Positions 1-64,000 of a DNA stretch of 64,000 nucleotides are shown here, in pieces. Location of the stretch: assembly GCA_009784895.1 (NCBI GenBank), contig WQXJ01000004.1, forward strand, positions 3,193 to 67,192, written 5' to 3'. This DNA comes from Micrococcales bacterium (GTDB lineage Bacteria > Actinomycetota > Actinomycetes > Actinomycetales > WQXJ01). The translations under genes and the position numbers were made by a program. Numbering within the stretch: the stretch's first letter is position 1; each line of letters opens with the position of its first letter. The notes beneath the pieces were generated by a model. It was given only the letters and a program-made list of their open reading frames with translations, was not told where the DNA came from and made no database searches.

Positions 1-656
<656 letters not shown>

Positions 657-691
657 GCTAGAGGGCTGCCAAGCGGCAGGCCGTGAGGGCT

Positions 692-2908
692 TTAGCGTAC
701 GTGCACTACGTGGCCGGCCTGTCCATTTGGATCGAGCCGGAAGAAGGCTGTCTCGCCCCAAGTGAAGGCTTGGTCTGACAGCAGGTCATAGGCTTCGAAA
801 CTGTCCTGATCCGGGTCCAGGCCAAGGGCTTCAAGGTCAAATTGAACCTCGCCCTCGCGCACGGAATGCGGATCGAGGTTGAGCAGCACCACGATGGTGT
901 CGGCTTTGCCATCAGGCGAATGCTCGGCCGGGACGTGGCGAGAGAAACAAATGGTCGAATCATCAGTCGTGGTGTGGATAGTCAAATTGCGCAGCCGTCG
1001 CAGGGCGACATGTTGCCGTTTGATCCGGTTGAGCAGCGTCAGCAGGGCTGATAGCTCCTGAGCCACCGGGGTGTTGAAGTCGCGGATCTTGTATTCGTAC
1101 TTCTCGTTGTCAATGGCCTCTTCCGCCCCGGGCCTAGCGACATCCTCGACCAGCTCATAGCCGGTGTAAATGCCGTAGTTGGGCGCCCCCGTAGCAGCCA
1201 AAATGGCCCGGATCCGGTGCGCCGCCAGCCCGCCTTGCTGCATATAAGGCGTCAAAATGTCATGCGTGGTGGGCCAAAGGCTCGGCCGCATGAAGCTGCC
1301 CCATTCGCCGGCCAGCTCTTCGAGGTATTCGCAGACCTCTTCTTTAGTGTTACGCCAAGCAAAATAGGTATAGGACTGCTGGAAGCCGACCAAAGCCAGC
1401 GTGTGCATCATAGGTGGCCTGGTGAAAGCCTCGGACAGGAAAATCACATCCGGGGACTCGGCCGCAATCTGGGCAATCAACCGCTCCCAGAAGACCAGCG
1501 GCTTGGTATGCGGGTTATCGACCCTGAAGATCGTCACGCCATGGCTGACCCACAACCTGATGATCCGCAAGATCTCTAGATAAAGTCCATCCGGATCCTG
1601 GTCGAAGCTCAGCGGGTAGATGTCCTGATACTTCTTGGGCGGGTTTTCGGCGTAGGCGATCGAGCCGTCTGGCCGCTGAATAAACCATTCGGGATGTGAT
1701 TTGACCCAGGGATGGTCCGGTGAGCATTGCAGGGCAATGTCCATGGCCACTTCCATGCCCAACAACCGCGACCGAGCCACCAGGGCGTCAAAGTCGTCAA
1801 AGCTACCCAGGTCTGGGTGCAGGGCGTCATGCCCACCTTCGGCGGTGCCAATGGCGTAAGGCGAACCCGGGTCAGTTGGCCTGGCGTTGAGCGAGTTGTT
1901 CCGGCCCTTGCGATTAGTTGCTCCAATGGGGTGGATTGGCGTCAAATAGAGCACGTCAAAGCCCATTTCCGCAATCCGGTCAAGGTTGGCGGCCAGGGTC
2001 TTGAAGTTGCCTGTAACCCAACCGGTTTCAGGTGAAAAGGTCGCCCCAACCGAACGTGGGAAAACCTCATACCAAGAACCGACCAAGGCCCGCTCGCGCT
2101 GCACCACCAGGTGGTAGGTGGCCGATTTAGTTACATCCAGCCGCAACGGTTTGGCCCGCATCAGGTCGAAGACCTCACCTCCAGCCCCGGCGGCCAGACG
2201 TTCGGCCGCCGGCAAGGCGCCGTTGCGCATTTTGGCGGCGGCCTCAATCAGCAGTTGGCGGCCGTCCGCTGCCGGCCCATCGGTCAATTCCTTGGCGTGT
2301 TTGCCGCCACCTTGGCCTTTAGCCGGAGCCTCGCCGCCCAGGGCCGTGGCCGCCTGTTCCAGCAGCCTGGCACCCATTTCCAGCATCAGGTCGGTGTCAA
2401 CATCGGCTTCGACCTTGATAACCGCGTCATGGTGCCAGGTGGCATAGGGGTCGAACCAGCCCTCGACCCTAAAAGACCACTCACCGAGCGCGTCCGGCAC
2501 TACCGACCCGCCCCAACGGGCCAAGCCTCGGCTGAGTTCCGTCATCGGCCACCGGGTGACCTGCCCGGTTGGCGAAACCAGTACCGCCGTGGCGCCTACG
2601 GCATCGTGCCCCTCTTTGAAAACCGTGGCCTCGATTGGCACGGCCTCGCCTACCACCGCCTTGGCCGGCCAACGCCCGCCTTCGCAGGTCGGTGAGACCT
2701 CAGTTACGCCGATCCGACCGATGCCGGCTCTATCAGCTGGGCGGGGAGTCCTGACTTGCCAATGGATGACAGGGGCTGTGTCTTTCGCCGTTGAGTTCAC
2801 GCCAACAAATCTATCGCGCCCAGGGGAAATCCGGGCGGCCACAAGCCGGTCGAATTGCGCTGGGTCGGTGACCTCACCGCCGTCTACCTGAGGCGCTGGC
2901 CTAAGCAA
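692..2908 (-). CDS. glgE: Alpha-1,4-glucan:maltose-1-phosphate maltosyltransferase GlgE
   Basis: 738-aa ORF with RVDNPHTKPLVFWERLI and the N-terminal GRIGVTEV...GRWPAKAVVGE...VFKEGHD pattern of GlgE. The exact start is uncertain because the first ~60 aa are not GlgE-like. Confidence 0.9.
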   Translation of the reverse strand: MLRPAPQVDGGEVTDPAQFDRLVAARISPGRDRFVGVNSTAKDTAPVIHWQVRTPRPADRAGIGRIGVTEVSPTCEGGRWPAKAVVGEAVPIEATVFKEGHDAVGATAVLVSPTGQVTRWPMTELSRGLARWGGSVVPDALGEWSFRVEGWFDPYATWHHDAVIKVEADVDTDLMLEMGARLLEQAATALGGEAPAKGQGGGKHAKELTDGPAADGRQLLIEAAAKMRNGALPAAERLAAGAGGEVFDLMRAKPLRLDVTKSATYHLVVQRERALVGSWYEVFPRSVGATFSPETGWVTGNFKTLAANLDRIAEMGFDVLYLTPIHPIGATNRKGRNNSLNARPTDPGSPYAIGTAEGGHDALHPDLGSFDDFDALVARSRLLGMEVAMDIALQCSPDHPWVKSHPEWFIQRPDGSIAYAENPPKKYQDIYPLSFDQDPDGLYLEILRIIRLWVSHGVTIFRVDNPHTKPLVFWERLIAQIAAESPDVIFLSEAFTRPPMMHTLALVGFQQSYTYFAWRNTKEEVCEYLEELAGEWGSFMRPSLWPTTHDILTPYMQQGGLAAHRIRAILAATGAPNYGIYTGYELVEDVARPGAEEAIDNEKYEYKIRDFNTPVAQELSALLTLLNRIKRQHVALRRLRNLTIHTTTDDSTICFSRHVPAEHSPDGKADTIVVLLNLDPHSVREGEVQFDLEALGLDPDQDSFEAYDLLSDQAFTWGETAFFRLDPNGQAGHVVHVR

Positions 2909-2979
2909 ACGCCGCCGGCCAGGGCCCTGGACGGCTCACCGGGCCGGTTGGCGCCACCCTCGGCGGCCGAATACCGGTA

Positions 2980-5580
2980 GTGTCTTTGCGCGTGAGACTG
3001 ATTCGTCGCTTCACCGTAAGGACCGTCCTGCCTGAGGCCATCGCCGCCCTGGACCAACTGGCTACCAATCTGCGTTGGTCTTGGCACGCCCCCACCCGTG
3101 AACTGTTCAGGCAGATCGACCCAGAGGCCTGGGATGAGTTGCACGGTGACCCGGTCGCACTACTGGGCTCACTTGGACCTGGCCGGCTTGATGAACTGGC
3201 CGCCAACGCCGGCTTTATTGACCAGGTCAACGGCGCAGCCAATGATTTGAGCGAATACATGCACTCGCCGCGCTGGTACCAACAGCAACCGGCTGATCTA
3301 CCAGCTGGTATTGCCTATTTCTCACCTGAATTCGGCATCACCGCGGCTTTGCCGCAATACTCCGGCGGCCTTGGCATTTTGGCCGGCGACCACCTCAAGT
3401 CCGCCTCTGACCTGGGAGTTCCCCTAATCGGGGTGGGGTTGTTGTACTCCTCGGGTTATTTCAAACAGGCCCTAACTCGCGACGGCTGGCAATCTGAGAC
3501 CTATCCCGTGCTCGACCCAGATGGGCTGCCCTTATGCCTGCTGCGTGACCAAGACGCAAGGCCCGTCATGGTCGAACTGGCTCTACCGGAGAATCGCAGG
3601 CTGCGAGCCCACATTTGGAAGGCCCAAGTCGGTCGGGTGCCGCTGCTGCTGTTGGACTCCAATGTGCCTGCCAACGACGAACAGGCCCGTTTGGTGACAG
3701 ACCGGCTTTACGGCGGCGGTGGCGAACACCGGCTAGAACAAGAACTGCTGCTCGGCATGGGTGGGGTCAAGGCCGTGCGGGCCTACTGCGCCCTAACATC
3801 AACCACCGCGCCGGAGGTGTTCCACACAAACGAGGGACACGCCGGCTTCCTGGGCATCGAACGGATCAAGGAATATGTGGCCGGAGGCTTGAGCTTCGCC
3901 GAGGGGTTGGAGGCCGTGCGCGGCTCAACCGTCTTCACCACCCACACCCCGGTGCCGGCTGGCATTGACCGTTTCGACACCTCCTTGGTGGCGCACTACT
4001 TCAGCGGCGATCTGGCCATCGAAGGGATCAGCACCGAAGACATCTTGAGCCTTGGCGCCGAAGACTACGAAGGCGGCAACCGGCAGGTTTTCAACATGGC
4101 GGTAATGGGCCTGCGCCTGGCCGGGCGGTCAAACGGTGTCTCGCTGCTGCACGGCGAGGTCTCAAGGAAAATGTTTTCCGGCCTGTGGCCTGGTTTCGAT
4201 GCCAGCGAGGTGCCAATCAGCTCAATCACCAACGGCGTGCACGCGCCGACCTGGACCGAACCGGCTTTCAGCGAGATCGAAGCTTCGTTTGGGGTCGACG
4301 CCGGCTCTGGAGTCGGGGCTTGGGCCCACGCTGCGGCAGCCTGGCTTGACCCTTCCGATGTCAGCGATGAACGTCTTTGGACCCTGCGGCGTGAAGCCCG
4401 AGCCCAGTTGGTGCTTGACGCTAGGCGACGGTTGCGCCAAAGCCACCTGCGCCGCGGCGCCAGCCCAGCCGAGCTCGGCTGGATCGACCAGGCCCTCTCG
4501 CCTGACGTCCTGACAATCGGTTTTGCCCGGCGGGTGCCGACCTACAAACGTCTGACCTTGATGTTGCGTGACCCAGAACGACTGCGGCAGCTGCTCTTGG
4601 ACCCCGACCGGCCAATCCAGCTGGTCATTGCTGGCAAAGCCCATCCAGCTGACGAACAAGGCAAGTCATTGATCCGCGAGCTGGTCCGTTTCACCGATGA
4701 TCCGGAATTGCGCCACCGCATTGTCTTCTTGCCCAACTACGACATGGGCATGGCCCGGACCTTGTTCCCGGGCTGTGACGTTTGGCTAAACAATCCGCTT
4801 AGGCCGCTGGAGGCCTGCGGCACCAGTGGTATGAAAGCCGCCTTGAACGGCGCGCTGAACCTGTCCATCCTCGATGGCTGGTGGGACGAGTGGTACGACG
4901 GCACCAACGGCTGGGCCATTCCCACGGCCGATGGCGTTCAAGACGCCGGCCGGCGCGACGACTTGGAAGCAGCCGCCCTCTACGACCTGATTACCGACCA
5001 GGTGGCGCCGCGTTTCTACAACAATGATGACCGCGGTCTGCCGGCGACTTGGCTCGAGATGGTCCGCCACACCCTGGCCACATTGGCGCCCAAGGTTCAG
5101 GCCACCCGGATGGTGGCGGAATACGTCGACCGGCTCTACGCCCCGGCCGCCGCCCTGGGCCGGGATTTGAGCCAGAACGGCGCCACCGCGGCCAAAGAAC
5201 TGGCCGCCTGGAAAGCCAAGATTCGCCGGGCTTGGCCCCAGGTCAAAGTCGAACATGTCGAATCTGGTGGCGTCGACGACGTGGTCCAGGTTGGCGACAC
5301 TCTGACGGTGACGGCTTACGTTTGCCTGGGCGAGCTAACGCCTGATGATGTCGAAGTGCAGGTGGCCTTCGGCCGGGCGACAGAGGGCGACAGCCTGAAG
5401 CCCGGCTATGCCACACTGCCGCTTGGGGTTCTCCACACCTACGATGCCGGTAACTTCGGTTTTGTTGGCGATGTCACCTTGGACATTTCCGGACCATTTG
5501 GTTACACCGTGCGGATTGTGCCGCGCCATCGCCACCTGGTCTCGTCAGCCGATATGGGCCTGGTGGCCAGCGCCAGCTAA
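2980..5580 (+). CDS. glgP: Alpha-glucan (glycogen/maltodextrin) phosphorylase, GT35 family
   Basis: 866-aa ORF. It carries [10 protein letters not shown] near the N-terminus, TNEGHAGF, and the PLP-lysine motif [11 protein letters not shown]. Confidence 0.9.
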
Positions 5581-5717
5581 CCGAACCCCAAATCCCGCGA
5601 GTCCAGGCTTTGGCATGACCACGATCTATCGGCGTGGCAGCAGATAGACTGGCGAGGAGTGATCGTCTGGGGCCAATGGCGTGCCCCGACGGCCTCCGAT
5701 TTGCGAAAAGGTGGAGT

Positions 5718-7946
5718 ATGAGCATGGACCTCGTCCCCGTCCCGGTTGATTCATCAGTACTTTGGGAAGTCGCCCACGGTATGAACCACGACCCACACGC
5801 AGTGCTTGGGCCGCATGCCTACCAGGGCGGCGTCACCATTAGGACCCTGCGACCCCTGGCCGACGAAGTCCTGATTGTGACACCTGATGGTCGGGTCGAA
5901 GCCTCGCACGAACAGGACGGCATTTGGGTGGCCGTGATCGAAGGCGAAGAGGTACCGGACTACCGCGTCAGGACCACCTACGGTGACGCCGTCGAGCTGG
6001 TCGACGACCCTTACCGCTTCATGCCATCACTGGGTGAACTCGACTTGCAGCTAATCCACGAGGGCCGCCACGAAGAGCTCTGGCGCGCCCTGGGCTCGCA
6101 GGTGCGGACCTACCCCTCAGTCCTAGGTGAGGTCCGGGGTACCTCATTTGCCGTCTGGGCTCCTGAGGCCCAAGCCGTCAGGGTGATTGGCGATTTCAAC
6201 TCCTGGACCTCGGGCGCCACAGCCATGCGCTCCCTGGGCAACACCGGGGTTTGGGAAGTGTTCGTACCCGATGTCACCCCGGGCAACCTCTACCGCTACG
6301 AAATCCAGACCAAGGACGGCATGTGGGTGCAAAAGGCCGACCCGATGGCCCGGCGCTGCGAACTGCCGCCCGCCACCGCCTCGATGGTGGAGGAATCCGC
6401 CTACACCTGGCAAGACCAGGACTGGCTCGACCAGCGGGCCTCGTTTGACCCGCACCACGGCCCGATGTCGGTCTACGAAGTTCACATGGGTTCGTGGCAG
6501 GAAGGTTTGAGCTACTCTCAGGCCGCCGATGAACTGGTCGAATATGTCTCCGCCTTGGGTTTCACCCACGTTGAGTTTATGCCGCTGGCCGAGCATCCTT
6601 ACGCGCCCTCATGGGGTTACCAAGTCACCGGCTACTTCGCCCCGACTTCCCGCTTTGGCTCACCAGACGACCTGCGCTACCTGATCGACAAACTGCACCA
6701 GGCCGGCATCGGCGTCATCATGGACTGGGTGCCGGCGCATTTCCCCAAAGATGGCTTTGCGCTAGCCCGTTTCGATGGTTCGGCTCTCTACGAATATGCC
6801 GACCCCCGCCAGGGCGAACACCCGGACTGGGGCACGCTGGTGTTCAACTATGGCCGGACCGAAGTGCGTAACTTCCTGGTGGCCAACGCCTGCTATTGGT
6901 ACGAGGAGTTCCATGTCGACGCTCTTAGGGTCGACGCGGTCGCTTCGATGCTTTACCTCGATTACTCGCGCGACGAGGGCCAATGGGTGCCAAACGCCTA
7001 TGGCGGACGCGAAAACCTCGAGGCCATTGGCTTCTTGCAGGAAACCTGCGCCACAGCCTACAAACGCTATCCCGGTGTCATCATGATTGCCGAAGAATCG
7101 ACCGCTTGGCCCGGGGTGACACAGGCGACCTCAGCCGGTGGGCTGGGCTTTGGGCTGAAGTGGAATATGGGTTGGATGAACGACACTCTGCGCTACTTAG
7201 AAGAGGATCCGGTTCACCGCAAGTATCACCACGGCGAGGTCACCTTCTCGCTGGTTTACGCCTTCTCAGAGAACTTCATCCTGCCGCTGTCGCACGATGA
7301 GGTTGTGCACGGCAAGGGTTCGCTGGTCGGCAAGCTGCCGGGCGACCGTTGGCAAAAGCTGGCCGGTCTGCGCGGGCTGTACTCCTATCAGTGGTCCCAT
7401 CCGGGCAAACAGCTGCTCTTTATGGGCAGCGAGTTTGGTCAAGAAGCCGAGTGGAACTCTGGCCAATCGCTCGACTGGTGGTCGATGGACAACGCCGATC
7501 AGGCCGGTGTGGCTGCCCTGGTGGCGCGGCTCAACACGGTCTACAAGCAGCACCCGGCGCTGTGGCAGCAGGATTCCGACCCGGCCGGCTTTGAGTGGAT
7601 CGACGCCGATGACGCCGACCACAACGTACTGGCCTACATTCGCAAGGCCGAGGATGGCTCAATGGTGGTGGCTGTGATCAACTTCGCCGGCACTCCGCAT
7701 GAGGGCTACCGGCTGGCCTTGCCTAAGGGCGGCGCCTGGACGGAGATCATGAACTCTGACGCCACCGAATATGGCGGCTCTGGCGTGGGCAACCTTGGCG
7801 CGGTTGAGGCCGAGGCCCTGCCCTGGCACGGTCGCGATCATTCTGCTGTCATCCGGATTGGCCCGCTGGGTGCGGTCTGGTTCGCGCCGGCTGAAGGCTC
7901 TAAGGACCCTAAGGGCTCTGAAGACCCTGAAGACACTGAGGACTGA
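5718..7946 (+). CDS. glgB: 1,4-alpha-glucan branching enzyme GlgB
   Basis: GH13 branching-enzyme motifs DWVPAHFPKD, RVDAVASMLY and IAEESTAWP. The ORF opens at 5634, but the ATG at 5718 preceded by aaaggtggag fits better (MSMDLVPVP...HDPHAVLGPH). Confidence 0.93.
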   Translation: MSMDLVPVPVDSSVLWEVAHGMNHDPHAVLGPHAYQGGVTIRTLRPLADEVLIVTPDGRVEASHEQDGIWVAVIEGEEVPDYRVRTTYGDAVELVDDPYRFMPSLGELDLQLIHEGRHEELWRALGSQVRTYPSVLGEVRGTSFAVWAPEAQAVRVIGDFNSWTSGATAMRSLGNTGVWEVFVPDVTPGNLYRYEIQTKDGMWVQKADPMARRCELPPATASMVEESAYTWQDQDWLDQRASFDPHHGPMSVYEVHMGSWQEGLSYSQAADELVEYVSALGFTHVEFMPLAEHPYAPSWGYQVTGYFAPTSRFGSPDDLRYLIDKLHQAGIGVIMDWVPAHFPKDGFALARFDGSALYEYADPRQGEHPDWGTLVFNYGRTEVRNFLVANACYWYEEFHVDALRVDAVASMLYLDYSRDEGQWVPNAYGGRENLEAIGFLQETCATAYKRYPGVIMIAEESTAWPGVTQATSAGGLGFGLKWNMGWMNDTLRYLEEDPVHRKYHHGEVTFSLVYAFSENFILPLSHDEVVHGKGSLVGKLPGDRWQKLAGLRGLYSYQWSHPGKQLLFMGSEFGQEAEWNSGQSLDWWSMDNADQAGVAALVARLNTVYKQHPALWQQDSDPAGFEWIDADDADHNVLAYIRKAEDGSMVVAVINFAGTPHEGYRLALPKGGAWTEIMNSDATEYGGSGVGNLGAVEAEALPWHGRDHSAVIRIGPLGAVWFAPAEGSKDPKGSEDPEDTED

Positions 7947-7954
7947 TCGGGGTG

Positions 7955-7982
7955 GGCGCGAGGTCTGCCTGACCTGCGCGCC
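7955..7982 (+). terminator. GC-rich hairpin 9 nt after the glgB stop; candidate intrinsic terminator without a U-tract
   Basis: ggcgcgaggtc-tgcct-gacct(g)cgcgcc forms an 11-bp stem with a 1-nt bulge and a 5-nt loop. Read directly from the sequence. Confidence 0.35.
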
Positions 7983-8097
7983 GCCTCATTGTGGCCGGAG
8001 TTAGGCCATTGGCCGGGCCAGAGGTTGCCAGCCCAAAGGCCACGCCGCGCCATCGGGGCCGGATTTAGTCCATTGGCCGGCCCCTTAGGATGGGGCG

Positions 8098-9390
8098 ATG
8101 AGCTTTACTGACGACGCCGTAGCCGCCATCGTTCCGGCCCAGGTGGTGTCGGTTGGCCCGGACCGGCTGGAAGAAGTGATGGACTTCGACGGTTTGGTTT
8201 GGGGCGAGGAACACCCGGCATCGGAGGCTGCCTACCTGCGTGACCTGATCGAATGGGACCGCAGCTTTGGCCTGGAGACCGACAGGCAATTGGTTGGCTT
8301 TTGTTCGGCCTTTAGCTTCGATGTGCCGGTGCCCGGCGGCCAGCGCCTCGACATTGGCGGGCTGACCGCTGTGGGAGTTCATCCGGCCTACCGCCGGCGC
8401 GGTTTCCTCAAAGCCCTCCTGGCCAGGCATTTCCAGGACTGTTGGGACCGGGGCGAACCGGTCTCACTGCTTTTCGCCAGTGAACCGGAGATCTACGGTC
8501 GCTTTGGCTACGGCGTTACCAGCCGGGCAGCCTGCCTAACGATCCCGCGCGGCACCGAACTGAGGCCCGTTCCGGGCTGCGACGCCACGTCGGTGGTCAT
8601 AGAGACGGCCGAATACGATCGCCACGCCGCCATAGTCAAGGAAGTCTGCCTGGCCGCAGGCCAAGGGCCCTTGGCCCGGCCGGCCTGGACCTTGCCGACA
8701 ACTGAGGGCGAGTGGCGCCGGTGGTTCTACAACCCACCAGAGACCCATCGCAAAGTCGAAAGACGGCGCATCGCGGTGGTTTGGACGGACGGACGGCCCA
8801 CCGGGGTGGCCATTTTCCGCCGGGACGGCAAATGGGGCGACTGGGTGCCCGAAGCCACCTTAGAGGTGATCCTTTTGGTGGCCCTAGACCCAGCCAGTCA
8901 CCACTCGCTTTGGTCGACTCTGCTCCACATGGATCTGGTCAAGACCATCAAAACTGATTTGATGCCGCTCGACGAGCCGCTCTTCGCCCAGGTGACTGAC
9001 CCGCGGCCAATTCGCGCACCAGTCATCGACTGCCTGCACGCCCGTGTCCTGGACTTGCCGGCAGCCCTGGAGGCGCGGCGTTACGGCGCGCCGATCGATG
9101 TCGCCATGGCGGTAACCGACCGACATTTTCCGTCGAACGCTGGTTTGTGGAGACTGGTCGGTGGGCCAGATCGGGCCACCGTGACTCGATTGGGCGAGCC
9201 GCCGGTTGACCCGACTGTGGCCGATCTGACACTCGACATCAGGGAAGTCGGAGCGATTTTCTTCGGCGGCATCTCGGCCGCCGCCTTGGTCGCAGGGGGC
9301 TTGATCCAAGCCCGCGATTCCTCCCCAGCACACGCGGTTGACCTGGCCTTCCGCTCACCGTTGCATCCGGCTTCGCCCTACGGCTGGTGA
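8098..9390 (+). CDS. GNAT family N-acetyltransferase, Eis-like (UPF0256-type multi-domain)
   Basis: 430-aa ORF with the acetyl-CoA motif VHPAYRRRGFLKALL. The length and long C-terminal extension resemble Eis-type enzymes. Confidence 0.7.
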   Translation: MSFTDDAVAAIVPAQVVSVGPDRLEEVMDFDGLVWGEEHPASEAAYLRDLIEWDRSFGLETDRQLVGFCSAFSFDVPVPGGQRLDIGGLTAVGVHPAYRRRGFLKALLARHFQDCWDRGEPVSLLFASEPEIYGRFGYGVTSRAACLTIPRGTELRPVPGCDATSVVIETAEYDRHAAIVKEVCLAAGQGPLARPAWTLPTTEGEWRRWFYNPPETHRKVERRRIAVVWTDGRPTGVAIFRRDGKWGDWVPEATLEVILLVALDPASHHSLWSTLLHMDLVKTIKTDLMPLDEPLFAQVTDPRPIRAPVIDCLHARVLDLPAALEARRYGAPIDVAMAVTDRHFPSNAGLWRLVGGPDRATVTRLGEPPVDPTVADLTLDIREVGAIFFGGISAAALVAGGLIQARDSSPAHAVDLAFRSPLHPASPYGW

Positions 9391-9485
9391 TGTCGAGACC
9401 TTGTTGGCGACCCTCCGGTTTAGAGCGGACCTGATCGATTGACCACGGCTCGCGGAGCCGTCGCGGTTCGCTTGGACCTGGTCGG

Positions 9486-10028
9486 TTAGTGACCTGAGGC
9501 GACCAGCTCAGCCAGGGCGCCGGCACCGGCGGACAGCTCCGCCCAGGTGCAGGCGAAATCAAGGACTGCTCGGGCCGCAGTGGGCATGCCCCGCTGCAAG
9601 CAGGCCAAGGCCTGGCCGTTTGAGGCTGGGCCCGCCAGGGCCTTGGCGGTGGCGGACATAGTCGGTTCGTGGCCCACGACAAGCACCCGGTGCCAGGCCG
9701 GGTCGACCTGTCTCAACAGCTCGAGCAGCTCATCGACGTAGGCCCGGTAGAGCTCGCCGCTTAGCTGGGGCGCCAACTTCCAACCGGCGTTCACCGCGAC
9801 CAGCTGATAGGTCTGCTCGGTCCTTTTGGCGCTGGAGACCAAGGCCAAATCCGGTTCGAAACCGGTTGCAGCTAGGTCGCGGCCCACAGCGGCGGCCTGA
9901 CGCTGGCCGCGAGGGGCCAATGATCGTTCGCTGTCTAGACCCCATTCGCCGGTGACCGCCTTGGCGTGACGCAACAAAACCAGCCGGCGAGCGCCGAAAG
10001 CTTGGACCTCAAGGTGACTAGACGACAT
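9486..10028 (-). CDS. Histidine phosphatase family protein, SixA-like
   Basis: LVLLRHAKA (RHG-type catalytic motif) and VVGHEPT. The ATG at 10028 was chosen although the ORF opens at 10070. It overlaps the upstream DUF885 stop by 11 nt. Confidence 0.7.
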   Translation of the reverse strand: MSSSHLEVQAFGARRLVLLRHAKAVTGEWGLDSERSLAPRGQRQAAAVGRDLAATGFEPDLALVSSAKRTEQTYQLVAVNAGWKLAPQLSGELYRAYVDELLELLRQVDPAWHRVLVVGHEPTMSATAKALAGPASNGQALACLQRGMPTAARAVLDFACTWAELSAGAGALAELVASGH

Positions 10029-11730
10029 CGGGCAGCCCGAGCAGCGCTTGGCGCAGCGTGTCCAACCCAAGCGACCCCAGCGCCAGCGCCTGGGCGTGGA
10101 ACGACTTCAGGTCGAAGTTCGCGCCGCCCGCTTCAGCCGCCGCCTGGCAGCTGCGGCGCAGGTCCTGCCACTGTTGCAGGCCAATTAGATAGCTGGGTGC
10201 CTGGCCTGGCCAACCCAAGTAACGTTCAAGCTCAAAGTCGACAAACGAATCATCCATGGCCACGTTGGCGCGCAGGAAACGATGCGCCTTGGCCGCATCC
10301 CACCTCCCGCCGCCACCCCAACGCTTAGGGAAGTCTTTGCCCAGGTGAACGCCGATATCCAGGGCCACGCGGGCTGCCCTCAGCCGCATCGCGTCGAGCA
10401 TGCCCAGGCGGTCGCCCGCATCGTCCATGAAGCCCAGCTCGCCCATCAGAGCCTCGGCGTAAAGCGCCCAGCCTTCGCCGTGACCAGAACACCACAGGCC
10501 CAGTCGCCGCCAGCGGTTGAGACTGTCCGCTAAGTAGGTGGCCAGGCCGAGCTGGAGGTGGTGGCCGGGCACGCCCTCGTGGAAAACGGTGGTCCGCTCG
10601 CGCCAGGTGTGGAAGGTCTCGATGCCGGCCGGCACCGACCACCACATGATGCCTGGCCTGGAGAAGTCTTCAGTTGGCGCAGTGTAGTAAATGCCTCCGG
10701 AGCCGCTCGGCGCGATTCTGCCCTCTAGACGTTTGACCGGCTCGGGCAGGTCGAAAGAGGTCCCGTCCAGCTCAGACATGGCTTGGTTGGCCAGGTCATT
10801 CATGTATCGCTCAAGGGCGTCCGCGCCGGTTAGGGTGTAGCGCGGGTCCTGGTCGAGGCGCTGGTAGGCCGCCTCGACGCTGGTGCCTTGGCCGTACAGC
10901 GCCTGGGCCAAGTCGCCTTGCTCGGCCGTGATCGCCTCCAGTTGGTCCAGACCCCACTGGTAGGTCTGGTCCAGGTCGACGGCCGTGCCCAGGAAGTAGC
11001 GCGACCACAGCTTGTAGCGCTCGCGGCCAACACCATCTGGCTTTGGGGCGGCCGGGGCGATCTGGGTGGCCAGGTGTTCCGCCAGGTCGGCGAAGCCTCG
11101 CCGGGCCTCGGAGGCGGCTACGGCCAGGTCCCCAGCCAGGGCCGGACCGACTTGCGCGGCGCCTCGCTGGGCCAATTGATCGAGACTCGAGCCCGCCTGG
11201 GCCAGTTCTTCGGCTTGCCCGATGCCGACACTCACCTGCCTGCCAGCCGGCAGTTGGCCCGTGCGCAGGCCCAGGTCAAGGGTCCGCGCGTATGAACGCA
11301 AGGCTTCTGGTACGGCGGCCAGGCGGCGAGCGATAGTGGCCCAATCGTGCTCAGTGGTGGTCTCCATCAGGTCGAAGACATCGCGTATGTACTGGATTGG
11401 GCTGTCGACGTTGTTTAGGTTTCGCGTGAACTCACCGGCCTGGTCTAGTTCAAGCTCCAGGCCCAGCCGTTCACGCAGCGCCGCCGCCGTCACTTGATCA
11501 GTGGAGTCTTGCGGGGTCAGCTTGTCGAGTCTGGCCAGCGACTGGCGGACCAAGTCAATGCGGGTTTGCTGAGCGGCGGGCGAAAAGTCATCGAGCTCTG
11601 CGTCATGTCCCTTGACACCCAGCGAGGTGGCCAGGATGGGGCTAAGCGCGACTACACCGTCGTGGTAGCGCTCGGCCAATTGGTCGATTGGGCTTGGGCT
11701 CCGCCCGGCCGGGGCGGTGTTGGGGCTCAC
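10018..11730 (-). CDS. DUF885 family protein (putative metallopeptidase-like)
   Basis: 570-aa ORF with the HEGVPGHHLQ motif characteristic of DUF885. Confidence 0.75.
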   Translation of the reverse strand: MSPNTAPAGRSPSPIDQLAERYHDGVVALSPILATSLGVKGHDAELDDFSPAAQQTRIDLVRQSLARLDKLTPQDSTDQVTAAALRERLGLELELDQAGEFTRNLNNVDSPIQYIRDVFDLMETTTEHDWATIARRLAAVPEALRSYARTLDLGLRTGQLPAGRQVSVGIGQAEELAQAGSSLDQLAQRGAAQVGPALAGDLAVAASEARRGFADLAEHLATQIAPAAPKPDGVGRERYKLWSRYFLGTAVDLDQTYQWGLDQLEAITAEQGDLAQALYGQGTSVEAAYQRLDQDPRYTLTGADALERYMNDLANQAMSELDGTSFDLPEPVKRLEGRIAPSGSGGIYYTAPTEDFSRPGIMWWSVPAGIETFHTWRERTTVFHEGVPGHHLQLGLATYLADSLNRWRRLGLWCSGHGEGWALYAEALMGELGFMDDAGDRLGMLDAMRLRAARVALDIGVHLGKDFPKRWGGGGRWDAAKAHRFLRANVAMDDSFVDFELERYLGWPGQAPSYLIGLQQWQDLRRSCQAAAEAGGANFDLKSFHAQALALGSLGLDTLRQALLGLPDVV

Positions 11731-11798
11731 ACAACCAACCTAGCGTGATCGGGTCTCGCCTATGTCTTCGCACCAACCAAGGTCCGGTGGGCCAGCTC

Positions 11799-12569
11799 CT
11801 ATTGCCCCATGGCGTGCGCCCCGCCGTCGACGTGCACAATTTCGCCCGTGGTGGCCGGAAACCAGCCTGAGGCCAGTGCCAAGACGGCTTTGGCCGCCGG
11901 CACCGGGTCAGCCGAATCCCAGCCCAAAGGTGCCCGCTTGGCCCAAGCCCCTTCCATTTGGTCGAAGCCAGGGATGGCTTTGGCCGCCGTGGTTTTGACC
12001 GGTCCGGCGCTGACCAGATTTACCCTGACGCCTTGGGGTCCAAGGTCTCGTGCCAGGTAGCGGGCGGTTGACTCGAAGGCGGCCTTGGCCACACCCATCC
12101 AGTCGTAGACCGGCCAAGCGAAACTAGCGTCAAAGGTCAAGCCGACGATGCCGGCCCCAGGGCTCAGCAGCGGCAGCGTCGCCTGGGCCAAGGACTTCAG
12201 TGAAAAGGCCGAGGTCTCGACCGCGGTTGAGACGTCCTGCCAGGTGCCTTCCATGAAATTGCCTCCCATGACCGCCTGCGGCGCAAAACCAATCGAGTGA
12301 ACCACCGCATCCAAACTGGGCAGATGCTGTTGGAGCCGCCCGGCCAGAGAATCAAGATCGGCCGCGTCGGTGACGTCAAGCAGCTCCATCGGCGCCTCGA
12401 CCGGCAGCCGCTTGGCCGTGGCAGCCGTCAGCCGGGCGCCTTTGCCAAACGCGGTTAGAACCACATTGGCGCCTTCTTCCTGGGCCAACCGGGCCACCTG
12501 AAACGCAATCGACGCGTCCGTCAATACGCCTGTCACCAGGATGTTTTTGCCACAGAGGAGTCCCACCAT
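11799..12569 (-). CDS. inhA: NADH-dependent enoyl-ACP reductase (InhA/FabI)
   Basis: Collinear similarity to mycobacterial InhA: GLLCGKNILVTGV.TD.SIAF..AR, VVHSIGF, WMGVAKAA.ES, ATTGEIVHVDGGAH. It follows fabG as in the mycobacterial fabG1-inhA operon. Confidence 0.9.
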   Translation of the reverse strand: MVGLLCGKNILVTGVLTDASIAFQVARLAQEEGANVVLTAFGKGARLTAATAKRLPVEAPMELLDVTDAADLDSLAGRLQQHLPSLDAVVHSIGFAPQAVMGGNFMEGTWQDVSTAVETSAFSLKSLAQATLPLLSPGAGIVGLTFDASFAWPVYDWMGVAKAAFESTARYLARDLGPQGVRVNLVSAGPVKTTAAKAIPGFDQMEGAWAKRAPLGWDSADPVPAAKAVLALASGWFPATTGEIVHVDGGAHAMGQ

Positions 12570-12589
12570 GGTCCCTTTCTGCCTGGGGG

Positions 12590-13330
12590 CTAGTGCCCCA
12601 TACCTAAACCGCCATCAACCGGAATGACCGCACCGGAAACATAGCCTGTGTCAGCTGAGGCCAACCAACGAACCGCAGCGACGACATCGGCCACTTGACC
12701 CAACCGGCCGGCCGGCACCTGCGCCAAAATGGCCTGCCGCCTATCTTCGCCCAGTTCGGCGGTCATGGCGGTTTCGATGAAACCCGGCGCCACCACATTG
12801 GTGGTGATGCCGCGGCCACCCAGTTCGTGGGTCAGCGACCGGGCCACGCCAACCAGACCGGCCTTCGAGGCCGCGTAGTTGGCCTGGCCAAAACCACCGG
12901 ACAGGCCAACAACCGAGCCGATCAGCACGATCCGGCCCCGCTTGAGCCGCAGCATCGACTTGACGGCTCGCCGGGCACAGCGCAGCGCTCCAACCAGATT
13001 GGCGTCGATTACCTGGGTCAGCTCGTCCTCGCTCATCCTCATCAGCAGTTGGTCACGCACAATCCCGGCGTTGGCGACTAGTACCTCGACCGGGCCGTGG
13101 GCCTTTGCAGCAGCGGCGAACGCCGCCTCGACCGATGCCGCATCCGTGACGTCGCCTTCCAGTTGGAGGAGTTGGCCCCGCACTGCGCCGGCCGCTGCCG
13201 CCGCGGCGTCTGGTTGCGCCGCGCGGTCCAAACTGGCCACGTTGTCGCCTGCCGCCAAAAAGTCCTGGGCGATGGCCGCGCCTATCCCCCGGCCCGCGCC
13301 GGTGATCAAAACACTACGTCTACTGTCCAA
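12590..13330 (-). CDS. fabG: 3-oxoacyl-ACP reductase FabG (MabA-like SDR)
   Basis: TGAGRGIGAAIA Rossmann motif and the YAASKAG catalytic YxxxK. It lies immediately upstream of inhA on the same strand. Confidence 0.85.
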   Translation of the reverse strand: MDSRRSVLITGAGRGIGAAIAQDFLAAGDNVASLDRAAQPDAAAAAAGAVRGQLLQLEGDVTDAASVEAAFAAAAKAHGPVEVLVANAGIVRDQLLMRMSEDELTQVIDANLVGALRCARRAVKSMLRLKRGRIVLIGSVVGLSGGFGQANYAASKAGLVGVARSLTHELGGRGITTNVVAPGFIETAMTAELGEDRRQAILAQVPAGRLGQVADVVAAVRWLASADTGYVSGAVIPVDGGLGMGH

Positions 13331-13529
13331 TGTTGTCTCCTGGCTGGTTCCATGGCTGGTAGCGACTTGCGCCTGTGCAGACTACTTCTGTGGCGGCCCG
13401 ATCGCCCTGCCACTGGTATCCAACAAGTCTGGCCCCGCCTTGTGCGATCCCTCCAAATGCTGCCGCCGGCCTGGCCCAAAGAATTGGCTGGGCGGCGGCG
13501 CGGTTCGGGCCAGATTAGACTGGGATGCC

Positions 13530-15218
13530 ATGTCACCTCGCATTGCCCTAGCGCAGATCAACCCGACTGTGGGTGACCTGGCAGGCAACGCAGATTTGAT
13601 CTACTCCTGGGCCGCCGAGGCCACCCAAAGCGGCGCCCAGGTGGTCGTTTTCCCGGAAATGGCCCTGACCGGCTATCCGATTGACGACCTGGCGGGCAAA
13701 CCCGGCTTGCAGCGAGCCGCCAAACTGGCCATAGCCAAGCTGGCCCAAAGACTGGACCGCGGCGGCATGGGCGCCTGCCAGGTAGTGGTCGGTGGGCTTG
13801 GTACCAACGACCAGGGCCAGCCCGTTGACATTGCCGCCGTCTTGCACCGAGGCCAGGTCCAGCAGGTTTACGCCAAACGCCACCTGCCAGCCACCGGCGA
13901 CTATGACCAGTGTCGCGTTTTCGCCGCTGGCCACCGATCGGCTACTTTCGCCGCCCACGGCGCCAGATTAGGTCTCGCCATTGGCCACGACATTTGGTCG
14001 GCCGGCCAAGCGACAGGCGCCGGCCAGGCAGGCAAACAGCCCGCTGGCCGTTTGGCCAACCGATCCCCGGCCCTGGACCAGGATCAGGGCGCCCCTGGCC
14101 TCGACGCCCTTTTGGTGTTGGGCGGCTCCGCCTTTGAGCTGGGCCAAGACCAGGCCTGTCTGGCCCACGCCCGCAGGCAGACCAAACGGCTAGACGCCGC
14201 GGTGGTTTACGTCAACCTGGTTGGCGGCCAAGACGATCTTGTATTTGATGGTGGGTCTTTTGCGCTCAACGCCCAGGGCGACCTGGTTTGCCAGGCCGGC
14301 CGCTTCGCCCAGGAGTTGGTGTCTTTCGACCTGGCTGAACCTGCCACCGAGTTGGTGCCAAAACCTGAACTGGCCGAAGAAGAAGCGGTCTACCGGGCCA
14401 TCACTTTGGGTCTAGGCGACTACGCCCGTAAGGGCGGTTTCGCCAAAGCCATCTTGGGTCTTTCCGGCGGCATCGATTCAGCCCTGGTGGCGACTTTGGC
14501 AGTTGACGCCTTGGGGGCGGCCAATGTCACCGGTGTGGCCATGCCTTCGGCCATTTCCTCACAGCATTCCCTGGACGATGCCGCAGATCTGGCCTCACGC
14601 TTGGGCCTGGATTTCCGTACCGTACCGATCAACGACTTGGTGGAACCTTTTGTGCGAAAGCTCAACCTGGCGGCGGTGGGGGCGGAGAACATCCAGGCCA
14701 GAGTGCGCGGCATGGTCCTGATGGGGATCTCCAACATGGAGGGCCACCTGGTCTTGGCCACCGGTAACAAATCCGAGTTGGCAGCGGGATATTCCACTAT
14801 CTACGGCGATGCCGTAGGCGGCTACGCGCCAATCAGAGATGTCTACAAGACCCAGGTTTGGGCCTTGGCCCGCTGGCGCAACACCCTGGCCCGCCAAAGC
14901 GGTCAAGTCGAACCGATCCCGGAGCGGTCGATTGCCAAGCCGCCTTCGGCCGAGCTGCGTCCCGGCCAACTCGACACCGACTCGCTGCCCGAGTACGACA
15001 TCCTCGATCCGGTTTTGCAGCGATATGTCGAACAAGGCTGGGGCCCGGCCGAGCTGGCCAGTGAAGATCACCCGGCCGCAGCGGTCGAATTGGCAGTCAG
15101 GCTGGCCGACAAGGCAGAATGGAAACGTCGCCAGTACCCGCCTGGCCCAAAGGTCACCGCCGTGGCGTTCGGGCGCGACCGGCGTTTGCCCATGACCAAC
15201 CGCTGGCAGGAGGTTTGA
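13530..15218 (+). CDS. nadE: NAD+ synthetase NadE with an N-terminal CN-hydrolase-like domain that appears catalytically degenerate
   Basis: Homology starts at MSPRIALAQINPTVGDL (ATG 13530). The PP-loop is LGLSGGIDSALV. The 779-aa ORF starting at 12879 is an antisense-of-fabG artefact. Confidence 0.9.
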   Translation: MSPRIALAQINPTVGDLAGNADLIYSWAAEATQSGAQVVVFPEMALTGYPIDDLAGKPGLQRAAKLAIAKLAQRLDRGGMGACQVVVGGLGTNDQGQPVDIAAVLHRGQVQQVYAKRHLPATGDYDQCRVFAAGHRSATFAAHGARLGLAIGHDIWSAGQATGAGQAGKQPAGRLANRSPALDQDQGAPGLDALLVLGGSAFELGQDQACLAHARRQTKRLDAAVVYVNLVGGQDDLVFDGGSFALNAQGDLVCQAGRFAQELVSFDLAEPATELVPKPELAEEEAVYRAITLGLGDYARKGGFAKAILGLSGGIDSALVATLAVDALGAANVTGVAMPSAISSQHSLDDAADLASRLGLDFRTVPINDLVEPFVRKLNLAAVGAENIQARVRGMVLMGISNMEGHLVLATGNKSELAAGYSTIYGDAVGGYAPIRDVYKTQVWALARWRNTLARQSGQVEPIPERSIAKPPSAELRPGQLDTDSLPEYDILDPVLQRYVEQGWGPAELASEDHPAAAVELAVRLADKAEWKRRQYPPGPKVTAVAFGRDRRLPMTNRWQEV

Positions 15219-15224
15219 AACGAC

Positions 15225-16106
15225 GTGACCGAGATGCCCACCGCTTACAACCCGGCGCCCAAGGCGAGCTTGCCCGCAACCGGCCAGGGGGCGGCATCGG
15301 CCCTATCGCAGCAGGCCAAGGTTAGGATCCACCACCTTGGCCAAGCCAAACAGGCCGGCGAAAAGCTGACCATGCTAACCGCCTACGACCGGCCCACGGC
15401 CGAGGTCTTCGACCAGGCCGGCATCGATGTGCTGCTGGTAGGCGATTCCATGGCCAACGTCATGTTGGGCTATGACACGACCCTGCCGGTCACATTGGAA
15501 CAGATGGAAAGCGCCACGCGGGCCGTGGCCAAGGCGGTCAAACGGGCCCTAGTGGTGGTAGACCTGCCCTTTGGCACCTACGAGTCCAGCCCTGAAGGCT
15601 GTTTTGACTCAGCTGTGCGGCTGATGAAAGCCGGCGCCCAAGCCGTCAAGTTTGAAGGCGGCGCGCGGGTTAGAGACCAGATCCGCCTGCTGTCCAGCTC
15701 AGGTATTCCGGTGATGGCACATCTCGGTTTTACGCCGCAATCGGTCAACACCCTGGGCGGCAACCGGGTTCAAGGTCGCGGCGACCAGGCCGCCCGCGCG
15801 CTGGCATTAGACGCTCGGGCCGTACAAGAAGCCGGCGCCTTTGCGCTGGTACTTGAGATGGTGCCGGCCGCCTTGGCCAGCCAGCTGACCGCTGATCTTG
15901 ATATCGCCACCATCGGCATTGGGGCCGGCGCTGGCTGCGACGGTCAGGTGCTGGTTTGGACTGATATGGCTGGCCTTGAAGCCTGGACACCGTCTTTTGT
16001 GCGGCGCTTTGGCCAGCTGCGCCAAGATTTGGCCGATGCCGCTTCCGCCTACGCCCGGGCCGTTAGGCTGGGCCAGTACCCCGACCAGGAGCACTCTTTC
16101 GAATGA
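15225..16106 (+). CDS. panB: 3-methyl-2-oxobutanoate hydroxymethyltransferase PanB
   Basis: LTMLTAYD...[16 protein letters not shown]...VKFEGG motifs. GTG start at 15225, with an alternative ATG at 15234. Confidence 0.9.
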
Positions 16107-16984
16107 GTTCCGCTTTGGCCCCAATTGGCTCACTCAAGCCGGGCGTTGTTAGCCCCACCCGCTTGGTGCCGAAGGAAATAGAGCGGCCCGAATACGTTGG
16201 CAAGGCACAACCCGACTTAGAACCTTGGCCCGGCAGCGAAATCAACGATGCCGTCACCATTGCGGCGATTAGGCGGGCCTGCCAGTTGGCGGCCGAGGCC
16301 CTGGCCTATGTGGGAAAACACGTGGCACCAGGTGTCACCACCGATGAGCTGGACAGGCTTGGCCACGACTTCCTTATTGGCCGGGGCGCCTACCCGTCGA
16401 CTTTGGGCTACAAGGGTTTTCCCAAGTCGCTGTGCACTTCGCTGAACGAGGTGATTTGCCACGGCATACCCGATTCGACCGTGATCCAAGACGGCGACAT
16501 TGTCAACATCGACATCACCGCCTTCACCGATGGCGTTCACGGTGACACTAATGCCACCTTCTTGGCCGGTCAGGTTGACCCAGAGTCCCGGCTTTTGGTT
16601 GAGCGCACCCACCAGGCTATGACGCGCGGCATCAAGGCCGCCAAACCCGGGCGGGAAATCAACGTGATTGGTCGCGTGATCGAGGCCTACGCCAAACGCT
16701 TTGGCTACGGCGTGGTACGTGACTACACCGGCCACGGCGTTGGCCAGGCCTTTCACTCCGGCTTGGTCATCCCCCACTACGACACCGCCCCTGACTTTGA
16801 TCAACTAATTGAGCCAGGCATGGTCTTTACGATTGAACCGATGCTGACTTTAGGTACCTACGACTGGCGGCTCTGGGACGACGGTTGGACCGTGGTGACG
16901 GCCGATTCAAAACGGACCGCCCAATTTGAGCACACCATCTTAATCACCGAAACAGGATCCGAGATTTTGACGCTTACCCAGTAG
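16103..16984 (+). CDS. map: Type I methionine aminopeptidase with N-terminal extension
   Basis: [31 protein letters not shown] and FEHT metal-ligand motifs. It overlaps the panB stop by 4 nt. Confidence 0.92.
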
Positions 16985-17028
16985 CGGGCGGATCGGCAGC
17001 CAGACCAAGCGACTAGGAGACACAACCG

Positions 17029-19605
17029 GTGCCAGGCAGCAACTTGACCCGAGCCGAGGCCCAAGCCCGAGCCCAACTGATCGACACAGTGACATATCGG
17101 GTCGAACTGGATCTAACCGGCGGGGCCGCCCAATTCGACTCGGTCACCACCGTGGAGTTTGGCTGCCGCCAGGTCGGAGCGAGCAGTTTCATCGACTTGA
17201 TCGCCCCAGAAGTGACTTCGGTCGAACTCAACGGCCAGGCACTTGAAGTAGACAAGGTCTTCCAAGACTGTCGGATTACCCTGCCAGCCTTGGCCGCCCA
17301 GAACCGGTTGGTGGTCAAAGCCCGGCCGGCCTACTCTCACAGTGGCGAAGGCTTGCACCGCTTTGTCGACCCAGTTGACCAGGAAATCTATCTCTACACC
17401 CAGTTCGAACCAGCCGACGCCCGGCGGGTCTTCGCGGTCTTCGAACAGCCCGATATCAAAGCTAGCTTCAGCTTTGTTGTCTGGGCGCCTAAGTCCTGGA
17501 CGGTGCTGTCAAACCAGCCAGCCCGCCTGGTTGAACCCACAGCTGGCGGCCAAAACCAAATCCACCATTTTGAGCCCACGGCCAAACTGTCCTCTTACCT
17601 GACTGCCATCTGCGCCGGCCCGTTGGCCGCCTGGCACGACCAGGTCACCTCGACCGATGGCCGGACAATTCCGCTGGGTCTGTACGCCCGCGCCTCGCTG
17701 GCCCAACACGTCGACGCCGCCAATATCTTTGCCACCACCAAACAAGGTTTTGGTTTCTTTGAGCCGACCTTCGATTTCCCCTTCCCGTTCTCCAAATACG
17801 ACCAGGTCTTTTGCCCGGAATACAACTTTGGCGCCATGGAAAACGCCGGCCTGGTCACCATCACGGAAGGTTATGTTTTCCGTTCAGTACCAGTTCAGGC
17901 CCGTCTTGAGCGGCGCGCCATCACCATTCTGCATGAGCTGTCCCATATGTGGTTTGGCGATCTGGTGACTATGCGCTGGTGGGACGACCTCTGGTTGAAC
18001 GAATCGTTCGCCGAGTTTGTCTCGCATCTGGCCGCTGTGGCCGTGACCGAATGGCGCCAGGCTTGGACCACTTTCGCCTATTCGGAAAAGCTCTGGGCCT
18101 ATCGCCAGGACCAGCTGCCAACCACCCATCCAGTCCTGGCCCCTATCGAAGACCTTGATGATGTCCAAAACAACTTCGACGGCATCACCTACGCCAAAGG
18201 CGCTTCGGTGCTGCGCCAGCTGGTCGCCTGGGTTGGCCAGGACGCCTTCATTGAGGCCTTGCGCTCCTATTTCTCCAAGCACGCCTGGTCCAACACCACT
18301 TTGGCCGATCTGCTGGCCGAGTTGGCTCTGGCCTCAGGCCGAGACCTTGGCCAGTGGTCTGAAAAGTGGCTCAAGACCGCCGGTGTCAACACTATGACCG
18401 GCCAGTTGACCGGCCAGACACTGAGCATCCGGCAATCAGCACCAAAGGAACACCCCACGCTGCGGCCCCATCGAATGGGTCTGGGCGGCTTCGGCCTGGC
18501 GGGCGGCCAACTGACCCGGATCTGGAATCGCGAGATTGACGTGCCACCTGACGGCGTCAGTCTTCTGCTCGATGGCGAGGCCGGCGATCTGGTGCTGCTA
18601 AACGACCGTGACCTGACCTACTCCAAGATCCGGCTCGACCCGGCTTCGTTTGAAGTGGCCCTTCTCCATGTTTGGCAAGTCGACGATTCGCTGGCCAGGG
18701 CGGTGATCTGGGGAGCCTTGTTTGACGCCGTGCGCGATGGCGAGTACCCGGCCTCGGGTTATGTCCGCGCGGTTCTGCGTAGCATTGGCAACGAGTCCCA
18801 TGCCACCGCCCGCCAGATCCTGCTGCGTCAGTTGGACACCTGTCTGCGCTGGTACGTCGATCCGGCCAGGCGCCTAGACCAGCTGCGTCATGCGACTCAA
18901 AGACTGGCGAGCCTGGCTGAGGCGGCCGGTCCGGGATCAGACAGTCAGCTCTTGTTGATCAAAACACTGGCCCGGCAGGCCCAAGACCCTGCGGCCCTTG
19001 ACCTGGTCGAAGCGCTGCTGAACGGTCAGCGTAGCCTTCCTGGGCTGTCGATCGACACCGACCTGCGCTGGGAGCTGCTAATGCCGCTGATAGCGGCCGG
19101 GCGCCAAGGCGAGGTAGCCATCGACGCCCAGCTGGCGGCCGACCCAACCGCGACAGGTCGTGAGCAGGCCGCGGCCCTTCGCGCAGCGCTGCCCAATAGC
19201 GAAGCCAAAACCGCGGCCTGGCTGCGGGCCGTGGAGGACCCGGCCACCGCCAACGCCACTCAACGTCAACTGATCGACGGCTTTGGCCGGGTGGTTGACC
19301 GCAGCTTGTTGCGGCCTTTCGCCCAGACCTACTTTGATTCGGTCGAACGGGTTTGGGATGCCCGCAGTGGTGAGATGGCCGCCAATGTGGCTGAGGGCCT
19401 CTACCCGGCTTGGCTTCTGAACGACCCCGAAGTCGACGTTTTGGCCTTGACCAGTGATTTCTTGGCCGCATTGGGTGACCGCAAGCCACCACTGAGGCGG
19501 CTGGTGGTAGAGGGCATGTCAGGTGTTCAGCGAGCCTTGGCCGCCCAGGCTTGCGACGCAGCCAGAGGGGCGTCACTGGCCGGCCGGCTTGGGGACGTGG
19601 TCTGA
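17029..19605 (+). CDS. pepN: Aminopeptidase N (M1 family)
   Basis: GAMENAGLVT exopeptidase motif and the HELSHMWFGDLVTMRWWDDLWLNESFAE zinc site (HExxH-18-E). Confidence 0.92.
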   Translation: MPGSNLTRAEAQARAQLIDTVTYRVELDLTGGAAQFDSVTTVEFGCRQVGASSFIDLIAPEVTSVELNGQALEVDKVFQDCRITLPALAAQNRLVVKARPAYSHSGEGLHRFVDPVDQEIYLYTQFEPADARRVFAVFEQPDIKASFSFVVWAPKSWTVLSNQPARLVEPTAGGQNQIHHFEPTAKLSSYLTAICAGPLAAWHDQVTSTDGRTIPLGLYARASLAQHVDAANIFATTKQGFGFFEPTFDFPFPFSKYDQVFCPEYNFGAMENAGLVTITEGYVFRSVPVQARLERRAITILHELSHMWFGDLVTMRWWDDLWLNESFAEFVSHLAAVAVTEWRQAWTTFAYSEKLWAYRQDQLPTTHPVLAPIEDLDDVQNNFDGITYAKGASVLRQLVAWVGQDAFIEALRSYFSKHAWSNTTLADLLAELALASGRDLGQWSEKWLKTAGVNTMTGQLTGQTLSIRQSAPKEHPTLRPHRMGLGGFGLAGGQLTRIWNREIDVPPDGVSLLLDGEAGDLVLLNDRDLTYSKIRLDPASFEVALLHVWQVDDSLARAVIWGALFDAVRDGEYPASGYVRAVLRSIGNESHATARQILLRQLDTCLRWYVDPARRLDQLRHATQRLASLAEAAGPGSDSQLLLIKTLARQAQDPAALDLVEALLNGQRSLPGLSIDTDLRWELLMPLIAAGRQGEVAIDAQLAADPTATGREQAAALRAALPNSEAKTAAWLRAVEDPATANATQRQLIDGFGRVVDRSLLRPFAQTYFDSVERVWDARSGEMAANVAEGLYPAWLLNDPEVDVLALTSDFLAALGDRKPPLRRLVVEGMSGVQRALAAQACDAARGASLAGRLGDVV

Positions 19606-19824
19606 CAAGCTCGCCACGGGCGCTAGAGTAGCTTCGGTGGTTGGGCCGGAGCCCATGCCGCCTAAACGCCCCCGGGGGCTTGGCCATGAGCCGGGTCCCG
19701 CGGCCTCAGTCGACTCGGTTGGCGCCTCGCGCTGACATCGGCAAACGCGGCAGGACAACACAGTTTCAGGCTAGGAAACGGGTGTTACTCACCGGTCTTC
19801 CAGCCCGGCAATAAGGAGACTCTA

Positions 19825-20454
19825 ATGACTTACTTGGCAACACCCGAATTCGCCACTGACTGGCCGGAGTGGGCTCGCTGGTTAATTGGCGACCCGCTGG
19901 CGGTGGTGCTCTATCTGCTGGGGGCGCTGGTTGTCTTAGCCATTGCCCACGCTGTTATCGGTCACACTGTTAAGAGGTTGGCAGCCAAACCGTGGACGCT
20001 AGGTGGGGATGGCGATGTCAGCGAAGCCGAGCGAGCCCACAACCAAGCTCGCAGAGAGGCCCGGATCAAGACCCTGGGTTCGGTGGCGCATTCGACGGTC
20101 AAAGCCGTGGTCTGGATCTTGACGATCTGCCTGGTCCTGGAGCGGCTCGGTGTGTCGATGGGCCTGATTATTACCACTTTGGGCGTATTAGGCGTTGGCG
20201 TTGGCTTGGGTGCGCAGTCGATGGTCAAAGACATGATTGCCGGGATGTTCATTTTGGCCGAGGACCAATTCGGTATTGGCGACCAGGTCGACGCCGAACA
20301 GGCCAGCGGCAAGGTCGTGTCGATGTCTCTGCGCATCACCACACTGAGGGATGATGACGGCGTTATTTGGTATGTGCCCAACGGCACTGTCACCCGAATC
20401 GGCAACTCCTCCCAGCACCGGCCACCAGCCACCGGCGAGGCGGCGACCAGTTAG
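19825..20454 (+). CDS. Mechanosensitive ion channel family protein (MscS-like, short)
   Basis: TM helices followed by MVKDMIAGMFILAEDQFGIGDQV...VVSMSLRITTLRDDDGVIWYVPNG. Only 209 aa, so the usual C-terminal domain is missing or short. Confidence 0.7.
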   Translation: MTYLATPEFATDWPEWARWLIGDPLAVVLYLLGALVVLAIAHAVIGHTVKRLAAKPWTLGGDGDVSEAERAHNQARREARIKTLGSVAHSTVKAVVWILTICLVLERLGVSMGLIITTLGVLGVGVGLGAQSMVKDMIAGMFILAEDQFGIGDQVDAEQASGKVVSMSLRITTLRDDDGVIWYVPNGTVTRIGNSSQHRPPATGEAATS

Positions 20455-20684
20455 CCTGTGGCGGCGCTGATCTCGGCCGCTAGCTGGCCTGACTTTGCGC
20501 CAAGCACGACTTGGACCACTCGGCCAGAGATGACCACGCCATAGGCGCCAAGGGACTTCAAGGCAGCCTCGTCAACCAGGCTGGCGTCCTTTAGCTCAAC
20601 CCTTAGATGCGCCTGGACCGGTGTCACCCTGACCAAGTTGTCCCGGCCACCAAGATGCTGTAGGACCAGCTCAGCCGTGTTCAA
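20451..20684 (-). CDS. Stand-alone PTS EIIB-like domain protein lacking the phospho-cysteine
   Basis: 77 aa. LGGRDNLVRVTPVQAHLRVEL...LKSLGAYGVVISG..VQVVLG aligns with the glucose-family EIIB pattern LGGKENI...C.TRLRV...G..V. Val replaces the Cys. Confidence 0.6.
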   Translation of the reverse strand: MNTAELVLQHLGGRDNLVRVTPVQAHLRVELKDASLVDEAALKSLGAYGVVISGRVVQVVLGAKSGQLAAEISAATG

Positions 20685-20813
20685 TTGAGCCCTCCTTAGT
20701 TGGCACCACCGCCAGTTTAGGGGGCCGGTGAATCTTTCCCCGCAGTAGCTTCTGGCCGTCGATGCGCACTATTCGCCAACTTCCAGGCGAGCGAAAAACC
20801 TTCGCCGCCACGG

Positions 20814-22496
20814 TTAGTCTCTCCGCAAGCGCCTATGAGTCACCCGATGCGGCCTGGCCGCCTCGGGCCCCAGACGGTCCACCTTATTGGCCTCGTAGGC
20901 GGCGAAATTGCCTTCGAACCAGAACCAACGGCTCGGGTCCTCATCGGTGCCTTCCCAGGCCAGGATGTGGGTGGCCACCCGATCTAGGAACCAGCGGTCG
21001 TGAGAGACCACCACGGCGCAGCCCGGGAACTCCAGTAGGGCGTTTTCGAGCGAACCCAGTGTCTCAACGTCTAGGTCGTTTGTTGGCTCGTCCAGCAACA
21101 ACAGGTTGCCACCTAGTTTTAGGGTCATGGCCAAGTTGAGCCGATTGCGTTCTCCGCCTGACAGCACGCCAGCCGGTTTCTGCTGGTCGGGGCCCTTGAA
21201 CCCAAAGGCCGAGACATAGGCCCGAGATGGCATTTCGACCTGGCCAACGTGGATGTAGTCCAGCCCGTCACTGACCACTTCCCAGACCGAACGTTTCGGG
21301 TCAATCCCGCTGCGCCCCTGGTCAACGTAGGCCACTTTGACCGTCTCGCCAATCTTGAGGTCGCCACCGTCAAGCGGTTCCTCTCCCACTATGGCCTTGA
21401 ACAAGGTTGTCTTTCCCACCCCGTTGGGCCCAATCACCCCGACAATGCCGTTCTTGGGCAAGGTGAAAGACAACCCGTCTACCAGAACCCTGTCGTCAAA
21501 GCCCTTGCGCAGCTTTGAGGCCTCCAGGACTATCGAACCCAGGCGCGGGCCCGGTGGGATTTGGATCTCGTCAAAGTCGAGTTTGCGGGTCCGCTCGGCC
21601 TCGGCCGCCATTTCTTCATAACGCTGCAACCTGGCTTTGGACTTTGCCTGGCGGCCTTTGGCGTTTTGGCGCACCCAGGCCAGCTCCTCGGCCAGGCGCT
21701 TGGCCAGCTTGGCGTCCTTTAGGCCCTGGACCTCGAGCCGCTCGCGCTTTTTCTCCAGGTAAAGCGAATAGTTGCCTTCATAGGCATAAGCCCGGCCACG
21801 ATCAAGCTCCAAAATCCACTCAGCCACATTGTCAAGGAAGTAGCGGTCGTGGGTGACCGCCAAGACGGCGCCGGGATACTTGTCCAGGTGCTGCTCCAGC
21901 CATTGGATCGACTCAGCGTCAAGGTGGTTAGTCGGCTCGTCTAAGAGCAGCAGATCGGGCTGCTCCAATAGAAGCTTGCACAGCGCCACTCGCCGCCTCT
22001 CGCCCCCCGACAGGACGTTGACCGGTGTGTCAGGCGGCGGACAGCGCAACGCGTCCATGGCCTGATCCAACCGCGAGTCGAGATCCCAGGCGCCAGCGTG
22101 GTCAAGGCTTTCTTGAAGCTCTCCCATTTCTGCCAGCAGCTTGTCGTAGTCGGCCTCGGGGTCAGCTAATTGCTCGCTGATCTGGTTGAAGCGGTCAAGT
22201 TGAGCCTTGATTTGGGCCACGCCCTGCTCAACGTTGCCCAAAACCGTGGTCGAGTCATCCAACGATGGTTCCTGTTGCAGCATGCCAACGCTGTAACCAG
22301 GGGTCAGCGTGGCATCGCCGTTCGATGGCACGTCCAAGCCAGCCATGATCCTCAAAACCGAGGATTTGCCAGCACCATTGGGCCCAACCACGCCAATTTT
22401 GGCTCCCGGGTAAAACGCCAAGGTGACATCGTCCAAAATCAACTTGTCACCGTGGGCCTTACGGGCACGTTTCATTACGTAAATGAATTCAGGCAC
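20814..22496 (-). CDS. ettA: ABC-F translational throttle protein EttA
   Basis: N-terminus (V)PEFIYVMKRARKAHGDKLILDDV. Two ABC cassettes (GPNGAGKSS, GPNGVGKTT; LSGGERRR / LSGGERNR). GTG 22496 fits the family N-terminus better than the ORF opening at 22535. Confidence 0.9.
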   Translation of the reverse strand: MPEFIYVMKRARKAHGDKLILDDVTLAFYPGAKIGVVGPNGAGKSSVLRIMAGLDVPSNGDATLTPGYSVGMLQQEPSLDDSTTVLGNVEQGVAQIKAQLDRFNQISEQLADPEADYDKLLAEMGELQESLDHAGAWDLDSRLDQAMDALRCPPPDTPVNVLSGGERRRVALCKLLLEQPDLLLLDEPTNHLDAESIQWLEQHLDKYPGAVLAVTHDRYFLDNVAEWILELDRGRAYAYEGNYSLYLEKKRERLEVQGLKDAKLAKRLAEELAWVRQNAKGRQAKSKARLQRYEEMAAEAERTRKLDFDEIQIPPGPRLGSIVLEASKLRKGFDDRVLVDGLSFTLPKNGIVGVIGPNGVGKTTLFKAIVGEEPLDGGDLKIGETVKVAYVDQGRSGIDPKRSVWEVVSDGLDYIHVGQVEMPSRAYVSAFGFKGPDQQKPAGVLSGGERNRLNLAMTLKLGGNLLLLDEPTNDLDVETLGSLENALLEFPGCAVVVSHDRWFLDRVATHILAWEGTDEDPSRWFWFEGNFAAYEANKVDRLGPEAARPHRVTHRRLRRD

Positions 22497-22554
22497 CGCA
22501 TAAGGATACGGCCAGTCGCTGAACCAAAGTCGCATCTAGGCGATTGGTGGCCCC

Positions 22555-23190
22555 CTAGGCCGCCAGCGGCGCCTGAGCAGCCACCTGACCTTCGGGGCCC
22601 TGCTGGCGCCGTGTTGGCGCCTCCTGGCCACCAACTTGGCCCGGCATTTCCTGCCCGGGCTGGGTTGGAGCCAGGGCAGCCCCGGGGCTTAGGCCGGCCG
22701 GCTCGCCCTCGGCCCCGCTAACGGGACTGCCGCCTGTGCCACCGGCTGGTCCGCCACGGGCAAGATCATCCACCTGGTCTTGCCCTGCCGCTTGATCCTG
22801 CCCTTCCGGGCCCCGACGGTGGGCCGCCATGGCCACTTTGGTGAAACGAGTGTCTCCCCAGCGCAGGTCATGGCCCACCAGATCAGCTTGGACCTGCATG
22901 GCCCAATTGGTTGAACCGTCTTTGGCCTCCCACTGGTGACTTGTCAGCCGGCCAACCACAATCACCGGGTCGCCCTTGCGCACCGAATGGCGCACGTTGT
23001 TGCTCAAGGCTTTGCCCCGGATCTTGATGTCGAACCACTCGGTTTTCAGCTCGGCGTACTCGCCGTCGGCTTGGCGGTAGCGCGGCGTTGACCCCATCCT
23101 GAAGGTCATAAAGTCGCCATTTGGTCCCGCTCGCAACTGCGGCTCGGACGAGACCCAGCCATTGACCGTCACCCGCACATCGTTTTCCAT
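22555..23190 (-). CDS. Single-stranded DNA-binding protein paralogue (OB fold, no acidic C-terminal tip)
   Basis: MENDVRVTVNGWVSSEPQLR...WFDIKIRGKALSNNV..SVRKGDPVIVVGRLTSHQWE is an SSB-like OB fold. The Gly/Pro/Gln-rich tail ends ...QVAAQAPLAA rather than in a DDDIPF-type tip. Confidence 0.7.
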   Translation of the reverse strand: MENDVRVTVNGWVSSEPQLRAGPNGDFMTFRMGSTPRYRQADGEYAELKTEWFDIKIRGKALSNNVRHSVRKGDPVIVVGRLTSHQWEAKDGSTNWAMQVQADLVGHDLRWGDTRFTKVAMAAHRRGPEGQDQAAGQDQVDDLARGGPAGGTGGSPVSGAEGEPAGLSPGAALAPTQPGQEMPGQVGGQEAPTRRQQGPEGQVAAQAPLAA

Positions 23191-23373
23191 TTTTTCTCCC
23201 AAAAGTTTGGCTGCGGCCGGCCCCACGCCGGCCTATCGCCAAGCATCATTGCGTGGACCACCGACGCCTAGACGACCACCGCTGCCTCGCCTGTGGAGGA
23301 CCGGTTTGCCGGACGTTATCAGTCGACAACCCAGACTTGCCTCTGGTCGGGAGCCGGTGGCCTAGCCGGGTCG

Positions 23374-24741
23374 CTAGCCGGTAACCTCGGCGGATCCCTG
23401 ATCGGGTGCCTGGCCGGTTTCGGCACCACCAAGGCCCCCGGGCGAGCTGGCCAAGGAGCGCAACTCGGCGGCGACGTCTTTCAGATCTGACAGGGCATAG
23501 TTCACCGGATCACTCAGCGCCTTTTCGACAACGGTCACAACCGAGCCTTTGACCTTGACCAGCCAGGCCGCCCGCCATTTCTCCCTGGCACCAGCCCCGC
23601 CAAAAAGTCGGCTCAGCCAACCTGGCTTGGCAGGCTGGCTAAGGTCCGCCAAAGATTCGTTCAGCCTGGTGGCGAGGTTGGCCGCCGATGCAGTGGCCAG
23701 TGCCGCGACATCCTGCCACGGCTCGGGCAACACGGCGGTGGCAGCCCCGATGTAGCCTTTGACCAGCGGGCGCACTTCGGCTGCTGTCACCTCGACCAAC
23801 CCAGGCGAAAATGGCTCCGGCGAGCCGTCGAGCGCTAGCGCCTCTAGGGCCTCGGCCACCGTTTTCCCCGCCGCCGCCAGGCCCTGGCCGTAAGCGGCCA
23901 TTTGATCTGCGCCCAGGTATTCCGCCAAAGGCGCCTGAGCCAACACCTCGCCGGCCTCCCGGGCCAGGTCACCGGCTACTCGCCGGGCCGCCACAGTCTC
24001 CTCCGCCGTCCGTTCGACCAAGACTGAGCGCAAATCCTCGATCCCCTCACCCGTCACCGTCGAGGTGACCAGCAGCTTGGGGTTGGCCCACCCACCTGAC
24101 TCCAAAAGCGAGGTCAAAGCCTCGCTCACCGGGGCGGCATCGGCCTGGGACAACTGATCGACCTGGTTCAAGACCACCAAATTGACCCGGCTGACCTGCT
24201 CCAAGGCTGAGGGCAGAAACAGTTCACGCAAGCCTGGATCGGCGTACTTCTGCGGGTCGGTCACCCAGATCAAAATGTCCGCCAAGGGCAGTATCCGCTG
24301 GGCCACCTTGTGGTGCTCAACATCGGCTGAATCCGAATCCGGCAGATCAACCAGAATCATGCCGCCCCACTCCCCCAGCTCCGGTTCGAGCACCGAATCG
24401 CGTTGGATGGTGTCATCCGGGTTGACCCCGGCCCACTCCAGCAGCGGCGCCGCGCCGGGCCCCCAAACGCAGGCGTTAGCCTTAGTCGTTGTCGGCCGCA
24501 GTGCCCCGACCTGCGCAAACTCCATTTTGGCCAGTGCGTTGAAAAGTGAGGACTTGCCCGAGCCACTGCCACCAACCAACGCCACCAGGGTGTGGTCAAC
24601 GCCTCGCTCAAGGCGCCCGATGACGCCGGCCAAGCTTTCGGGGCAACCTGACCAGGCCTCGTCCCCTAGGCGCTTGGTCAGCAAATCGCATAGCTGGTAC
24701 AACCGGTTGGCCCTTTGGCGCAGGGGTTCGATTCCGCTCAT
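23374..24741 (-). CDS. P-loop GTPase domain protein (dynamin/YfjP-like), second of a pair
   Basis: G1 motif GGSGSGKSSLFNAL, then LVDLPDSDS and IWVTDPQKYAD. The ATG at 24741 overlaps the upstream TGA (ATGA). Confidence 0.6.
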   Translation of the reverse strand: MSGIEPLRQRANRLYQLCDLLTKRLGDEAWSGCPESLAGVIGRLERGVDHTLVALVGGSGSGKSSLFNALAKMEFAQVGALRPTTTKANACVWGPGAAPLLEWAGVNPDDTIQRDSVLEPELGEWGGMILVDLPDSDSADVEHHKVAQRILPLADILIWVTDPQKYADPGLRELFLPSALEQVSRVNLVVLNQVDQLSQADAAPVSEALTSLLESGGWANPKLLVTSTVTGEGIEDLRSVLVERTAEETVAARRVAGDLAREAGEVLAQAPLAEYLGADQMAAYGQGLAAAGKTVAEALEALALDGSPEPFSPGLVEVTAAEVRPLVKGYIGAATAVLPEPWQDVAALATASAANLATRLNESLADLSQPAKPGWLSRLFGGAGAREKWRAAWLVKVKGSVVTVVEKALSDPVNYALSDLKDVAAELRSLASSPGGLGGAETGQAPDQGSAEVTG

Positions 24742-26573
24742 GGTGTTGTTGCCACCACCTCCGGGATAGCGTCGACCGTCTTGGCGCATAGGGACAGACG
24801 GCGGGCCAGGCCGGACAGGCCCGTCGGCTGAGCCGTGGCCGTTTCGATGGCTTCGCCAAACAGGGCTAAGTCCAGGTCAACGGCCCCGGCCAAGGCTCGA
24901 GCCTGGGCCTCAAGTCCAAGTCTAACCAGGTCGTTGACGCGGTCTGGTGCCAGGGCCTCAAGGTAGACCGCAGCGTTGTCCGCGCCCAGGGCTACTGCCT
25001 GGACTAGTCGGGCCATTCCGTCCTTGGTTAGTGCTTTGGTGGCGAGCACAATGGTCTCGTCCCCGGTTTCGGCTAGCCGGCTGGCCAGGTGTCGCCTCCA
25101 GAGCAGATGCGGGTCGTTGTCACCGGGCCTCAAACGCAACCAATGGCGAGGGTGACTGGTTTTGCTGGCCTGGCTGGGGCCGTCATCGGGCCGGAGCAGT
25201 CCCCCCGGCTGGGCCAGCGCGCGGGTACCTTCCGGCACCTGGCCTGATTGCCACAGCCCAACAACCCGGCGGCGCGCCCGCCGTGTGACTTGGTCTGCCA
25301 CCTGTTTGACCGCCTGGGCCAAGGGCTGCTCGAGCCGGTCGAGCGCCAGCCTGACCTTTTCTGCCACCGCCGCATGCGGCGCCAGCTCCTTGTGCTGGTC
25401 GATGAAGGCAATCAGCCCCTCGGTCTCTGATTCCCAAATCAGTCGCAGCTGGGCCTCGGGTTCGATGGCGTCAGCGTTGGCGGTGGGCCCGTTTCCGGCG
25501 CCCAAAGCGGCCTTAGGCGCGGTGGCGGCCAGCGCGGCGCTGGTGGCGGCGCCGCCTGCATCGACGGCCGCCCGGAGGGCCTGAGCCGCCTGGTTGACCA
25601 CCTCGGCGGTGGCTTCATCGGTCGCCTGGCGCAGCAAGTCCAAGGTCGCTTGATGCACCTTTTCCGCTCTAACCAGGCGTTTTGTCTTGTCTAGCGCTCT
25701 GACAACTGACTCGTGAATCGAACTGACGTTGTCCACGGCCTGCGGCCATGGGTCGAGGCCTTGTTCCGCCAACCAGCTCTGAATTGGCTCAGCAGCGACC
25801 GTGTCGAGGGCGGTGACAGGGCCTTTGGCTCGCAGCACTGTCATAACCGGCAAGTCCGGCCAGCCCCGATCAGCCAGCATCTGCTTGGCGTCTGCCACAA
25901 CCACGTCGACTGACTCCCTGGGCAACCGGTTGATCAGGAAAAGTGTCGGCACCTGGGCTGGCATGATGGCGCCGAGCAGATCCCAAACCAGTGCATCGCC
26001 GTAACGCAGACCACTGGCCACCACAATCCAGCAGTCGACCGGCAACTCCACCTGGTCCAAATTGTCTGGGTTTCCGGCCGCGAAAGGATCGGACAGGTCT
26101 AGGACCGCCCGGCCCGGCAGCACCTCATCTCCCAGGCAAAGCGCGCTTTGGGTCAAGGCTGGGTGGCCGGCCATGAGGGCCGCCGTCGACGGCCTGACCA
26201 GGATTTGCGGTTGGGCTGTGGTCGGTCGCAGAGCCGAAACTGTCGCCAGATCCTGCCCCGCCAGGGTGTTGGCCACAACTGATTTGCCGGTACCGGTCGG
26301 TCCGGCCACACCAATAACCTTCGGTTCGCCCACTTGACGCAGCCGAGGCAACAGCTCATGATCCAGGTAGTACCGCAATTGGTCCTGCGCCAGGCGAGCC
26401 TCAGCCGAGGCTATCGAGGGAAAAGGGAATGTCACGGCGTCCAGTTCGCTGCGAAGCGCGCTGACCACTTCAAGCGTGGCGCCGTCGCCCTGCTCAGGCC
26501 GCATCATCCAAGTTTTGCCTACATCAAGGCCTTGTGCAACGATGCGCGCCCGGCAGGCAGTGATTGGGCCCAA
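24738..26573 (-). CDS. P-loop GTPase domain protein (dynamin/YfjP-like), first of a pair
   Basis: G1 motif GVAGPTGTGKSVVANTL, then VLDLSD. Long Ala-rich helical C-terminal region. Start codon uncertain. Confidence 0.55.
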   Translation of the reverse strand: MGPITACRARIVAQGLDVGKTWMMRPEQGDGATLEVVSALRSELDAVTFPFPSIASAEARLAQDQLRYYLDHELLPRLRQVGEPKVIGVAGPTGTGKSVVANTLAGQDLATVSALRPTTAQPQILVRPSTAALMAGHPALTQSALCLGDEVLPGRAVLDLSDPFAAGNPDNLDQVELPVDCWIVVASGLRYGDALVWDLLGAIMPAQVPTLFLINRLPRESVDVVVADAKQMLADRGWPDLPVMTVLRAKGPVTALDTVAAEPIQSWLAEQGLDPWPQAVDNVSSIHESVVRALDKTKRLVRAEKVHQATLDLLRQATDEATAEVVNQAAQALRAAVDAGGAATSAALAATAPKAALGAGNGPTANADAIEPEAQLRLIWESETEGLIAFIDQHKELAPHAAVAEKVRLALDRLEQPLAQAVKQVADQVTRRARRRVVGLWQSGQVPEGTRALAQPGGLLRPDDGPSQASKTSHPRHWLRLRPGDNDPHLLWRRHLASRLAETGDETIVLATKALTKDGMARLVQAVALGADNAAVYLEALAPDRVNDLVRLGLEAQARALAGAVDLDLALFGEAIETATAQPTGLSGLARRLSLCAKTVDAIPEVVATTP

Positions 26574-26660
26574 GCCCGGGTGGCGCTGGCTGATTCGCCA
26601 TCGCTCCTAGGCACCTTTGTAGCGGCTTGGCGGCTGCGGCGCTGACTGACCTAGTACCGA

Positions 26661-26833
26661 TGCAGGTCAACTCGCCGTGACCTTGTATCAAAGCAGCCCA
26701 GGCCGCCGCGACCTTGTATCAAAGCAGCCCAGGCCGCCACGACCTTGCACCAAAGCAGGTCGACTCGCCGTGACCTTGTATCAAAGCAGCCCAGACCACC
26801 ACGACCTTGCACAGAAACAGGTGCGACTTTCGG
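26661..26833 (+). repeat. Tandem array of about 5.5 contiguous 31-bp units
   Basis: GACCTTG recurs at 26679, 26710, 26741, 26772 and 26803, an exact 31-bp period. There are two unit subtypes (gaccttgtatcaaagcagcccaggccgcc.. and gaccttgcaccaaagcaggtcgactcgccgt). An inverted partial copy, gctgctttgatgctaagtc, lies at 26911-26929. Confidence 0.85.
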
Positions 26834-26924
26834 GGGACACGCGTCTGGCCTGGTCACCACCGCGGCCTCAAAACCCCGACCTGTCTTTGCACTAAGTCAC
26901 GGCCGGCCCAGCTGCTTTGATGCT

Positions 26925-27178
26925 AAGTCGCGGCAGATCCGTGCCGGCCGTCACGGCGGCAAGCTCTACCACATTGGTGTTGGCCGACCCCACGCCGGAA
27001 CCCACATCACCATGTTGATCCAAAACCTCGACGTTACGATCGTGGCCACCGCCACCGGAGAAATACTCCGCGAACTCGTACTCGATCCCACCAGGAACTA
27101 TCAACCACAAGGCTAGACAAAAACGCGGCGAACCCACGTTTCGTGGGTTCACCGGTTTCCTATGTCCCGAGACATCAC
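26925..27178 (+). pseudogene. 3' remnant of an IS481-family-like transposase (integrase-core C-terminus); decayed
   Basis: GKLYHIGVGRPHAGTHITMLIQNLDVTIVATATGEILRELVLDPTRNYQPQG resembles the conserved C-terminal segment of IS481-type transposases. An in-frame TAG at 27114-27116 is followed, in another frame, by KNAANPRFVGSPVSYVPRHH, the usual family tail. No upstream catalytic region is present. Confidence 0.6.
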
Positions 27179-27182
27179 AACG

Positions 27183-27255
27183 CGCCCCCGAAAGGATTCG
27201 AACCTTCGACCATTGGATTAGAAGTCCAGTGCTCTATCCACTGAGCTACGGGGGC
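27183..27255 (-). tRNA. tRNA-Arg (anticodon TCT)
   Basis: Manually folded cloverleaf: GCCCCCG-TA-GCTC-AGTGGATA-GAGC-A-CTGGA-CTTCTAA-TCCAA-TGGTC-GAAGG-TTCGAAT-CCTTT-CGGGGGC-G. 73 nt, CCA not encoded. Confidence 0.9.
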
Positions 27256-27298
27256 ATGGGCGCCCAGTCAGCCTAACCCACGCAGGTAGGGTTGAAGA

Positions 27299-27928
27299 AT
27301 GAGCGTTCCCGAACACGGCGTGACCGGCCCAATTGTCTGGGTCGACTGTGAAATGACCGGCCTCGACCTGACGGCCGATGCCTTGATCGAGATCGCCGTT
27401 GTTGTGACCGATTCGACCCTGGGGACCCTGGGCGAGGGCCTGGACATCATCATCAAGCCGCCGCAGGCCGCCCTCGACCAGATGTCGGACTTTGTCCGGC
27501 GGATGCACACTACTTCGGGTTTGTTGGACGCTCTTGATGCTGGCCTCGCTCTAGACGAGGCCCAACGCCAGGTCATGGCCTATGTCCGCTCTCATGTGCC
27601 GCACGCCGGAAAGGCACCTTTGGCCGGCAATTCGGTGTCTACTGATCGCGGCTTCATCGACCGGGATTTGCCCAAACTGGGTCGGTTTCTGCACTACCGG
27701 ACCATCGATGTGTCGTCCATTAAGGAGCTCGCCCGGCGTTGGTATCCAAGGGCCTATTTCGCCGCCCCGGAAAAGCACGGCGGCCACCGGGCGCTGGGTG
27801 ACATTTTCGACTCCATCGACGAGCTGCGCTATTACCGACAAGCCCTCTTCGCCGAATCGCCGGGCCCAGATACCGACACCTCCAGGGCCATCGCGGCCCA
27901 AATCGCCGAGACCTCAGTTCGCGGCTAA
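27299..27928 (+). CDS. orn: Oligoribonuclease Orn (DEDDh exonuclease)
   Basis: VWVDCEMTGLD, GNSVSTDRGF and HRALGDIFDSIDELRYYR motifs. Confidence 0.92.
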   Translation: MSVPEHGVTGPIVWVDCEMTGLDLTADALIEIAVVVTDSTLGTLGEGLDIIIKPPQAALDQMSDFVRRMHTTSGLLDALDAGLALDEAQRQVMAYVRSHVPHAGKAPLAGNSVSTDRGFIDRDLPKLGRFLHYRTIDVSSIKELARRWYPRAYFAAPEKHGGHRALGDIFDSIDELRYYRQALFAESPGPDTDTSRAIAAQIAETSVRG

Positions 27929-27933
27929 GCCCG

Positions 27934-27990
27934 TACCCTTGCCCGATGCCGTGTGCCCGGGCCGGCAGCGCGTCGTCCGGTAGTTGCCAC
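27934..27990 (+). repeat. Diverged third copy of the 60-bp palindromic dispersed element
   Basis: tacccttgcccgatgccgtgtgcccgg matches the 5' half of the element at 47594 and 56879 with a 2-nt insertion and 2 mismatches. The 3' half is only loosely similar (ccgg-t-a-gttgc). It starts 6 nt after the orn stop. Confidence 0.5.
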
Positions 27991-28110
27991 GACGCTCAGC
28001 CAAACGGGGCCAACCCGTCTGGCTCGCCCGGTGACGGGCGCTGGCGGTGTCAGCCCGCCAGCAAAACCGGTAGACTCCATCACCGGCCTTGGCCTAGCGG
28101 CCAGCGCCAT

Positions 28111-28184
28111 GGTGGCTGTAGCTCAGTTGGTAGAGCTCCTGGTTGTGGTCCAGGCGGCCGCGGGTTCAAGTCCCGTCAGCCACC
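28111..28184 (+). tRNA. tRNA-His (anticodon GTG) with encoded G-1
   Basis: Manually folded: G-GTGGCTG-TA-GCTC-AGTTGGTA-GAGC-T-CCTGG-TTGTGGT-CCAGG-CGGCC-GCGGG-TTCAAGT-CCCGT-CAGCCAC-C. G-1 pairs with C73, a His hallmark. Confidence 0.92.
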
Positions 28185-28531
28185 CTTGAGTGTTCAAGAT
28201 TGAACCTGCGGTTCCATGAACCGCCTCCCCCACGGCCCCATCCACAGTCCCCGAGCCCAGATCTGCCGTTCCACTTTCCACCTGCCCAAACACCGCTGCT
28301 GGAGTTGACCCCATCAGCCAGGTTCTCAAACGTGGCGTGTGTAGCAGTACCCAAGAGCGAATACGCCCTCGGATGACCGCCCCACCAGCCGAACCACCGA
28401 CGGGCGGGAGGTGCCGGCTTGAGTGGCGAACTGGCTGAGGGTTAGCCAAACCGCCACTGGGCCTTGATTTCGGAGATGAGACGGCAGTCATTGGCGAGTA
28501 AGCTCTGCCCGGCCTCAACTCCAGCCCGGAC

Positions 28532-28816
28532 TCAGCGGGTGGCGTGGATCAGGCGAACCAGCCGCATTGGTTGAAGTGCGTCACGGCGGTCCCAGAACCC
28601 GACCGGAACCGCATTGGCCTCCTCGACAGCACGAACCCCACGCCAGCCAGCGGCTTCCAACCAGCGGGCGGTTTCTCCGGGGCTGGGTGTCGAGAGCCAT
28701 GGTTCTTGGCCGCCCAGTGCAGCGGCCAGGGCCTTGGCGTAGTCCTGTCCGGTGGCGTCGCGGGCCGCCATCGACATCAACGCTGAGGCATTTACCGGAG
28801 CTTTAGGATTCTTCAC
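28532..28816 (-). pseudogene. Possible 3' fragment of a SAM-dependent (leucine carboxyl methyltransferase-like) O-methyltransferase
   Basis: The 94-aa ORF (…GQEPWLSTPSPGETARWLEAAGWRGV…) resembles only the C-terminal end of such ~300-aa enzymes. No upstream coding continuation is seen before azlD. The assignment is from memory and weak. Confidence 0.3.
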
Positions 28817-28998
28817 CTCAATTAACTACCATGCCAACCGGGCTTGGTGGGGCAGGCTTTCGGCACCACGACAGTGACGATTTGAGCTTTTCTTGACGTG
28901 CAAATGCGCTCCGTCTTCTGTTCGTTGGTTGGCATCCCGATACGGCCCCTGCCAACCAGTCCAAGGCCAACCGCCTGGGCACTCAACCATGGCTCAGG

Positions 28999-29334
28999 TC
29001 AAAAGACAGCCCAGAGGATGGCGAAGGCGGTGACGCCGACCACCGCGCTCCACACCAGTGACCGGGACAACCAGGCGATTAGGAACACCGGAATGGCCGC
29101 CAGCAACGGCAAGAAGGCGCTCAGCTCGCCCGAAGCCAGGGCACCGGGATTAAACAGGTCGGTCGCCACCAGAGCGGCAAACACTGCCGGCGGGATGAAA
29201 CCAATTGTCTTCTCCGCCTGCGGTGGCAGCTTTCTACCCCGAAGCAAAAAGACGGGCAATACCCGGCAGGCCAACATCGACAAGGCGCAGCCGGCGAAGA
29301 TTATGGAGAAACTGGTCCAGGTCAACTGCGCCAC
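28999..29334 (-). CDS. azlD: AzlD family branched-chain amino acid transport protein
   Basis: 111-aa hydrophobic protein immediately downstream of azlC and overlapping it by 13 nt, the typical azlCD pairing. Confidence 0.75.
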   Translation of the reverse strand: MAQLTWTSFSIIFAGCALSMLACRVLPVFLLRGRKLPPQAEKTIGFIPPAVFAALVATDLFNPGALASGELSAFLPLLAAIPVFLIAWLSRSLVWSAVVGVTAFAILWAVF

Positions 29335-30014
29335 TCCTGCCGAACTGAAGTCGCCGCCATCGCGCCTGCTACCCCAAGCAAGGCACCGATGAGTATGGCC
29401 GCTCCACCCAGACCAACCAGCTTTGCCATCACCACCCCGCCGGCCGCGACCAGGGCGGCTAACACGGTCCCAAACGACCGCCGCTGCATCAACAGCAGGC
29501 AGATGAAGATTGACGTCATGGCGAAGGACGCAATCGGCAAAGGGATGTCCAGGGCATTACCAACAAAAACCCCGGCCACGCAGCTGGCCGTCCATGAGGT
29601 CTGCGAAAACAAATTGACCAGTGTGGCCCGTCCCACCGACCACTCTCGCGACGCAAATTGGTGGGTGTTCACGCCAAAGCTTTCGTCGGTCACACTGGCG
29701 GCAAACAAGTAGGTCAGTCGCTTGTCGGTGTTTTGGCAGTGCCGTGCCAAGGACACGCCGTAAAGAATTTGCCGGGTGTTGACCAGCGAAACACTTGCCA
29801 CAATCGAAGCGATCGGATTGGCCGCGATCCACATATTCGGGATCATGAACTGCCCGGCGCCGGAATAGAACAAGACCGCCAGGAGCAGCACCTGCAGGGC
29901 GTTCATGCCGACTGACGCGCTCAGCACACCGCAGGGTATGCCAATCACCAAATAACCGAGCATCACCGGTAGGGCCGCGCGCAGCGACTGCGATAGATGC
30001 TCCCGTTTCGGCAC
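29322..30014 (-). CDS. azlC: AzlC family branched-chain amino acid transport permease
   Basis: 230-aa polytopic protein with the ...LPVMLGYLVIGIPCG...LFYSGAGQFM... pattern of AzlC. Confidence 0.8.
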   Translation of the reverse strand: MPKREHLSQSLRAALPVMLGYLVIGIPCGVLSASVGMNALQVLLLAVLFYSGAGQFMIPNMWIAANPIASIVASVSLVNTRQILYGVSLARHCQNTDKRLTYLFAASVTDESFGVNTHQFASREWSVGRATLVNLFSQTSWTASCVAGVFVGNALDIPLPIASFAMTSIFICLLLMQRRSFGTVLAALVAAGGVVMAKLVGLGGAAILIGALLGVAGAMAATSVRQEWRS

Positions 30015-30263
30015 GAAACGCCATCCTAGTTTGCGCCAACCCTTGAGGGGCGCGTTGTCGCCAAGGCATTTTTGGCCGGTCGTTGCGCCAGCCTTGGCCG
30101 ATGGCGCCGGCCAGTTGGCTTTCGGGCGGGGTCACCCGGTGGGCGGGGGTGGTAGGCACTAACGTAGGTGGCGGCTTGGTCGCGCAGAGCGAGCCAAGGC
30201 GGACCAGCACGGCGAAGATCCCCTCGCCGCAGGTCGAGTGCCAGGACAAACAAGGAGAAAACA

Positions 30264-31124
30264 ATGCAGCAACGGAAAATCGGCGACTTCTCGGTTGGCG
30301 CCATCGGGTTGGGGGCCATGCCCATGTCCATTGAGGGACGACCCGAGCCTGAACAGGCCATTCGCACCATCCACGCGGCCTTGGATGCCGGTGTCCGGCA
30401 CATCGATACCGCCAACTCTTACCACCTGAACGCGGGCGAAGTTGGGCACAACGAGCGTTTGGTCGCCCGGGCCCTGGCCTCGTGGACCGGCAACGTTGAC
30501 GAAGTATTGCTTGCCACCAAGGGCGGACACCTCAGGCCGGGCGACGGCAGCTGGACCCAGAATGGCGATCCAAGCTACCTGGTGGCGGCAGCCAAACAGT
30601 CAGCCCGCGACCTTGGAGTCGAGTCGATTGGTCTGTATTACTTCCACCGCCCCGACCCTGCCGTGCCATATGAGGATTCGCTCGGTGCGTTAACTCAACT
30701 CCTCCAAGAAGGAGTCATTCAGCAAGCCGGCATCTCCAACGCCTCGGTCGAACAAATCCACCAGGCACAAGCAATTGTGGGCCCTCAAATGGTGGCCGTC
30801 CAAAACGAATTCTCGCCGGCCTACCGTTCGACCCTGGACACGCTGCATGAATGTGCTCGCCTGGGTATTGCCTTCCTGCCGTGGAGTCCGCTTGGCGGAA
30901 TCAGGTCGGCTAAGTCGTTTGGCGCGACCCATGGCGTCTTCCAGCAGGTTGCCGCCGCGCACGGAGTTTCGCCACAACAGGTTGGATTGGCCTGGTCGTT
31001 GGCCCAGGGGCCGCATGTAATCCCGATCCCCGGGGCATCGCGGCCTGAAACCATCATGGACTCGGCTTTGGCGGCAGATTTGGTTCTGACCGACACTGAG
31101 CTGGCGTTATTGGACGCCGCCTAG
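30264..31124 (+). CDS. Aldo/keto reductase
   Basis: MQQRKIGDFSVGAIGLGAM, IDTANSYH, LATKGG and IPIPGASR motifs. The ATG at 30264 is preceded by aaggagaaaaca; the ORF opening at 30168 is Arg-rich and unlikely. Confidence 0.88.
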   Translation: MQQRKIGDFSVGAIGLGAMPMSIEGRPEPEQAIRTIHAALDAGVRHIDTANSYHLNAGEVGHNERLVARALASWTGNVDEVLLATKGGHLRPGDGSWTQNGDPSYLVAAAKQSARDLGVESIGLYYFHRPDPAVPYEDSLGALTQLLQEGVIQQAGISNASVEQIHQAQAIVGPQMVAVQNEFSPAYRSTLDTLHECARLGIAFLPWSPLGGIRSAKSFGATHGVFQQVAAAHGVSPQQVGLAWSLAQGPHVIPIPGASRPETIMDSALAADLVLTDTELALLDAA

Positions 31125-31663
31125 ACCAGGCCGAAGGCCAAAACCACCCCGCCGAAGCCAACAAACACGCCAAACTCGGCGTACAAAAGGTTCCTGGCCA
31201 GCAGCTCGCTGCGGTACAACGCCAGCAGAACCAACATGAAAGCCGCGTAGGCGGCTGTCACTCCGATCAGCCAGCCTGTCCCCCGCAGCCAGGCTTGCGC
31301 CACCAACAAATACGACAAGATGAAGCAGCCGGCCACCGCCCGCCAGGCCGCCCGCCGGTGAACCCGAACCCGCCAGCCGGAGGTGTGTGGAATCAGCGCG
31401 GCCACCACCACGAGGACCTGGATTGCGCTGATCAACAGGCAGTTCACCAGCCAGAGGCGCGACTGGCCGTAGAGCACCTGCCACACATAGAGCGCCAGCG
31501 CCAGATTGGCCGTGGTCTCGACAACCGCGAAGACCACCACCGAGGCCCGGCGCATAGCCACATGGCGCGAAATGGTGATTGTCCGGTCCCAACCGGCGAC
31601 CGCTGATAGCACTACACAAACCACAGTCGGCACAACCACCGCCGCCAGCGCCAGCCAAAACAC
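31121..31663 (-). CDS. Hypothetical integral membrane protein
   Basis: 180-aa ORF with about 5-6 hydrophobic helices. No recognisable family motif. Confidence 0.45.
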   Translation of the reverse strand: MFWLALAAVVVPTVVCVVLSAVAGWDRTITISRHVAMRRASVVVFAVVETTANLALALYVWQVLYGQSRLWLVNCLLISAIQVLVVVAALIPHTSGWRVRVHRRAAWRAVAGCFILSYLLVAQAWLRGTGWLIGVTAAYAAFMLVLLALYRSELLARNLLYAEFGVFVGFGGVVLAFGLV

Positions 31664-31749
31664 CGTTCAAGCTTAGGACCTGCCGGACAAGGCTCACCGG
31701 TGAGCGCGGCGCCAACGGACTACCCGGCATCGGCGCAGGCGTGCTGCAA

Positions 31750-32409
31750 TCAAGTCGAGGAAGGCGCAGACGCCACCACCACGCAGACGGCACCTTTCTT
31801 CAAGGCCAGGCCAGCCTCGAGACCAAGACCGCGCAGCTCTTCGACCAGCCCCTGGGGGCTTAGTAGCCGCTCCCGGAACCGTGCCAGCCGCAGGAATGCG
31901 TTCACCGGCGCGCGTATCACCGCGGGAATGACTGGTTCCGCCAGGTAGACCTTGCCTCCAGGCCCCAGGCTTCGTTTGGCCTCGTTGACAAAACCGGCCC
32001 GGTCATCGAAGTGGTGGTAGGCCAGGCAAGCGACGATCCCGTCGACTGAAGCATCCTCAACGGGCAGGGCGCCGCAGGAGCCCGCCAGGATCTCCATATC
32101 CGGGCAAGCGGCCCGGGCCACCCGGACCATGGCAGCCGACGGGTCCACGCCAATCCCCGTGATCCCAAAGCTCCGTTCCAGCTGGGCTAGCAGCCGGCCA
32201 GTGCCGCAACCGACATCGAGCACGCGGTCGCCCGGCCTGAGGTTGGGGCCGGCAACGCGGATCAAGGCTCGGTAATAACGGTCAGCCAGCCTCCCCTTGC
32301 GGCCGGCATCGTATTGGTCCGCCCCGGCCGAAAAGTCGATGGCCCGGCTGGCGTGGTGGCGGCGCCCCCAATGCCGGTGCGCTCTCCGGTTGGCCTTAGG
32401 CTGTGGCAT
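31750..32409 (-). CDS. Class I SAM-dependent methyltransferase
   Basis: Motif I VLDVGCGTGRL. Start uncertain, with in-frame Met codons at 32469, 32439 and 32409. It lies downstream of the CDF gene on the same strand. Confidence 0.75.
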   Translation of the reverse strand: MPQPKANRRAHRHWGRRHHASRAIDFSAGADQYDAGRKGRLADRYYRALIRVAGPNLRPGDRVLDVGCGTGRLLAQLERSFGITGIGVDPSAAMVRVARAACPDMEILAGSCGALPVEDASVDGIVACLAYHHFDDRAGFVNEAKRSLGPGGKVYLAEPVIPAVIRAPVNAFLRLARFRERLLSPQGLVEELRGLGLEAGLALKKGAVCVVVASAPSST

Positions 32410-33412
32410 TGGGCACCTCCGCGGGTTTGGCTTTGACATGGACGATGGCGCTGTCCAGTTCCGGAACACCGTTCAGCACCGTAGCGGCGAGGTGATCAGA
32501 CAGGTCACTGGCCTGACCCAGTGTCAGGTTGGGATTGGTGACCACCGTTGCCTCGGCGGTCAGTTCATGGCCAAGCCAGCGAGCTCTAACAGTTCCGTTT
32601 TCGGTACCGGTTTCCTGGTTCAGGATCGCCTCGATCGATTCCACCAGGGCCGGATCGACTCCATCCATTATTCGCCGCAGCACATCGCGGCCTGCCCCGA
32701 AGAACACCGCCGCAATGGCAAGCGCGATCAGCAAGCCAATAATCGGATCGGCCAGGGGTAATCCCAGCCAGACCCCGAACGCGCCCAGAGTCACCGCCAG
32801 TGAAGTAACGCCGTCAGTCCGGGCGTGGTAGCCGTCGGCTACCAGTGCGACCGACCCGATCCGGCGGCCCACCCGAATCCTGTACCGAGCCACCAGCTCG
32901 TTGCCCAAACAACCCACCAGGCCCGCGCCTGCGACCCACCCAAGGTGGGTCATCACCTGCGCATTCGACAGCCGCTCAATCGCCTGCCAAGCGGCGATCA
33001 CAGCGGACAGACCAATCATGACGACAATCAGCAGCCCGGCAATATCCTCGGCCCGGCCGTAGCCATAGGTGAACCGCTTGGTGGGGCGGCGCCTGGCCAA
33101 GACAAAAGCGATCCAAAGTGGCACGGCTGTTAGGGCGTCGGAGAAGTTGTGCAAGGTGTCGGCCAGGAGGGCCGCAGACCCAGAAAGGAACACAACGACC
33201 AATTGGGCCAAGGCAGTGGCCATCAACCAGGCCAGCGACACTTTGACGGCCCGGATGCCCTCGGTCGTTTTCGTCAGAGGGTCGTTTCGGGGCGTAGAGA
33301 CGGCGTGTGAATGTGGCCTGATGCGATGACCGAGTCGATGCCACCGGCCGCCGTGGCCGTGCTTGCGGCCTGGCCTGCCTGGCCGGGCCTCGGCTGCTAA
33401 ACCGCCGGTCAT
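32396..33412 (-). CDS. Cation diffusion facilitator (CDF) family metal efflux transporter
   Basis: His-rich N-terminus (HGHGGRWHRLGHRIRPHSH), LLADTLHNFSDALT, and TM domains followed by a C-terminal cytoplasmic domain. The start overlaps the arsR stop (ATGA). Confidence 0.85.
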   Translation of the reverse strand: MTGGLAAEARPGRPGRKHGHGGRWHRLGHRIRPHSHAVSTPRNDPLTKTTEGIRAVKVSLAWLMATALAQLVVVFLSGSAALLADTLHNFSDALTAVPLWIAFVLARRRPTKRFTYGYGRAEDIAGLLIVVMIGLSAVIAAWQAIERLSNAQVMTHLGWVAGAGLVGCLGNELVARYRIRVGRRIGSVALVADGYHARTDGVTSLAVTLGAFGVWLGLPLADPIIGLLIALAIAAVFFGAGRDVLRRIMDGVDPALVESIEAILNQETGTENGTVRARWLGHELTAEATVVTNPNLTLGQASDLSDHLAATVLNGVPELDSAIVHVKAKPAEVPNATA

Positions 33413-33807
33413 GACGGGTTGTCACCTTCGACGGCCGGGGCGGCGGCGTCATCGACGTGGTGGGAGGGAACACCGGGCATGGCGTGTTCAGCGTTTTGGA
33501 CAGCGTCGGTGACCAACCGCTCAACGTGGGCGTTTTCGAGACTGTAGTAGATCCTGGCGCCGTCCCGACGGGCTCTTACCAAACGCGCCATGCGCAGTTT
33601 GGCTAGATGCTGCGAGACGGACGGCTGTGGCTTGCCCACAACCCCGGCCAGGTTGGAAACCGTCAGTTCGCCGCCGGTCAAGGCCCACAACAGCCGGATA
33701 CGTGTCCCGTCTGCCAGCAACCGGAAGACCTCGGCCGTCAAACTAGCCAGATCATCATCCAGGCGGGTTCGGCCGTCCCCGGCGGGCGGACATTCGTTCA
33801 TGCGCAT
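33409..33807 (-). CDS. ArsR/SmtB family metalloregulator
   Basis: wHTH segment LADGTRIRLLWAL..GELTVSNLAGVVGKPQPSVSQHLAKLRMARLVRARRDGARIYYSL. Confidence 0.88.
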   Translation of the reverse strand: MRMNECPPAGDGRTRLDDDLASLTAEVFRLLADGTRIRLLWALTGGELTVSNLAGVVGKPQPSVSQHLAKLRMARLVRARRDGARIYYSLENAHVERLVTDAVQNAEHAMPGVPSHHVDDAAAPAVEGDNPS

Positions 33808-33815
33808 ATGCTAAC

Positions 33816-34232
33816 ATGACTATTGTGGATGCGCACAAGACCCAGATTCGGGCTTACCGACCCAAGGATGAAGACGCCCTCTTCCGGCTGATACAAGGCG
33901 AAGGCGCCGAGTGGCAAGACTATTGGCGGGGCGCCAACCGGCAGAAGTACGCCAAGGCATTGGCATCGTCTATCGTCTACCTGCTCTTCGCAGGGGACGA
34001 ACTCGCCGGCTACGCCCGCTGCCGCGACGACTCCGGCTATGGCGTCTACATCCTCGACCTGCTGGTTGACCAAAAACACCGCGGACTTCACTACGGCCAA
34101 AGCCTGATTGAACAGGTCCGCGGCGACCATCCCGGGGTCGAGGTCTACATCACCAGTGACGTCGATCCGTACTACCAGAAGCTGGGCTACCAAGTAGTCG
34201 GCACTCTCTTCGCAGTCCCCCGCAAGCCGTGA
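33816..34232 (+). CDS. GNAT family N-acetyltransferase
   Basis: 138 aa with the acetyl-CoA motif LLVDQKHRGLHYGQSLIE. Confidence 0.75.
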   Translation: MTIVDAHKTQIRAYRPKDEDALFRLIQGEGAEWQDYWRGANRQKYAKALASSIVYLLFAGDELAGYARCRDDSGYGVYILDLLVDQKHRGLHYGQSLIEQVRGDHPGVEVYITSDVDPYYQKLGYQVVGTLFAVPRKP

Positions 34233-34295
34233 GGCACCAGTCCGGTCCGGGAGCCGGCATCGGCCAAGAGCACCCACCGGAAGCACTACCAGCTG

Positions 34296-34312
34296 CTATC
34301 ATTTGCATGCAA
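34296..34312 (+). promoter_or_regulatory. Candidate -10-like hexamer plus a perfect 10-bp palindrome upstream of the RelB/DinJ-MazF operon
   Basis: TATCAT (34296-34301) and TTGCATGCAA (34303-34312) lie directly upstream of the AGGAGG (34321-34326) and ATG 34332. TA operons are typically autoregulated at such sites. Confidence 0.3.
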
Positions 34313-34331
34313 TCGTTAGCAGGAGGCCACA

Positions 34332-34577
34332 ATGAGTACCGTTCAGCTTGCCACGAGGGTCGAAGAGTCTCAGGACCGGCTCTTTCGGGAAACCACCAAG
34401 CAGCTGGGAACAACCCCGGCAGACGCTATGCGTATGTTTGTGGCTGCTTTTAACCAGCACCGCGGCTTCCCTTTCGACGTGCGCCTCGACCGGAGTGTCG
34501 AGTTGCTCGAGACCGAGGAGGACGCCGTTGAATTCGCCTCCCATCTGTCTCGGAAGGTGCTCAATGAAGCGAGGTGA
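34332..34577 (+). CDS. RelB/DinJ family antitoxin
   Basis: VQLATRVEESQDRLFRETTKQLGTTPADAMRMFVAAFNQHRGFPFDVRL matches the RelB/DinJ ribbon-helix-helix pattern. Strong AGGAGG RBS. Confidence 0.8.
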   Translation: MSTVQLATRVEESQDRLFRETTKQLGTTPADAMRMFVAAFNQHRGFPFDVRLDRSVELLETEEDAVEFASHLSRKVLNEAR

Positions 34578-34914
34578 CATTTGGACCCTCCATGACGGGC
34601 GATACGCGTCAAAGGCCCGTCCAGTGGTCCTAGTGCAACACGACTTTGCGGGTTTCGACTCGGTGATCGTGTGCCTACTCACGTCGTTCAACCGAAGAGG
34701 GACACCGTCGCGCGTTTCGGTGGAACCCACTCCGACAAACGGACTGAACAAGACCAGCTACGTGATGGCAGACAAGTTACTCACCGTCAGTCAGGATGAG
34801 CTCGGCGACAGGGTCGGGAATCTGACCGACGAACAGGTGCATGAGGTGTCATGTTCGTTGGCAAGGGTGCTCGCCATTGGCCGGAGCCAAGCACAGCCCG
34901 ATCCGTCTGACTGA
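34564..34914 (+). CDS. PemK/MazF family toxin (endoribonuclease)
   Basis: MKRGDIWTLHDG...SKARPVVLVQHD...VIVCLLTS...NGLNKTSYVMADKLLTV. The ATG at 34564 overlaps the antitoxin 3' end by 14 nt. Confidence 0.8.
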   Translation: MKRGDIWTLHDGRYASKARPVVLVQHDFAGFDSVIVCLLTSFNRRGTPSRVSVEPTPTNGLNKTSYVMADKLLTVSQDELGDRVGNLTDEQVHEVSCSLARVLAIGRSQAQPDPSD

Positions 34915-34985
34915 TTCGACGATCAGTGTGAGCAAAGCACCCGGCCCGGCAGCCGGCATCGGGCAAGAAGCGCGCCGCCCGCGCC

Positions 34986-35723
34986 CTAGGTCAACCAGGC
35001 CACCAACCCCGCCAACAAAGGCGCCACGATCAGGGCAGGCAATAGGTCGCCGATCGGAACCTTCTTGATCCCCGCCAGCCGCACGCCCAAACCGAGCAGA
35101 ATAACGCCGCCTGTGACCGTCAGCGCATCGACGTAACCGATGGGCAAAAAGTCGCCCAACCAGAAGCCCAATAGCGTCAGCAACCCCTGGTAGATGGTCA
35201 GCGGGATAATCGAAGCCATCACGCCAATGCCAAATCGAGAAGCGAAGGCAATGGCGGCAAAACCATCCATGATGGCTTTGACAATCAGCTGTTCGGCGCC
35301 CGTTCCTAGGCCGTCAGAAATTGAACCCAAAATGGCCAGCGGGCCAACGCAGAAGATCAGGGTGGCTGTCACAGCGCCTTCGATAAAGGTGCTTTCATCA
35401 GCACGTTTGGCAACTTTGGTGCGCAGCCAGGCGGCCGAGCCATCCAGTCGTTGCTCAAGGCGTGCACCGGAACCAATCAGCCCGCCTACCAGCAATGCAC
35501 CCAAGACCACCAGCAGCCGGGCGTTGGCGCCAACCTCTTCCGCGAAGGCCGCCGACATCCCCGAAGCCACTGACATTCCGCCAATCACCAGCGTGACCAG
35601 GCCTAGGACCAGGGTGACTATGTCCCGGCTGCGCGCCGGCAGCCGGTGGCCCGCTGCCATGCCGATCAGGCTGCCAACGATCACCGTCGCCACGTTGATG
35701 GCCGTGCCCGCCCCGATGAACAT
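34986..35723 (-). CDS. DUF554 family membrane protein (YqgA/YdfK-like)
   Basis: Collinear with E. coli YqgA as recalled: MFIGAGTAINV..V..GSLIG...RLP ... ILGS..DGL.G ... LLGLG.RL.GIKK.P.GDLLPAL. Confidence 0.75.
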   Translation of the reverse strand: MFIGAGTAINVATVIVGSLIGMAAGHRLPARSRDIVTLVLGLVTLVIGGMSVASGMSAAFAEEVGANARLLVVLGALLVGGLIGSGARLEQRLDGSAAWLRTKVAKRADESTFIEGAVTATLIFCVGPLAILGSISDGLGTGAEQLIVKAIMDGFAAIAFASRFGIGVMASIIPLTIYQGLLTLLGFWLGDFLPIGYVDALTVTGGVILLGLGVRLAGIKKVPIGDLLPALIVAPLLAGLVAWLT

Positions 35724-35837
35724 GATCTACAGTCAACCACCGAGCCCAGGCCTGGCACCACAAGCCAATTGCCTGGTGGGATCATCTGGGTGGCCACTTG
35801 GCCCGGCCAAGGCCTGAACTCGCGTCATCGGCACGGC

Positions 35838-38800
35838 TCAGACCGGCTGTTCGGTTTCGGTAACCAGGCCGTTTTCGACCGCCAGACGGCCCTCTCTGAG
35901 CGCGCCCTCCAATACGCCGTCCAGCCGCTGGCGCGCCTCGGAGTCCATCTGGACGCCAAAAGCACTGGCGGTCCTGGCAAAGGTTTCGTCACGCCCCTTA
36001 CCTGGGTCACGGCACACGGCCTCGATCATGGCATTACGCAGCTCGTGGTACGGGATTTCGTCGAGCTGCCGCCTGTCACCCGGCACGCGGAAACCGGCGT
36101 AGCTGGGAGGGTCAACGCCAGCTGGCCAGGCGATTGAGTCGCCGTTTTGAGCGGCGTGGAGTAGCCCCACCGGCAGGGACTTGCGAAGGGACTTGCGCTG
36201 TTCATCGGTCATTTGCCCGATGCCGAAGCGCGCCGCCACGATCCGTATCAGCCGGTCAGCCACGACTGGGCCTTCTTCGCTGACCACCGCGATGGCGACC
36301 TGGCCTACCGGGCTGACCTCCTTTTTGGAACGGCTGACCATGTCCTCTGGTCGGTGGCCGGCCTGCTCGGCGGCGGCCTTGAAGACTAGGGTGTCAGCGG
36401 TTCGCTCTGGGCCCTCTAAGGCCTGTGGCACAGCGGAGTCGTGGTCAATGGCCGGGGTGGCGGTCGGGGGTTGCGCTGGATCTTGCGAACTGGGCTCTGC
36501 CTCGGCCACCGGTGGCGGTCCAAAGTCAGCCGGCATCGGCTGCAGAACCTCGGTCTCATGCGACGTGCCGGGGGCATGCGGAAGCTCGGTCTCGCGAGAA
36601 AGGGGCAGATCAGCTGGGGATGGCGGTGACACCTCGGCGTCATGCGAAAGCTCGGACTCGCGAGAAAGGGGCAGGTCAGTTGAGGGTTGATGCGGAAGCT
36701 CGGTCTCGCGGGAAACAGGCAGATCAGTTGGGGATTGCTGCGAAAGCTCGGTCTCGCGGGAAACAGGCAGATCAGCTGGGGATGGCGGTGGCACCTCAAG
36801 GTCATGCGAAAGCTCGGACTCGCGGGAGATGGGCAGATCGGTTGGGGATGGCTGTGACACCTCGGGGTCATGCGGAAGCTCGGACTCGCGGGAAACAGGC
36901 AGATCAGCTGGGGGTTGCTGCGAAAGCTCGGACTCGCGGGAAACAGGCAGATCAGTTGGGGGTTGCTGCGAAACCTCGGACTCGCGGGAAACAGGCAGAT
37001 CAGTTGGAGGTTGCTGCGAAACCTCGGACTCGCGGGAAACAGGCAGATCAGTTGGGGGTTGCTGCAGAACCTCGGACTCGGGGGGTAGGTCAAACCCAGC
37101 CGGCACCGGCTGCAGAACCTCGGTCTCGCGGGAAAGGGGCAGGTCAGTTGAGGGTTGATGCGGAAGCTCGGTCTCGCGGGAAAGGGGCAGATCAGTTGGG
37201 GGTGGCTGTGGAACTTCAGACTCGGGTAGTGGCTCAAAGTCAGCCGACATCGGCTGCGGAAGCTCGGACTCGCGGGAAACAGGCAAATCAGTCGGGGATG
37301 GCGGTGGCACCTCGGGGTCATGCGAAAGCTCGGACTCGCGGGAAATGGGTGGGGTCGGGTCGGGGTTGGTTAGTCTGACAATTGCCTCGACCTCGCTTTG
37401 CGGTGACTTCAGCCAGGCAGGCAGCCAAATCCGGTGGACCGCCAACCAATCGAGTTGCCCAGCCAAGATCCAAGCTGGCAGCCCGTCGCGATCGCCCACA
37501 CTGGGCCGCCTGGCCCAATTGGGCCCATCAAGCATGACCGCCACCCAAGACGGCGACCCCTCGCGCCTGACCGCCAAGTCGACCCGGAAGCTCGACAGCC
37601 CATAGTTTTCGACCACCTCTAGGCCAGCCGCCCTCAACGCCGCCGCCACCTGGTCCTGGTGCAAATCCTGAGGTGCTTTATCCGCCCCTACCAGCCAGCG
37701 CTGGCCGTGTTCGGCCGCCAGGAGGTAGTCCTTAAGGTGGGCCAGGCCCAGCGAACTCGAACCCGACAAGTCCCAACCAGTGGGGTCGAACGAGGTCAAA
37801 ACCACCACCTGGCGGCGAGCCCTGGTCACCGCTACGTTCAGCCACCTCTCGCCGTCCACCCGGGTCAGCAGACCCCAATTGGACGGCGCCCGTCCCTCGC
37901 CATCTGGCGCCACCGCCAAGGTCATAATGATGACGTCGCGCTCATCGCCTTGGACACTGTCCAGGTTCTTGACAAACAACGGCGCGTCGGTCCGGCTCAG
38001 GGCCGAATCAAGCCGGGCATCAGACACGCGTACCTCGTCCAGCAAATCCAGAATCAGATCGCGCTGCTGATCGCTGAACGCCACCACTCCAAAGGTCCAC
38101 TGAGGATGCGACGCCAGTTGATCGCGCAGCTCGTGCACCACGCCGTAGGCCTCAGACCGGTTGACACCACCCACCCCGGTAACGTCGTTTTCCCAAGTGC
38201 CAGTGACCCGCCGCAACACGACTCCGCGCGGCGCACCGGCATCGGCCGGAGGGCTGGGGAACGTCGCCAAACGCCCGCCGTAGTACTGGGTGTTGGAGAA
38301 GGCCAACAACGACTCATCGAGTGATCGATAGTGCCAGGTCAGGTCGAGCTTTGGCCAACCCAGCCGGGCCGCCTCGACCAGAATCGAGTCCTCGGCGGCC
38401 GGAACCAAGCTAGCCTCCTCCCGGCCAGAACTGGCCGGATCTGAGGCGTTCTGTTCAGCCGAAACTGAGCCAATTGAGGCCGGCGCTTGCTTCGAGTCCC
38501 CAACCACCACCACGGCCTGGCCACGCCCGGCGGCGCCAATCGCTTCCGGCACCCGGATCTGGGAAGCCTCGTCGAAGACGACCACGTCAAAGCCCTCAAG
38601 ATCGCCGGGCAAGTAGCGAGCCACCGAGGCCGGGCTCATCAAGAAACAGGGCACCAGCTTGCGCACCTCCTGTCCGCCAACCTCTAACAGTTGACGGAAG
38701 GTGAGCCCCCCTCGCCGCCGAGCCAGCTGAGAGAACAACTCGCCGATCTGGGCGAACGAAACATCGCCGTCAAAGTTGCGGGCCGCCACGATTCGGGCCG

Positions 38801-41800
38801 GCAGCTCAGTACAGAGACGTTGGCGCAGATCAGCCGCCTGGGTGATGAACCGATCAACCCGCCCCTGATAGGCCACTGGATCGAAGCCTCGCAAACCGGT
38901 GCCATCCAACCGCTCAACTAGGGTGGCTTGAGCGATCGCCGCCTGGATCATTTCGTCTAGCTGGCCGCCATCGACGGCGCCTTGGTCGAGAACTTGGTCG
39001 GCCCCTTGCACACCCAGTTGAGCCAGACGGTCCAATTCGCGGCGAACCCGAAGGAAGGCCGCCAGCCGCGGCGCGCCTTTCTCCAGATCGGCCTGCCAGT
39101 CATCAAGCCTGTTTACAATCTGATCGAGAAGCGATTGGTTGCCTCGCCACTGCTCCAGCCGCTCCGGCGTGACATCTAGAAGCCTGAACAACTCCCGCAG
39201 GACCTCAGCCGTCCGTTTGACGTCTCGAGCCGACCAACCCCGGGCCCTGTGCCCGGCTTGGTCCCTCACTTGCTCGGCCGCCTGGTCGAAGGTCGCCTGA
39301 TCGATCAACCCGTTGCCTCGAAGCAACCAACCTGCCCGCACAGCTCTTTCTGCCAGCCAGAGCGACTGTTCGACCTGCGAATAGTCGGCCTCGACATAAG
39401 GGTTCCAGCGTTTGGGCAGGTCGATGCCAGGAAGGGCAGCCAGGGCCGCCTCGACATCAAGTACGGCCAATTCGGCCCGCTCAGCGCCTTGCAGTATCTC
39501 CGTCAATTGCTTCAGCGGCACGTTTTCGGCATCACGCCAATAGCCCTCGAGCTCGGTCACAATCTCCCGGCGCATCCTGGCCTTGCCAATTCGGCTGGAA
39601 TCAGCCCGGTGGGCCAGCCCAATCACCGCACCCCATTCGAAACCAATCACTTCAGGGTCAAACCACTCCAGCAAGGGTTTGTACTCGATACGCAGACGCC
39701 TCAATCGTTTCGTCGCCACTTCAGCCGTGCGCAGCCATTCTTCGGCCCCGATGCCCTCAACTTGGCGCGGTGTTAACGCGTCTTTGGCCCCAATTGTGTC
39801 CAGCCACTGGGCCAAGGCGTCCAACCCGGCTGGGTCACGCGCAGCACAGGCTAGTTGCCAAACCGGCCCTTCAAGACCGGACGCCACCTCCCCTAAAGCC
39901 TCAACTGCCTGCGCCAGGCTCTTCAGGTCAAGCCCAGGCTGTGCCGCTCGCCGCTCCAGGCCGGCATCGGCCGGTTTTGTGTCAACTTGGCCGGCCACGG
40001 ACAGATTCGCGCCAACCAGCCGCCAAGGCGAATCTGCCACCAAACCGCCCATTTGGCCTAGGTCTTGGGCCAACCGGCCTCCCGCCTCGACCACCGCCGC
40101 CAACCGCTGATCCTGCCGCAGAACCTCAGGCCCCACCGTCAAGACCGGGTCTGGGCCACGCGTTTCGACCACGGCCGCAGCCCCCAGAAGATCCTGGTGG
40201 GCCTGCCAAACCGACTTGCCCATGGGGCCCGGGCTGTGCAGCCGCTGCGGGTACTGCGACAAATGCGCCACCTCTTCGCGCTGAGCCGCTAGGGCAACGT
40301 CCCAGCCAGGTGAAGTGCCCGGAGTGAATTCGATGGCTCGGCGCAGTTGGTCTATGACGGCCGCCACGGTCTGGTGCCGGCCATACAGGTCCAGGCAGAA
40401 CGGCGCCAACCCAACCGAGTCCAGGCGCCGTTTGACCACGTCCAAGGCAGTTTGCTTCTGAGCCACAAAAAGGACCGATTTGCCCGTCACCAGGCAATGC
40501 GCAATCAGGTTGGTGATGGTCTGAGATTTGCCTGTCCCCGGCGGGCCTTCTAGGACAAATGAATGGCCACCGGCAGCCCAACGAACGGCCTGGGCCTGGC
40601 CTGAATCGGCTGCCAAAGGTAGGTAGCTGGCAAACTCGCCGGCCTCTGGCAGGGAGGGTGTGGCGGGAGTCGCCATCCCGGTCTGGTTGGCTCCCAGAGC
40701 TAGGCCGTGAACAGGCTCACGCTGGCTCAAATGAGACCAGTTCATGGACAAGTCGTGCCAAATATCCATGGTGTGGGTCTGAAGGCAAATCAGGTAGGCC
40801 ACTGGCTCGACCCGGAAACAGTCGAACCTGGAGCCGGCGATGGCCCGGCCCGTCGCCTCCAGGATCTGTTCAACTTCGAGACTGCCTTCGTCACCGGTTA
40901 GCTGAGCCAGCGCTGGGATTTCCAGGCCCCAAACTGTCCGCAGTTTCTCAGCCAGGCAGAGGTTAGGGACAGCCCGGCGCGCCGGATCCAACACCATTTC
41001 GAAGTGCTGGCCACTGCGTGACTCGGTCAAATCAACCGGCACCAGACAAAGCGGCGCGTCGCCGCGTCCCTGGCGGTCCGCTTCCATCCATTGCAGCGCA
41101 CCAAGGGCCAAGTAGAGGCTGGCCTGGCTGGTCTCTTCCATGGCCAGGCGCGAGCGCCGGTCAAGGCTCCTCAGCCTGGCCGCGAAAGCGCCTTTTGACA
41201 CAGTGGCATAAGCCACGCCAGAGACCTCCAGAGCGTCAATTAGGCCCCCTCCGTCCGCCATTTGGGACCCTTCGCCGCCTCCTGGCCTGCTGGCCTGGGC
41301 TAACGAGTCCTTTGGCAATAGCTTGACCGGGCGCCCGGCGGCGACCACGGACCCCAAACGGCCCAGGCCGGCGGCAGGTAGATGCAGCGGCACCGTCAAG
41401 CCGGATCTGCGTTTGGTCAGCGGATTGCAGTCTGACGAATCGACTAGCGCCCGCTGCCAGGCCTGCACCCGGCTGGGGATCGCGGCATCGGGCGCAATAC
41501 TGGCTGATGCCGGTGGCTTCGCTGGGGCAGGTGGCGGCGACGGCGGCACCGGGGCAGGTGGCGGCGACGGCGGCACCGGGGCAGGTGGCGGCGACGGCGG
41601 CACCTGGGCAGGCGGCCCGGACGGCTTAGAGGTTTGGTCTGGCGGCAGCGGCCGGCGGGCCTGACGCGGCTGCGGCGACCGGCGCGGCTGCGGTGGCCGG
41701 CGAGGCTGACGCCGCTGGGCCGGCCGATCTGACTCGGTTGACTGCGGTGGCCGGGTTAGCTCGGGCTTTTGGACTGGCGGCGCAGTTGGCTGGGCTGGCT

Positions 41801-43829
41801 CGGGTGGCGCGGTTGGCGCAGGTTCCGGCGGCGACGGCCTCGCTTGTGGTGCCGGATGCGGCTGTGGCGGGTGGACCGGGCCGTCTTTGGCCACGCGGCC
41901 ACGAAGACCCGCGCCTGGCGGCAACCCGGCGACAGCCTGGCCCAGCTGGCCCACGATTGGCAGAGGTTTGACCACCCCGTGGGCGGCATGGACATCAACC
42001 AGGTAGGTGATCTGGTCCTGACCGGATTGGAGATGCTTGGCGGCAATCGTGCTGGCCTGCTCAAAGGTCAGCGCCTGGAAGCGCAAACACAAGGCGGTGG
42101 CCTCGACCCCAACCAAACGTCTCGACGCCGCCACCGAGGCCAGCGTTCTCTTGTCTTCGACGGCCACCACCGGCAGTTGGGCATCCTCAGTCAGAAAGCC
42201 GGCGAAGGCGTGGTCCGCCGTGACGGCGATGACTGGGTGGATGCCAGCCCGCTCCAAAGCTGCGGTGTAAATGCAGGTCAAATCCAGGCAAGTGCCCCGC
42301 CTGTCATGCAGAACTTCCCAGTGGGTGCGAATGCGCTGGCCAGAGCCCTCGAATGTCCCGGCCGGATCAGACAGCAGCAGACGGCGGCTGGCCAAAGCGT
42401 CGTAGATGGCAGCGGCAATCGCCATGACCCTTTCGGGGCCCGACTCATAACCATTCAGGCTGGCCGAACCAGTCTTCTGCTCGAGGCGCTGGCTGGCCGC
42501 CCTGAGCACTGCGTCAATGGCCGGGTCCTCGGGGCGGACAAAAGCAGCAATGGCCTCTGGCACGGACATAGCCCACCACTCGTTGGCGGCCAGTAGCCGG
42601 ATCACGCCCGATCCCCAGGCCTTGGCCTCACCGGCGTCCAGTCCTAGGCGGATTGTCGTCATGACGGCCTCATTCAGCCCGCCAAATACGGCCGGATCAA
42701 CCGAAATCACCCGCCTGGTGGCGGGCAACTCCAACAATTCCCCCGGCCCCAACGGTCCAACCTGGATGTCAACCTGGGCAGTGACTTCATCAGTTCTTGG
42801 GCCCGGCGCATCAATCACAACTGATAACGTCACCGGCTTGGTCCTGGTATCGGTGGTGTTGACCACGGCCACAGTGGTCAGCGGCGTGGCCCGGTTGGAA
42901 GCGAGGGCCAAGTTGAAAGCGTCACGATAGGCCAGATAAGCCACCACGCCGTTCGACTGGGTTGTGCAGGATCGGATACCGGGACCAAGTTCACGCTCGG
43001 CGAATGGTGCCAGCCCCCTAGCCGTCACTGAGCCCGGACCGGAACCAACAGCCGCACCGGCGTCGACGCCCACGGCACCTCCGCCAGGAGTCGGGCCCAA
43101 AGCGGCTCTGGAGCCCTCAACCGGTTTTCGGCCCGGTGCCGCGCCTGGCTGGTGGTCTGGGCGTTCTTTGGCTGTCGAATCCGCCTTTGGGTCTGGCCGG
43201 CGCCTTGGGCCCAGGGAGCCTTTCTGGTCCGCCGGCTCGGCGACAGTGACAACTACCGGGATCTCTTGGGTGCCAAAATCGGTCAGAGTCGGCTGGTAGG
43301 GAAGCGATTGATGCCCATCACCGGCGTCTAGCAAGCCGATCAAGAAGCCCACCTCTTGGTCCAAGTTGAGCGCCTGGGCCAGCTGGGCCATAGTGTCCAA
43401 AGCGCGGTCGGCCTGCCGGCGGGTGATGGAATCTGGCCGGGAGACTCGGCCGGCTTGGCGGACAATCTCCCCCACCATGGCTCGGTACTCCTGGCCAAAG
43501 GCCGGCATGACCCTGGTGTGGGCTTCGATTGCCTGCAGCAACTGCTCTAGGTTCTGGGCCGAGCCGACGCTGGGCTCTTGGCCTGGTTGCGGGTCTGGCC
43601 TGGGCGTTGGTTTTGGCCTTGGCTGCTCGGGCCAGGTTCCGGGCAAGATCTGACTGTTCTGTCCCCACAAGGGGTCCTGCGCAGATGACGGCAAGGCCGC
43701 CTCGACCATGGATCTGAGGGCTGTTTCGAGCGCGCTAAGGCCCATGGCCAACCGCTCGGCGTCGCTCTGGTTGGTCGTCATTGCCCTATTGAACCTGTCC
43801 AATCTTGCGGCTCGAAGCCACTGGCCCAT
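35838..43829 (-). CDS. Giant (2,663-aa) multidomain helicase. Modules in order are a transglutaminase-like N-module, a Pro-rich linker, a DUF4011-like region, an Upf1-like SF1 helicase (AAA_11/AAA_12), a DUF559/Vsr-like nuclease fold, a tandem-repeat tract and a DUF3320-like C-terminus.
   Basis: Uninterrupted ORF. Transglutaminase-like motifs RGTCLDL...DHAFAGF, with the Cys codon at 42288-42290. DUF4011-like motifs RVQAWQRALVDSS and LYLALGALQW..APLCLVPV. Helicase motifs are Walker A GPPGTGKSQT (40518-40547), FDEASQ (~38560-38580), WHYRSLDESLLAFSN, VQGDERDVII and VAVTRARRQV. Nuclease-fold motifs SSFRVDLAV...VAVMLDG...DRD...HRIW (~37400-37650). C-terminal EEGPVVADRLIRIVAARFG...IAWPAGVD. Confidence 0.85.
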   Translation of the reverse strand: MGQWLRAARLDRFNRAMTTNQSDAERLAMGLSALETALRSMVEAALPSSAQDPLWGQNSQILPGTWPEQPRPKPTPRPDPQPGQEPSVGSAQNLEQLLQAIEAHTRVMPAFGQEYRAMVGEIVRQAGRVSRPDSITRRQADRALDTMAQLAQALNLDQEVGFLIGLLDAGDGHQSLPYQPTLTDFGTQEIPVVVTVAEPADQKGSLGPRRRPDPKADSTAKERPDHQPGAAPGRKPVEGSRAALGPTPGGGAVGVDAGAAVGSGPGSVTARGLAPFAERELGPGIRSCTTQSNGVVAYLAYRDAFNLALASNRATPLTTVAVVNTTDTRTKPVTLSVVIDAPGPRTDEVTAQVDIQVGPLGPGELLELPATRRVISVDPAVFGGLNEAVMTTIRLGLDAGEAKAWGSGVIRLLAANEWWAMSVPEAIAAFVRPEDPAIDAVLRAASQRLEQKTGSASLNGYESGPERVMAIAAAIYDALASRRLLLSDPAGTFEGSGQRIRTHWEVLHDRRGTCLDLTCIYTAALERAGIHPVIAVTADHAFAGFLTEDAQLPVVAVEDKRTLASVAASRRLVGVEATALCLRFQALTFEQASTIAAKHLQSGQDQITYLVDVHAAHGVVKPLPIVGQLGQAVAGLPPGAGLRGRVAKDGPVHPPQPHPAPQARPSPPEPAPTAPPEPAQPTAPPVQKPELTRPPQSTESDRPAQRRQPRRPPQPRRSPQPRQARRPLPPDQTSKPSGPPAQVPPSPPPAPVPPSPPPAPVPPSPPPAPAKPPASASIAPDAAIPSRVQAWQRALVDSSDCNPLTKRRSGLTVPLHLPAAGLGRLGSVVAAGRPVKLLPKDSLAQASRPGGGEGSQMADGGGLIDALEVSGVAYATVSKGAFAARLRSLDRRSRLAMEETSQASLYLALGALQWMEADRQGRGDAPLCLVPVDLTESRSGQHFEMVLDPARRAVPNLCLAEKLRTVWGLEIPALAQLTGDEGSLEVEQILEATGRAIAGSRFDCFRVEPVAYLICLQTHTMDIWHDLSMNWSHLSQREPVHGLALGANQTGMATPATPSLPEAGEFASYLPLAADSGQAQAVRWAAGGHSFVLEGPPGTGKSQTITNLIAHCLVTGKSVLFVAQKQTALDVVKRRLDSVGLAPFCLDLYGRHQTVAAVIDQLRRAIEFTPGTSPGWDVALAAQREEVAHLSQYPQRLHSPGPMGKSVWQAHQDLLGAAAVVETRGPDPVLTVGPEVLRQDQRLAAVVEAGGRLAQDLGQMGGLVADSPWRLVGANLSVAGQVDTKPADAGLERRAAQPGLDLKSLAQAVEALGEVASGLEGPVWQLACAARDPAGLDALAQWLDTIGAKDALTPRQVEGIGAEEWLRTAEVATKRLRRLRIEYKPLLEWFDPEVIGFEWGAVIGLAHRADSSRIGKARMRREIVTELEGYWRDAENVPLKQLTEILQGAERAELAVLDVEAALAALPGIDLPKRWNPYVEADYSQVEQSLWLAERAVRAGWLLRGNGLIDQATFDQAAEQVRDQAGHRARGWSARDVKRTAEVLRELFRLLDVTPERLEQWRGNQSLLDQIVNRLDDWQADLEKGAPRLAAFLRVRRELDRLAQLGVQGADQVLDQGAVDGGQLDEMIQAAIAQATLVERLDGTGLRGFDPVAYQGRVDRFITQAADLRQRLCTELPARIVAARNFDGDVSFAQIGELFSQLARRRGGLTFRQLLEVGGQEVRKLVPCFLMSPASVARYLPGDLEGFDVVVFDEASQIRVPEAIGAAGRGQAVVVVGDSKQAPASIGSVSAEQNASDPASSGREEASLVPAAEDSILVEAARLGWPKLDLTWHYRSLDESLLAFSNTQYYGGRLATFPSPPADAGAPRGVVLRRVTGTWENDVTGVGGVNRSEAYGVVHELRDQLASHPQWTFGVVAFSDQQRDLILDLLDEVRVSDARLDSALSRTDAPLFVKNLDSVQGDERDVIIMTLAVAPDGEGRAPSNWGLLTRVDGERWLNVAVTRARRQVVVLTSFDPTGWDLSGSSSLGLAHLKDYLLAAEHGQRWLVGADKAPQDLHQDQVAAALRAAGLEVVENYGLSSFRVDLAVRREGSPSWVAVMLDGPNWARRPSVGDRDGLPAWILAGQLDWLAVHRIWLPAWLKSPQSEVEAIVRLTNPDPTPPISRESELSHDPEVPPPSPTDLPVSRESELPQPMSADFEPLPESEVPQPPPTDLPLSRETELPHQPSTDLPLSRETEVLQPVPAGFDLPPESEVLQQPPTDLPVSRESEVSQQPPTDLPVSRESEVSQQPPTDLPVSRESELSQQPPADLPVSRESELPHDPEVSQPSPTDLPISRESELSHDLEVPPPSPADLPVSRETELSQQSPTDLPVSRETELPHQPSTDLPLSRESELSHDAEVSPPSPADLPLSRETELPHAPGTSHETEVLQPMPADFGPPPVAEAEPSSQDPAQPPTATPAIDHDSAVPQALEGPERTADTLVFKAAAEQAGHRPEDMVSRSKKEVSPVGQVAIAVVSEEGPVVADRLIRIVAARFGIGQMTDEQRKSLRKSLPVGLLHAAQNGDSIAWPAGVDPPSYAGFRVPGDRRQLDEIPYHELRNAMIEAVCRDPGKGRDETFARTASAFGVQMDSEARQRLDGVLEGALREGRLAVENGLVTETEQPV
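36540..37350 (-). repeat. In-frame 48-bp tandem-repeat tract inside the giant helicase gene, encoding PTDLP(V/L)SRE(S/T)E(L/V)(S/P)QQP-type 16-aa units with 22-aa variants
   Basis: There are 13 clear DLPxSRE(S/T)E units plus about 3 degenerate ones. Four near-identical consecutive 48-bp units occupy 36879-37070 (ctcggactcgcgggaaacaggcagatcagttgggggttgctgcgaaac). Confidence 0.9.
41524..41604 (-). repeat. Perfect 3 x 27-bp tandem repeat encoding (PPSPPPAPV)x3 within the Pro-rich linker of the giant gene
   Basis: ggggcaggtggcggcgacggcggcacc repeated three times without mismatch (41524-41550, 41551-41577, 41578-41604). Confidence 0.9.
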
Positions 43830-43852
43830 CGTAATCTCAGGTGGGCCATCTA

Positions 43853-43870
43853 GGTGGCGAATTGGCCACC
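43853..43870. promoter_or_regulatory. Inverted repeat in the divergent intergenic region upstream of the giant gene; candidate operator
   Basis: GGTGGC-gaattg-GCCACC lies 24 nt upstream of the ATG at 43829. A related half-site GGTGGGCC sits at 43840-43847. TGGCCCA (43822-43828) and TGGGCCA (43842-43848) also form an inverted pair around the start codon. Confidence 0.2.
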
Positions 43871-44074
43871 GGCGAGCCGCCTATCCCCCATTCCAAGGTG
43901 GCCGGGCCTGGGTTGCAGCTCAAGTCTGCGGCGACCCGGGCGTGGCTCGGCTTGCCGACATTGCGGCTGGTAAGGGCGCATTTGCCCGATGGCGTCGCTT
44001 GTCACTGCCGTTAATCTAAGGCAGCATTACCTTGTTACGGGGAAGGTCATGATCACACAGCTATTCACCGCCAA

Positions 44075-45274
44075 TTGGCAAATCTGGCTCGAAAACGATC
44101 ACCAGGGCGCGCTTCGCTTAGGCCGGGTTCTGCCCGCGCGGTCGTTGGGACAACTGACGTGACCCACCACCCCGGACCGTCCGTTAGTGCGGCTGTCCTG
44201 CTGCTGACCGAGCGCCTTGAGCCGCTAATACGCCGCAGGCTAGAACCGATGCTGGGCTCTGCGCCGTGGACTGATGCCCTGGTGGAGCTCGACCGGGTCA
44301 GGGGCTGTGAGCCGGTCACATTTGAAGCCAATGACCCGAAAGCCCAGCTGCGGCTGGTAACCGAACGGCTAGGCCAGCTGGGGTACCCGTTCGAACCCGA
44401 CGATGGCCACGGGTCGGTAACCAATTCGGGCCTGGCCCTTCGAGTGACGGTTTGCCGTTTGGCTCAAGGCAGCCAGTTCACCGCACCCGAGGCTTGGCGG
44501 GCCTACGACCTGGTCCGCCAACTGCTCGACGCACTGGGCGATAGTGAAGGTGCCGTCGCGGCCTCGACCGGCCAGGCTGCCTTGGTCGAGTTGGCCAGCG
44601 AACAAGAGGGTCTGACCTTGGATGAGATCCGGGGGCCGGAACTAGTGAACCTGCCGGCCAAACCTCGGTCGAAAAGAAAGGAGCCAGACCAGCCCGTTGT
44701 GCCGGCATCGGAAGTCTGGGATCTCCCGTTTGACAGCCTCAAGCGGCTGATTGGCCGCCGCCGCCCTGCGTTCGAACCGTGGGTGGCGGTACCCGTTGGT
44801 CAACCAGATCAGCTTTCCCGAACCGACCAGCCAGCCGTCAGAGACCAAATTAGGGCTCTGGCCCTGGAAATCGCCAAGTTCGAAGGCCCCATTCACGTCC
44901 ACCGGTTGGCCACCCTGATCGCTCACTCGTTCGGTGTGCCCCGCCTGTTCCCAAAGCGCTCGGTCGATATCACCGACCAGATCCTCCTGACCCAGGGCCT
45001 CGAGGTTGACGTAGACGACTTCATCTGGCCATTTGCCGTCGACCGGGTGGGCTGGCGCCAGTTCAGGCCCAATGATTCAACCGTCGACCGCCCGGCCTGG
45101 GCCATCAGCCCGGTTGAGATCGCCAATGCGGCCGAGTTTTGGCTGGAGCGATCGGTTGGAGGCAGCGACCTGGAAGGGACTATTCTGCGAACCTTTGGCC
45201 AACACCGAGCCAGTCGAGACAACCGCAGGCACATCCGCTTGAGCATCCAAGACCTGGCCCTGGCCCACGCCTGA
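44075..45274 (+). CDS. DUF3320-like domain protein with an N-terminal helical domain resembling a degenerate Swt1-like HEPN; divergent partner of the giant helicase
   Basis: The C-terminal half (ALEIAKFEGPIHVHRLATLIAHSFGVPRL...DFIWPFAVDRVGWRQFRP...ILRTFGQHRASRDNRRHI) aligns by eye with the giant protein's C-terminus (VSEEGPVVADRLIRIVAARFGIGQM...DSIAWPAGVDPPSYAGFRVP...TFARTASAFGVQMDSEARQRL). The ORF opens at TTG 44075. GTG 44159 is a likelier start. Confidence 0.65.
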   Translation: MANLARKRSPGRASLRPGSARAVVGTTDVTHHPGPSVSAAVLLLTERLEPLIRRRLEPMLGSAPWTDALVELDRVRGCEPVTFEANDPKAQLRLVTERLGQLGYPFEPDDGHGSVTNSGLALRVTVCRLAQGSQFTAPEAWRAYDLVRQLLDALGDSEGAVAASTGQAALVELASEQEGLTLDEIRGPELVNLPAKPRSKRKEPDQPVVPASEVWDLPFDSLKRLIGRRRPAFEPWVAVPVGQPDQLSRTDQPAVRDQIRALALEIAKFEGPIHVHRLATLIAHSFGVPRLFPKRSVDITDQILLTQGLEVDVDDFIWPFAVDRVGWRQFRPNDSTVDRPAWAISPVEIANAAEFWLERSVGGSDLEGTILRTFGQHRASRDNRRHIRLSIQDLALAHA

Positions 45275-45456
45275 CCAGCCCCTTTACGCGAGTCCAGGCT
45301 TTCGCACCACCCCAGCCAACCGTCATCGGGCACCGCGTGGGCCGCCTCGACACTAGACTGGACTGACAACACAACCGCAGCCATTACCTGGATTGGCAGC
45401 AACCATCAGCCACTGTCAACCGCTTGAGGTTGTTGTCTTGGAGGGGGAGTCCCAAG

Positions 45457-46890
45457 ATGCCAAGAACGCCCAGAATCACAGCGCTGTGGCCGTTGCTGGC
45501 GGCGGCCTTGATCGTGAGCTTGTCTGCCTGCTCGGGGCAGGATAATCCTCCCAAGGCGGGGGAAGGCCAGGATGCCGACTGGTCCGTCGTTTTCGATGCC
45601 TACACCTACGTTTTTCCGCTGGTGATGATGGATGCCACACGGGAGACCTCGACCAACACTGTGCAGGCGGACGCCGCCAGGGCTCCAATCAACCAGATCA
45701 GCCACAGCGACCAGCTTGTCGACGCGAGCTACAAGACGGTCGTCACCCCGAACGTGGACACCGTCTATTCCAAGGCCTGGCTCGACCTCAGCCAGACTGC
45801 AATGGTGTTCCACAAACCCGAGGCTGATCGTTTCTTGTCAGTGGAGCTGCTCGATGCCTACACCAATTCTGCGGCCATTTTGGGGACGGGTGGCGATACT
45901 CAAGAAGCGCGCACCTACGCCCTAGTTGGCCCCAGCTGGACCGGTTCGCTGCCGGACGATCTCACCCGCGTCGACCTCCCGACCGAAAGCGTGTTCATGG
46001 TGGTACGGACCCTGGTGAAAGGTGAGGCTGATCTGGTCAACGTGCGGGCGCTGCAAGACCAGATGTGGCTAATGCCTCTTGCTGACTACAGCAGCGGATT
46101 TGACACCTATCAGGCTCCCGATGGCGCCTATTCGGCCGAAAGTGACTTTGTCCCGGTCGAGCACGTGCTGTCACTTAGCCCTCAAGAGTTTTTCGACCGG
46201 GCCAACGCCCTGTTGGCTCTCAATCCGCCGCCCGGCCAGGACGAGGCAGCCTTGACCGCCATGGAGGGCATCGGCGTGGGCCCCGACCTTGCATTTGACG
46301 CGGTCGCACTGGGGAGTGACTACCAGGATCGGTGGCAGACGATGCTTGATGATGCTGCCGCACGCTGGATGGAACAGAGCCAGCAGTACAAGCAGCAATG
46401 GGGCGCTTGGGAGTTCTTTGGCGCACCAATTGCCGAGTTTGGCACGAGCTACGCCTTTAGAGCGCTGGTGGCCCTTGACGGCCTAGGCGCCAACCCGGTC
46501 TCGGTGGCTATCTACCCCATGGCCCCCACGGATGACGCTGGCGAGATCCTGGACGGTACGAACAACTATGTGGTCCATTTCGCGCCGGACCAGCTGCCGC
46601 CTGTTGAACAGTACGGCTTTTGGTCGGTCACCGCCTACGGCGAGGACGATTTCCTCATCGACAACGAGCTGGGCCGCTATTCCATCAACGACCGCAGTGA
46701 GTTTGTCCTGGGCGACGACGGCGCGCTGGACATACTTGTCCAAGCCGAAAGGCCATCAAACGAGGCCATGGTTGGCAACTGGCTTCCCGTCAAACAAGAG
46801 CAGTTCCACCTCTACCTCAGGATCTACCTCCCCGCTGAAGCCGCGCAAAACGGATCCTGGTCAGCCCCTTCCATCACGGTGTCAGGCTGA
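45457..46890 (+). CDS. DUF1254/DUF1214 domain lipoprotein
   Basis: Lipobox LIVSLSACSGQ after a basic N-terminus. YTYVFPLVMMD...VVTPNVDTVYS (DUF1254-like) and FWSVTAYG..DFLIDN...RYSINDRS (DUF1214-like). The ATG at 45457 is preceded by ggagggggag. Confidence 0.7.
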   Translation: MPRTPRITALWPLLAAALIVSLSACSGQDNPPKAGEGQDADWSVVFDAYTYVFPLVMMDATRETSTNTVQADAARAPINQISHSDQLVDASYKTVVTPNVDTVYSKAWLDLSQTAMVFHKPEADRFLSVELLDAYTNSAAILGTGGDTQEARTYALVGPSWTGSLPDDLTRVDLPTESVFMVVRTLVKGEADLVNVRALQDQMWLMPLADYSSGFDTYQAPDGAYSAESDFVPVEHVLSLSPQEFFDRANALLALNPPPGQDEAALTAMEGIGVGPDLAFDAVALGSDYQDRWQTMLDDAAARWMEQSQQYKQQWGAWEFFGAPIAEFGTSYAFRALVALDGLGANPVSVAIYPMAPTDDAGEILDGTNNYVVHFAPDQLPPVEQYGFWSVTAYGEDDFLIDNELGRYSINDRSEFVLGDDGALDILVQAERPSNEAMVGNWLPVKQEQFHLYLRIYLPAEAAQNGSWSAPSITVSG

Positions 46891-47023
46891 TCCAGATACA
46901 GCCTGGCCAGCGTGACAATGATCCAGAATCAACCATTACGGCAGCTTAAGGTCGGTTGGCGAAGGCCCCTAACTGCACGCCATTGCCACCGGATGCGACC
47001 CACTGTGACCCTGATCTGGCGCG

Positions 47024-47290
47024 TCATCGGTTTCGGTTGTAAATGTCGCGGCGGTGGCCCACCGCGATCACTAGTACCACCAGAATGTCGTTTTCGATCT
47101 GATAGATGACCCTGTAGTCGCCGGTGCGCACGCGCCAGGCGCCTTTGACACCGGCCAGTTTGATCGCGCCGGGCGGGCGGGGCGCGGTGGCTAAAAGATC
47201 AATCGCCACCTGGACATGCCGACGAGCGGCTAGGTCGAGCTTGGCCAACTGTCGCTGAGCCCGACCGGTCAGCTTGACCCGGTAGTTCAT
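47024..47290 (-). CDS. relE: RelE/ParE family toxin
   Basis: 88 aa. MNYRVKLTGRAQRQLAKLD...AWRVRTGDYRVIYQIENDILVVLVIAVGHRRDIY is the classic RelE/ParE pattern. It overlaps the antitoxin stop by 4 nt. Confidence 0.85.
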   Translation of the reverse strand: MNYRVKLTGRAQRQLAKLDLAARRHVQVAIDLLATAPRPPGAIKLAGVKGAWRVRTGDYRVIYQIENDILVVLVIAVGHRRDIYNRNR

Positions 47291-47550
47291 TCCAGACCTA
47301 GATCAGCCTTGACCTGCTCCCATGGCACCGGATCCTCCCCGGCAGCCATTTCCTTGCGGGCGGCCTTGACCTGCTCCAGGTCCGCTTGGTCCTCCGCCGC
47401 CGCGATCAGGCGGTCTAAATCCGACGCGTCAATTACGGCCGCCACCCGGCGCCCTCGCCGGGTCAAGTAAACCGGCTCATGGTCCACCCGGGCAGCGTCA
47501 ACCACATCAGCCAGCCTGGCCCGGGCGGCCGTTACCGTCATCTCGCTCAC
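47287..47550 (-). CDS. yefM: Phd/YefM family antitoxin
   Basis: MTVTAARARLADVVDAARVDHEPVYLTRRGRRVAAVIDASDLDRL. Start is either GTG 47550 or ATG 47541. Confidence 0.85.
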   Translation of the reverse strand: MSEMTVTAARARLADVVDAARVDHEPVYLTRRGRRVAAVIDASDLDRLIAAAEDQADLEQVKAARKEMAAGEDPVPWEQVKADLGLE

Positions 47551-47557
47551 GCCCGCG

Positions 47558-47597
47558 AGTATAGCGCTGAAGCCGCGGTTTTGTACAGAACAGTACT
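47558..47597 (-). promoter_or_regulatory. Candidate yefM-relE promoter/operator: TATACT -10-like box plus two GTAC-core palindromes
   Basis: On the minus strand, TATACT (47563-47558) lies upstream of the start codon. TGTACA (47582-47587) sits 18 nt further upstream at the -35 position. AGTACT (47592-47597) is centred 10 bp from it. YefM-type operators in E. coli are recalled to use TGTACA cores. Confidence 0.35.
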
Positions 47598-47653
47598 TGC
47601 CCGATGTCGCGTGCCCGGCTCAGCCGGTCTCTCCCCCGGGTGTTGCGGGCGTA
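47594..47653 (+). repeat. 60-bp palindromic dispersed element, copy A (identical to copy B)
   Basis: tacttgcccgatgtcgcgtgcccggctcagccggtctctcccccgggtgttgcgggcgta. It folds as an imperfect hairpin (TAC/GTA, GCCCG/CGGGC, CCCGG/CCGGG arms). Confidence 0.85.
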
Positions 47654-47778
47654 GTGACCCGGTAATCTCCTGTACGCGAACGCCAGGCTACTTTTCGCAC
47701 CGGTCATCAAGCGCGTTGGACGGGCCCGGCGCGGTCCGGCCAAAACGCCAAGCGCCACCCAACACAAACCAGGTGCGG

Positions 47779-49200
47779 CTAGTCCGGGGCAATGGCCACC
47801 GAAACCTTGGCCTCGCCATCGATCGCGAAAGCGTTGACTTGGCCGCCCGGCCAGCGGATGCGTTGGGTCAGGGCAACGTCGTCGTCGACAAAGACTTCAA
47901 TCAGGTCACCCTCTAAGACGACGTGGACGGTTGCCGAGCCGGAATCAGCTTCCGGCGACCTCTTCGCGCAGGCCAAGGCAGGCCCATCGACCTCACGGTA
48001 GCTTGAACCCGTCCCGGTCAGGTCTGCCCAAAAGTCGTCCAAAGGCTGGGGTTCCTGGGTTATCCGGACCAGGCGACGGCGGTTGTCAACCAGGATTCGG
48101 TACGCCGTTTCCCCCGTCACCAGGTCGATGCCAACGGCGGCGGCATCTACAGCCTCGAAAGTGGCCTTGATGACGGTATTTCGGGGCACTTCAGCTTGTG
48201 CCACAGCCCCACCAAACATGCCCGGGGCGCCCAGCTGGACCTCCAAGAACTGATCGAAAGCCGGGTCGCCGACAACTGGCCTGACACCCATCCACTGCCC
48301 AGATTCGTCCGGCCGAAGAACCCGGTTCAGGGCAAAGTCCCCGCCCCAGAGCCAGCGCGGCCCCGCCTCGGTGTTGACCCGGTCGTGGATCCAGCCAAAA
48401 AATGCCCGGCCGTGCTCGAAGGGAGCCGATTTCGCCGCGTACCAACGCCGCCCGCCGAGCTCCTCACGCAGGGGTGTGCGGAAAGGACCGCGAGGTGAGT
48501 CAGCGACTCGAAATACCGTGCCAGCCTGCTCGGAGAAGCGCGAATAGACCAGATACCACTTGTCGCCGAAAGGCCACAGCTCGGGGCATTCCGGACAGAA
48601 GGTTGTCCCCGGGGTGTAGAGCGGTTCTGTCTCCACCTCCCAGTGGATCAGGTCGTTGGATGTGGCCAAGGCCAAGGTGCCACCGTGCCACCGGCTCTGA
48701 ACCATTGATGCCTCAGACACCCTGGTAGCAACCAACATGAACCAACACTCTTCCACCTGGTTGAAGAACACGTAGGGATCACGCCAATCAACCTGGCTGA
48801 ACTGTGGTGGGGGGTACAGGATTGGGTTGTCCGGGTGCCGCTCGAAGTTGACCAGGTCGCGGCTTGTAGCCAGGGCGATTGTCTGCGGATTTGCCCGGTT
48901 GGTCGGATCGTGTGCGGTGTAGTACAGGTAGAAGATCCCGGCGTTTTCGACCACGGACCCGGTCCAGATTCCACCAGCGTCATACGTTCCCGGGCGGCCT
49001 GGAGCCAAGGCCGGTGCAAGCAGATCCCAGCTCTTCAGATCGGTCGACGCCATATGCTGCCAGGTGGTTGCGACCCGTTCTGGATAGTCCTGCGTGCCTG
49101 GTGGGGAGGAGAGGAAGAACAGGTGGACGCGACCATCGTGCGCAAACGGAATCGGGTCGCCCACCGCGGCGACTCCTGGGGGGCGTGCAATTCTCATCAC
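47779..49200 (-). CDS. Glycoside hydrolase family 32 protein (beta-fructofuranosidase/levanase-like), cytoplasmic
   Basis: GDPIPFAHDGRVHLFF (variant of the WMNDPNG block), WRDPYVFF (RDP motif), and FCPECPELW (EC motif). A C-terminal beta-sandwich region is present. No signal peptide. Confidence 0.8.
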   Translation of the reverse strand: MMRIARPPGVAAVGDPIPFAHDGRVHLFFLSSPPGTQDYPERVATTWQHMASTDLKSWDLLAPALAPGRPGTYDAGGIWTGSVVENAGIFYLYYTAHDPTNRANPQTIALATSRDLVNFERHPDNPILYPPPQFSQVDWRDPYVFFNQVEECWFMLVATRVSEASMVQSRWHGGTLALATSNDLIHWEVETEPLYTPGTTFCPECPELWPFGDKWYLVYSRFSEQAGTVFRVADSPRGPFRTPLREELGGRRWYAAKSAPFEHGRAFFGWIHDRVNTEAGPRWLWGGDFALNRVLRPDESGQWMGVRPVVGDPAFDQFLEVQLGAPGMFGGAVAQAEVPRNTVIKATFEAVDAAAVGIDLVTGETAYRILVDNRRRLVRITQEPQPLDDFWADLTGTGSSYREVDGPALACAKRSPEADSGSATVHVVLEGDLIEVFVDDDVALTQRIRWPGGQVNAFAIDGEAKVSVAIAPD

Positions 49201-49871
49201 GTGATCCTTTCGATCATTGGCAGGACGCGGGTGGCCAGGGACTGCCGGGCCACCACACGGACGGCGTTGGGCTGGTCAACCTGAGCCACCCAATTGGCGG
49301 CCGCCTCGGGTGTTTTGCCGAAGGCAATGTGCCGCCGCTCAAGCCAAGCCCGGCGCGAAGCGTCATTGGCCAAGCAGAACCAAGACTCCGCCAGCAGATC
49401 CCTGACTCTTGGCCACGGCTCCGCCTCATCGAGCAGGTAGTTGCCTTCCGCGATAATCAACCGGCAGCCGGGAACCACCGCGATCGCTCCCGCTACCGGT
49501 TGTTCGATTTCGCGGTCAAAGGCCGGCGCGTAGATGGTGTGATTGGTCTCTTCAAGGCAACGGCGTAGCAAGTTGAGGTAACCGAAACCATCGAAAGTCT
49601 CGATTGCGCCCTTTCGCTGCAGCCGGCCCAAACGCACCAATTCGACATCAGCCAGGTGGAAACCGTCCATGGGGACAACGCAACAAGGAAGGCCGGCAGC
49701 ACAAAGGTCCGCGGCCATCGCGCGTGCCAGAGTTGTCTTGCCCGAGCCTGGAGCACCAACGATTCCCAAAACGGCGCGGCTTGTTCTTGGCAAGCCGGCG
49801 GCCCGGGCCAGCACTTCATTGGCCAACTCCACTCCCAAGAGCCCGGCGGTTTGACCTTCAGCGCCAGACAT
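49197..49871 (-). CDS. P-loop nucleoside/sugar kinase family protein (FrcK-like)
   Basis: Walker A GAPGSGKTTLARAM and a PRK/uridine-kinase-like fold pattern. The ATG at 49871 was chosen because the ORF's upstream 101 aa overlap the epimerase gene in another frame. Confidence 0.6.
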   Translation of the reverse strand: MSGAEGQTAGLLGVELANEVLARAAGLPRTSRAVLGIVGAPGSGKTTLARAMAADLCAAGLPCCVVPMDGFHLADVELVRLGRLQRKGAIETFDGFGYLNLLRRCLEETNHTIYAPAFDREIEQPVAGAIAVVPGCRLIIAEGNYLLDEAEPWPRVRDLLAESWFCLANDASRRAWLERRHIAFGKTPEAAANWVAQVDQPNAVRVVARQSLATRVLPMIERIT

Positions 49872-50739
49872 GATTTGCCGTCGCCTCAAGGTGAGCCTCA
49901 ATGAAGGCGTGTGCGTGTTGCGCCAATGCGAAACCGTCATCCCACAGGTCGCGCCAAATCGCCAAATCAGTGGAAAGCCCCTTGGCCACAACAGTCGAGG
50001 AAAACGACTCAAAGGTGATTGGCCCCAAGTAGCTGACGCCACGCAGTGCGTGAAAGAAACCGGTGAAGTCAACATGCCCCGAGCCAAGGTGGCCACGGTG
50101 GTTTTCTCCAACGTGGACGTAGCCGAGGCGATCTCCAGCTGCCACGACAGGGGCCACAAAGTCGTCTTCCTCAATGTTCATGTGATAGGTGTCGAGGTGG
50201 AGGTAGACGCCGTCCTCTCCAATGGCGTCAATCAACCGCAAGGCTTGGGCGGCTGTGTTGACACAATTCGTTTCGTAGCGATTGCAGACCTCGATCCCCA
50301 GCGAGATTCCAAGCGTCTGGGCTTCTTGGGCCAGCTCCTTGATAACGGATGTGGCATTGGCGATTCCCCTGGCCGTAACTGGCCTAGGGTATTTGCCCAA
50401 GGCGCCGTACAAGGCCCCGGTGTACAGCGTCGCGCCCATTCCAGCCGCGGCCTGAATGGAGTCTCGCAACAGGCCGGCGCCACGCTCGACCACAGCCGGG
50501 TCGTCGCTTGATGGGTCAGCGTCAAAGGTGAGGCCCCGTGAGCAGACCAGTTGCAGGCCAGCCTGTTCCAGTTTGGCCTTGGTCCTGTCCGTGTCAAGAC
50601 GGCCCAGATCATGGAGCGACAACTCGAGAATGTCATAGCCCGTGCCTTTTGCCCCAGAAATCGCCTCGTCAATTGACCCGTCACTGGTGTCACCTGCAAA
50701 GACGAGCGCGTGGATGCCAAGCTTGTTGGTCGGATTCAT
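49858..50739 (-). CDS. Ketose 3-epimerase (D-psicose/D-tagatose 3-epimerase family, xylose-isomerase-like TIM barrel)
   Basis: Collinear with Agrobacterium DPEase as recalled: IEVCNRYE, NTAA, LHLDTYHMNIEEDDF, LGYVHVGENHRG, FESF, IWRDLW. All four metal-ligand positions (E/D/H/E) are present. Confidence 0.85.
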   Translation of the reverse strand: MNPTNKLGIHALVFAGDTSDGSIDEAISGAKGTGYDILELSLHDLGRLDTDRTKAKLEQAGLQLVCSRGLTFDADPSSDDPAVVERGAGLLRDSIQAAAGMGATLYTGALYGALGKYPRPVTARGIANATSVIKELAQEAQTLGISLGIEVCNRYETNCVNTAAQALRLIDAIGEDGVYLHLDTYHMNIEEDDFVAPVVAAGDRLGYVHVGENHRGHLGSGHVDFTGFFHALRGVSYLGPITFESFSSTVVAKGLSTDLAIWRDLWDDGFALAQHAHAFIEAHLEATANHVWR

Positions 50740-51722
50740 GTCTCTACCTGACGTTCGGCCGACCCGACGTCGAGCCTGTCAATCAACCGGCAAATCTCGG
50801 TCACCACCCGAGCACCGTCCACGCCATCCATGACCCTGGCTGGTGACCCTGCCGCCGCTCCTAGTATGGTGCGGCCGCGCTCTGGTCCATCGCAAGTGTC
50901 GATGGCCACGCGAACCTCACGCCATGAGCCGGTCGTTGGCTCGGCCGCCGCCATCATGGCCAGTGGGTCATAGAGCACACACCCGTGAGAGAGGTCAAAC
51001 ATGGGATGAGCCAAGTAGGTTCGGCAGACTTGGTGGAAGATCCGGCCCACTGGCCCTCGTTGCCCCACCATCTCGAGCTGGGCCGGCGTTAGGACCAGTC
51101 CGGTGTCCGGGTTCGTCACGTCCAAGCCGACATAGCTGACCGGAATGCCGCTTCTGAGAACGGTTTCGGCAGCCAGAGGATCGAAGTAGATGTTGCATTC
51201 GGCCTGATCGGTGATGTTGCCGCCACCGTAGCGCTGGTGCAGCCCGAAGGCACCCCCCATCGCCACAACGCCTGGGATAAGCTCAGCCAGACCTGGATCC
51301 TCAAGCAGCGCCGTTGCCAGGTTGGTTTGCGGGCCGATGGCGACAACGGTCACCTCGCCAGGGTTGTCTCTGATCACCTTTTTGATCAACTCGGCCGCTG
51401 GCCCATAATTCGGCGCTTTGGGCAGCGCCACCTCACCCTCGCGGCCCCTGGGTCCGCGGTAGGCCTCTACCAGTATTGGGCTGAGTTGGCCTGCCACCGG
51501 CTCCGAGCTGCCAAAAGCCACCGGAACATCCAGCCGATCTGCAGCCTGCAGAACAGCTAACGCTCCTCTGGCGGAGAGCTGCGGCGGACAATTACCAAAG
51601 GTCGTCGTCACCGCCAGCAGCTCCAGGTTCGGGTGGGCCAGAGCCAGCAGTAAGGCAATCGGGTCGTCGGCGTCAGTGCCGGGGATGCCTACTCCCGGAT
51701 CGGTGTCAAGCAGGATCTTCAT
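50736..51722 (-). CDS. Nucleoside hydrolase (IUNH) family protein with an atypical N-terminal Asp motif
   Basis: MKILLDTDPGVGIPGTDADDPIALLLAL. The canonical DxDxxxDD cluster is interrupted by a ~7-residue insertion. The rest is collinear with the IUNH fold. Confidence 0.75.
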   Translation of the reverse strand: MKILLDTDPGVGIPGTDADDPIALLLALAHPNLELLAVTTTFGNCPPQLSARGALAVLQAADRLDVPVAFGSSEPVAGQLSPILVEAYRGPRGREGEVALPKAPNYGPAAELIKKVIRDNPGEVTVVAIGPQTNLATALLEDPGLAELIPGVVAMGGAFGLHQRYGGGNITDQAECNIYFDPLAAETVLRSGIPVSYVGLDVTNPDTGLVLTPAQLEMVGQRGPVGRIFHQVCRTYLAHPMFDLSHGCVLYDPLAMMAAAEPTTGSWREVRVAIDTCDGPERGRTILGAAAGSPARVMDGVDGARVVTEICRLIDRLDVGSAERQVET

Positions 51723-52515
51723 CAGTTCTCTCTAGGGTGTCTTGGGCTATTCCGCCCGAAAGCGAGACGGCTCCGGTCATGATGGCGACCGCGTCAGCTG
51801 ATGTATGCGTTGTGGGCCGGATGATTCCGGCCAACTGTCCAAGTCGCAGGATCTGGATGCGGTCGGCAACATCAAACACATTGGGCATGTTGTGGCTGAT
51901 CAGAATGATGCCCAGACCTGAATCCCGCAGTTGTTTGATGACCTCAAGCACCTGCGCGGTCTCGCGGACACCGAGTGCTGCAGTCGGTTCGTCCAGAACC
52001 ACGACTCGGCTGCCAAAGGCCACCGCCCGGGCGATGGCTACTGCCTGGCGCTGGCCCCCCGAAAGCGTTTCGATCAGCTGGGTAATGTCTTGGATTGTCC
52101 GTATGCCTAGTGCCTTGACCTTCTGCTCGGCCAACCGGCGCATTTCCTTGTGGTCGAGTAGACGGAATACCGAACCCAACGGACCTTTGCGCCTTACCTC
52201 CCGGCTCAAAAACAGGTTCGTCGCGATGTCCAACCCAGGCGCCAGAGGAAGCGTCTGGTAGACAGTCTCAATGCCCATGTCTCGGGCGTCTTGCGGCCGC
52301 CGTAGGTGGACGATGCTTCCGTCTAACTTGATGGTGCCGACATCGGCGCTTTCCGCGCCCGTGATGCACTTGATAAGAGTCGACTTGCCAGCCCCGTTGT
52401 CGCCGATGATGGCCAGCACTTCACCTGGGAAGAGATCCAGGTCAACGCCGTCAAGAGCAACAACCGGCCCATAGGTTTTGACCATACCCCTAGCGCTGAG
52501 AATTGCCTCGCTCAT
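51706..52515 (-). CDS. Sugar ABC transporter ATP-binding protein (FrcA-like)
   Basis: GDNGAGKSTL Walker A, LSGGQRQ signature, VVLDEPT Walker B. The ATG at 52515 overlaps the permease TGA (ATGA). Confidence 0.88.
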   Translation of the reverse strand: MSEAILSARGMVKTYGPVVALDGVDLDLFPGEVLAIIGDNGAGKSTLIKCITGAESADVGTIKLDGSIVHLRRPQDARDMGIETVYQTLPLAPGLDIATNLFLSREVRRKGPLGSVFRLLDHKEMRRLAEQKVKALGIRTIQDITQLIETLSGGQRQAVAIARAVAFGSRVVVLDEPTAALGVRETAQVLEVIKQLRDSGLGIILISHNMPNVFDVADRIQILRLGQLAGIIRPTTHTSADAVAIMTGAVSLSGGIAQDTLERTDEDPA

Positions 52516-53552
52516 CTCGACTCCCTGCTGTCGCCTCGGATCCATTGGTCCAATGCCACCGCTCCGAGAATCAGTAGGCCCACCGCCAGCGTCTGGTACA
52601 GCACATCGAGCCGGGCCAATGACAAGCCATTCCTAAAGACGCCAACCGTCACGGCTCCCAGCAATGTCCCCGAGAGCCGGCCTCGGCCCCCGAAAAGACT
52701 GGTCCCGCCTATCACCACGGCCGTGATGGAATCGAGGTTGACATCTACAGCGGTCGAAGTGGTGGCGGCGTTGTTTCGACCGATCAGGATCCAGGCCGAT
52801 AGCACTACCAGAAAACCGGCCACAACGTAAACGCTTAGAAGCACCCGTTTGGTTCGCACGCCAGTCAGTCTGGCGGCGGTTTCGTCACTGCCAACGGCGT
52901 AAACACGTCGACCCCAGGCGGTGTTGTTGAGAACAAAGGCCATGACTAGGTACATCGACAGCATCAAAGCCACGCCGGTGGTGAACTGGAACGGTCCAAT
53001 GGCGAATGCGTTTGAGGTCCAGGTCAAGAAGGAACCAAGGTTTTCGCCTTGGATCGACCTGCCGTGCGACATCAGCAGGGCCAACGCGGTGAACACGCTG
53101 AGGGTGCCGAGGGTGGTAATGAACGGTGGCAGCCTGATGTAGGCGACCAGGGCGCCGTTGGCCAGCCCGGCGGCGATGCCGACAAGCGCGCCGCCCAGAA
53201 AGGCCACAGGGCTCGGTAGCCCCGCCTCCCCGGCCAGCGCGCCCATCGCCATCGATACAAACACCATTAGGGCCCCCACCGACAAGTCGATACCTGCTGT
53301 GAGAATGACAAGCGTCTGGCCCACCGCCAGGGCGCCTATTACGGCGACCTGCTGCAGGATCAGCGAAAGGTTGCTTGGCAACAAGAACCTGTCGCTGACC
53401 AGACCAAACACCACCGTCGTGATGACCAACACCGCTAGCGGACTGATTTGCGGGTAACGATGAAGCAGCCGTCGCAGTCGCTGCATCAGAGTCAGCGGAC
53501 GCTGCCGATACACCTCGGCCGCGGTTAGTTCCGCCAACTCCGGCTCAGCCAT
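52512..53552 (-). CDS. Sugar ABC transporter permease (ribose/fructose type, FrcC-like)
   Basis: 346-aa polytopic protein with ILTAGIDLSVGA and the typical RbsC/FrcC-family layout. Confidence 0.85.
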   Translation of the reverse strand: MAEPELAELTAAEVYRQRPLTLMQRLRRLLHRYPQISPLAVLVITTVVFGLVSDRFLLPSNLSLILQQVAVIGALAVGQTLVILTAGIDLSVGALMVFVSMAMGALAGEAGLPSPVAFLGGALVGIAAGLANGALVAYIRLPPFITTLGTLSVFTALALLMSHGRSIQGENLGSFLTWTSNAFAIGPFQFTTGVALMLSMYLVMAFVLNNTAWGRRVYAVGSDETAARLTGVRTKRVLLSVYVVAGFLVVLSAWILIGRNNAATTSTAVDVNLDSITAVVIGGTSLFGGRGRLSGTLLGAVTVGVFRNGLSLARLDVLYQTLAVGLLILGAVALDQWIRGDSRESR

Positions 53553-53585
53553 TGGCCTTTCCCCTCACAAATCAGACCGGATTGG

Positions 53586-54680
53586 TCAGTAGCAGGATGC
53601 TAGACCTTCAGCAACGGAAATTGATTCGACGCCAGGCTGCGGCTGGTCGGTAACCAGCGTGATGCCAGTGTTAATGAAATCGGCTCCGGCCGGAGTCACA
53701 GGTTTTTCGCCCGTTTTGGCGAAGTTGACCACGGCTTCAACGCCCATTGAACCCATTTTGCTTGGGTACTGCTGCGCGTCGGCGCCAAAGATTCCATCCG
53801 CCACACCCTTGATGCCGTCACATGACCCATTGATTGAGACCACGATGGCCGAGGTGTTGCCTGCTGCCTTCAGCGCCTGGTAGGCGCCAAGCGCTGCAGG
53901 TTCATTCGGCGTGTAGACAACATTGATGTTCGGGTTCAAAGAGAGGCACTTTTCCATTGCTGTGCGACCGCCATCTTCGGCGCCATCGGTCGCTTCATTG
54001 CAGACAATCTCGTAGTCCCCGCCAGAGTAGGTGCCTGTCTGGTCCTCGTCGGCGTTCTTGTTGGGATCCTTGACGTCAATGCCCATCCCTTCAACAAAGC
54101 CTTGATCGCGCTCGTAGTCGATGCCAACGACCTTGTCTGCAAAGAGGTCCAGCAAGGCGATGGTGGCCTTCTCGCCGTCGAGTTTGGCGGCAGTCCATTG
54201 GCCAATCAGCTTGCCCGCCAGTCGGTTGTCGGAGGCAAAGGTTGCCGAGACCAGGTCCGGCGGTGTGGTCGGAGTATCAACCGCCATCACAATCAATCCG
54301 GCGTCTTGGGCCTTGGAGATGGCATCGTTGACGGCCGGGCCGTTGTTGGCAATAAGAATGCCGGTGTCTCCGCGGGTGATGGCATCTTCGATTGCCCGGA
54401 TTTGACCGTCGGCGTCAGTCTGGTCACGACCGGAGGCAAGGGTGATTTCTGCACCCAGCTCTTCGGCTTTGGCTTTGGCGCCGTCCATCATGGCAACCCA
54501 GAATGGGTCATTTGGGTCTTTCGTGATTAGTGTGATCTGAATTGTCTCGCCCTTGTCACCGGCGGGGGCAGAGGCGTCTGTGCCTCCATCACCGGAACAC
54601 GCGGCCAGGCCCAGTGCCAACGCCGCTACTAGACCGAGCGTCGCCATTTGCTTAGAGCTTGTCTTTGTAGGCAGAGTCAT
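53586..54680 (-). CDS. Sugar ABC transporter substrate-binding lipoprotein (FrcB-like, periplasmic binding protein type I)
   Basis: Lipobox GLAACSGD and the ITLITKDPNDPFWVAM pattern. AGGAG RBS at 54686-54690. Confidence 0.85.
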   Translation of the reverse strand: MTLPTKTSSKQMATLGLVAALALGLAACSGDGGTDASAPAGDKGETIQITLITKDPNDPFWVAMMDGAKAKAEELGAEITLASGRDQTDADGQIRAIEDAITRGDTGILIANNGPAVNDAISKAQDAGLIVMAVDTPTTPPDLVSATFASDNRLAGKLIGQWTAAKLDGEKATIALLDLFADKVVGIDYERDQGFVEGMGIDVKDPNKNADEDQTGTYSGGDYEIVCNEATDGAEDGGRTAMEKCLSLNPNINVVYTPNEPAALGAYQALKAAGNTSAIVVSINGSCDGIKGVADGIFGADAQQYPSKMGSMGVEAVVNFAKTGEKPVTPAGADFINTGITLVTDQPQPGVESISVAEGLASCY

Positions 54681-54697
54681 TGTCGCTCCTTATGTTG

Positions 54698-54779
54698 GTG
54701 CTAGCACAGGATTGTGCTTACGACACAGGCTAGCCAGGTTATGACTTTGGGAACAAGGGTTATGCTTTTTGATAGCATA
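54698..54779. promoter_or_regulatory. Divergent frcB/rok control region with two palindromes; candidate operators
   Basis: The perfect 10-bp palindrome GTGCTAGCAC (54698-54707) lies just upstream of the frcB RBS. TATGCT-n7-AGCATA (54761-54779) lies just upstream of the ROK gene start. Confidence 0.3.
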
Positions 54780-54784
54780 TCCCC

Positions 54785-56005
54785 GTGGATAGGCCAACAC
54801 CCCAGGTGGGGTCATCACCCGCCACCTGGCTGAGAACAACCCCAGGCGAGCTCCTCGACATCATTCGGCACGAAGACCGGCCCATCACCAAGCTTGAACT
54901 GGCCAAGCGGACAGGGCTTTCTCGCAGCGCAGTGACCCAACGTGTTTCTTCGCTGCTCAACGCGGGATTGGTGATACCAACCAGACACCTCGCTGAAGAC
55001 ACCGGCGGGCGACCGGCCGAACGCTACGCCGTAAATCCGAATTGGGGCGTCTCCCTTATTGCCGACACAGGCGCCACGGGCATGCGCACCGCCGTCTGCG
55101 ACTTGTCGGGGCACCTGCTCAATGAACACTTCGACTGGATTGACATCACCCAAGGACCGGATGCCATTCTCGGAGCCATTTCGAAGCGCTTCAGTTCGCA
55201 TCTGGTCAGCCGAAGGCTTTCTCCCGGTCACGTTAGAGGCATAGGCATCAGCGTCCCAGGCCCGGTCGATGCCCGAACCGGCCGAGTTGTCAGTCCACCG
55301 ATTATGACCGGATGGCATGACTACGACATTCCAGGCTTTTTTTCCGCCCAATTTGACTGCCCGGTCACAGTCGAAAAGGACACCAACGCAATGGTCTACG
55401 GGGCTTTTCGATCGTCAACTGCCGCGGAACAGAACATGGTCTTCGTCAAGGTCGGCACCGGGATTGGCGCCGGGCTGATGCTCTCAGGTCGGCTCTATCG
55501 CGGAGCCGATGGCGCCGCTGGTGACGTCGGTCATACCCGCCTTGACTCAGCCGGCGAGGTAGCGCCGGCATGCCGCTGCAACAACCTCGGCTGCGTCGAA
55601 GCCTACGCCGGAGGCTGGGCCATACTACGCGACCTGCAGGCGGCTGGGGTTGAGGTCTACACCATCGATGAATTGGTCAAAGCCGTCCATGAGGGCAACG
55701 CTGAAGCCCGAGCCATGGTCCTAGAATCCGCCAGCATCATCGGCACGGCAGTCGCGCACCTGGTCAACATGGCTAACCCAAGGGCCGTTGTTCTTGGTGG
55801 GCAACTGGTTGGCCTGGGCGATCTTGTCCTCGCGACGGTCCGCGAGCAGGTCTACAGGCTTTCGTTGCCCTTGGCGACTCGTAACCTCACGATCACAACC
55901 TGCGAACTACCTAACCCCGGGGTACTGGGCCTGGCGGCCCTGGTCTCGGACCTCGTGCTTGGGCCAGATAACGTCGACCGCCTTTTGGCTGACCGGCGTG
56001 GCTGA
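54785..56005 (+). CDS. ROK family transcriptional regulator
   Basis: N-terminal wHTH ITKLELAKRTGLSRSAVTQRVSSLLNAGLV. ROK domain with the Zn motif GHTRLD...CRCNNLGCVEAYAGG. The GTG start at 54785 is uncertain. Confidence 0.88.
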   Translation: MDRPTPQVGSSPATWLRTTPGELLDIIRHEDRPITKLELAKRTGLSRSAVTQRVSSLLNAGLVIPTRHLAEDTGGRPAERYAVNPNWGVSLIADTGATGMRTAVCDLSGHLLNEHFDWIDITQGPDAILGAISKRFSSHLVSRRLSPGHVRGIGISVPGPVDARTGRVVSPPIMTGWHDYDIPGFFSAQFDCPVTVEKDTNAMVYGAFRSSTAAEQNMVFVKVGTGIGAGLMLSGRLYRGADGAAGDVGHTRLDSAGEVAPACRCNNLGCVEAYAGGWAILRDLQAAGVEVYTIDELVKAVHEGNAEARAMVLESASIIGTAVAHLVNMANPRAVVLGGQLVGLGDLVLATVREQVYRLSLPLATRNLTITTCELPNPGVLGLAALVSDLVLGPDNVDRLLADRRG

Positions 56006-56101
56006 ACCAGACCAAACCAACCCCGGCCTAACACGCCCAGGCCAAGCACGCCATCGGGCACCTCACAAAACAAGCCATAGCTAGATAGGGAGACAGATCA
56101 C

Positions 56102-56857
56102 ATGGCAGGGAGACTACAAGGCAAGGCTGTTTTGATCACGGGCTCGGCCACAGGCATCGGGGCTGCCGTTGCTAAGAGGATGGCCAAGGAAGGCGCCCAG
56201 CTCATGCTGGGGTACCACAACACGCCCAATGACGGGCTGGTGGCCGAGATTAGAGCCAGCGGCGGGGTTGCCGATCGGGTTCGGATCGACGCCACAAACG
56301 AGGAAGACTGCCGGGCCGGAGTGGCTGCGACCCTCGAAGAATACGGTCGGTTGGACGTGGCTTTCAACAACCACGGTGTCTTGCCCCGGGGCGGTTTGCT
56401 ACATGAATGTCCTACTGAGGAGTTCGACTGGACCATCGCCGCTAATCTCAAAGGCGTGTTCTTGATGATGAAACACGAGGTACCGGCGATGCTGGCGTCC
56501 GGCGGCGGTTCGATCATCAACACCGCCTCGTTGGTTGGCATCACGGCCGATCCAATGACTACGCCGTATGTGGCTGCGAAACATGGCGTGGTTGGCCTGA
56601 CCAAGGGCGCCGCCCTGGACTACGCCCAACAGGGCATTAGGGTGAACGCCATCGCGCCAGGCTTGACCGAAACGGCCATGGCCAGACCCATCATGAATGA
56701 AGCCGGCTTCAGCGAGGCCATCAAGACCAGGAACCCGATGGGTCGGATTTCTCAGCCGGATGAGCAGGTTGGAATGGTCATCTACCTGGCCTCAAACGAA
56801 TCGACCTTTACCACCGGCCAGACCTTTCTAGTCGACGGTGGGCAAGCGGCCCACTAG
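56102..56857 (+). CDS. SDR family oxidoreductase
   Basis: TGSATGIGAA cofactor motif, NNHG, and the YVAAKHG catalytic YxxxK. Confidence 0.88.
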   Translation: MAGRLQGKAVLITGSATGIGAAVAKRMAKEGAQLMLGYHNTPNDGLVAEIRASGGVADRVRIDATNEEDCRAGVAATLEEYGRLDVAFNNHGVLPRGGLLHECPTEEFDWTIAANLKGVFLMMKHEVPAMLASGGGSIINTASLVGITADPMTTPYVAAKHGVVGLTKGAALDYAQQGIRVNAIAPGLTETAMARPIMNEAGFSEAIKTRNPMGRISQPDEQVGMVIYLASNESTFTTGQTFLVDGGQAAH

Positions 56858-56878
56858 GCCAAGAAAGGCTCGACAACA

Positions 56879-56938
56879 TACTTGCCCGATGTCGCGTGCC
56901 CGGCTCAGCCGGTCTCTCCCCCGGGTGTTGCGGGCGTA
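56879..56938 (+). repeat. 60-bp palindromic dispersed element, copy B (identical to copy A)
   Basis: 60/60 identity with 47594-47653. It starts 22 nt after the SDR stop and contains the last 10 codons and the stop codon of the convergent lacI-family gene. Confidence 0.85.
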
Positions 56939-57921
56939 AGCGGAGTGCTGCCTCGAACCACCAGCGCGGAGGCAAAGCGCACGTCGCGCGGCGGCAATGA
57001 AGGATCTTCGATTCGCTCGAGTAGCAGCCTGGCTCCAACCGACGCCATTTCGCGGCTCGGTTGACGAACTGTGGTCAGGCTGAAGCTGGGCCACGACGCC
57101 ATGGCGATGTCGTCATAGCCAACGATCCAGCATTGATGGGCCGGTACGCCCATCTCTTGCCGGGCGTCAAGGGCACCAAGCGCCATGAAGTCATTGGCAC
57201 AAAAGATGGCCCGGGGGTGTGGGGATCGAGACAGCAGTCGCCTTGTAGCCTGTTCGGTCCGGTCGTGGGAAAAGCCTCCGGCCACCCGCAAATGCTCTGG
57301 CACCGGATACCCCAGATGGGCCATGCGCTGGAGAAACCCTTTTTGACGGTCCCGCGAGGTGGCGGCCTGTTCGTCGCCACTGATGAAGGCAACGTCGGTG
57401 CGACCGTTTTCGAGGAAGAAGTCCGCCACCGACGCCCCGCCGTCAGCGTTGTCGCTCGAAACTCGGTCGCATTCGACGCCTTCGACAATGCGGTTGATCA
57501 GCACGATTGGCCGGCGGACATCACTAGCTGCTCGCAGCTCACTGGAGTCTCCGGTGGCCGTGGCAAAGACCACCCCGTCGACGGCGGCCTCTCCAATGGC
57601 CTTGATGGCGTCCTTGTTTCCCGTCTTGCCAGAGTTCCAAACCACGACCCGGAAACCGGCCGCGTCCAGGGATCGGGTCAGTTCGTCGAGCACTTCCGGG
57701 TAAAACGGATTGGCCAGGTCCGCCACGACGACTCCAATGGTCCGGGTCCGGCGCGTTTTCATGGCCTTTGCCCCAGCGTGAGGGACGTAGCGAAGCTGTT
57801 CCATAGCAGCCATCACACGGGCGCGCGTGGCTGGAGAGACCTCTGAGTTTGCGGTCATCGCCCGGGAGACCGTCGCCTGAGACACGCCCGCAAGCCGAGC
57901 CACGTCTCGACTCGTCACCAT
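56905..57921 (-). CDS. LacI family transcriptional regulator
   Basis: N-terminal HTH MVTSRDVARLAGVSQATVSRAM followed by a periplasmic-binding-protein-like sugar-binding core. The C-terminal tail TPATPGGETG is encoded by the repeat element. Confidence 0.88.
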   Translation of the reverse strand: MVTSRDVARLAGVSQATVSRAMTANSEVSPATRARVMAAMEQLRYVPHAGAKAMKTRRTRTIGVVVADLANPFYPEVLDELTRSLDAAGFRVVVWNSGKTGNKDAIKAIGEAAVDGVVFATATGDSSELRAASDVRRPIVLINRIVEGVECDRVSSDNADGGASVADFFLENGRTDVAFISGDEQAATSRDRQKGFLQRMAHLGYPVPEHLRVAGGFSHDRTEQATRRLLSRSPHPRAIFCANDFMALGALDARQEMGVPAHQCWIVGYDDIAMASWPSFSLTTVRQPSREMASVGARLLLERIEDPSLPPRDVRFASALVVRGSTPLTPATPGGETG

Positions 57922-57989
57922 TGCCTCATCCTCACTTCACTAGAACTAGCTTTCGGGGGGCTAGTGAACCGGTGACTGCCACCAGTATT

Positions 57990-59375
57990 CTAGGCGACCG
58001 GTCCAGGGCGGCGCCGGTGCCAGGATGTACCGGCTTGGTAGCCTTTGGCGACTTTGAGCAGGCCGGCCTCGCAGTGCCTCTTTCCGATCAGTTGAATTCC
58101 GGCTGGAAGGCCGTCCTGGTCAAAGCCACAAGGCACAGAAATGGCCGGCAGTCCGGCGGCGCTGGCGTAGGCGGAGTAACGCAGCGCCGCCGCAATCATC
58201 GTTTCGCTTACGCCGGACCTCAAAGTGACCGATGTTTCGCCTATTCGTGGCGCCACAAAACCAACCGTGGGCGTCAGAATCGCGTCGACCTGGGTCAAGG
58301 CACTGGCAAACGATCTGGCCAGGATTTGCCGTGTCTGCTGGGCTTGTAGGTATTCCAGTGAGGAAATGGTTTGCCCGGCGTAGATCAGGGTGCGGATGTC
58401 CTGGCCATATTTGGCAGCATTGGTGTTGATCCAGCCGGCGTGAACCACGCTTGGTTCAGCCAGGTCAACGAGCATCAAGGCGGCGTGGGCGACATCGATC
58501 CCAGGAATTGAGACCTCGACAATCTGCGCCCCAAGTCGCATCAGATCGTCTTGGGCGGCCTCGAACAGCTCCAGGACACCCGCCTCTAGCGCCTCCATGT
58601 CAAGCCCGGCCACAACTCCCAGCCTGACACCAGCCAGTGGCTGGGCCTTTTTGAGGTCCAGGCCAAACTCATGCCGGTGGCTCCCGCCGGACAAAGCTTC
58701 GTAGACCAAGGAGACATCCTCAGCGGTTCTGGCCAGTGGCCCGCAAGTGTCCAGCGTCCAAGCCAATGGCAAGACCCCATCATTGCTAACCGCCCCGACG
58801 GAAGGCCTCAGCCCAACAAGGCCGTTCAGGGCCGCCGGAACTCGGACTGATCCGCCTGTGTCGGAACCCAGCGCTACGAGGCAAAGCCCCGATGCCACGG
58901 CCGCGGCCGAACCGCCACTCGAACCACCGGCATAGCGTTCTCGGTCCCAGGCGTTGCGAACAGGACCCCGCCAGTGGCTTTCACTGGTCAATCCGTGAGC
59001 GAATTCGTGCATTGCCAGAGTCAGGGTCGGGATGGCACCGCAGCTGCGCATTAGACGTACCACCGCGGCATCGTCCGGAGCGATACGACCCTCGAGCACC
59101 CGGCTACCGGCCACGGTTTCAACGCCAGCGACATCCATGTTTTCCTTTACGCCAAAGGGAATGCCGTGCAGTGGGTGGAGACCAGGAGTCTTAGCTCGTT
59201 GCGCGTCGGCCTGAGCAGCCGCCTGCAAAGCTGACTCTTCCAGGCACCGCACCACAGAGTTGGTCGAGTCATGTTTGGCGGCCAAGACCATGTCTTCGAC
59301 CAACTCGACCGAGCTGACCTGACCATCTCTCAGGGCCTGGGCGGTCGCGCTAATCGAGTCGTAGGCATTGCTCAT
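57990..59375 (-). CDS. Amidase-signature family amidohydrolase (AtzE/GatA-like)
   Basis: AS signature GGSSGGSAAAVA and the catalytic Lys context FGVKENMDVAG. 461 aa. The start overlaps the stop of the upstream small ORF by 4 nt. Confidence 0.85.
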   Translation of the reverse strand: MSNAYDSISATAQALRDGQVSSVELVEDMVLAAKHDSTNSVVRCLEESALQAAAQADAQRAKTPGLHPLHGIPFGVKENMDVAGVETVAGSRVLEGRIAPDDAAVVRLMRSCGAIPTLTLAMHEFAHGLTSESHWRGPVRNAWDRERYAGGSSGGSAAAVASGLCLVALGSDTGGSVRVPAALNGLVGLRPSVGAVSNDGVLPLAWTLDTCGPLARTAEDVSLVYEALSGGSHRHEFGLDLKKAQPLAGVRLGVVAGLDMEALEAGVLELFEAAQDDLMRLGAQIVEVSIPGIDVAHAALMLVDLAEPSVVHAGWINTNAAKYGQDIRTLIYAGQTISSLEYLQAQQTRQILARSFASALTQVDAILTPTVGFVAPRIGETSVTLRSGVSETMIAAALRYSAYASAAGLPAISVPCGFDQDGLPAGIQLIGKRHCEAGLLKVAKGYQAGTSWHRRRPGPVA

Positions 59376-59572
59376 GGCTGCCCTGGTTCCTCAAACAGGC
59401 CAGTTACGGCAAACGGGGCGGTCGCGTGATGGCCGGCGACAAACGAGCTCACCCGCTGGGCGTGTTGGACCAGTTCTTCGACGATCCCCAGGGCCTGGTC
59501 TTGTTCGGCTTGGGCAATGCCGAGCCGGCTGAGCCGGTCGACAGCTTGTTTTCTAGTGTCGCCTTGAGTCAT
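59372..59572 (-). CDS. Small (66-aa) protein, candidate AtzG/GatC-like (DUF4089-type) partner of the amidase
   Basis: The call rests on position (directly upstream of the amidase, translationally coupled at both ends), size, and the helical LGIAQAEQDQALGIVEELVQHAQRV pattern. Family assignment is from memory of DUF4089/AtzG context. Confidence 0.5.
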   Translation of the reverse strand: MTQGDTRKQAVDRLSRLGIAQAEQDQALGIVEELVQHAQRVSSFVAGHHATAPFAVTGLFEEPGQP

Positions 59573-60276
59573 CGCAAGCCCAAGTATTCCTGCTGCATGG
59601 CCTCGTTGGCGCGAAGCTCCGCCGGTGGGCCGGAATGGACAATCCGTCCAGAGTCCATCACGAACAGCCGGCCAACAATGCTGGTAACAAAGTCAAAGTT
59701 CTGTTCCACCAAGAGCACAGAAATCCCTTGGTCCGAGGCGAGGTCAGCAATGATTTCGCCAATTTGCTGGACAATTGTCGGTTGAATGCCTTCCGAAGGC
59801 TCGTCCAGCAGGAGCAGTTTGGGCTTGGACACCAGGGCCCGGGCAATGGCCAGGATCTGCTGCTGGCCGCCGGACAGTTCGCCGCCCGGTTGGTCTTTCT
59901 TTTCGTTCAGCATTTCGAAATTGGCTAGAACCTCGTTGACCACGACGCTCGGTTTGGCCACGCCCGCTCCGTGGCAGGCCACTTTGATGTTGTCTTGGAC
60001 CGACATGCCGGCGAAGATCTGGCGGCCCTGCGGCACATAGGCAATGCCCCGCCTGGCTCGCCGGTGGGTGCGCTCGTTGGTGATTTCTTGGCCGTCGAAG
60101 GTGATGGTGCCGGACTTGACCGGCAGCAGACCCATGATGGTCTTAAGCGCAGTTGACTTACCGACACCGTTTCTGCCCAGAAGGCCAGCAATCTCGCCTG
60201 GTTTAACCTCAAGGCTGCAATTGTCTAACACCATGGTCCGCTTGTAGCCCGAGGTTACTTGGGAGACCTTCAGCAT
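59569..60276 (-). CDS. livF: Branched-chain amino acid/amide-type ABC transporter ATP-binding protein (LivF-like)
   Basis: GRNGVGKST Walker A, LSGGQQQ signature, LLLDEPSEG Walker B. Confidence 0.88.
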   Translation of the reverse strand: MLKVSQVTSGYKRTMVLDNCSLEVKPGEIAGLLGRNGVGKSTALKTIMGLLPVKSGTITFDGQEITNERTHRRARRGIAYVPQGRQIFAGMSVQDNIKVACHGAGVAKPSVVVNEVLANFEMLNEKKDQPGGELSGGQQQILAIARALVSKPKLLLLDEPSEGIQPTIVQQIGEIIADLASDQGISVLLVEQNFDFVTSIVGRLFVMDSGRIVHSGPPAELRANEAMQQEYLGLR

Positions 60277-60279
60277 GGC

Positions 60280-62157
60280 TCAGCTCCTCCCCAGGTACAC
60301 CCGTTGCACCTGCTCATTGTCGCGCAGCTCCTCCAGCGTGCCGGTAACGAGCAATTCGCCCTGGTGGAGCACCGAAATGGGGGCATCGAGCTGGCGGACG
60401 AACTCCATGTCGTGGTCCACCACAATGACCGGAATGTGCTGGGCGACCTTTCGCACCATTTCCGCCACCCGAGACGATTCGACTTTGCCCATGCCGGCCG
60501 CCGGTTCGTCCAAGAATAGGGTTCTGGGCTGCTGAGCCAACGCCATGGCGATATCCAGCCACTGCTGGTCGCCGTGGGCGACGTTTTCTACTGGCGCGGC
60601 CGCTCCAAACTCGTCATAGCCGAGCCAGGCCAAAACGCTGGCCGTGACGTGATCCGCCTCGGCGACGCTATTGGCGGTGGCTTGAGCGGCGATCCAAACG
60701 TTTTCTCTGACCGACAGCTCCGGGAACAAGCTTGGCACCTGTGACTTGATGGATATGCCGTGGCGGACTCGCCACGAGGCGTCTCGGTTGGACACTGATG
60801 TGCCGTTGACGGTGACGCTGCCACCGGTCAGCGTGTGGGTACCAACCAGGGCATGAAAGAAAGTTGACTTGCCGGCCCCGTTTGGGCCGATCAAACAGTA
60901 GGCGCCCACTGGGCCAAACTTGGCTGACACATCCCTGACGGCATTTACCCCGCCGAACGATTTCTTGACGTGAACGGCCTCGAGCACAAGACCGTTAGAT
61001 AGCCGCAGCGAGTCCAGCAGCTCTGCCATATCTTTCCCGGATGACTTTGACGGCTCGCCGGCGCCAGGCGTTTGCTGCTTTTTGGTCAGGCGTGACCTAA
61101 GCCAGCCCAGCCCGGCGCCAATCGCGGGCGCGATGCCCTTAGGCAGGGTCAGCACAATCACAATCAGGATCAGGCCAAGCACTAAAGGTGTGTAGGTACT
61201 CCCAGTGGACGCGATTTTGTTGGTGACCTGCTGGATCAAGAAAACGCCAACAAAAGCGCCAACCACCGAGGACTTGCCGCCAGCCACCACCCAAACGGCC
61301 AAAAGCGTTGCCATTTGCAGGCCAAATGCGGTCGGGTCGACAAAGTTGCCCCAGGCCGCGTACAGGCCTCCAGCCAAACCGGCCATGCCGCCACTTATGA
61401 CCAGGGCCAGTAGTTTTTGCCGCGGCACCCGAATCCCAAGTAGCGCGGCTCGAGACTCGTTGACCCGGATCGCCGCGAGCTTCCGCCCAAAGGCGGTTTG
61501 GCGCAGCATCACGATGACAAGTGCCACGATCACTGCCACTACCCCAACCAAGACGAAGTAGTCCCTGCCAAAAAAGGTGAAAGAGAGGTCTTTGTTTAGG
61601 CCCAGGTTCAGCGACGGGATGCCGATCATGCCGTTGAAGCCGCCCAGATGGGCTTTGCCAATGGTGTACTTGGCATCAGCCGTCGAGGACATGAAGGTGT
61701 AGAAGACCAGTGAGACCGCCAAGGTGGCGATGGCGACATAGACATCTGAGACGTTGCCGTAGAACAGGAAATAGCCGATCAGTGCAGCCAAGAGACCGCC
61801 GGCAATGACTCCGGCCAGCAAAGCCGTACCTGTCTCCCCCGTCACCGAGACCAGGTTCAGTGAGACCACCCCGTAGGTGTAGGCACCCAAACCAAAGAAC
61901 GCCACCTGGGCGAACGAGAAGACCCCGCCATGCCCCCAGACCCAGACAAAGCTGAGCGCCAAAATGGAGAAGACCAGCCATTGCGACCACTGCCGCATCT
62001 GGAAGTCGCTGCCCAGGAAACTCAAGGCCACCACCGCCACAATGGTGCCGGCGGTACCCCACCAGTGGCTGCGGCCCGCAAAGGCGCGCGATAGGAGTTT
62101 TCCTGGCCCAGGCGAGGCCATTGGCGGCCGTTTCTCGACGGTTTCGACGGGGCTCAT
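60280..62157 (-). CDS. Fused permease (LivM-like) and ATP-binding (LivG-like) ABC transporter protein
   Basis: The ATG at 62157 overlaps the livH TGA (ATGA). The N-terminal polytopic LivM-type domain is followed by GPNGAGKSTFFHAL, and by VVVDHDMEFV, typical of LivG. The 851-aa ORF opening at 62835 overlaps livH and is an artefact. Confidence 0.85.
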   Translation of the reverse strand: MSPVETVEKRPPMASPGPGKLLSRAFAGRSHWWGTAGTIVAVVALSFLGSDFQMRQWSQWLVFSILALSFVWVWGHGGVFSFAQVAFFGLGAYTYGVVSLNLVSVTGETGTALLAGVIAGGLLAALIGYFLFYGNVSDVYVAIATLAVSLVFYTFMSSTADAKYTIGKAHLGGFNGMIGIPSLNLGLNKDLSFTFFGRDYFVLVGVVAVIVALVIVMLRQTAFGRKLAAIRVNESRAALLGIRVPRQKLLALVISGGMAGLAGGLYAAWGNFVDPTAFGLQMATLLAVWVVAGGKSSVVGAFVGVFLIQQVTNKIASTGSTYTPLVLGLILIVIVLTLPKGIAPAIGAGLGWLRSRLTKKQQTPGAGEPSKSSGKDMAELLDSLRLSNGLVLEAVHVKKSFGGVNAVRDVSAKFGPVGAYCLIGPNGAGKSTFFHALVGTHTLTGGSVTVNGTSVSNRDASWRVRHGISIKSQVPSLFPELSVRENVWIAAQATANSVAEADHVTASVLAWLGYDEFGAAAPVENVAHGDQQWLDIAMALAQQPRTLFLDEPAAGMGKVESSRVAEMVRKVAQHIPVIVVDHDMEFVRQLDAPISVLHQGELLVTGTLEELRDNEQVQRVYLGRS

Positions 62158-63020
62158 AGCCTCTTCCCAAGCTTTCCGGAGATGCCGGTGGGCAAGAAAC
62201 GCAGGGCAATGATCGCCGCGAACAAAAGGGCCGCGATGCCCGCCATCGGACCTGACCACTGCGCCACCAGGCGCTCGATCGCGCCCAAACCCGAGGCCGA
62301 AAGCGACACGCCGGTGATAACTCCAGGCCCGCCAACCACAACCGTCATGAAGGCCCGGGCAATGTAAACCGTGCCCATAGTGGCGGCGATGGCGACGACC
62401 GGCGACAAAAGTGCCCCGCCGGCCCCCGCCAACGCACTGCCAAATCCGAAGGTGAACATATTGACATTTGAGATGTTGATGCCCAGGCTCGAGGCCATTT
62501 CGGGCCGCTCGGTGGCCGCCCGCGCCATCAACCCGACTCGGGTCCGGGTGAACACCATCCAGGCCAGCACTAGCAGGCCGGCCGCTCCGACTATCAACAC
62601 CAGGCGGTAGTTGGCGATCGAATAGCTGCCGATCGTCATTTTGCCCAGTGGCGTGGCGATGCCCTCCGGGCTGGTCCCCCAGATCAGCAGCGCTACCTGG
62701 GTCAGGACCAGGCTCAGCCCAAAAGTGGCCAGGATTGTCACTTCGGTCCGGCCGTAGAAGCGCCTGATGAGCGCCCTTTCCACGACTACTCCAAGTAGTC
62801 CGGTGCCTAGGCTCGCCAGGATCATCGAGATCCACAGCGGGATCCCCAGCCTGACTCCGGTCAACGTGAAGAACGCCCCTAGCATGAGGAACTCGCCGTG
62901 TGCGAAGTTGATCACCTTCATCATGCCGAAAATCACGGCCAGGCCCAACGAGATCAAAACCAGCGTTGCAATTCCCGTCGCAATCCCCAGAAGGAGGATG
63001 ACAACCTCATCAATGCCCAT
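62154..63020 (-). CDS. livH: Branched-chain amino acid/amide-type ABC transporter permease (LivH-like)
   Basis: 288-aa polytopic protein, with INFAHGEFLMLGAF typical of LivH. Confidence 0.88.
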   Translation of the reverse strand: MGIDEVVILLLGIATGIATLVLISLGLAVIFGMMKVINFAHGEFLMLGAFFTLTGVRLGIPLWISMILASLGTGLLGVVVERALIRRFYGRTEVTILATFGLSLVLTQVALLIWGTSPEGIATPLGKMTIGSYSIANYRLVLIVGAAGLLVLAWMVFTRTRVGLMARAATERPEMASSLGINISNVNMFTFGFGSALAGAGGALLSPVVAIAATMGTVYIARAFMTVVVGGPGVITGVSLSASGLGAIERLVAQWSGPMAGIAALLFAAIIALRFLPTGISGKLGKRL

Positions 63021-63039
63021 CAGGCGCCCGCCCTTTCTA

Positions 63040-64000
63040 CTACGGCGTGAACTGCTCGTTTATGTCCGGGTTATTGACCAGGTCGCAAACCTCCATTTCG
63101 AATGCGGGTTCAACCGCGTTTTCGGTGGCCACGACCTCGAAACCGCCTTCCGCGGTGGTCAGGCCAATGGAGATGTTCTGGATGACGTGGTGGCTGCCTG
63201 GATCGAGCTTGACGTCCCCGGCCGGGCCGGTTGCGGTGACGCCACTTTGAAGAGCCTCAATGACAGCCTCTCGTTCGGTGGTCCCAGCTTTTTCAACTCC
63301 GGCGGCCCAGAGCATGACGCTGTTCCAAACCAGGGCGGCGGTGGCGGGAATGGCTGCGTGGTCTTCGCCATACTTGGCCACCCACTTGGCCAAGAACTCT
63401 TGGTTCTCAGGGGTGTCCATTGTCTCGAAATAGTTGTAGGCGGCGCTGATGTTCCTGGCCTCTTCGGGGCTGAGGATGTCGGTCTCTCCGCTAAGCCCAA
63501 AGGTGGTCGATGCGATATGCATCTTGTCATTCAGCCCAGCAGCCGCAAATCCCCTGTAGAAGGCGATGTGGTTGGTGCCAACCAGGTAGCTCAGAACCAG
63601 GTCTGGCTTCAAGGTTTGGAGCTCGTCGATCACTGTCTCGAAACTCGACGACTCGACCGGCACGAAGGCCTGCCCAACCACCTCGGCGCCGGCATCTTCG
63701 GCATACTTCTTGCCCCACAGGGCAGAGATTTGGCCAAAGTTGTAGTCGGCTCCAACGATGTAAACCCGCTTGCCGTAGTTCTCCATGGCCCACGGCACCA
63801 GGGCGGCCGAGGTTTGCGATGGCACCACTCCGGCGGCGAAGGTGTTGATGTCGCAGACCCCACCTTCATACAGCTCGGGATAGAAGTAGAGCGTCTTGTT
63901 CTGGCTAAAGATTGGGCGGATCGCCTCCCGTGATGCACTAGAAATGCCGGCAATCACGACGTCTGGCTTGTCCTGGAGGGCCAACTGATTGGCGTACTGC
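63040..64000 (-). CDS. ABC transporter substrate-binding protein, amide/urea (AmiC/FmdD/UrtA-like) type. The 5' end lies beyond the window.
   Basis: The frame is open to the window edge. LYFYPELYEGGVCD...VVPSQ resembles the LFYP.QYEG.E block of urea/short-chain-amide binding proteins. Confidence 0.8.
   Translation of the reverse strand, partial: QYANQLALQDKPDVVIAGISSASREAIRPIFSQNKTLYFYPELYEGGVCDINTFAAGVVPSQTSAALVPWAMENYGKRVYIVGADYNFGQISALWGKKYAEDAGAEVVGQAFVPVESSSFETVIDELQTLKPDLVLSYLVGTNHIAFYRGFAAAGLNDKMHIASTTFGLSGETDILSPEEARNISAAYNYFETMDTPENQEFLAKWVAKYGEDHAAIPATAALVWNSVMLWAAGVEKAGTTEREAVIEALQSGVTATGPAGDVKLDPGSHHVIQNISIGLTTAEGGFEVVATENAVEPAFEMEVCDLVNNPDINEQFTP

What the first reader, a model, noticed from the sequence alone, without database searches (positions are those of the whole stretch)
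47779..56005. Seven-gene coupled operon combining FrcABC-like transport, an atypical nucleoside hydrolase, a ketose 3-epimerase, an FrcK-like kinase and a cytoplasmic GH32: possible ketose-glycoside or ketose-nucleoside catabolism
Seen: all seven minus-strand genes are separated by 33 bp or less, or overlap (ATGA junctions at 52512/52515, 50736/50739 and 49197/49200). A divergent ROK regulator and two palindromes sit in the control region. The epimerase has all DPEase/DTEase hallmarks (IEVCNRYE, LDTYHMNIEED, HVGENHRG, FESF). The IUNH-family protein has its DxDxxxDD calcium/ribose motif split by an insertion (DTDPG-VGIPGTD-ADD), suggesting a non-standard substrate.

Inference (speculative): the steps could be uptake, N- or O-glycosidic cleavage, psicose/tagatose-to-fructose epimerisation, then phosphorylation. 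That would fit salvage of a psicofuranosyl nucleoside (psicofuranine-like) or a rare-ketose fructoside rather than plain fructose. I know of no described pathway with this exact gene set.
Basis: inference. Interest (0 to 1): 0.55.

Follow-up and report, generated by a model that had tools for sequence, protein, structure and literature searches.

The report
Rare-sugar (psicose) glycoside breakdown operon
A seven-gene operon, conserved in several bacterial phyla, most likely imports small glycosides of the rare sugar psicose and of fructose, splits them with an unusual nucleoside-hydrolase relative and an unusual GH32 enzyme, and turns the psicose into fructose. The real substrate is unknown, but this would give rare-sugar epimerases a natural job.

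Summary
Seven tightly coupled minus-strand genes (47779-54680) lie next to a divergent ROK regulator gene.

The backbone matches the Sinorhizobium meliloti fructose uptake locus frcR|frcBCAK. Two modules have been added: an atypical nucleoside-hydrolase homologue (IUNH*) with a ketose 3-epimerase, and an atypical cytoplasmic GH32 (GH32*).

IUNH* belongs to a well-defined subfamily:
- It keeps the Ca/ribosyl-binding residues.
- It has two insertions near the active site.
- It has lost both leaving-group histidines.

In 25 of 30 genomic loci this subfamily sits next to a ketohexose 3-epimerase. The epimerase is of one of two unrelated kinds: a free-sugar D-allulose 3-epimerase type, or AlsE with an AlsK-like kinase. 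None of about 55 ordinary IUNH loci shows this.

Operons with the epimerase, kinase and ABC genes but no IUNH* are common and use a different binding protein. IUNH* therefore looks like a feeder enzyme that releases D-psicose from an imported conjugate.

The aglycone is unknown. Psicofuranine is the only known natural candidate. No biochemistry exists, and I found no paper linking these families.

The substrate remains open.

The parts
53586..54680 (-). FrcB-type substrate-binding lipoprotein (CUT2 family). It belongs to the clade specific to IUNH*-bearing operons.
   Evidence: Pfam Peripla_BP_4 scores 124 bits. The N-terminus has the lipobox LAAC. It is 49% identical to S. meliloti FrcB and 47% to an annotated frcB. 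It is 57-81% identical to the binding proteins of other IUNH*-bearing operons across phyla, but only 24-28% identical to those of IUNH-less epimerase operons.
52512..53552 (-). FrcC-type ABC permease.
   Evidence: Pfam BPD_transp_2 scores 109 bits. It is 45% identical to S. meliloti FrcC and 65-78% identical in orthologous operons.
51706..52515 (-). FrcA-type ABC ATPase with a single nucleotide-binding domain. The start at 52515 overlaps the permease stop codon (ATGA).
   Evidence: Pfam ABC_tran. It is 59% identical to S. meliloti FrcA. Orthologues are 263-283 aa long.
50736..51722 (-). IUNH*: an insertion-type nucleoside-hydrolase homologue, the proposed psicofuranosyl (ribo-hexofuranosyl) glycoside hydrolase.
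   Evidence: Pfam PF01156 scores 222 bits, but the protein falls below all the RihA, RihB, RihC and UriH equivalog cut-offs. It has a 7-aa insertion in DxDxxxDD and a 6-aa insertion before GNIT..AECN. His82 is replaced by Arg/Ala and His239 by Tyr251. D6, D8, D19, D20, N44, N169, E175, N177 and D252 are kept.
49858..50739 (-). Ketose 3-epimerase of the D-allulose/L-ribulose 3-epimerase clade.
   Evidence: Closest PDB entries are 7cj4-7cj9, 8yeb, 5zfs (D-allulose 3-epimerase) and 3vyl, with E-values from 1e-77 to 1e-63. The metal ligands are invariant. Pfam AP_endonuc_2 scores 126 bits.
49197..49871 (-). FrcK-type P-loop kinase (PRK/uridine-kinase/pantothenate-kinase fold). It is the presumed ketohexose kinase, or possibly a ketofuranoside kinase.
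   Evidence: NCBIfam NF006743 scores 239.6 bits against a cut-off of 227. PDB 3c8u, labelled 'fructokinase', matches at 6e-29. It is 36% identical to S. meliloti FrcK. It follows the epimerase in many IUNH-less operons and precedes GH32* in L179.
47779..49200 (-). GH32*: a cytoplasmic, divergent GH32 hydrolase. Its signature is A[AG]D[AP]IP / HLF[HYF]L / RDP / PECP / GRRWYAAK.
   Evidence: Pfam GH32N scores 105 bits. The best PDB match is 1uyp at 2e-21. The catalytic Asp, Asp and Glu are conserved. The Asn of NDPNG is replaced by Gly, the Gln of FYQ by Leu, and DFYA.Q by RWYAAK. There is no signal peptide.
54681..54784 (.). Divergent control region. It contains a promoter-like TTGTTC-n18-TAGCCT (54756-54727, minus sense) with the conserved box AAAGTCATAA (54739-54748) in its spacer. 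It also contains the palindrome TATGCT-n7-AGCATA (54761-54779), the 5'-UTR hairpin AGCACA-ATCC-TGTGCT (54703-54718) overlapping GTGCTAGCAC (54698-54707), and the RBS AAGGAG (54686-54691).
   Evidence: The box [GA][GT]CATAA inside a TTGAC-type promoter recurs in 7 of 9 orthologous loci. The full palindrome recurs only in L027.
54785..56005 (+). ROK-family transcriptional regulator (FrcR-like), divergently transcribed.
   Evidence: Pfam HTH_24 plus ROK, 169 bits. It holds the same position in 12 or more orthologous loci at 43-54% identity and in the S. meliloti frc locus.
47594..47653 (+). Left copy of a perfect 60-bp direct repeat that brackets the operon, the ROK gene and an SDR gene.
56879..56938 (+). 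Right copy of the same 60-bp direct repeat. It overlaps the 3' end of a LacI-family gene.

Best explanation
This is a catabolic operon for small ketofuranosyl conjugates, built on a fructose-type (Frc) ABC importer.

Proposed route:
1. A specialised FrcB-type binding protein and the FrcCA transporter bring the conjugate into the cell.
2. IUNH*, a nucleoside-hydrolase homologue, cleaves the bond at the anomeric carbon of a ribo-configured hexofuranosyl unit. This unit is most likely D-psicofuranosyl. Free D-psicose is released.
3. The ketose 3-epimerase converts D-psicose to D-fructose.
4. The divergent GH32* releases fructose from a beta-fructofuranosyl bond, either in the same substrate or in the C3-epimeric one.
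5. The FrcK-type kinase phosphorylates the ketohexose, which enters glycolysis.
6. The ROK protein represses the operon until an inducer is present.

What is shown: the gene content, the family assignments, the active-site residue pattern and the cross-phylum co-conservation. What is inferred: every substrate, the order of the kinase and hydrolase steps, and the regulation. The aglycone is unknown. Psicofuranine/angustmycin C is the only natural psicofuranoside I could find.
For: 1.

2. The IUNH* clade is sharply defined. Of the 120 best homologues, 103 have the full insertion, 117 have YDP in place of HDP, and 117 have the second insertion. The Ca/cis-diol/5'-OH residue set is intact, but both leaving-group histidines are gone.

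3. In 25 of 30 IUNH* loci a ketohexose 3-epimerase lies within about 5 kb. No such gene is found at about 55 ordinary IUNH loci (Fisher p = 6.5e-17).
- 14 loci have the AP_endonuc_2 epimerase. They come from Actinomycetota, Chloroflexota, Methylocapsa and Paraburkholderia.
- 11 loci have Ribul_P_3_epim proteins; those tested pass the AlsE equivalog cut-off, and the neighbouring ROK kinases tested pass the AlsK cut-off. They come from Bifidobacterium asteroides, Pantoea, Dryocola, Erwinia and Winslowiella.
- More distant clade members, at 41-43% identity, also sit next to AlsE-type genes.
- The only metabolite common to both routes is D-psicose or its 6-phosphate.

4. In a crude NJ tree the epimerase type switches at least three times inside the IUNH* clade. 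This looks like repeated non-orthologous displacement.

5. A search centred on the epimerase finds many ROK|ABC-epimerase-FrcK operons without IUNH* or GH32*. Their binding protein is only 24-28% identical to the one here. IUNH*-bearing operons share a binding-protein clade of 57-81% identity across phyla. IUNH* therefore behaves as a feeder enzyme with its own uptake specificity.

6. In Enterobacterales a duplicated binding protein (63% identical to the first copy) is paired with IUNH*. In Erwinia sp. S63 and Pantoea sp. alder81 that pair stands without any of the other cluster genes within 10 kb.

7. The FrcK-GH32* pair also occurs without IUNH* (L179) and as a fused ORF (P0175).

8. The epimerase matches characterised D-allulose and L-ribulose 3-epimerases at E-values from 1e-77 to 1e-63.

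9. Bacteria are known to sense D-psicose specifically, through the PsiR regulon of Rhizobiales (PMC7445875).
Against: - There is no biochemical or genetic test of any of these proteins.
- Natural psicofuranosides are very rare in the literature. Only psicofuranine and the angustmycins turned up. The operon, by contrast, is widespread and occurs in a bee-gut Bifidobacterium.
- The linked transporter types (CUT2 ABC, sugar-porter MFS, Gat-type PTS) usually carry monosaccharide-sized solutes.
- Five IUNH* loci show no epimerase within 10 kb: L014, L034, L028, L019 and L022.
- The enterobacterial clusters also encode a ribokinase-like PfkB.
- One locus, L091, carries RpiB, which would fit D-allose.
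- The substrate of FrcK is unknown even in S. meliloti.
- The roles I assign to individual residues in IUNH and GH32 come from my memory of published structures. They were not modelled here.
Confidence: 0.5

Rival explanations
1. Generalist furanose scavenging. IUNH* is an ordinary ribonucleoside hydrolase. It sits in operons for ribose, fructose, psicose and allose only because these furanose-type sugars share transporters and regulators. The epimerase and GH32 serve other co-imported sugars.
For: All Ca/ribosyl-binding residues are conserved. The enterobacterial clusters include a protein that just reaches the ribokinase cut-off, at 299.9 bits against 299.65. The als systems of E. coli respond to ribose (quoted in PMC12216980). 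From my memory of Lambert et al. 2001, FrcB of S. meliloti also binds ribose.
Against: About 55 ordinary IUNH loci never show this context. Both catalytic histidines are lost and two insertions are fixed across the clade. The minimal clusters have no ribokinase: B. asteroides has AlsE, AlsK, IUNH* and an MFS transporter, and Paraburkholderia has the ABC genes, IUNH*, the epimerase and FrcK. The epimerase type has been replaced repeatedly while the linkage stayed.
Confidence: 0.15
2. Allose rather than psicose. IUNH* releases D-allose from an allofuranosyl or allosyl conjugate, at least in the AlsK/AlsE-type clusters. The sugar then enters the classical allose pathway: AlsK, then RpiB, then AlsE.
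For: The neighbouring ROK kinases pass the allose kinase equivalog (338 and 360 bits against a cut-off of 253), and AlsE passes its own. Locus L091 carries AlsE, AlsK and RpiB together with the ABC genes and the hydrolase. Allofuranose also has the ribo cis-diol.
Against: The 14 loci with a free-ketose epimerase have no aldose-ketose isomerase, and a ketose 3-epimerase cannot use allose. Most AlsE-type loci lack RpiB nearby.
Confidence: 0.1
3. Kinase first. FrcK is a furanoside 6-kinase that acts like uridine kinase on a 5'-OH. It phosphorylates the imported glycoside. GH32*, and in the PTS or AlsK-type clusters possibly IUNH*, is then a phospho-glycosidase that releases fructose-6-P or psicose-6-P.
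For: FrcK belongs to the nucleoside/pantothenate kinase fold and is not the fructokinase of S. meliloti. GH32* lacks the Asn and Gln that, from my memory of the T. maritima invertase complex, hold fructose O6. It also gains Arg-Arg..Lys in the DFYA region. FrcK and GH32* overlap, co-occur without IUNH*, and are fused in P0175. The Erwinia toletana cluster has a PTS, AlsE and IUNH* but no kinase.
Against: The epimerase is a close relative of enzymes that act on free ketoses, so free psicose must be formed in this operon. The residues that bind the 5'-OH in classical enzymes are conserved in IUNH*. Many operons have the epimerase and FrcK with no glycosidase at all, which fits a plain ketohexose kinase.
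Confidence: 0.12
4. The operon takes up only free fructose and psicose. IUNH* and GH32* are passengers or have non-hydrolytic roles such as anomer or ring-form conversion.
For: The backbone is a fructose transporter locus. The transporter families involved are of monosaccharide type.
Against: The catalytic residues of both hydrolases are strictly conserved. IUNH*-bearing operons have their own binding-protein clade. Translational coupling points to co-function.
Confidence: 0.05

Closest known systems
Sinorhizobium meliloti frcR | frcBCAK fructose uptake locus
   Same: It has the same order and orientation: a divergent ROK regulator, then binding protein, single permease, single-domain ATPase and FrcK-type kinase. 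Identities are 49%, 45%, 59% and 36%.
   Different: The window has IUNH* and an epimerase inserted between frcA and frcK, and GH32* appended after frcK. Its binding protein belongs to a separate clade. The role of FrcK is unresolved in S. meliloti (PMC10433430).
E. coli D-allose operon alsRBACEK (+ rpiB), and AlsE-dependent D-allulose use (PMC12216980)
   Same: Related IUNH* loci carry AlsE and AlsK equivalogs and a CUT2 ABC transporter. The end point is the same: fructose-6-P reached through 3-epimerisation of allulose-6-P.
   Different: The window uses a non-homologous free-sugar epimerase and a P-loop kinase instead. No described als operon includes a nucleoside-hydrolase homologue.
Group I nucleoside hydrolases (Crithidia IU-NH; E. 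coli RihA, RihB and RihC; plant NRH)
   Same: The Pfam family is the same, and the Asp cluster, Asn, Glu, Asn and Asp that bind Ca2+ and the ribosyl hydroxyls are conserved.
   Different: IUNH* has a 7-aa insertion inside DxDxxxDD and a 6-aa insertion before the GN.T..AE.N loop. His82 and His239 are replaced. Scores are far below the RihA, RihB and RihC cut-offs. The genomic context is different.
Characterised ketose 3-epimerases (Arthrobacter globiformis D-allulose 3-epimerase 5zfs; 7cj4-9; 8yeb; Mesorhizobium L-ribulose 3-epimerase 3vyl)
   Same: It is a close homologue with all metal ligands.
   Different: Those enzymes were studied as biocatalysts. As far as I know, their natural role and gene context have not been described. 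Here the context suggests a role.
PsiR-regulated psicose operon of Rhizobiales (PMC7445875)
   Same: It is a dedicated bacterial system that responds to D-psicose, with a divergent regulator.
   Different: It uses a LacI-type regulator. The parts of the paper I read mention no glycosidase, and I did not inspect the full operon content.
GH32 beta-fructofuranosidases (Thermotoga maritima BfrA 1uyp; sucrose-6-P hydrolases)
   Same: It has the N-terminal GH32 domain and the Asp/Asp/Glu catalytic triad, and is cytoplasmic.
   Different: NDPNG becomes AGDPIP, FYQ becomes F[FYH]L and DFYA.Q becomes RWYAAK. It is far below the BfrA and ScrB cut-offs. It forms its own clade, which includes ascomycete homologues.
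E. coli frlABCD (fructoselysine/psicoselysine)
   Same: The logic is the same: a 3-epimerase brings the psicose form of a compound into a fructose-type pathway, together with a kinase and a bond-cleaving enzyme.
   Different: The enzyme families are different, and the chemistry is that of Amadori compounds rather than glycosides. The FrlC model scores only 27 bits here.

Membership tests
Inosine-uridine nucleoside hydrolase superfamily (PF01156) | Match to the family profile above the gathering score. | tested here: met
   The score is 222.3 bits against a cut-off of 34.2, covering profile positions 1-295 of 297.
Inosine-uridine nucleoside hydrolase superfamily (PF01156) | A contiguous N-terminal DxDxxxDD motif. 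| tested here: not met
   All four Asp residues are present, but a 7-residue insertion separates DTDPG from DD. The insertion is conserved in the clade.
Inosine-uridine nucleoside hydrolase superfamily (PF01156) | Residues that bind Ca2+ and the ribosyl hydroxyls: Asn39, Asn160, Glu166, Asn168 and Asp242 in Crithidia numbering (numbering from memory). | tested here: met
   N44, N169, E175, N177 and D252 are invariant in the alignment with RihA and RihB.
Group I nucleoside hydrolases (RihA, RihB, RihC, IU-NH) | The leaving-group histidines, His82 and His239/241. | tested here: not met
   The VHG histidine is replaced by Arg or Ala. HDP is replaced by YDP in 117 of 120 clade members, and none has HDP.
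Group I nucleoside hydrolases (RihA, RihB, RihC, IU-NH) | Score above the NCBIfam equivalog cut-offs. | tested here: not met
   RihA scores 143 against 433, RihC 132 against 382, RihB-type 110 against 459 and UriH 102 against 450.
Group I nucleoside hydrolases (RihA, RihB, RihC, IU-NH) | Hydrolysis of ribonucleosides. | not testable with these tools
   This needs an enzyme assay.
Ketose 3-epimerase (D-allulose / D-tagatose / L-ribulose 3-epimerase) | TIM-barrel AP_endonuc_2 fold with the Glu-Asp-His-Glu metal site. | tested here: met
   The Pfam score is 126 bits. E150, D183, H209 and E244 are invariant in 13 orthologues.
Ketose 3-epimerase (D-allulose / D-tagatose / L-ribulose 3-epimerase) | Close similarity to characterised enzymes. 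| tested here: met
   E-values are 2e-77 for 7cj9, 1e-74 for 8yeb, 2e-74 for 5zfs and 1e-63 for 3vyl, over the full length. The protein is below the NF051856 equivalog cut-off (155 against 300). That model matches more distant DPEases.
FrcK / PRK09270 P-loop kinase | Score above the NCBIfam NF006743 cut-off, and a Walker A motif. | tested here: met
   The score is 239.6 bits against 227. The Walker A motif is GAPGSGKTT. Identity to S. meliloti FrcK is 36%.
FrcK / PRK09270 P-loop kinase | A known phosphoryl acceptor. | not testable with these tools
   The acceptor is unknown for the whole family (PMC10433430).
Frc-type fructose ABC transporter (CUT2) | Gene order frcB-frcC-frcA with a single permease and a single-domain ATPase, a divergent ROK gene, and sequence similarity to S. 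meliloti Frc. | tested here: met
Frc-type fructose ABC transporter (CUT2) | Fructose as the transported ligand. | not testable with these tools
   The binding protein falls in a separate clade that travels with IUNH*. This hints at a different ligand.
Glycoside hydrolase family 32 | N-terminal five-bladed propeller domain profile, and the catalytic Asp (nucleophile), Asp of RDP and Glu of EC. | tested here: met
   GH32N scores 105 bits against 22.1. D14, RDP and ECPE are conserved in 11 orthologues and in 120 homologues.
Glycoside hydrolase family 32 | The canonical fructosyl-binding Asn of NDPNG and Gln of FYQ. | tested here: not met
   They are replaced by Gly or Ala and by Leu across the clade.
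Glycoside hydrolase family 32 | The C-terminal beta-sandwich domain (PF08244). | tested here: inconclusive
   There is no hit in the window protein. Several orthologues have weak or precomputed hits. No structure was predicted.
ROK-family repressor | An N-terminal winged HTH domain plus a ROK domain, with a divergent position. | tested here: met
   Conservation of the position is shown. DNA binding was not tested.

The most novel reading that the evidence does not exclude
IUNH* is the first ketofuranosidase built on the nucleoside-hydrolase fold. It would be a psicofuranosidase that cleaves natural psicofuranosyl compounds, for example the antibiotic and cytokinin psicofuranine (guvermectin) and the angustmycins, or a still undescribed common psicofuranoside from plants or microbes. 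That would make the operon both a detoxification route and a feeding route. Its broad distribution would then imply that psicose conjugates are a regular, overlooked carbon source in soil, on plants and in insect guts. It would also supply the long-missing natural role of D-allulose 3-epimerases.
Probability: 0.35. Interest if true: 0.8.

Novelty: new variant of a known kind. Interest (0 to 1): 0.62.

Why it matters
- Ketose 3-epimerases are workhorses of rare-sugar manufacture, but their natural function is essentially unknown. This context gives a testable role: salvage of psicose released from conjugates.
- The work defines a nucleoside-hydrolase subfamily whose active site keeps the sugar grip but has lost the base-handling residues. 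This predicts a new reaction for an old fold.
- It defines a GH32 subfamily, shared by bacteria and ascomycetes, with an altered sugar pocket.
- If the substrate is psicofuranine, now used as the plant growth regulator guvermectin, the operon would govern how long that compound persists in soil and would act as a resistance determinant.
- The AlsE-linked versions bear on which gut and plant bacteria can use allulose-type sugars.

Tried and rejected
1. Literature. Eight full-text searches found no paper that combines a nucleoside hydrolase with psicose, allulose, allose, a 3-epimerase or GH32. One badly chosen search returned only noise. The AlsE gut paper and the angustmycin biosynthesis paper mention no such hydrolase.

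2. Operator. The full TATG[AC][CT]-n7-[AG][GT]CATA palindrome recurs in only one orthologue, L027. Only its half-site box is widely kept. GTGCTAGCAC is not conserved as a sequence.

3. The 60-bp flanking repeat. I tested whether it is a tRNA or a known RNA. ARAGORN and Rfam gave no match, its fold is no better than shuffled sequence, and there are no copies in the fetched loci.

4. GH32* dependence on IUNH*. I rejected it because L178 and L179 carry GH32* without IUNH*.

5. Amadori logic. I considered a fructoselysine-type pathway. I rejected it because nucleoside-hydrolase chemistry acts at the anomeric carbon and the FrlC model scores only 27 bits.

6. Pentulose reading (ribulose/xylulose). 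I rejected it because the neighbouring phospho-epimerases pass the AlsE cut-off and not merely the Rpe cut-off.

7. Structure prediction and fold search were not run. The tools return no coordinates, so they could not place the insertions relative to the active site.

Full report
**What is there**

The window comes from a Micrococcales metagenome-assembled genome. The IUNH protein is 100% identical to a protein with that label.

Seven minus-strand ORFs run from 54680 down to 47779. They are separated by a 33-bp gap and then by overlaps of 4, 17, 4, 14 and 4 nt. A ROK regulator gene (54785-56005) is transcribed divergently.

The third, between the kinase and GH32, is GTGATGA. Both palindromes in the 104-bp control region exist.

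**Family assignments**

- The binding protein is a Peripla_BP_4 lipoprotein. The permease is BPD_transp_2. The ATPase has a single nucleotide-binding domain.
- The IUNH protein scores 222 bits on PF01156 but falls far below all Rih equivalog cut-offs.
- The epimerase matches characterised D-allulose and L-ribulose 3-epimerases (7cj4-9, 8yeb, 5zfs, 3vyl) at E-values from 1e-77 to 1e-63. Its four metal ligands are invariant.
- The kinase passes the PRK09270/FrcK model (239.6 bits against 227) and resembles PDB 3c8u.
- The GH32 protein matches the N-terminal GH32 domain (105 bits). Its best solved relative, Thermotoga invertase, matches only at 2e-21.

**The backbone is a fructose (frc) locus**

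A tblastn search of the binding protein against plasmid records found the S. meliloti frc locus, on a chromosome-sized record labelled as a plasmid. Its order is a ROK regulator, then frcB, frcC, frcA and frcK, with frk and pgi nearby. This matches the published description (PMC10433430).

Identities to the window proteins are 49% (binding protein), 45% (permease), 59% (ATPase) and 36% (kinase). The operon therefore reads frcR | frcB frcC frcA [IUNH* epimerase] frcK [GH32*].

**The hydrolase is a distinct subfamily**

I aligned it with E. coli RihA and RihB and with solved plant enzymes.

What is kept:
- the Asp cluster (D6, D8, D19, D20)
- N44, N169, E175, N177 and D252, the set that holds Ca2+ and the ribosyl hydroxyls in classical enzymes (roles from memory of published structures)

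What differs:
- a 7-residue insertion inside DxDxxxDD
- a 6-residue insertion just before the GN.T..AE.N loop
- loss of both leaving-group histidines (VHG becomes [YW][RAQ]G, and HDP becomes YDP)

These traits are fixed in the clade. Of the 120 best homologues, 103 have the full insertion, 3 more have a GVPG variant and 8 have a shorter form. YDP is present in 117 and HDP in none. The second insertion is present in 117.

The sugar grip is kept. The parts that handle the base and the anomeric region are rebuilt.

**Context survey centred on the hydrolase**

Gene neighbourhoods came from individual look-ups, from a scan of one genome per species and from a plasmid search. I scored them with a panel of query proteins.

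Free-sugar epimerase type (14 loci):
- The same cluster, or a near copy, occurs in Actinotalea, Leifsonia aquatica, Cellulomonadaceae, Nocardioidaceae, Agromyces, Georgenia, Sphaerisporangium, a Chloroflexi MAG, Methylocapsa and Paraburkholderia.
- The Methylocapsa cluster has a LacI regulator and no kinase. The Paraburkholderia cluster has no GH32.

AlsE type (11 loci):
- The free-sugar epimerase and FrcK are replaced by a Ribul_P_3_epim protein and a ROK kinase. Those I scanned pass the NCBIfam equivalog cut-offs: D-allulose-6-phosphate 3-epimerase scores 291-377 bits against 271, and allose kinase scores 338-360 against 253.
- Bifidobacterium asteroides pairs them with an MFS transporter.
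- Pantoea, Dryocola, Acerihabitans and the Pantoea sp. At-9b plasmid pair them with an als-like ABC system.
- Erwinia toletana and Winslowiella pair AlsE and the hydrolase with a Gat-type PTS. Their ROK kinase lies in a second als-like cluster about 5 kb downstream.

More distant clade members (41-43% identity) show the same link (L031, L091, L092).

In total, 25 of 30 loci have a ketohexose 3-epimerase within about 5 kb. None of about 55 loci around ordinary IUNH genes (34-42% identity; Caulobacter, Rhizobium, Agrobacterium, Stenotrophomonas) does (Fisher p = 6.5e-17).

In a simple neighbour-joining tree the clade is monophyletic, and the AlsE-type context appears at three or more separate places in it. 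The tree has no bootstrap support, so this is indicative only.

Two unrelated solutions to one chemical step, converting psicose or psicose-6-P to fructose or fructose-6-P, keep being recruited next to this hydrolase. This is the main argument that its product is D-psicose. D-psicofuranose is, in effect, ribofuranose with an extra hydroxymethyl group on the anomeric carbon. That fits a conserved ribosyl grip with a rebuilt anomeric region. This last point is inference.

**Context survey centred on the epimerase**

A metagenome scan with an alignment of the epimerase shows that operons of the form ROK | binding protein-permease-ATPase-epimerase-FrcK, without IUNH* or GH32*, are common. In them:
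- the binding protein is only 24-28% identical to the one here
- the permease is 33-36% identical
- the ATPase is 44-49% identical

Only the two loci that also carry IUNH* and GH32* (L096, L100) have a binding protein 70-79% identical.

The binding proteins of IUNH*-bearing operons form one clade, 57-81% identical between Actinomycetota, Chloroflexota and Alphaproteobacteria. They are 43-49% identical to S. meliloti FrcB.

The link is therefore one-directional. The base module handles a free ketose. IUNH* is an added feeder that comes with its own uptake specificity.

Enterobacterales tell the same story in another way. A second binding protein, 63% identical to the first, sits directly before IUNH*. 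In Erwinia sp. S63 and Pantoea sp. alder81 that pair occurs without any of the other cluster genes within 10 kb.

**The GH32 partner**

Its clade keeps the nucleophile Asp, RDP and ECP. NDPNG is replaced by A[AG]D[AP]IP, FYQ by F[FYH]L and DFYA.Q by RWYAAK. The same signature is found in ascomycete homologues at 35-40% identity.

At least 29 of its metagenomic homologues share their longest-contig length with an IUNH* homologue. It also occurs without IUNH*. L179 has ROK | FrcK-GH32*-CUT2 ABC. L178 has two GH32* copies around an Frc-type transporter, plus a PfkB kinase. One ORF fuses the kinase and GH32* (P0175). Since the two genes overlap, a frameshift could also explain that fusion.

I read FrcK-GH32* as a fructoside module and IUNH*-epimerase as a psicoside module. 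Both converge on fructose.

From memory, the altered Asn and Gln hold fructose O6 in the Thermotoga complex, and the DFYA Asp shapes the +1 site in plant invertases. The changes therefore leave room for an alternative order, in which FrcK first phosphorylates the glycoside. I list this as a rival.

**Regulation**

Orthologous ROK-frcB intergenic regions share a TTGAC-type promoter with a box [GA][GT]CATAA in its spacer (7 of 9 loci). The window's TATGCT-n7-AGCATA palindrome is a duplicated, inverted version of that box. It has a full counterpart only in Sphaerisporangium viridialbum (TTATGAC-n7-GTCATAA). GTGCTAGCAC overlaps a short 5'-UTR hairpin. The position of this hairpin, but not its sequence, recurs in six other loci. 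Binding by the ROK protein is inferred only.

**What remains open**

No enzyme here has been tested. The aglycone is unknown. In the library I searched, the only natural psicofuranosides are psicofuranine and the angustmycins.

The transporter families involved usually carry monosaccharide-sized solutes. However, nucleoside ABC permeases belong to the same permease family (from memory).

D-allose cannot be excluded for the AlsK-type loci, since L091 also has RpiB. A ribokinase-like gene in the enterobacterial clusters keeps the plain-ribonucleoside reading alive.

FrcK has no known substrate even in S. meliloti. I found no paper linking nucleoside hydrolases with psicose, allose or 3-epimerases. 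A psicose-responsive LacI regulon is known in Rhizobiales (PMC7445875). AlsE-dependent allulose use is known in enteric and gut bacteria (PMC12216980).

**Verdict**

The specific substrate is not established.

This is a new variant of a known kind of system, a glycoside utilisation operon. It contains two uncharacterised enzyme subfamilies and offers a plausible natural role for rare-sugar epimerases.

Noticed in passing
window 47594-47653 and 56879-56938: A perfect 60-bp direct repeat with sharp edges brackets a 9.2-kb segment that holds the whole operon, the ROK gene and an SDR gene (56102-56857). The right copy overlaps the 3' end of a LacI-family gene. The repeat has only these two copies in the window and no tRNA or Rfam match. 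A public short-read assembly has a contig of exactly 9285 bp carrying the GH32 gene, which is what a break at the repeats would give. The repeats could be att-like scars of an inserted islet, but no integrase is inside.
   Followed up: partly
window 54703-54718; same position in L001, L006, L012, L021, L023, L025: A short GC-rich hairpin lies between the promoter-like site and the RBS of the binding-protein gene. It is present at the same place in orthologous loci with different stem sequences. This suggests a conserved 5'-UTR structure rather than a DNA operator. No covariation statistics were run.
   Followed up: partly
P0217-P0240 (homologues of window 47779-49200): Ascomycete fungi (Saitoella, Aspergillus, Talaromyces, Pseudogymnoascus, Diplodia and others) encode homologues 35-40% identical to GH32*. 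Most have the same unusual signature (ADAIP, H[LVI]FHL, RRWYAAK). This uncharacterised GH32 subfamily therefore spans bacteria and fungi.
   Followed up: partly
P0175 (Frankiales MAG, contig 10482 bp): A 718-aa ORF fuses the FrcK-type kinase and GH32*. It could be a real fusion. It could also be a frameshift at the overlapping stop and start codons.
   Followed up: no
L101, L105 (metagenome loci): Some IUNH-less operons carry two ketose 3-epimerase paralogues in tandem, 38-43% and 61-63% identical to the window enzyme, placed before FrcK.
   Followed up: no
L013, L090, L093 (Pantoea and relatives); L019, L022: The enterobacterial clusters have two paralogous binding proteins, 63% identical to each other. 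The second is always directly upstream of the hydrolase. In Erwinia sp. S63 and Pantoea sp. alder81 only that pair is present, with no transporter nearby.
   Followed up: partly
L009 (Sphaerisporangium sp. NBC_01403) versus L027 (S. viridialbum): In L009 the operon looks decayed. The binding-protein and permease genes are missing and the ROK gene is cut to 159 aa. The sister species keeps the intact cluster.
   Followed up: no
L004 / L030 (Erwinia toletana, Winslowiella arboricola): Two LPMO_10 genes sit between the PTS-AlsE-hydrolase cluster and a second als-like cluster (ABC genes, AlsE, ROK kinase, PfkB) in the opposite orientation. Together they form a small allulose/allose island.
   Followed up: no
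window 47024-47550: A ParE toxin / Phd-YefM antitoxin pair lies immediately beside the left repeat copy.
   Followed up: yes
window 35838-43829 and 44075-45274: A 2663-aa protein with DUF4011, superfamily-1 helicase (AAA_11/AAA_12) and MTES_1575 restriction-endonuclease-like domains is followed by a DUF3320 protein. It may be a defence-type or DNA-processing giant. It is unrelated to the operon.
   Followed up: no
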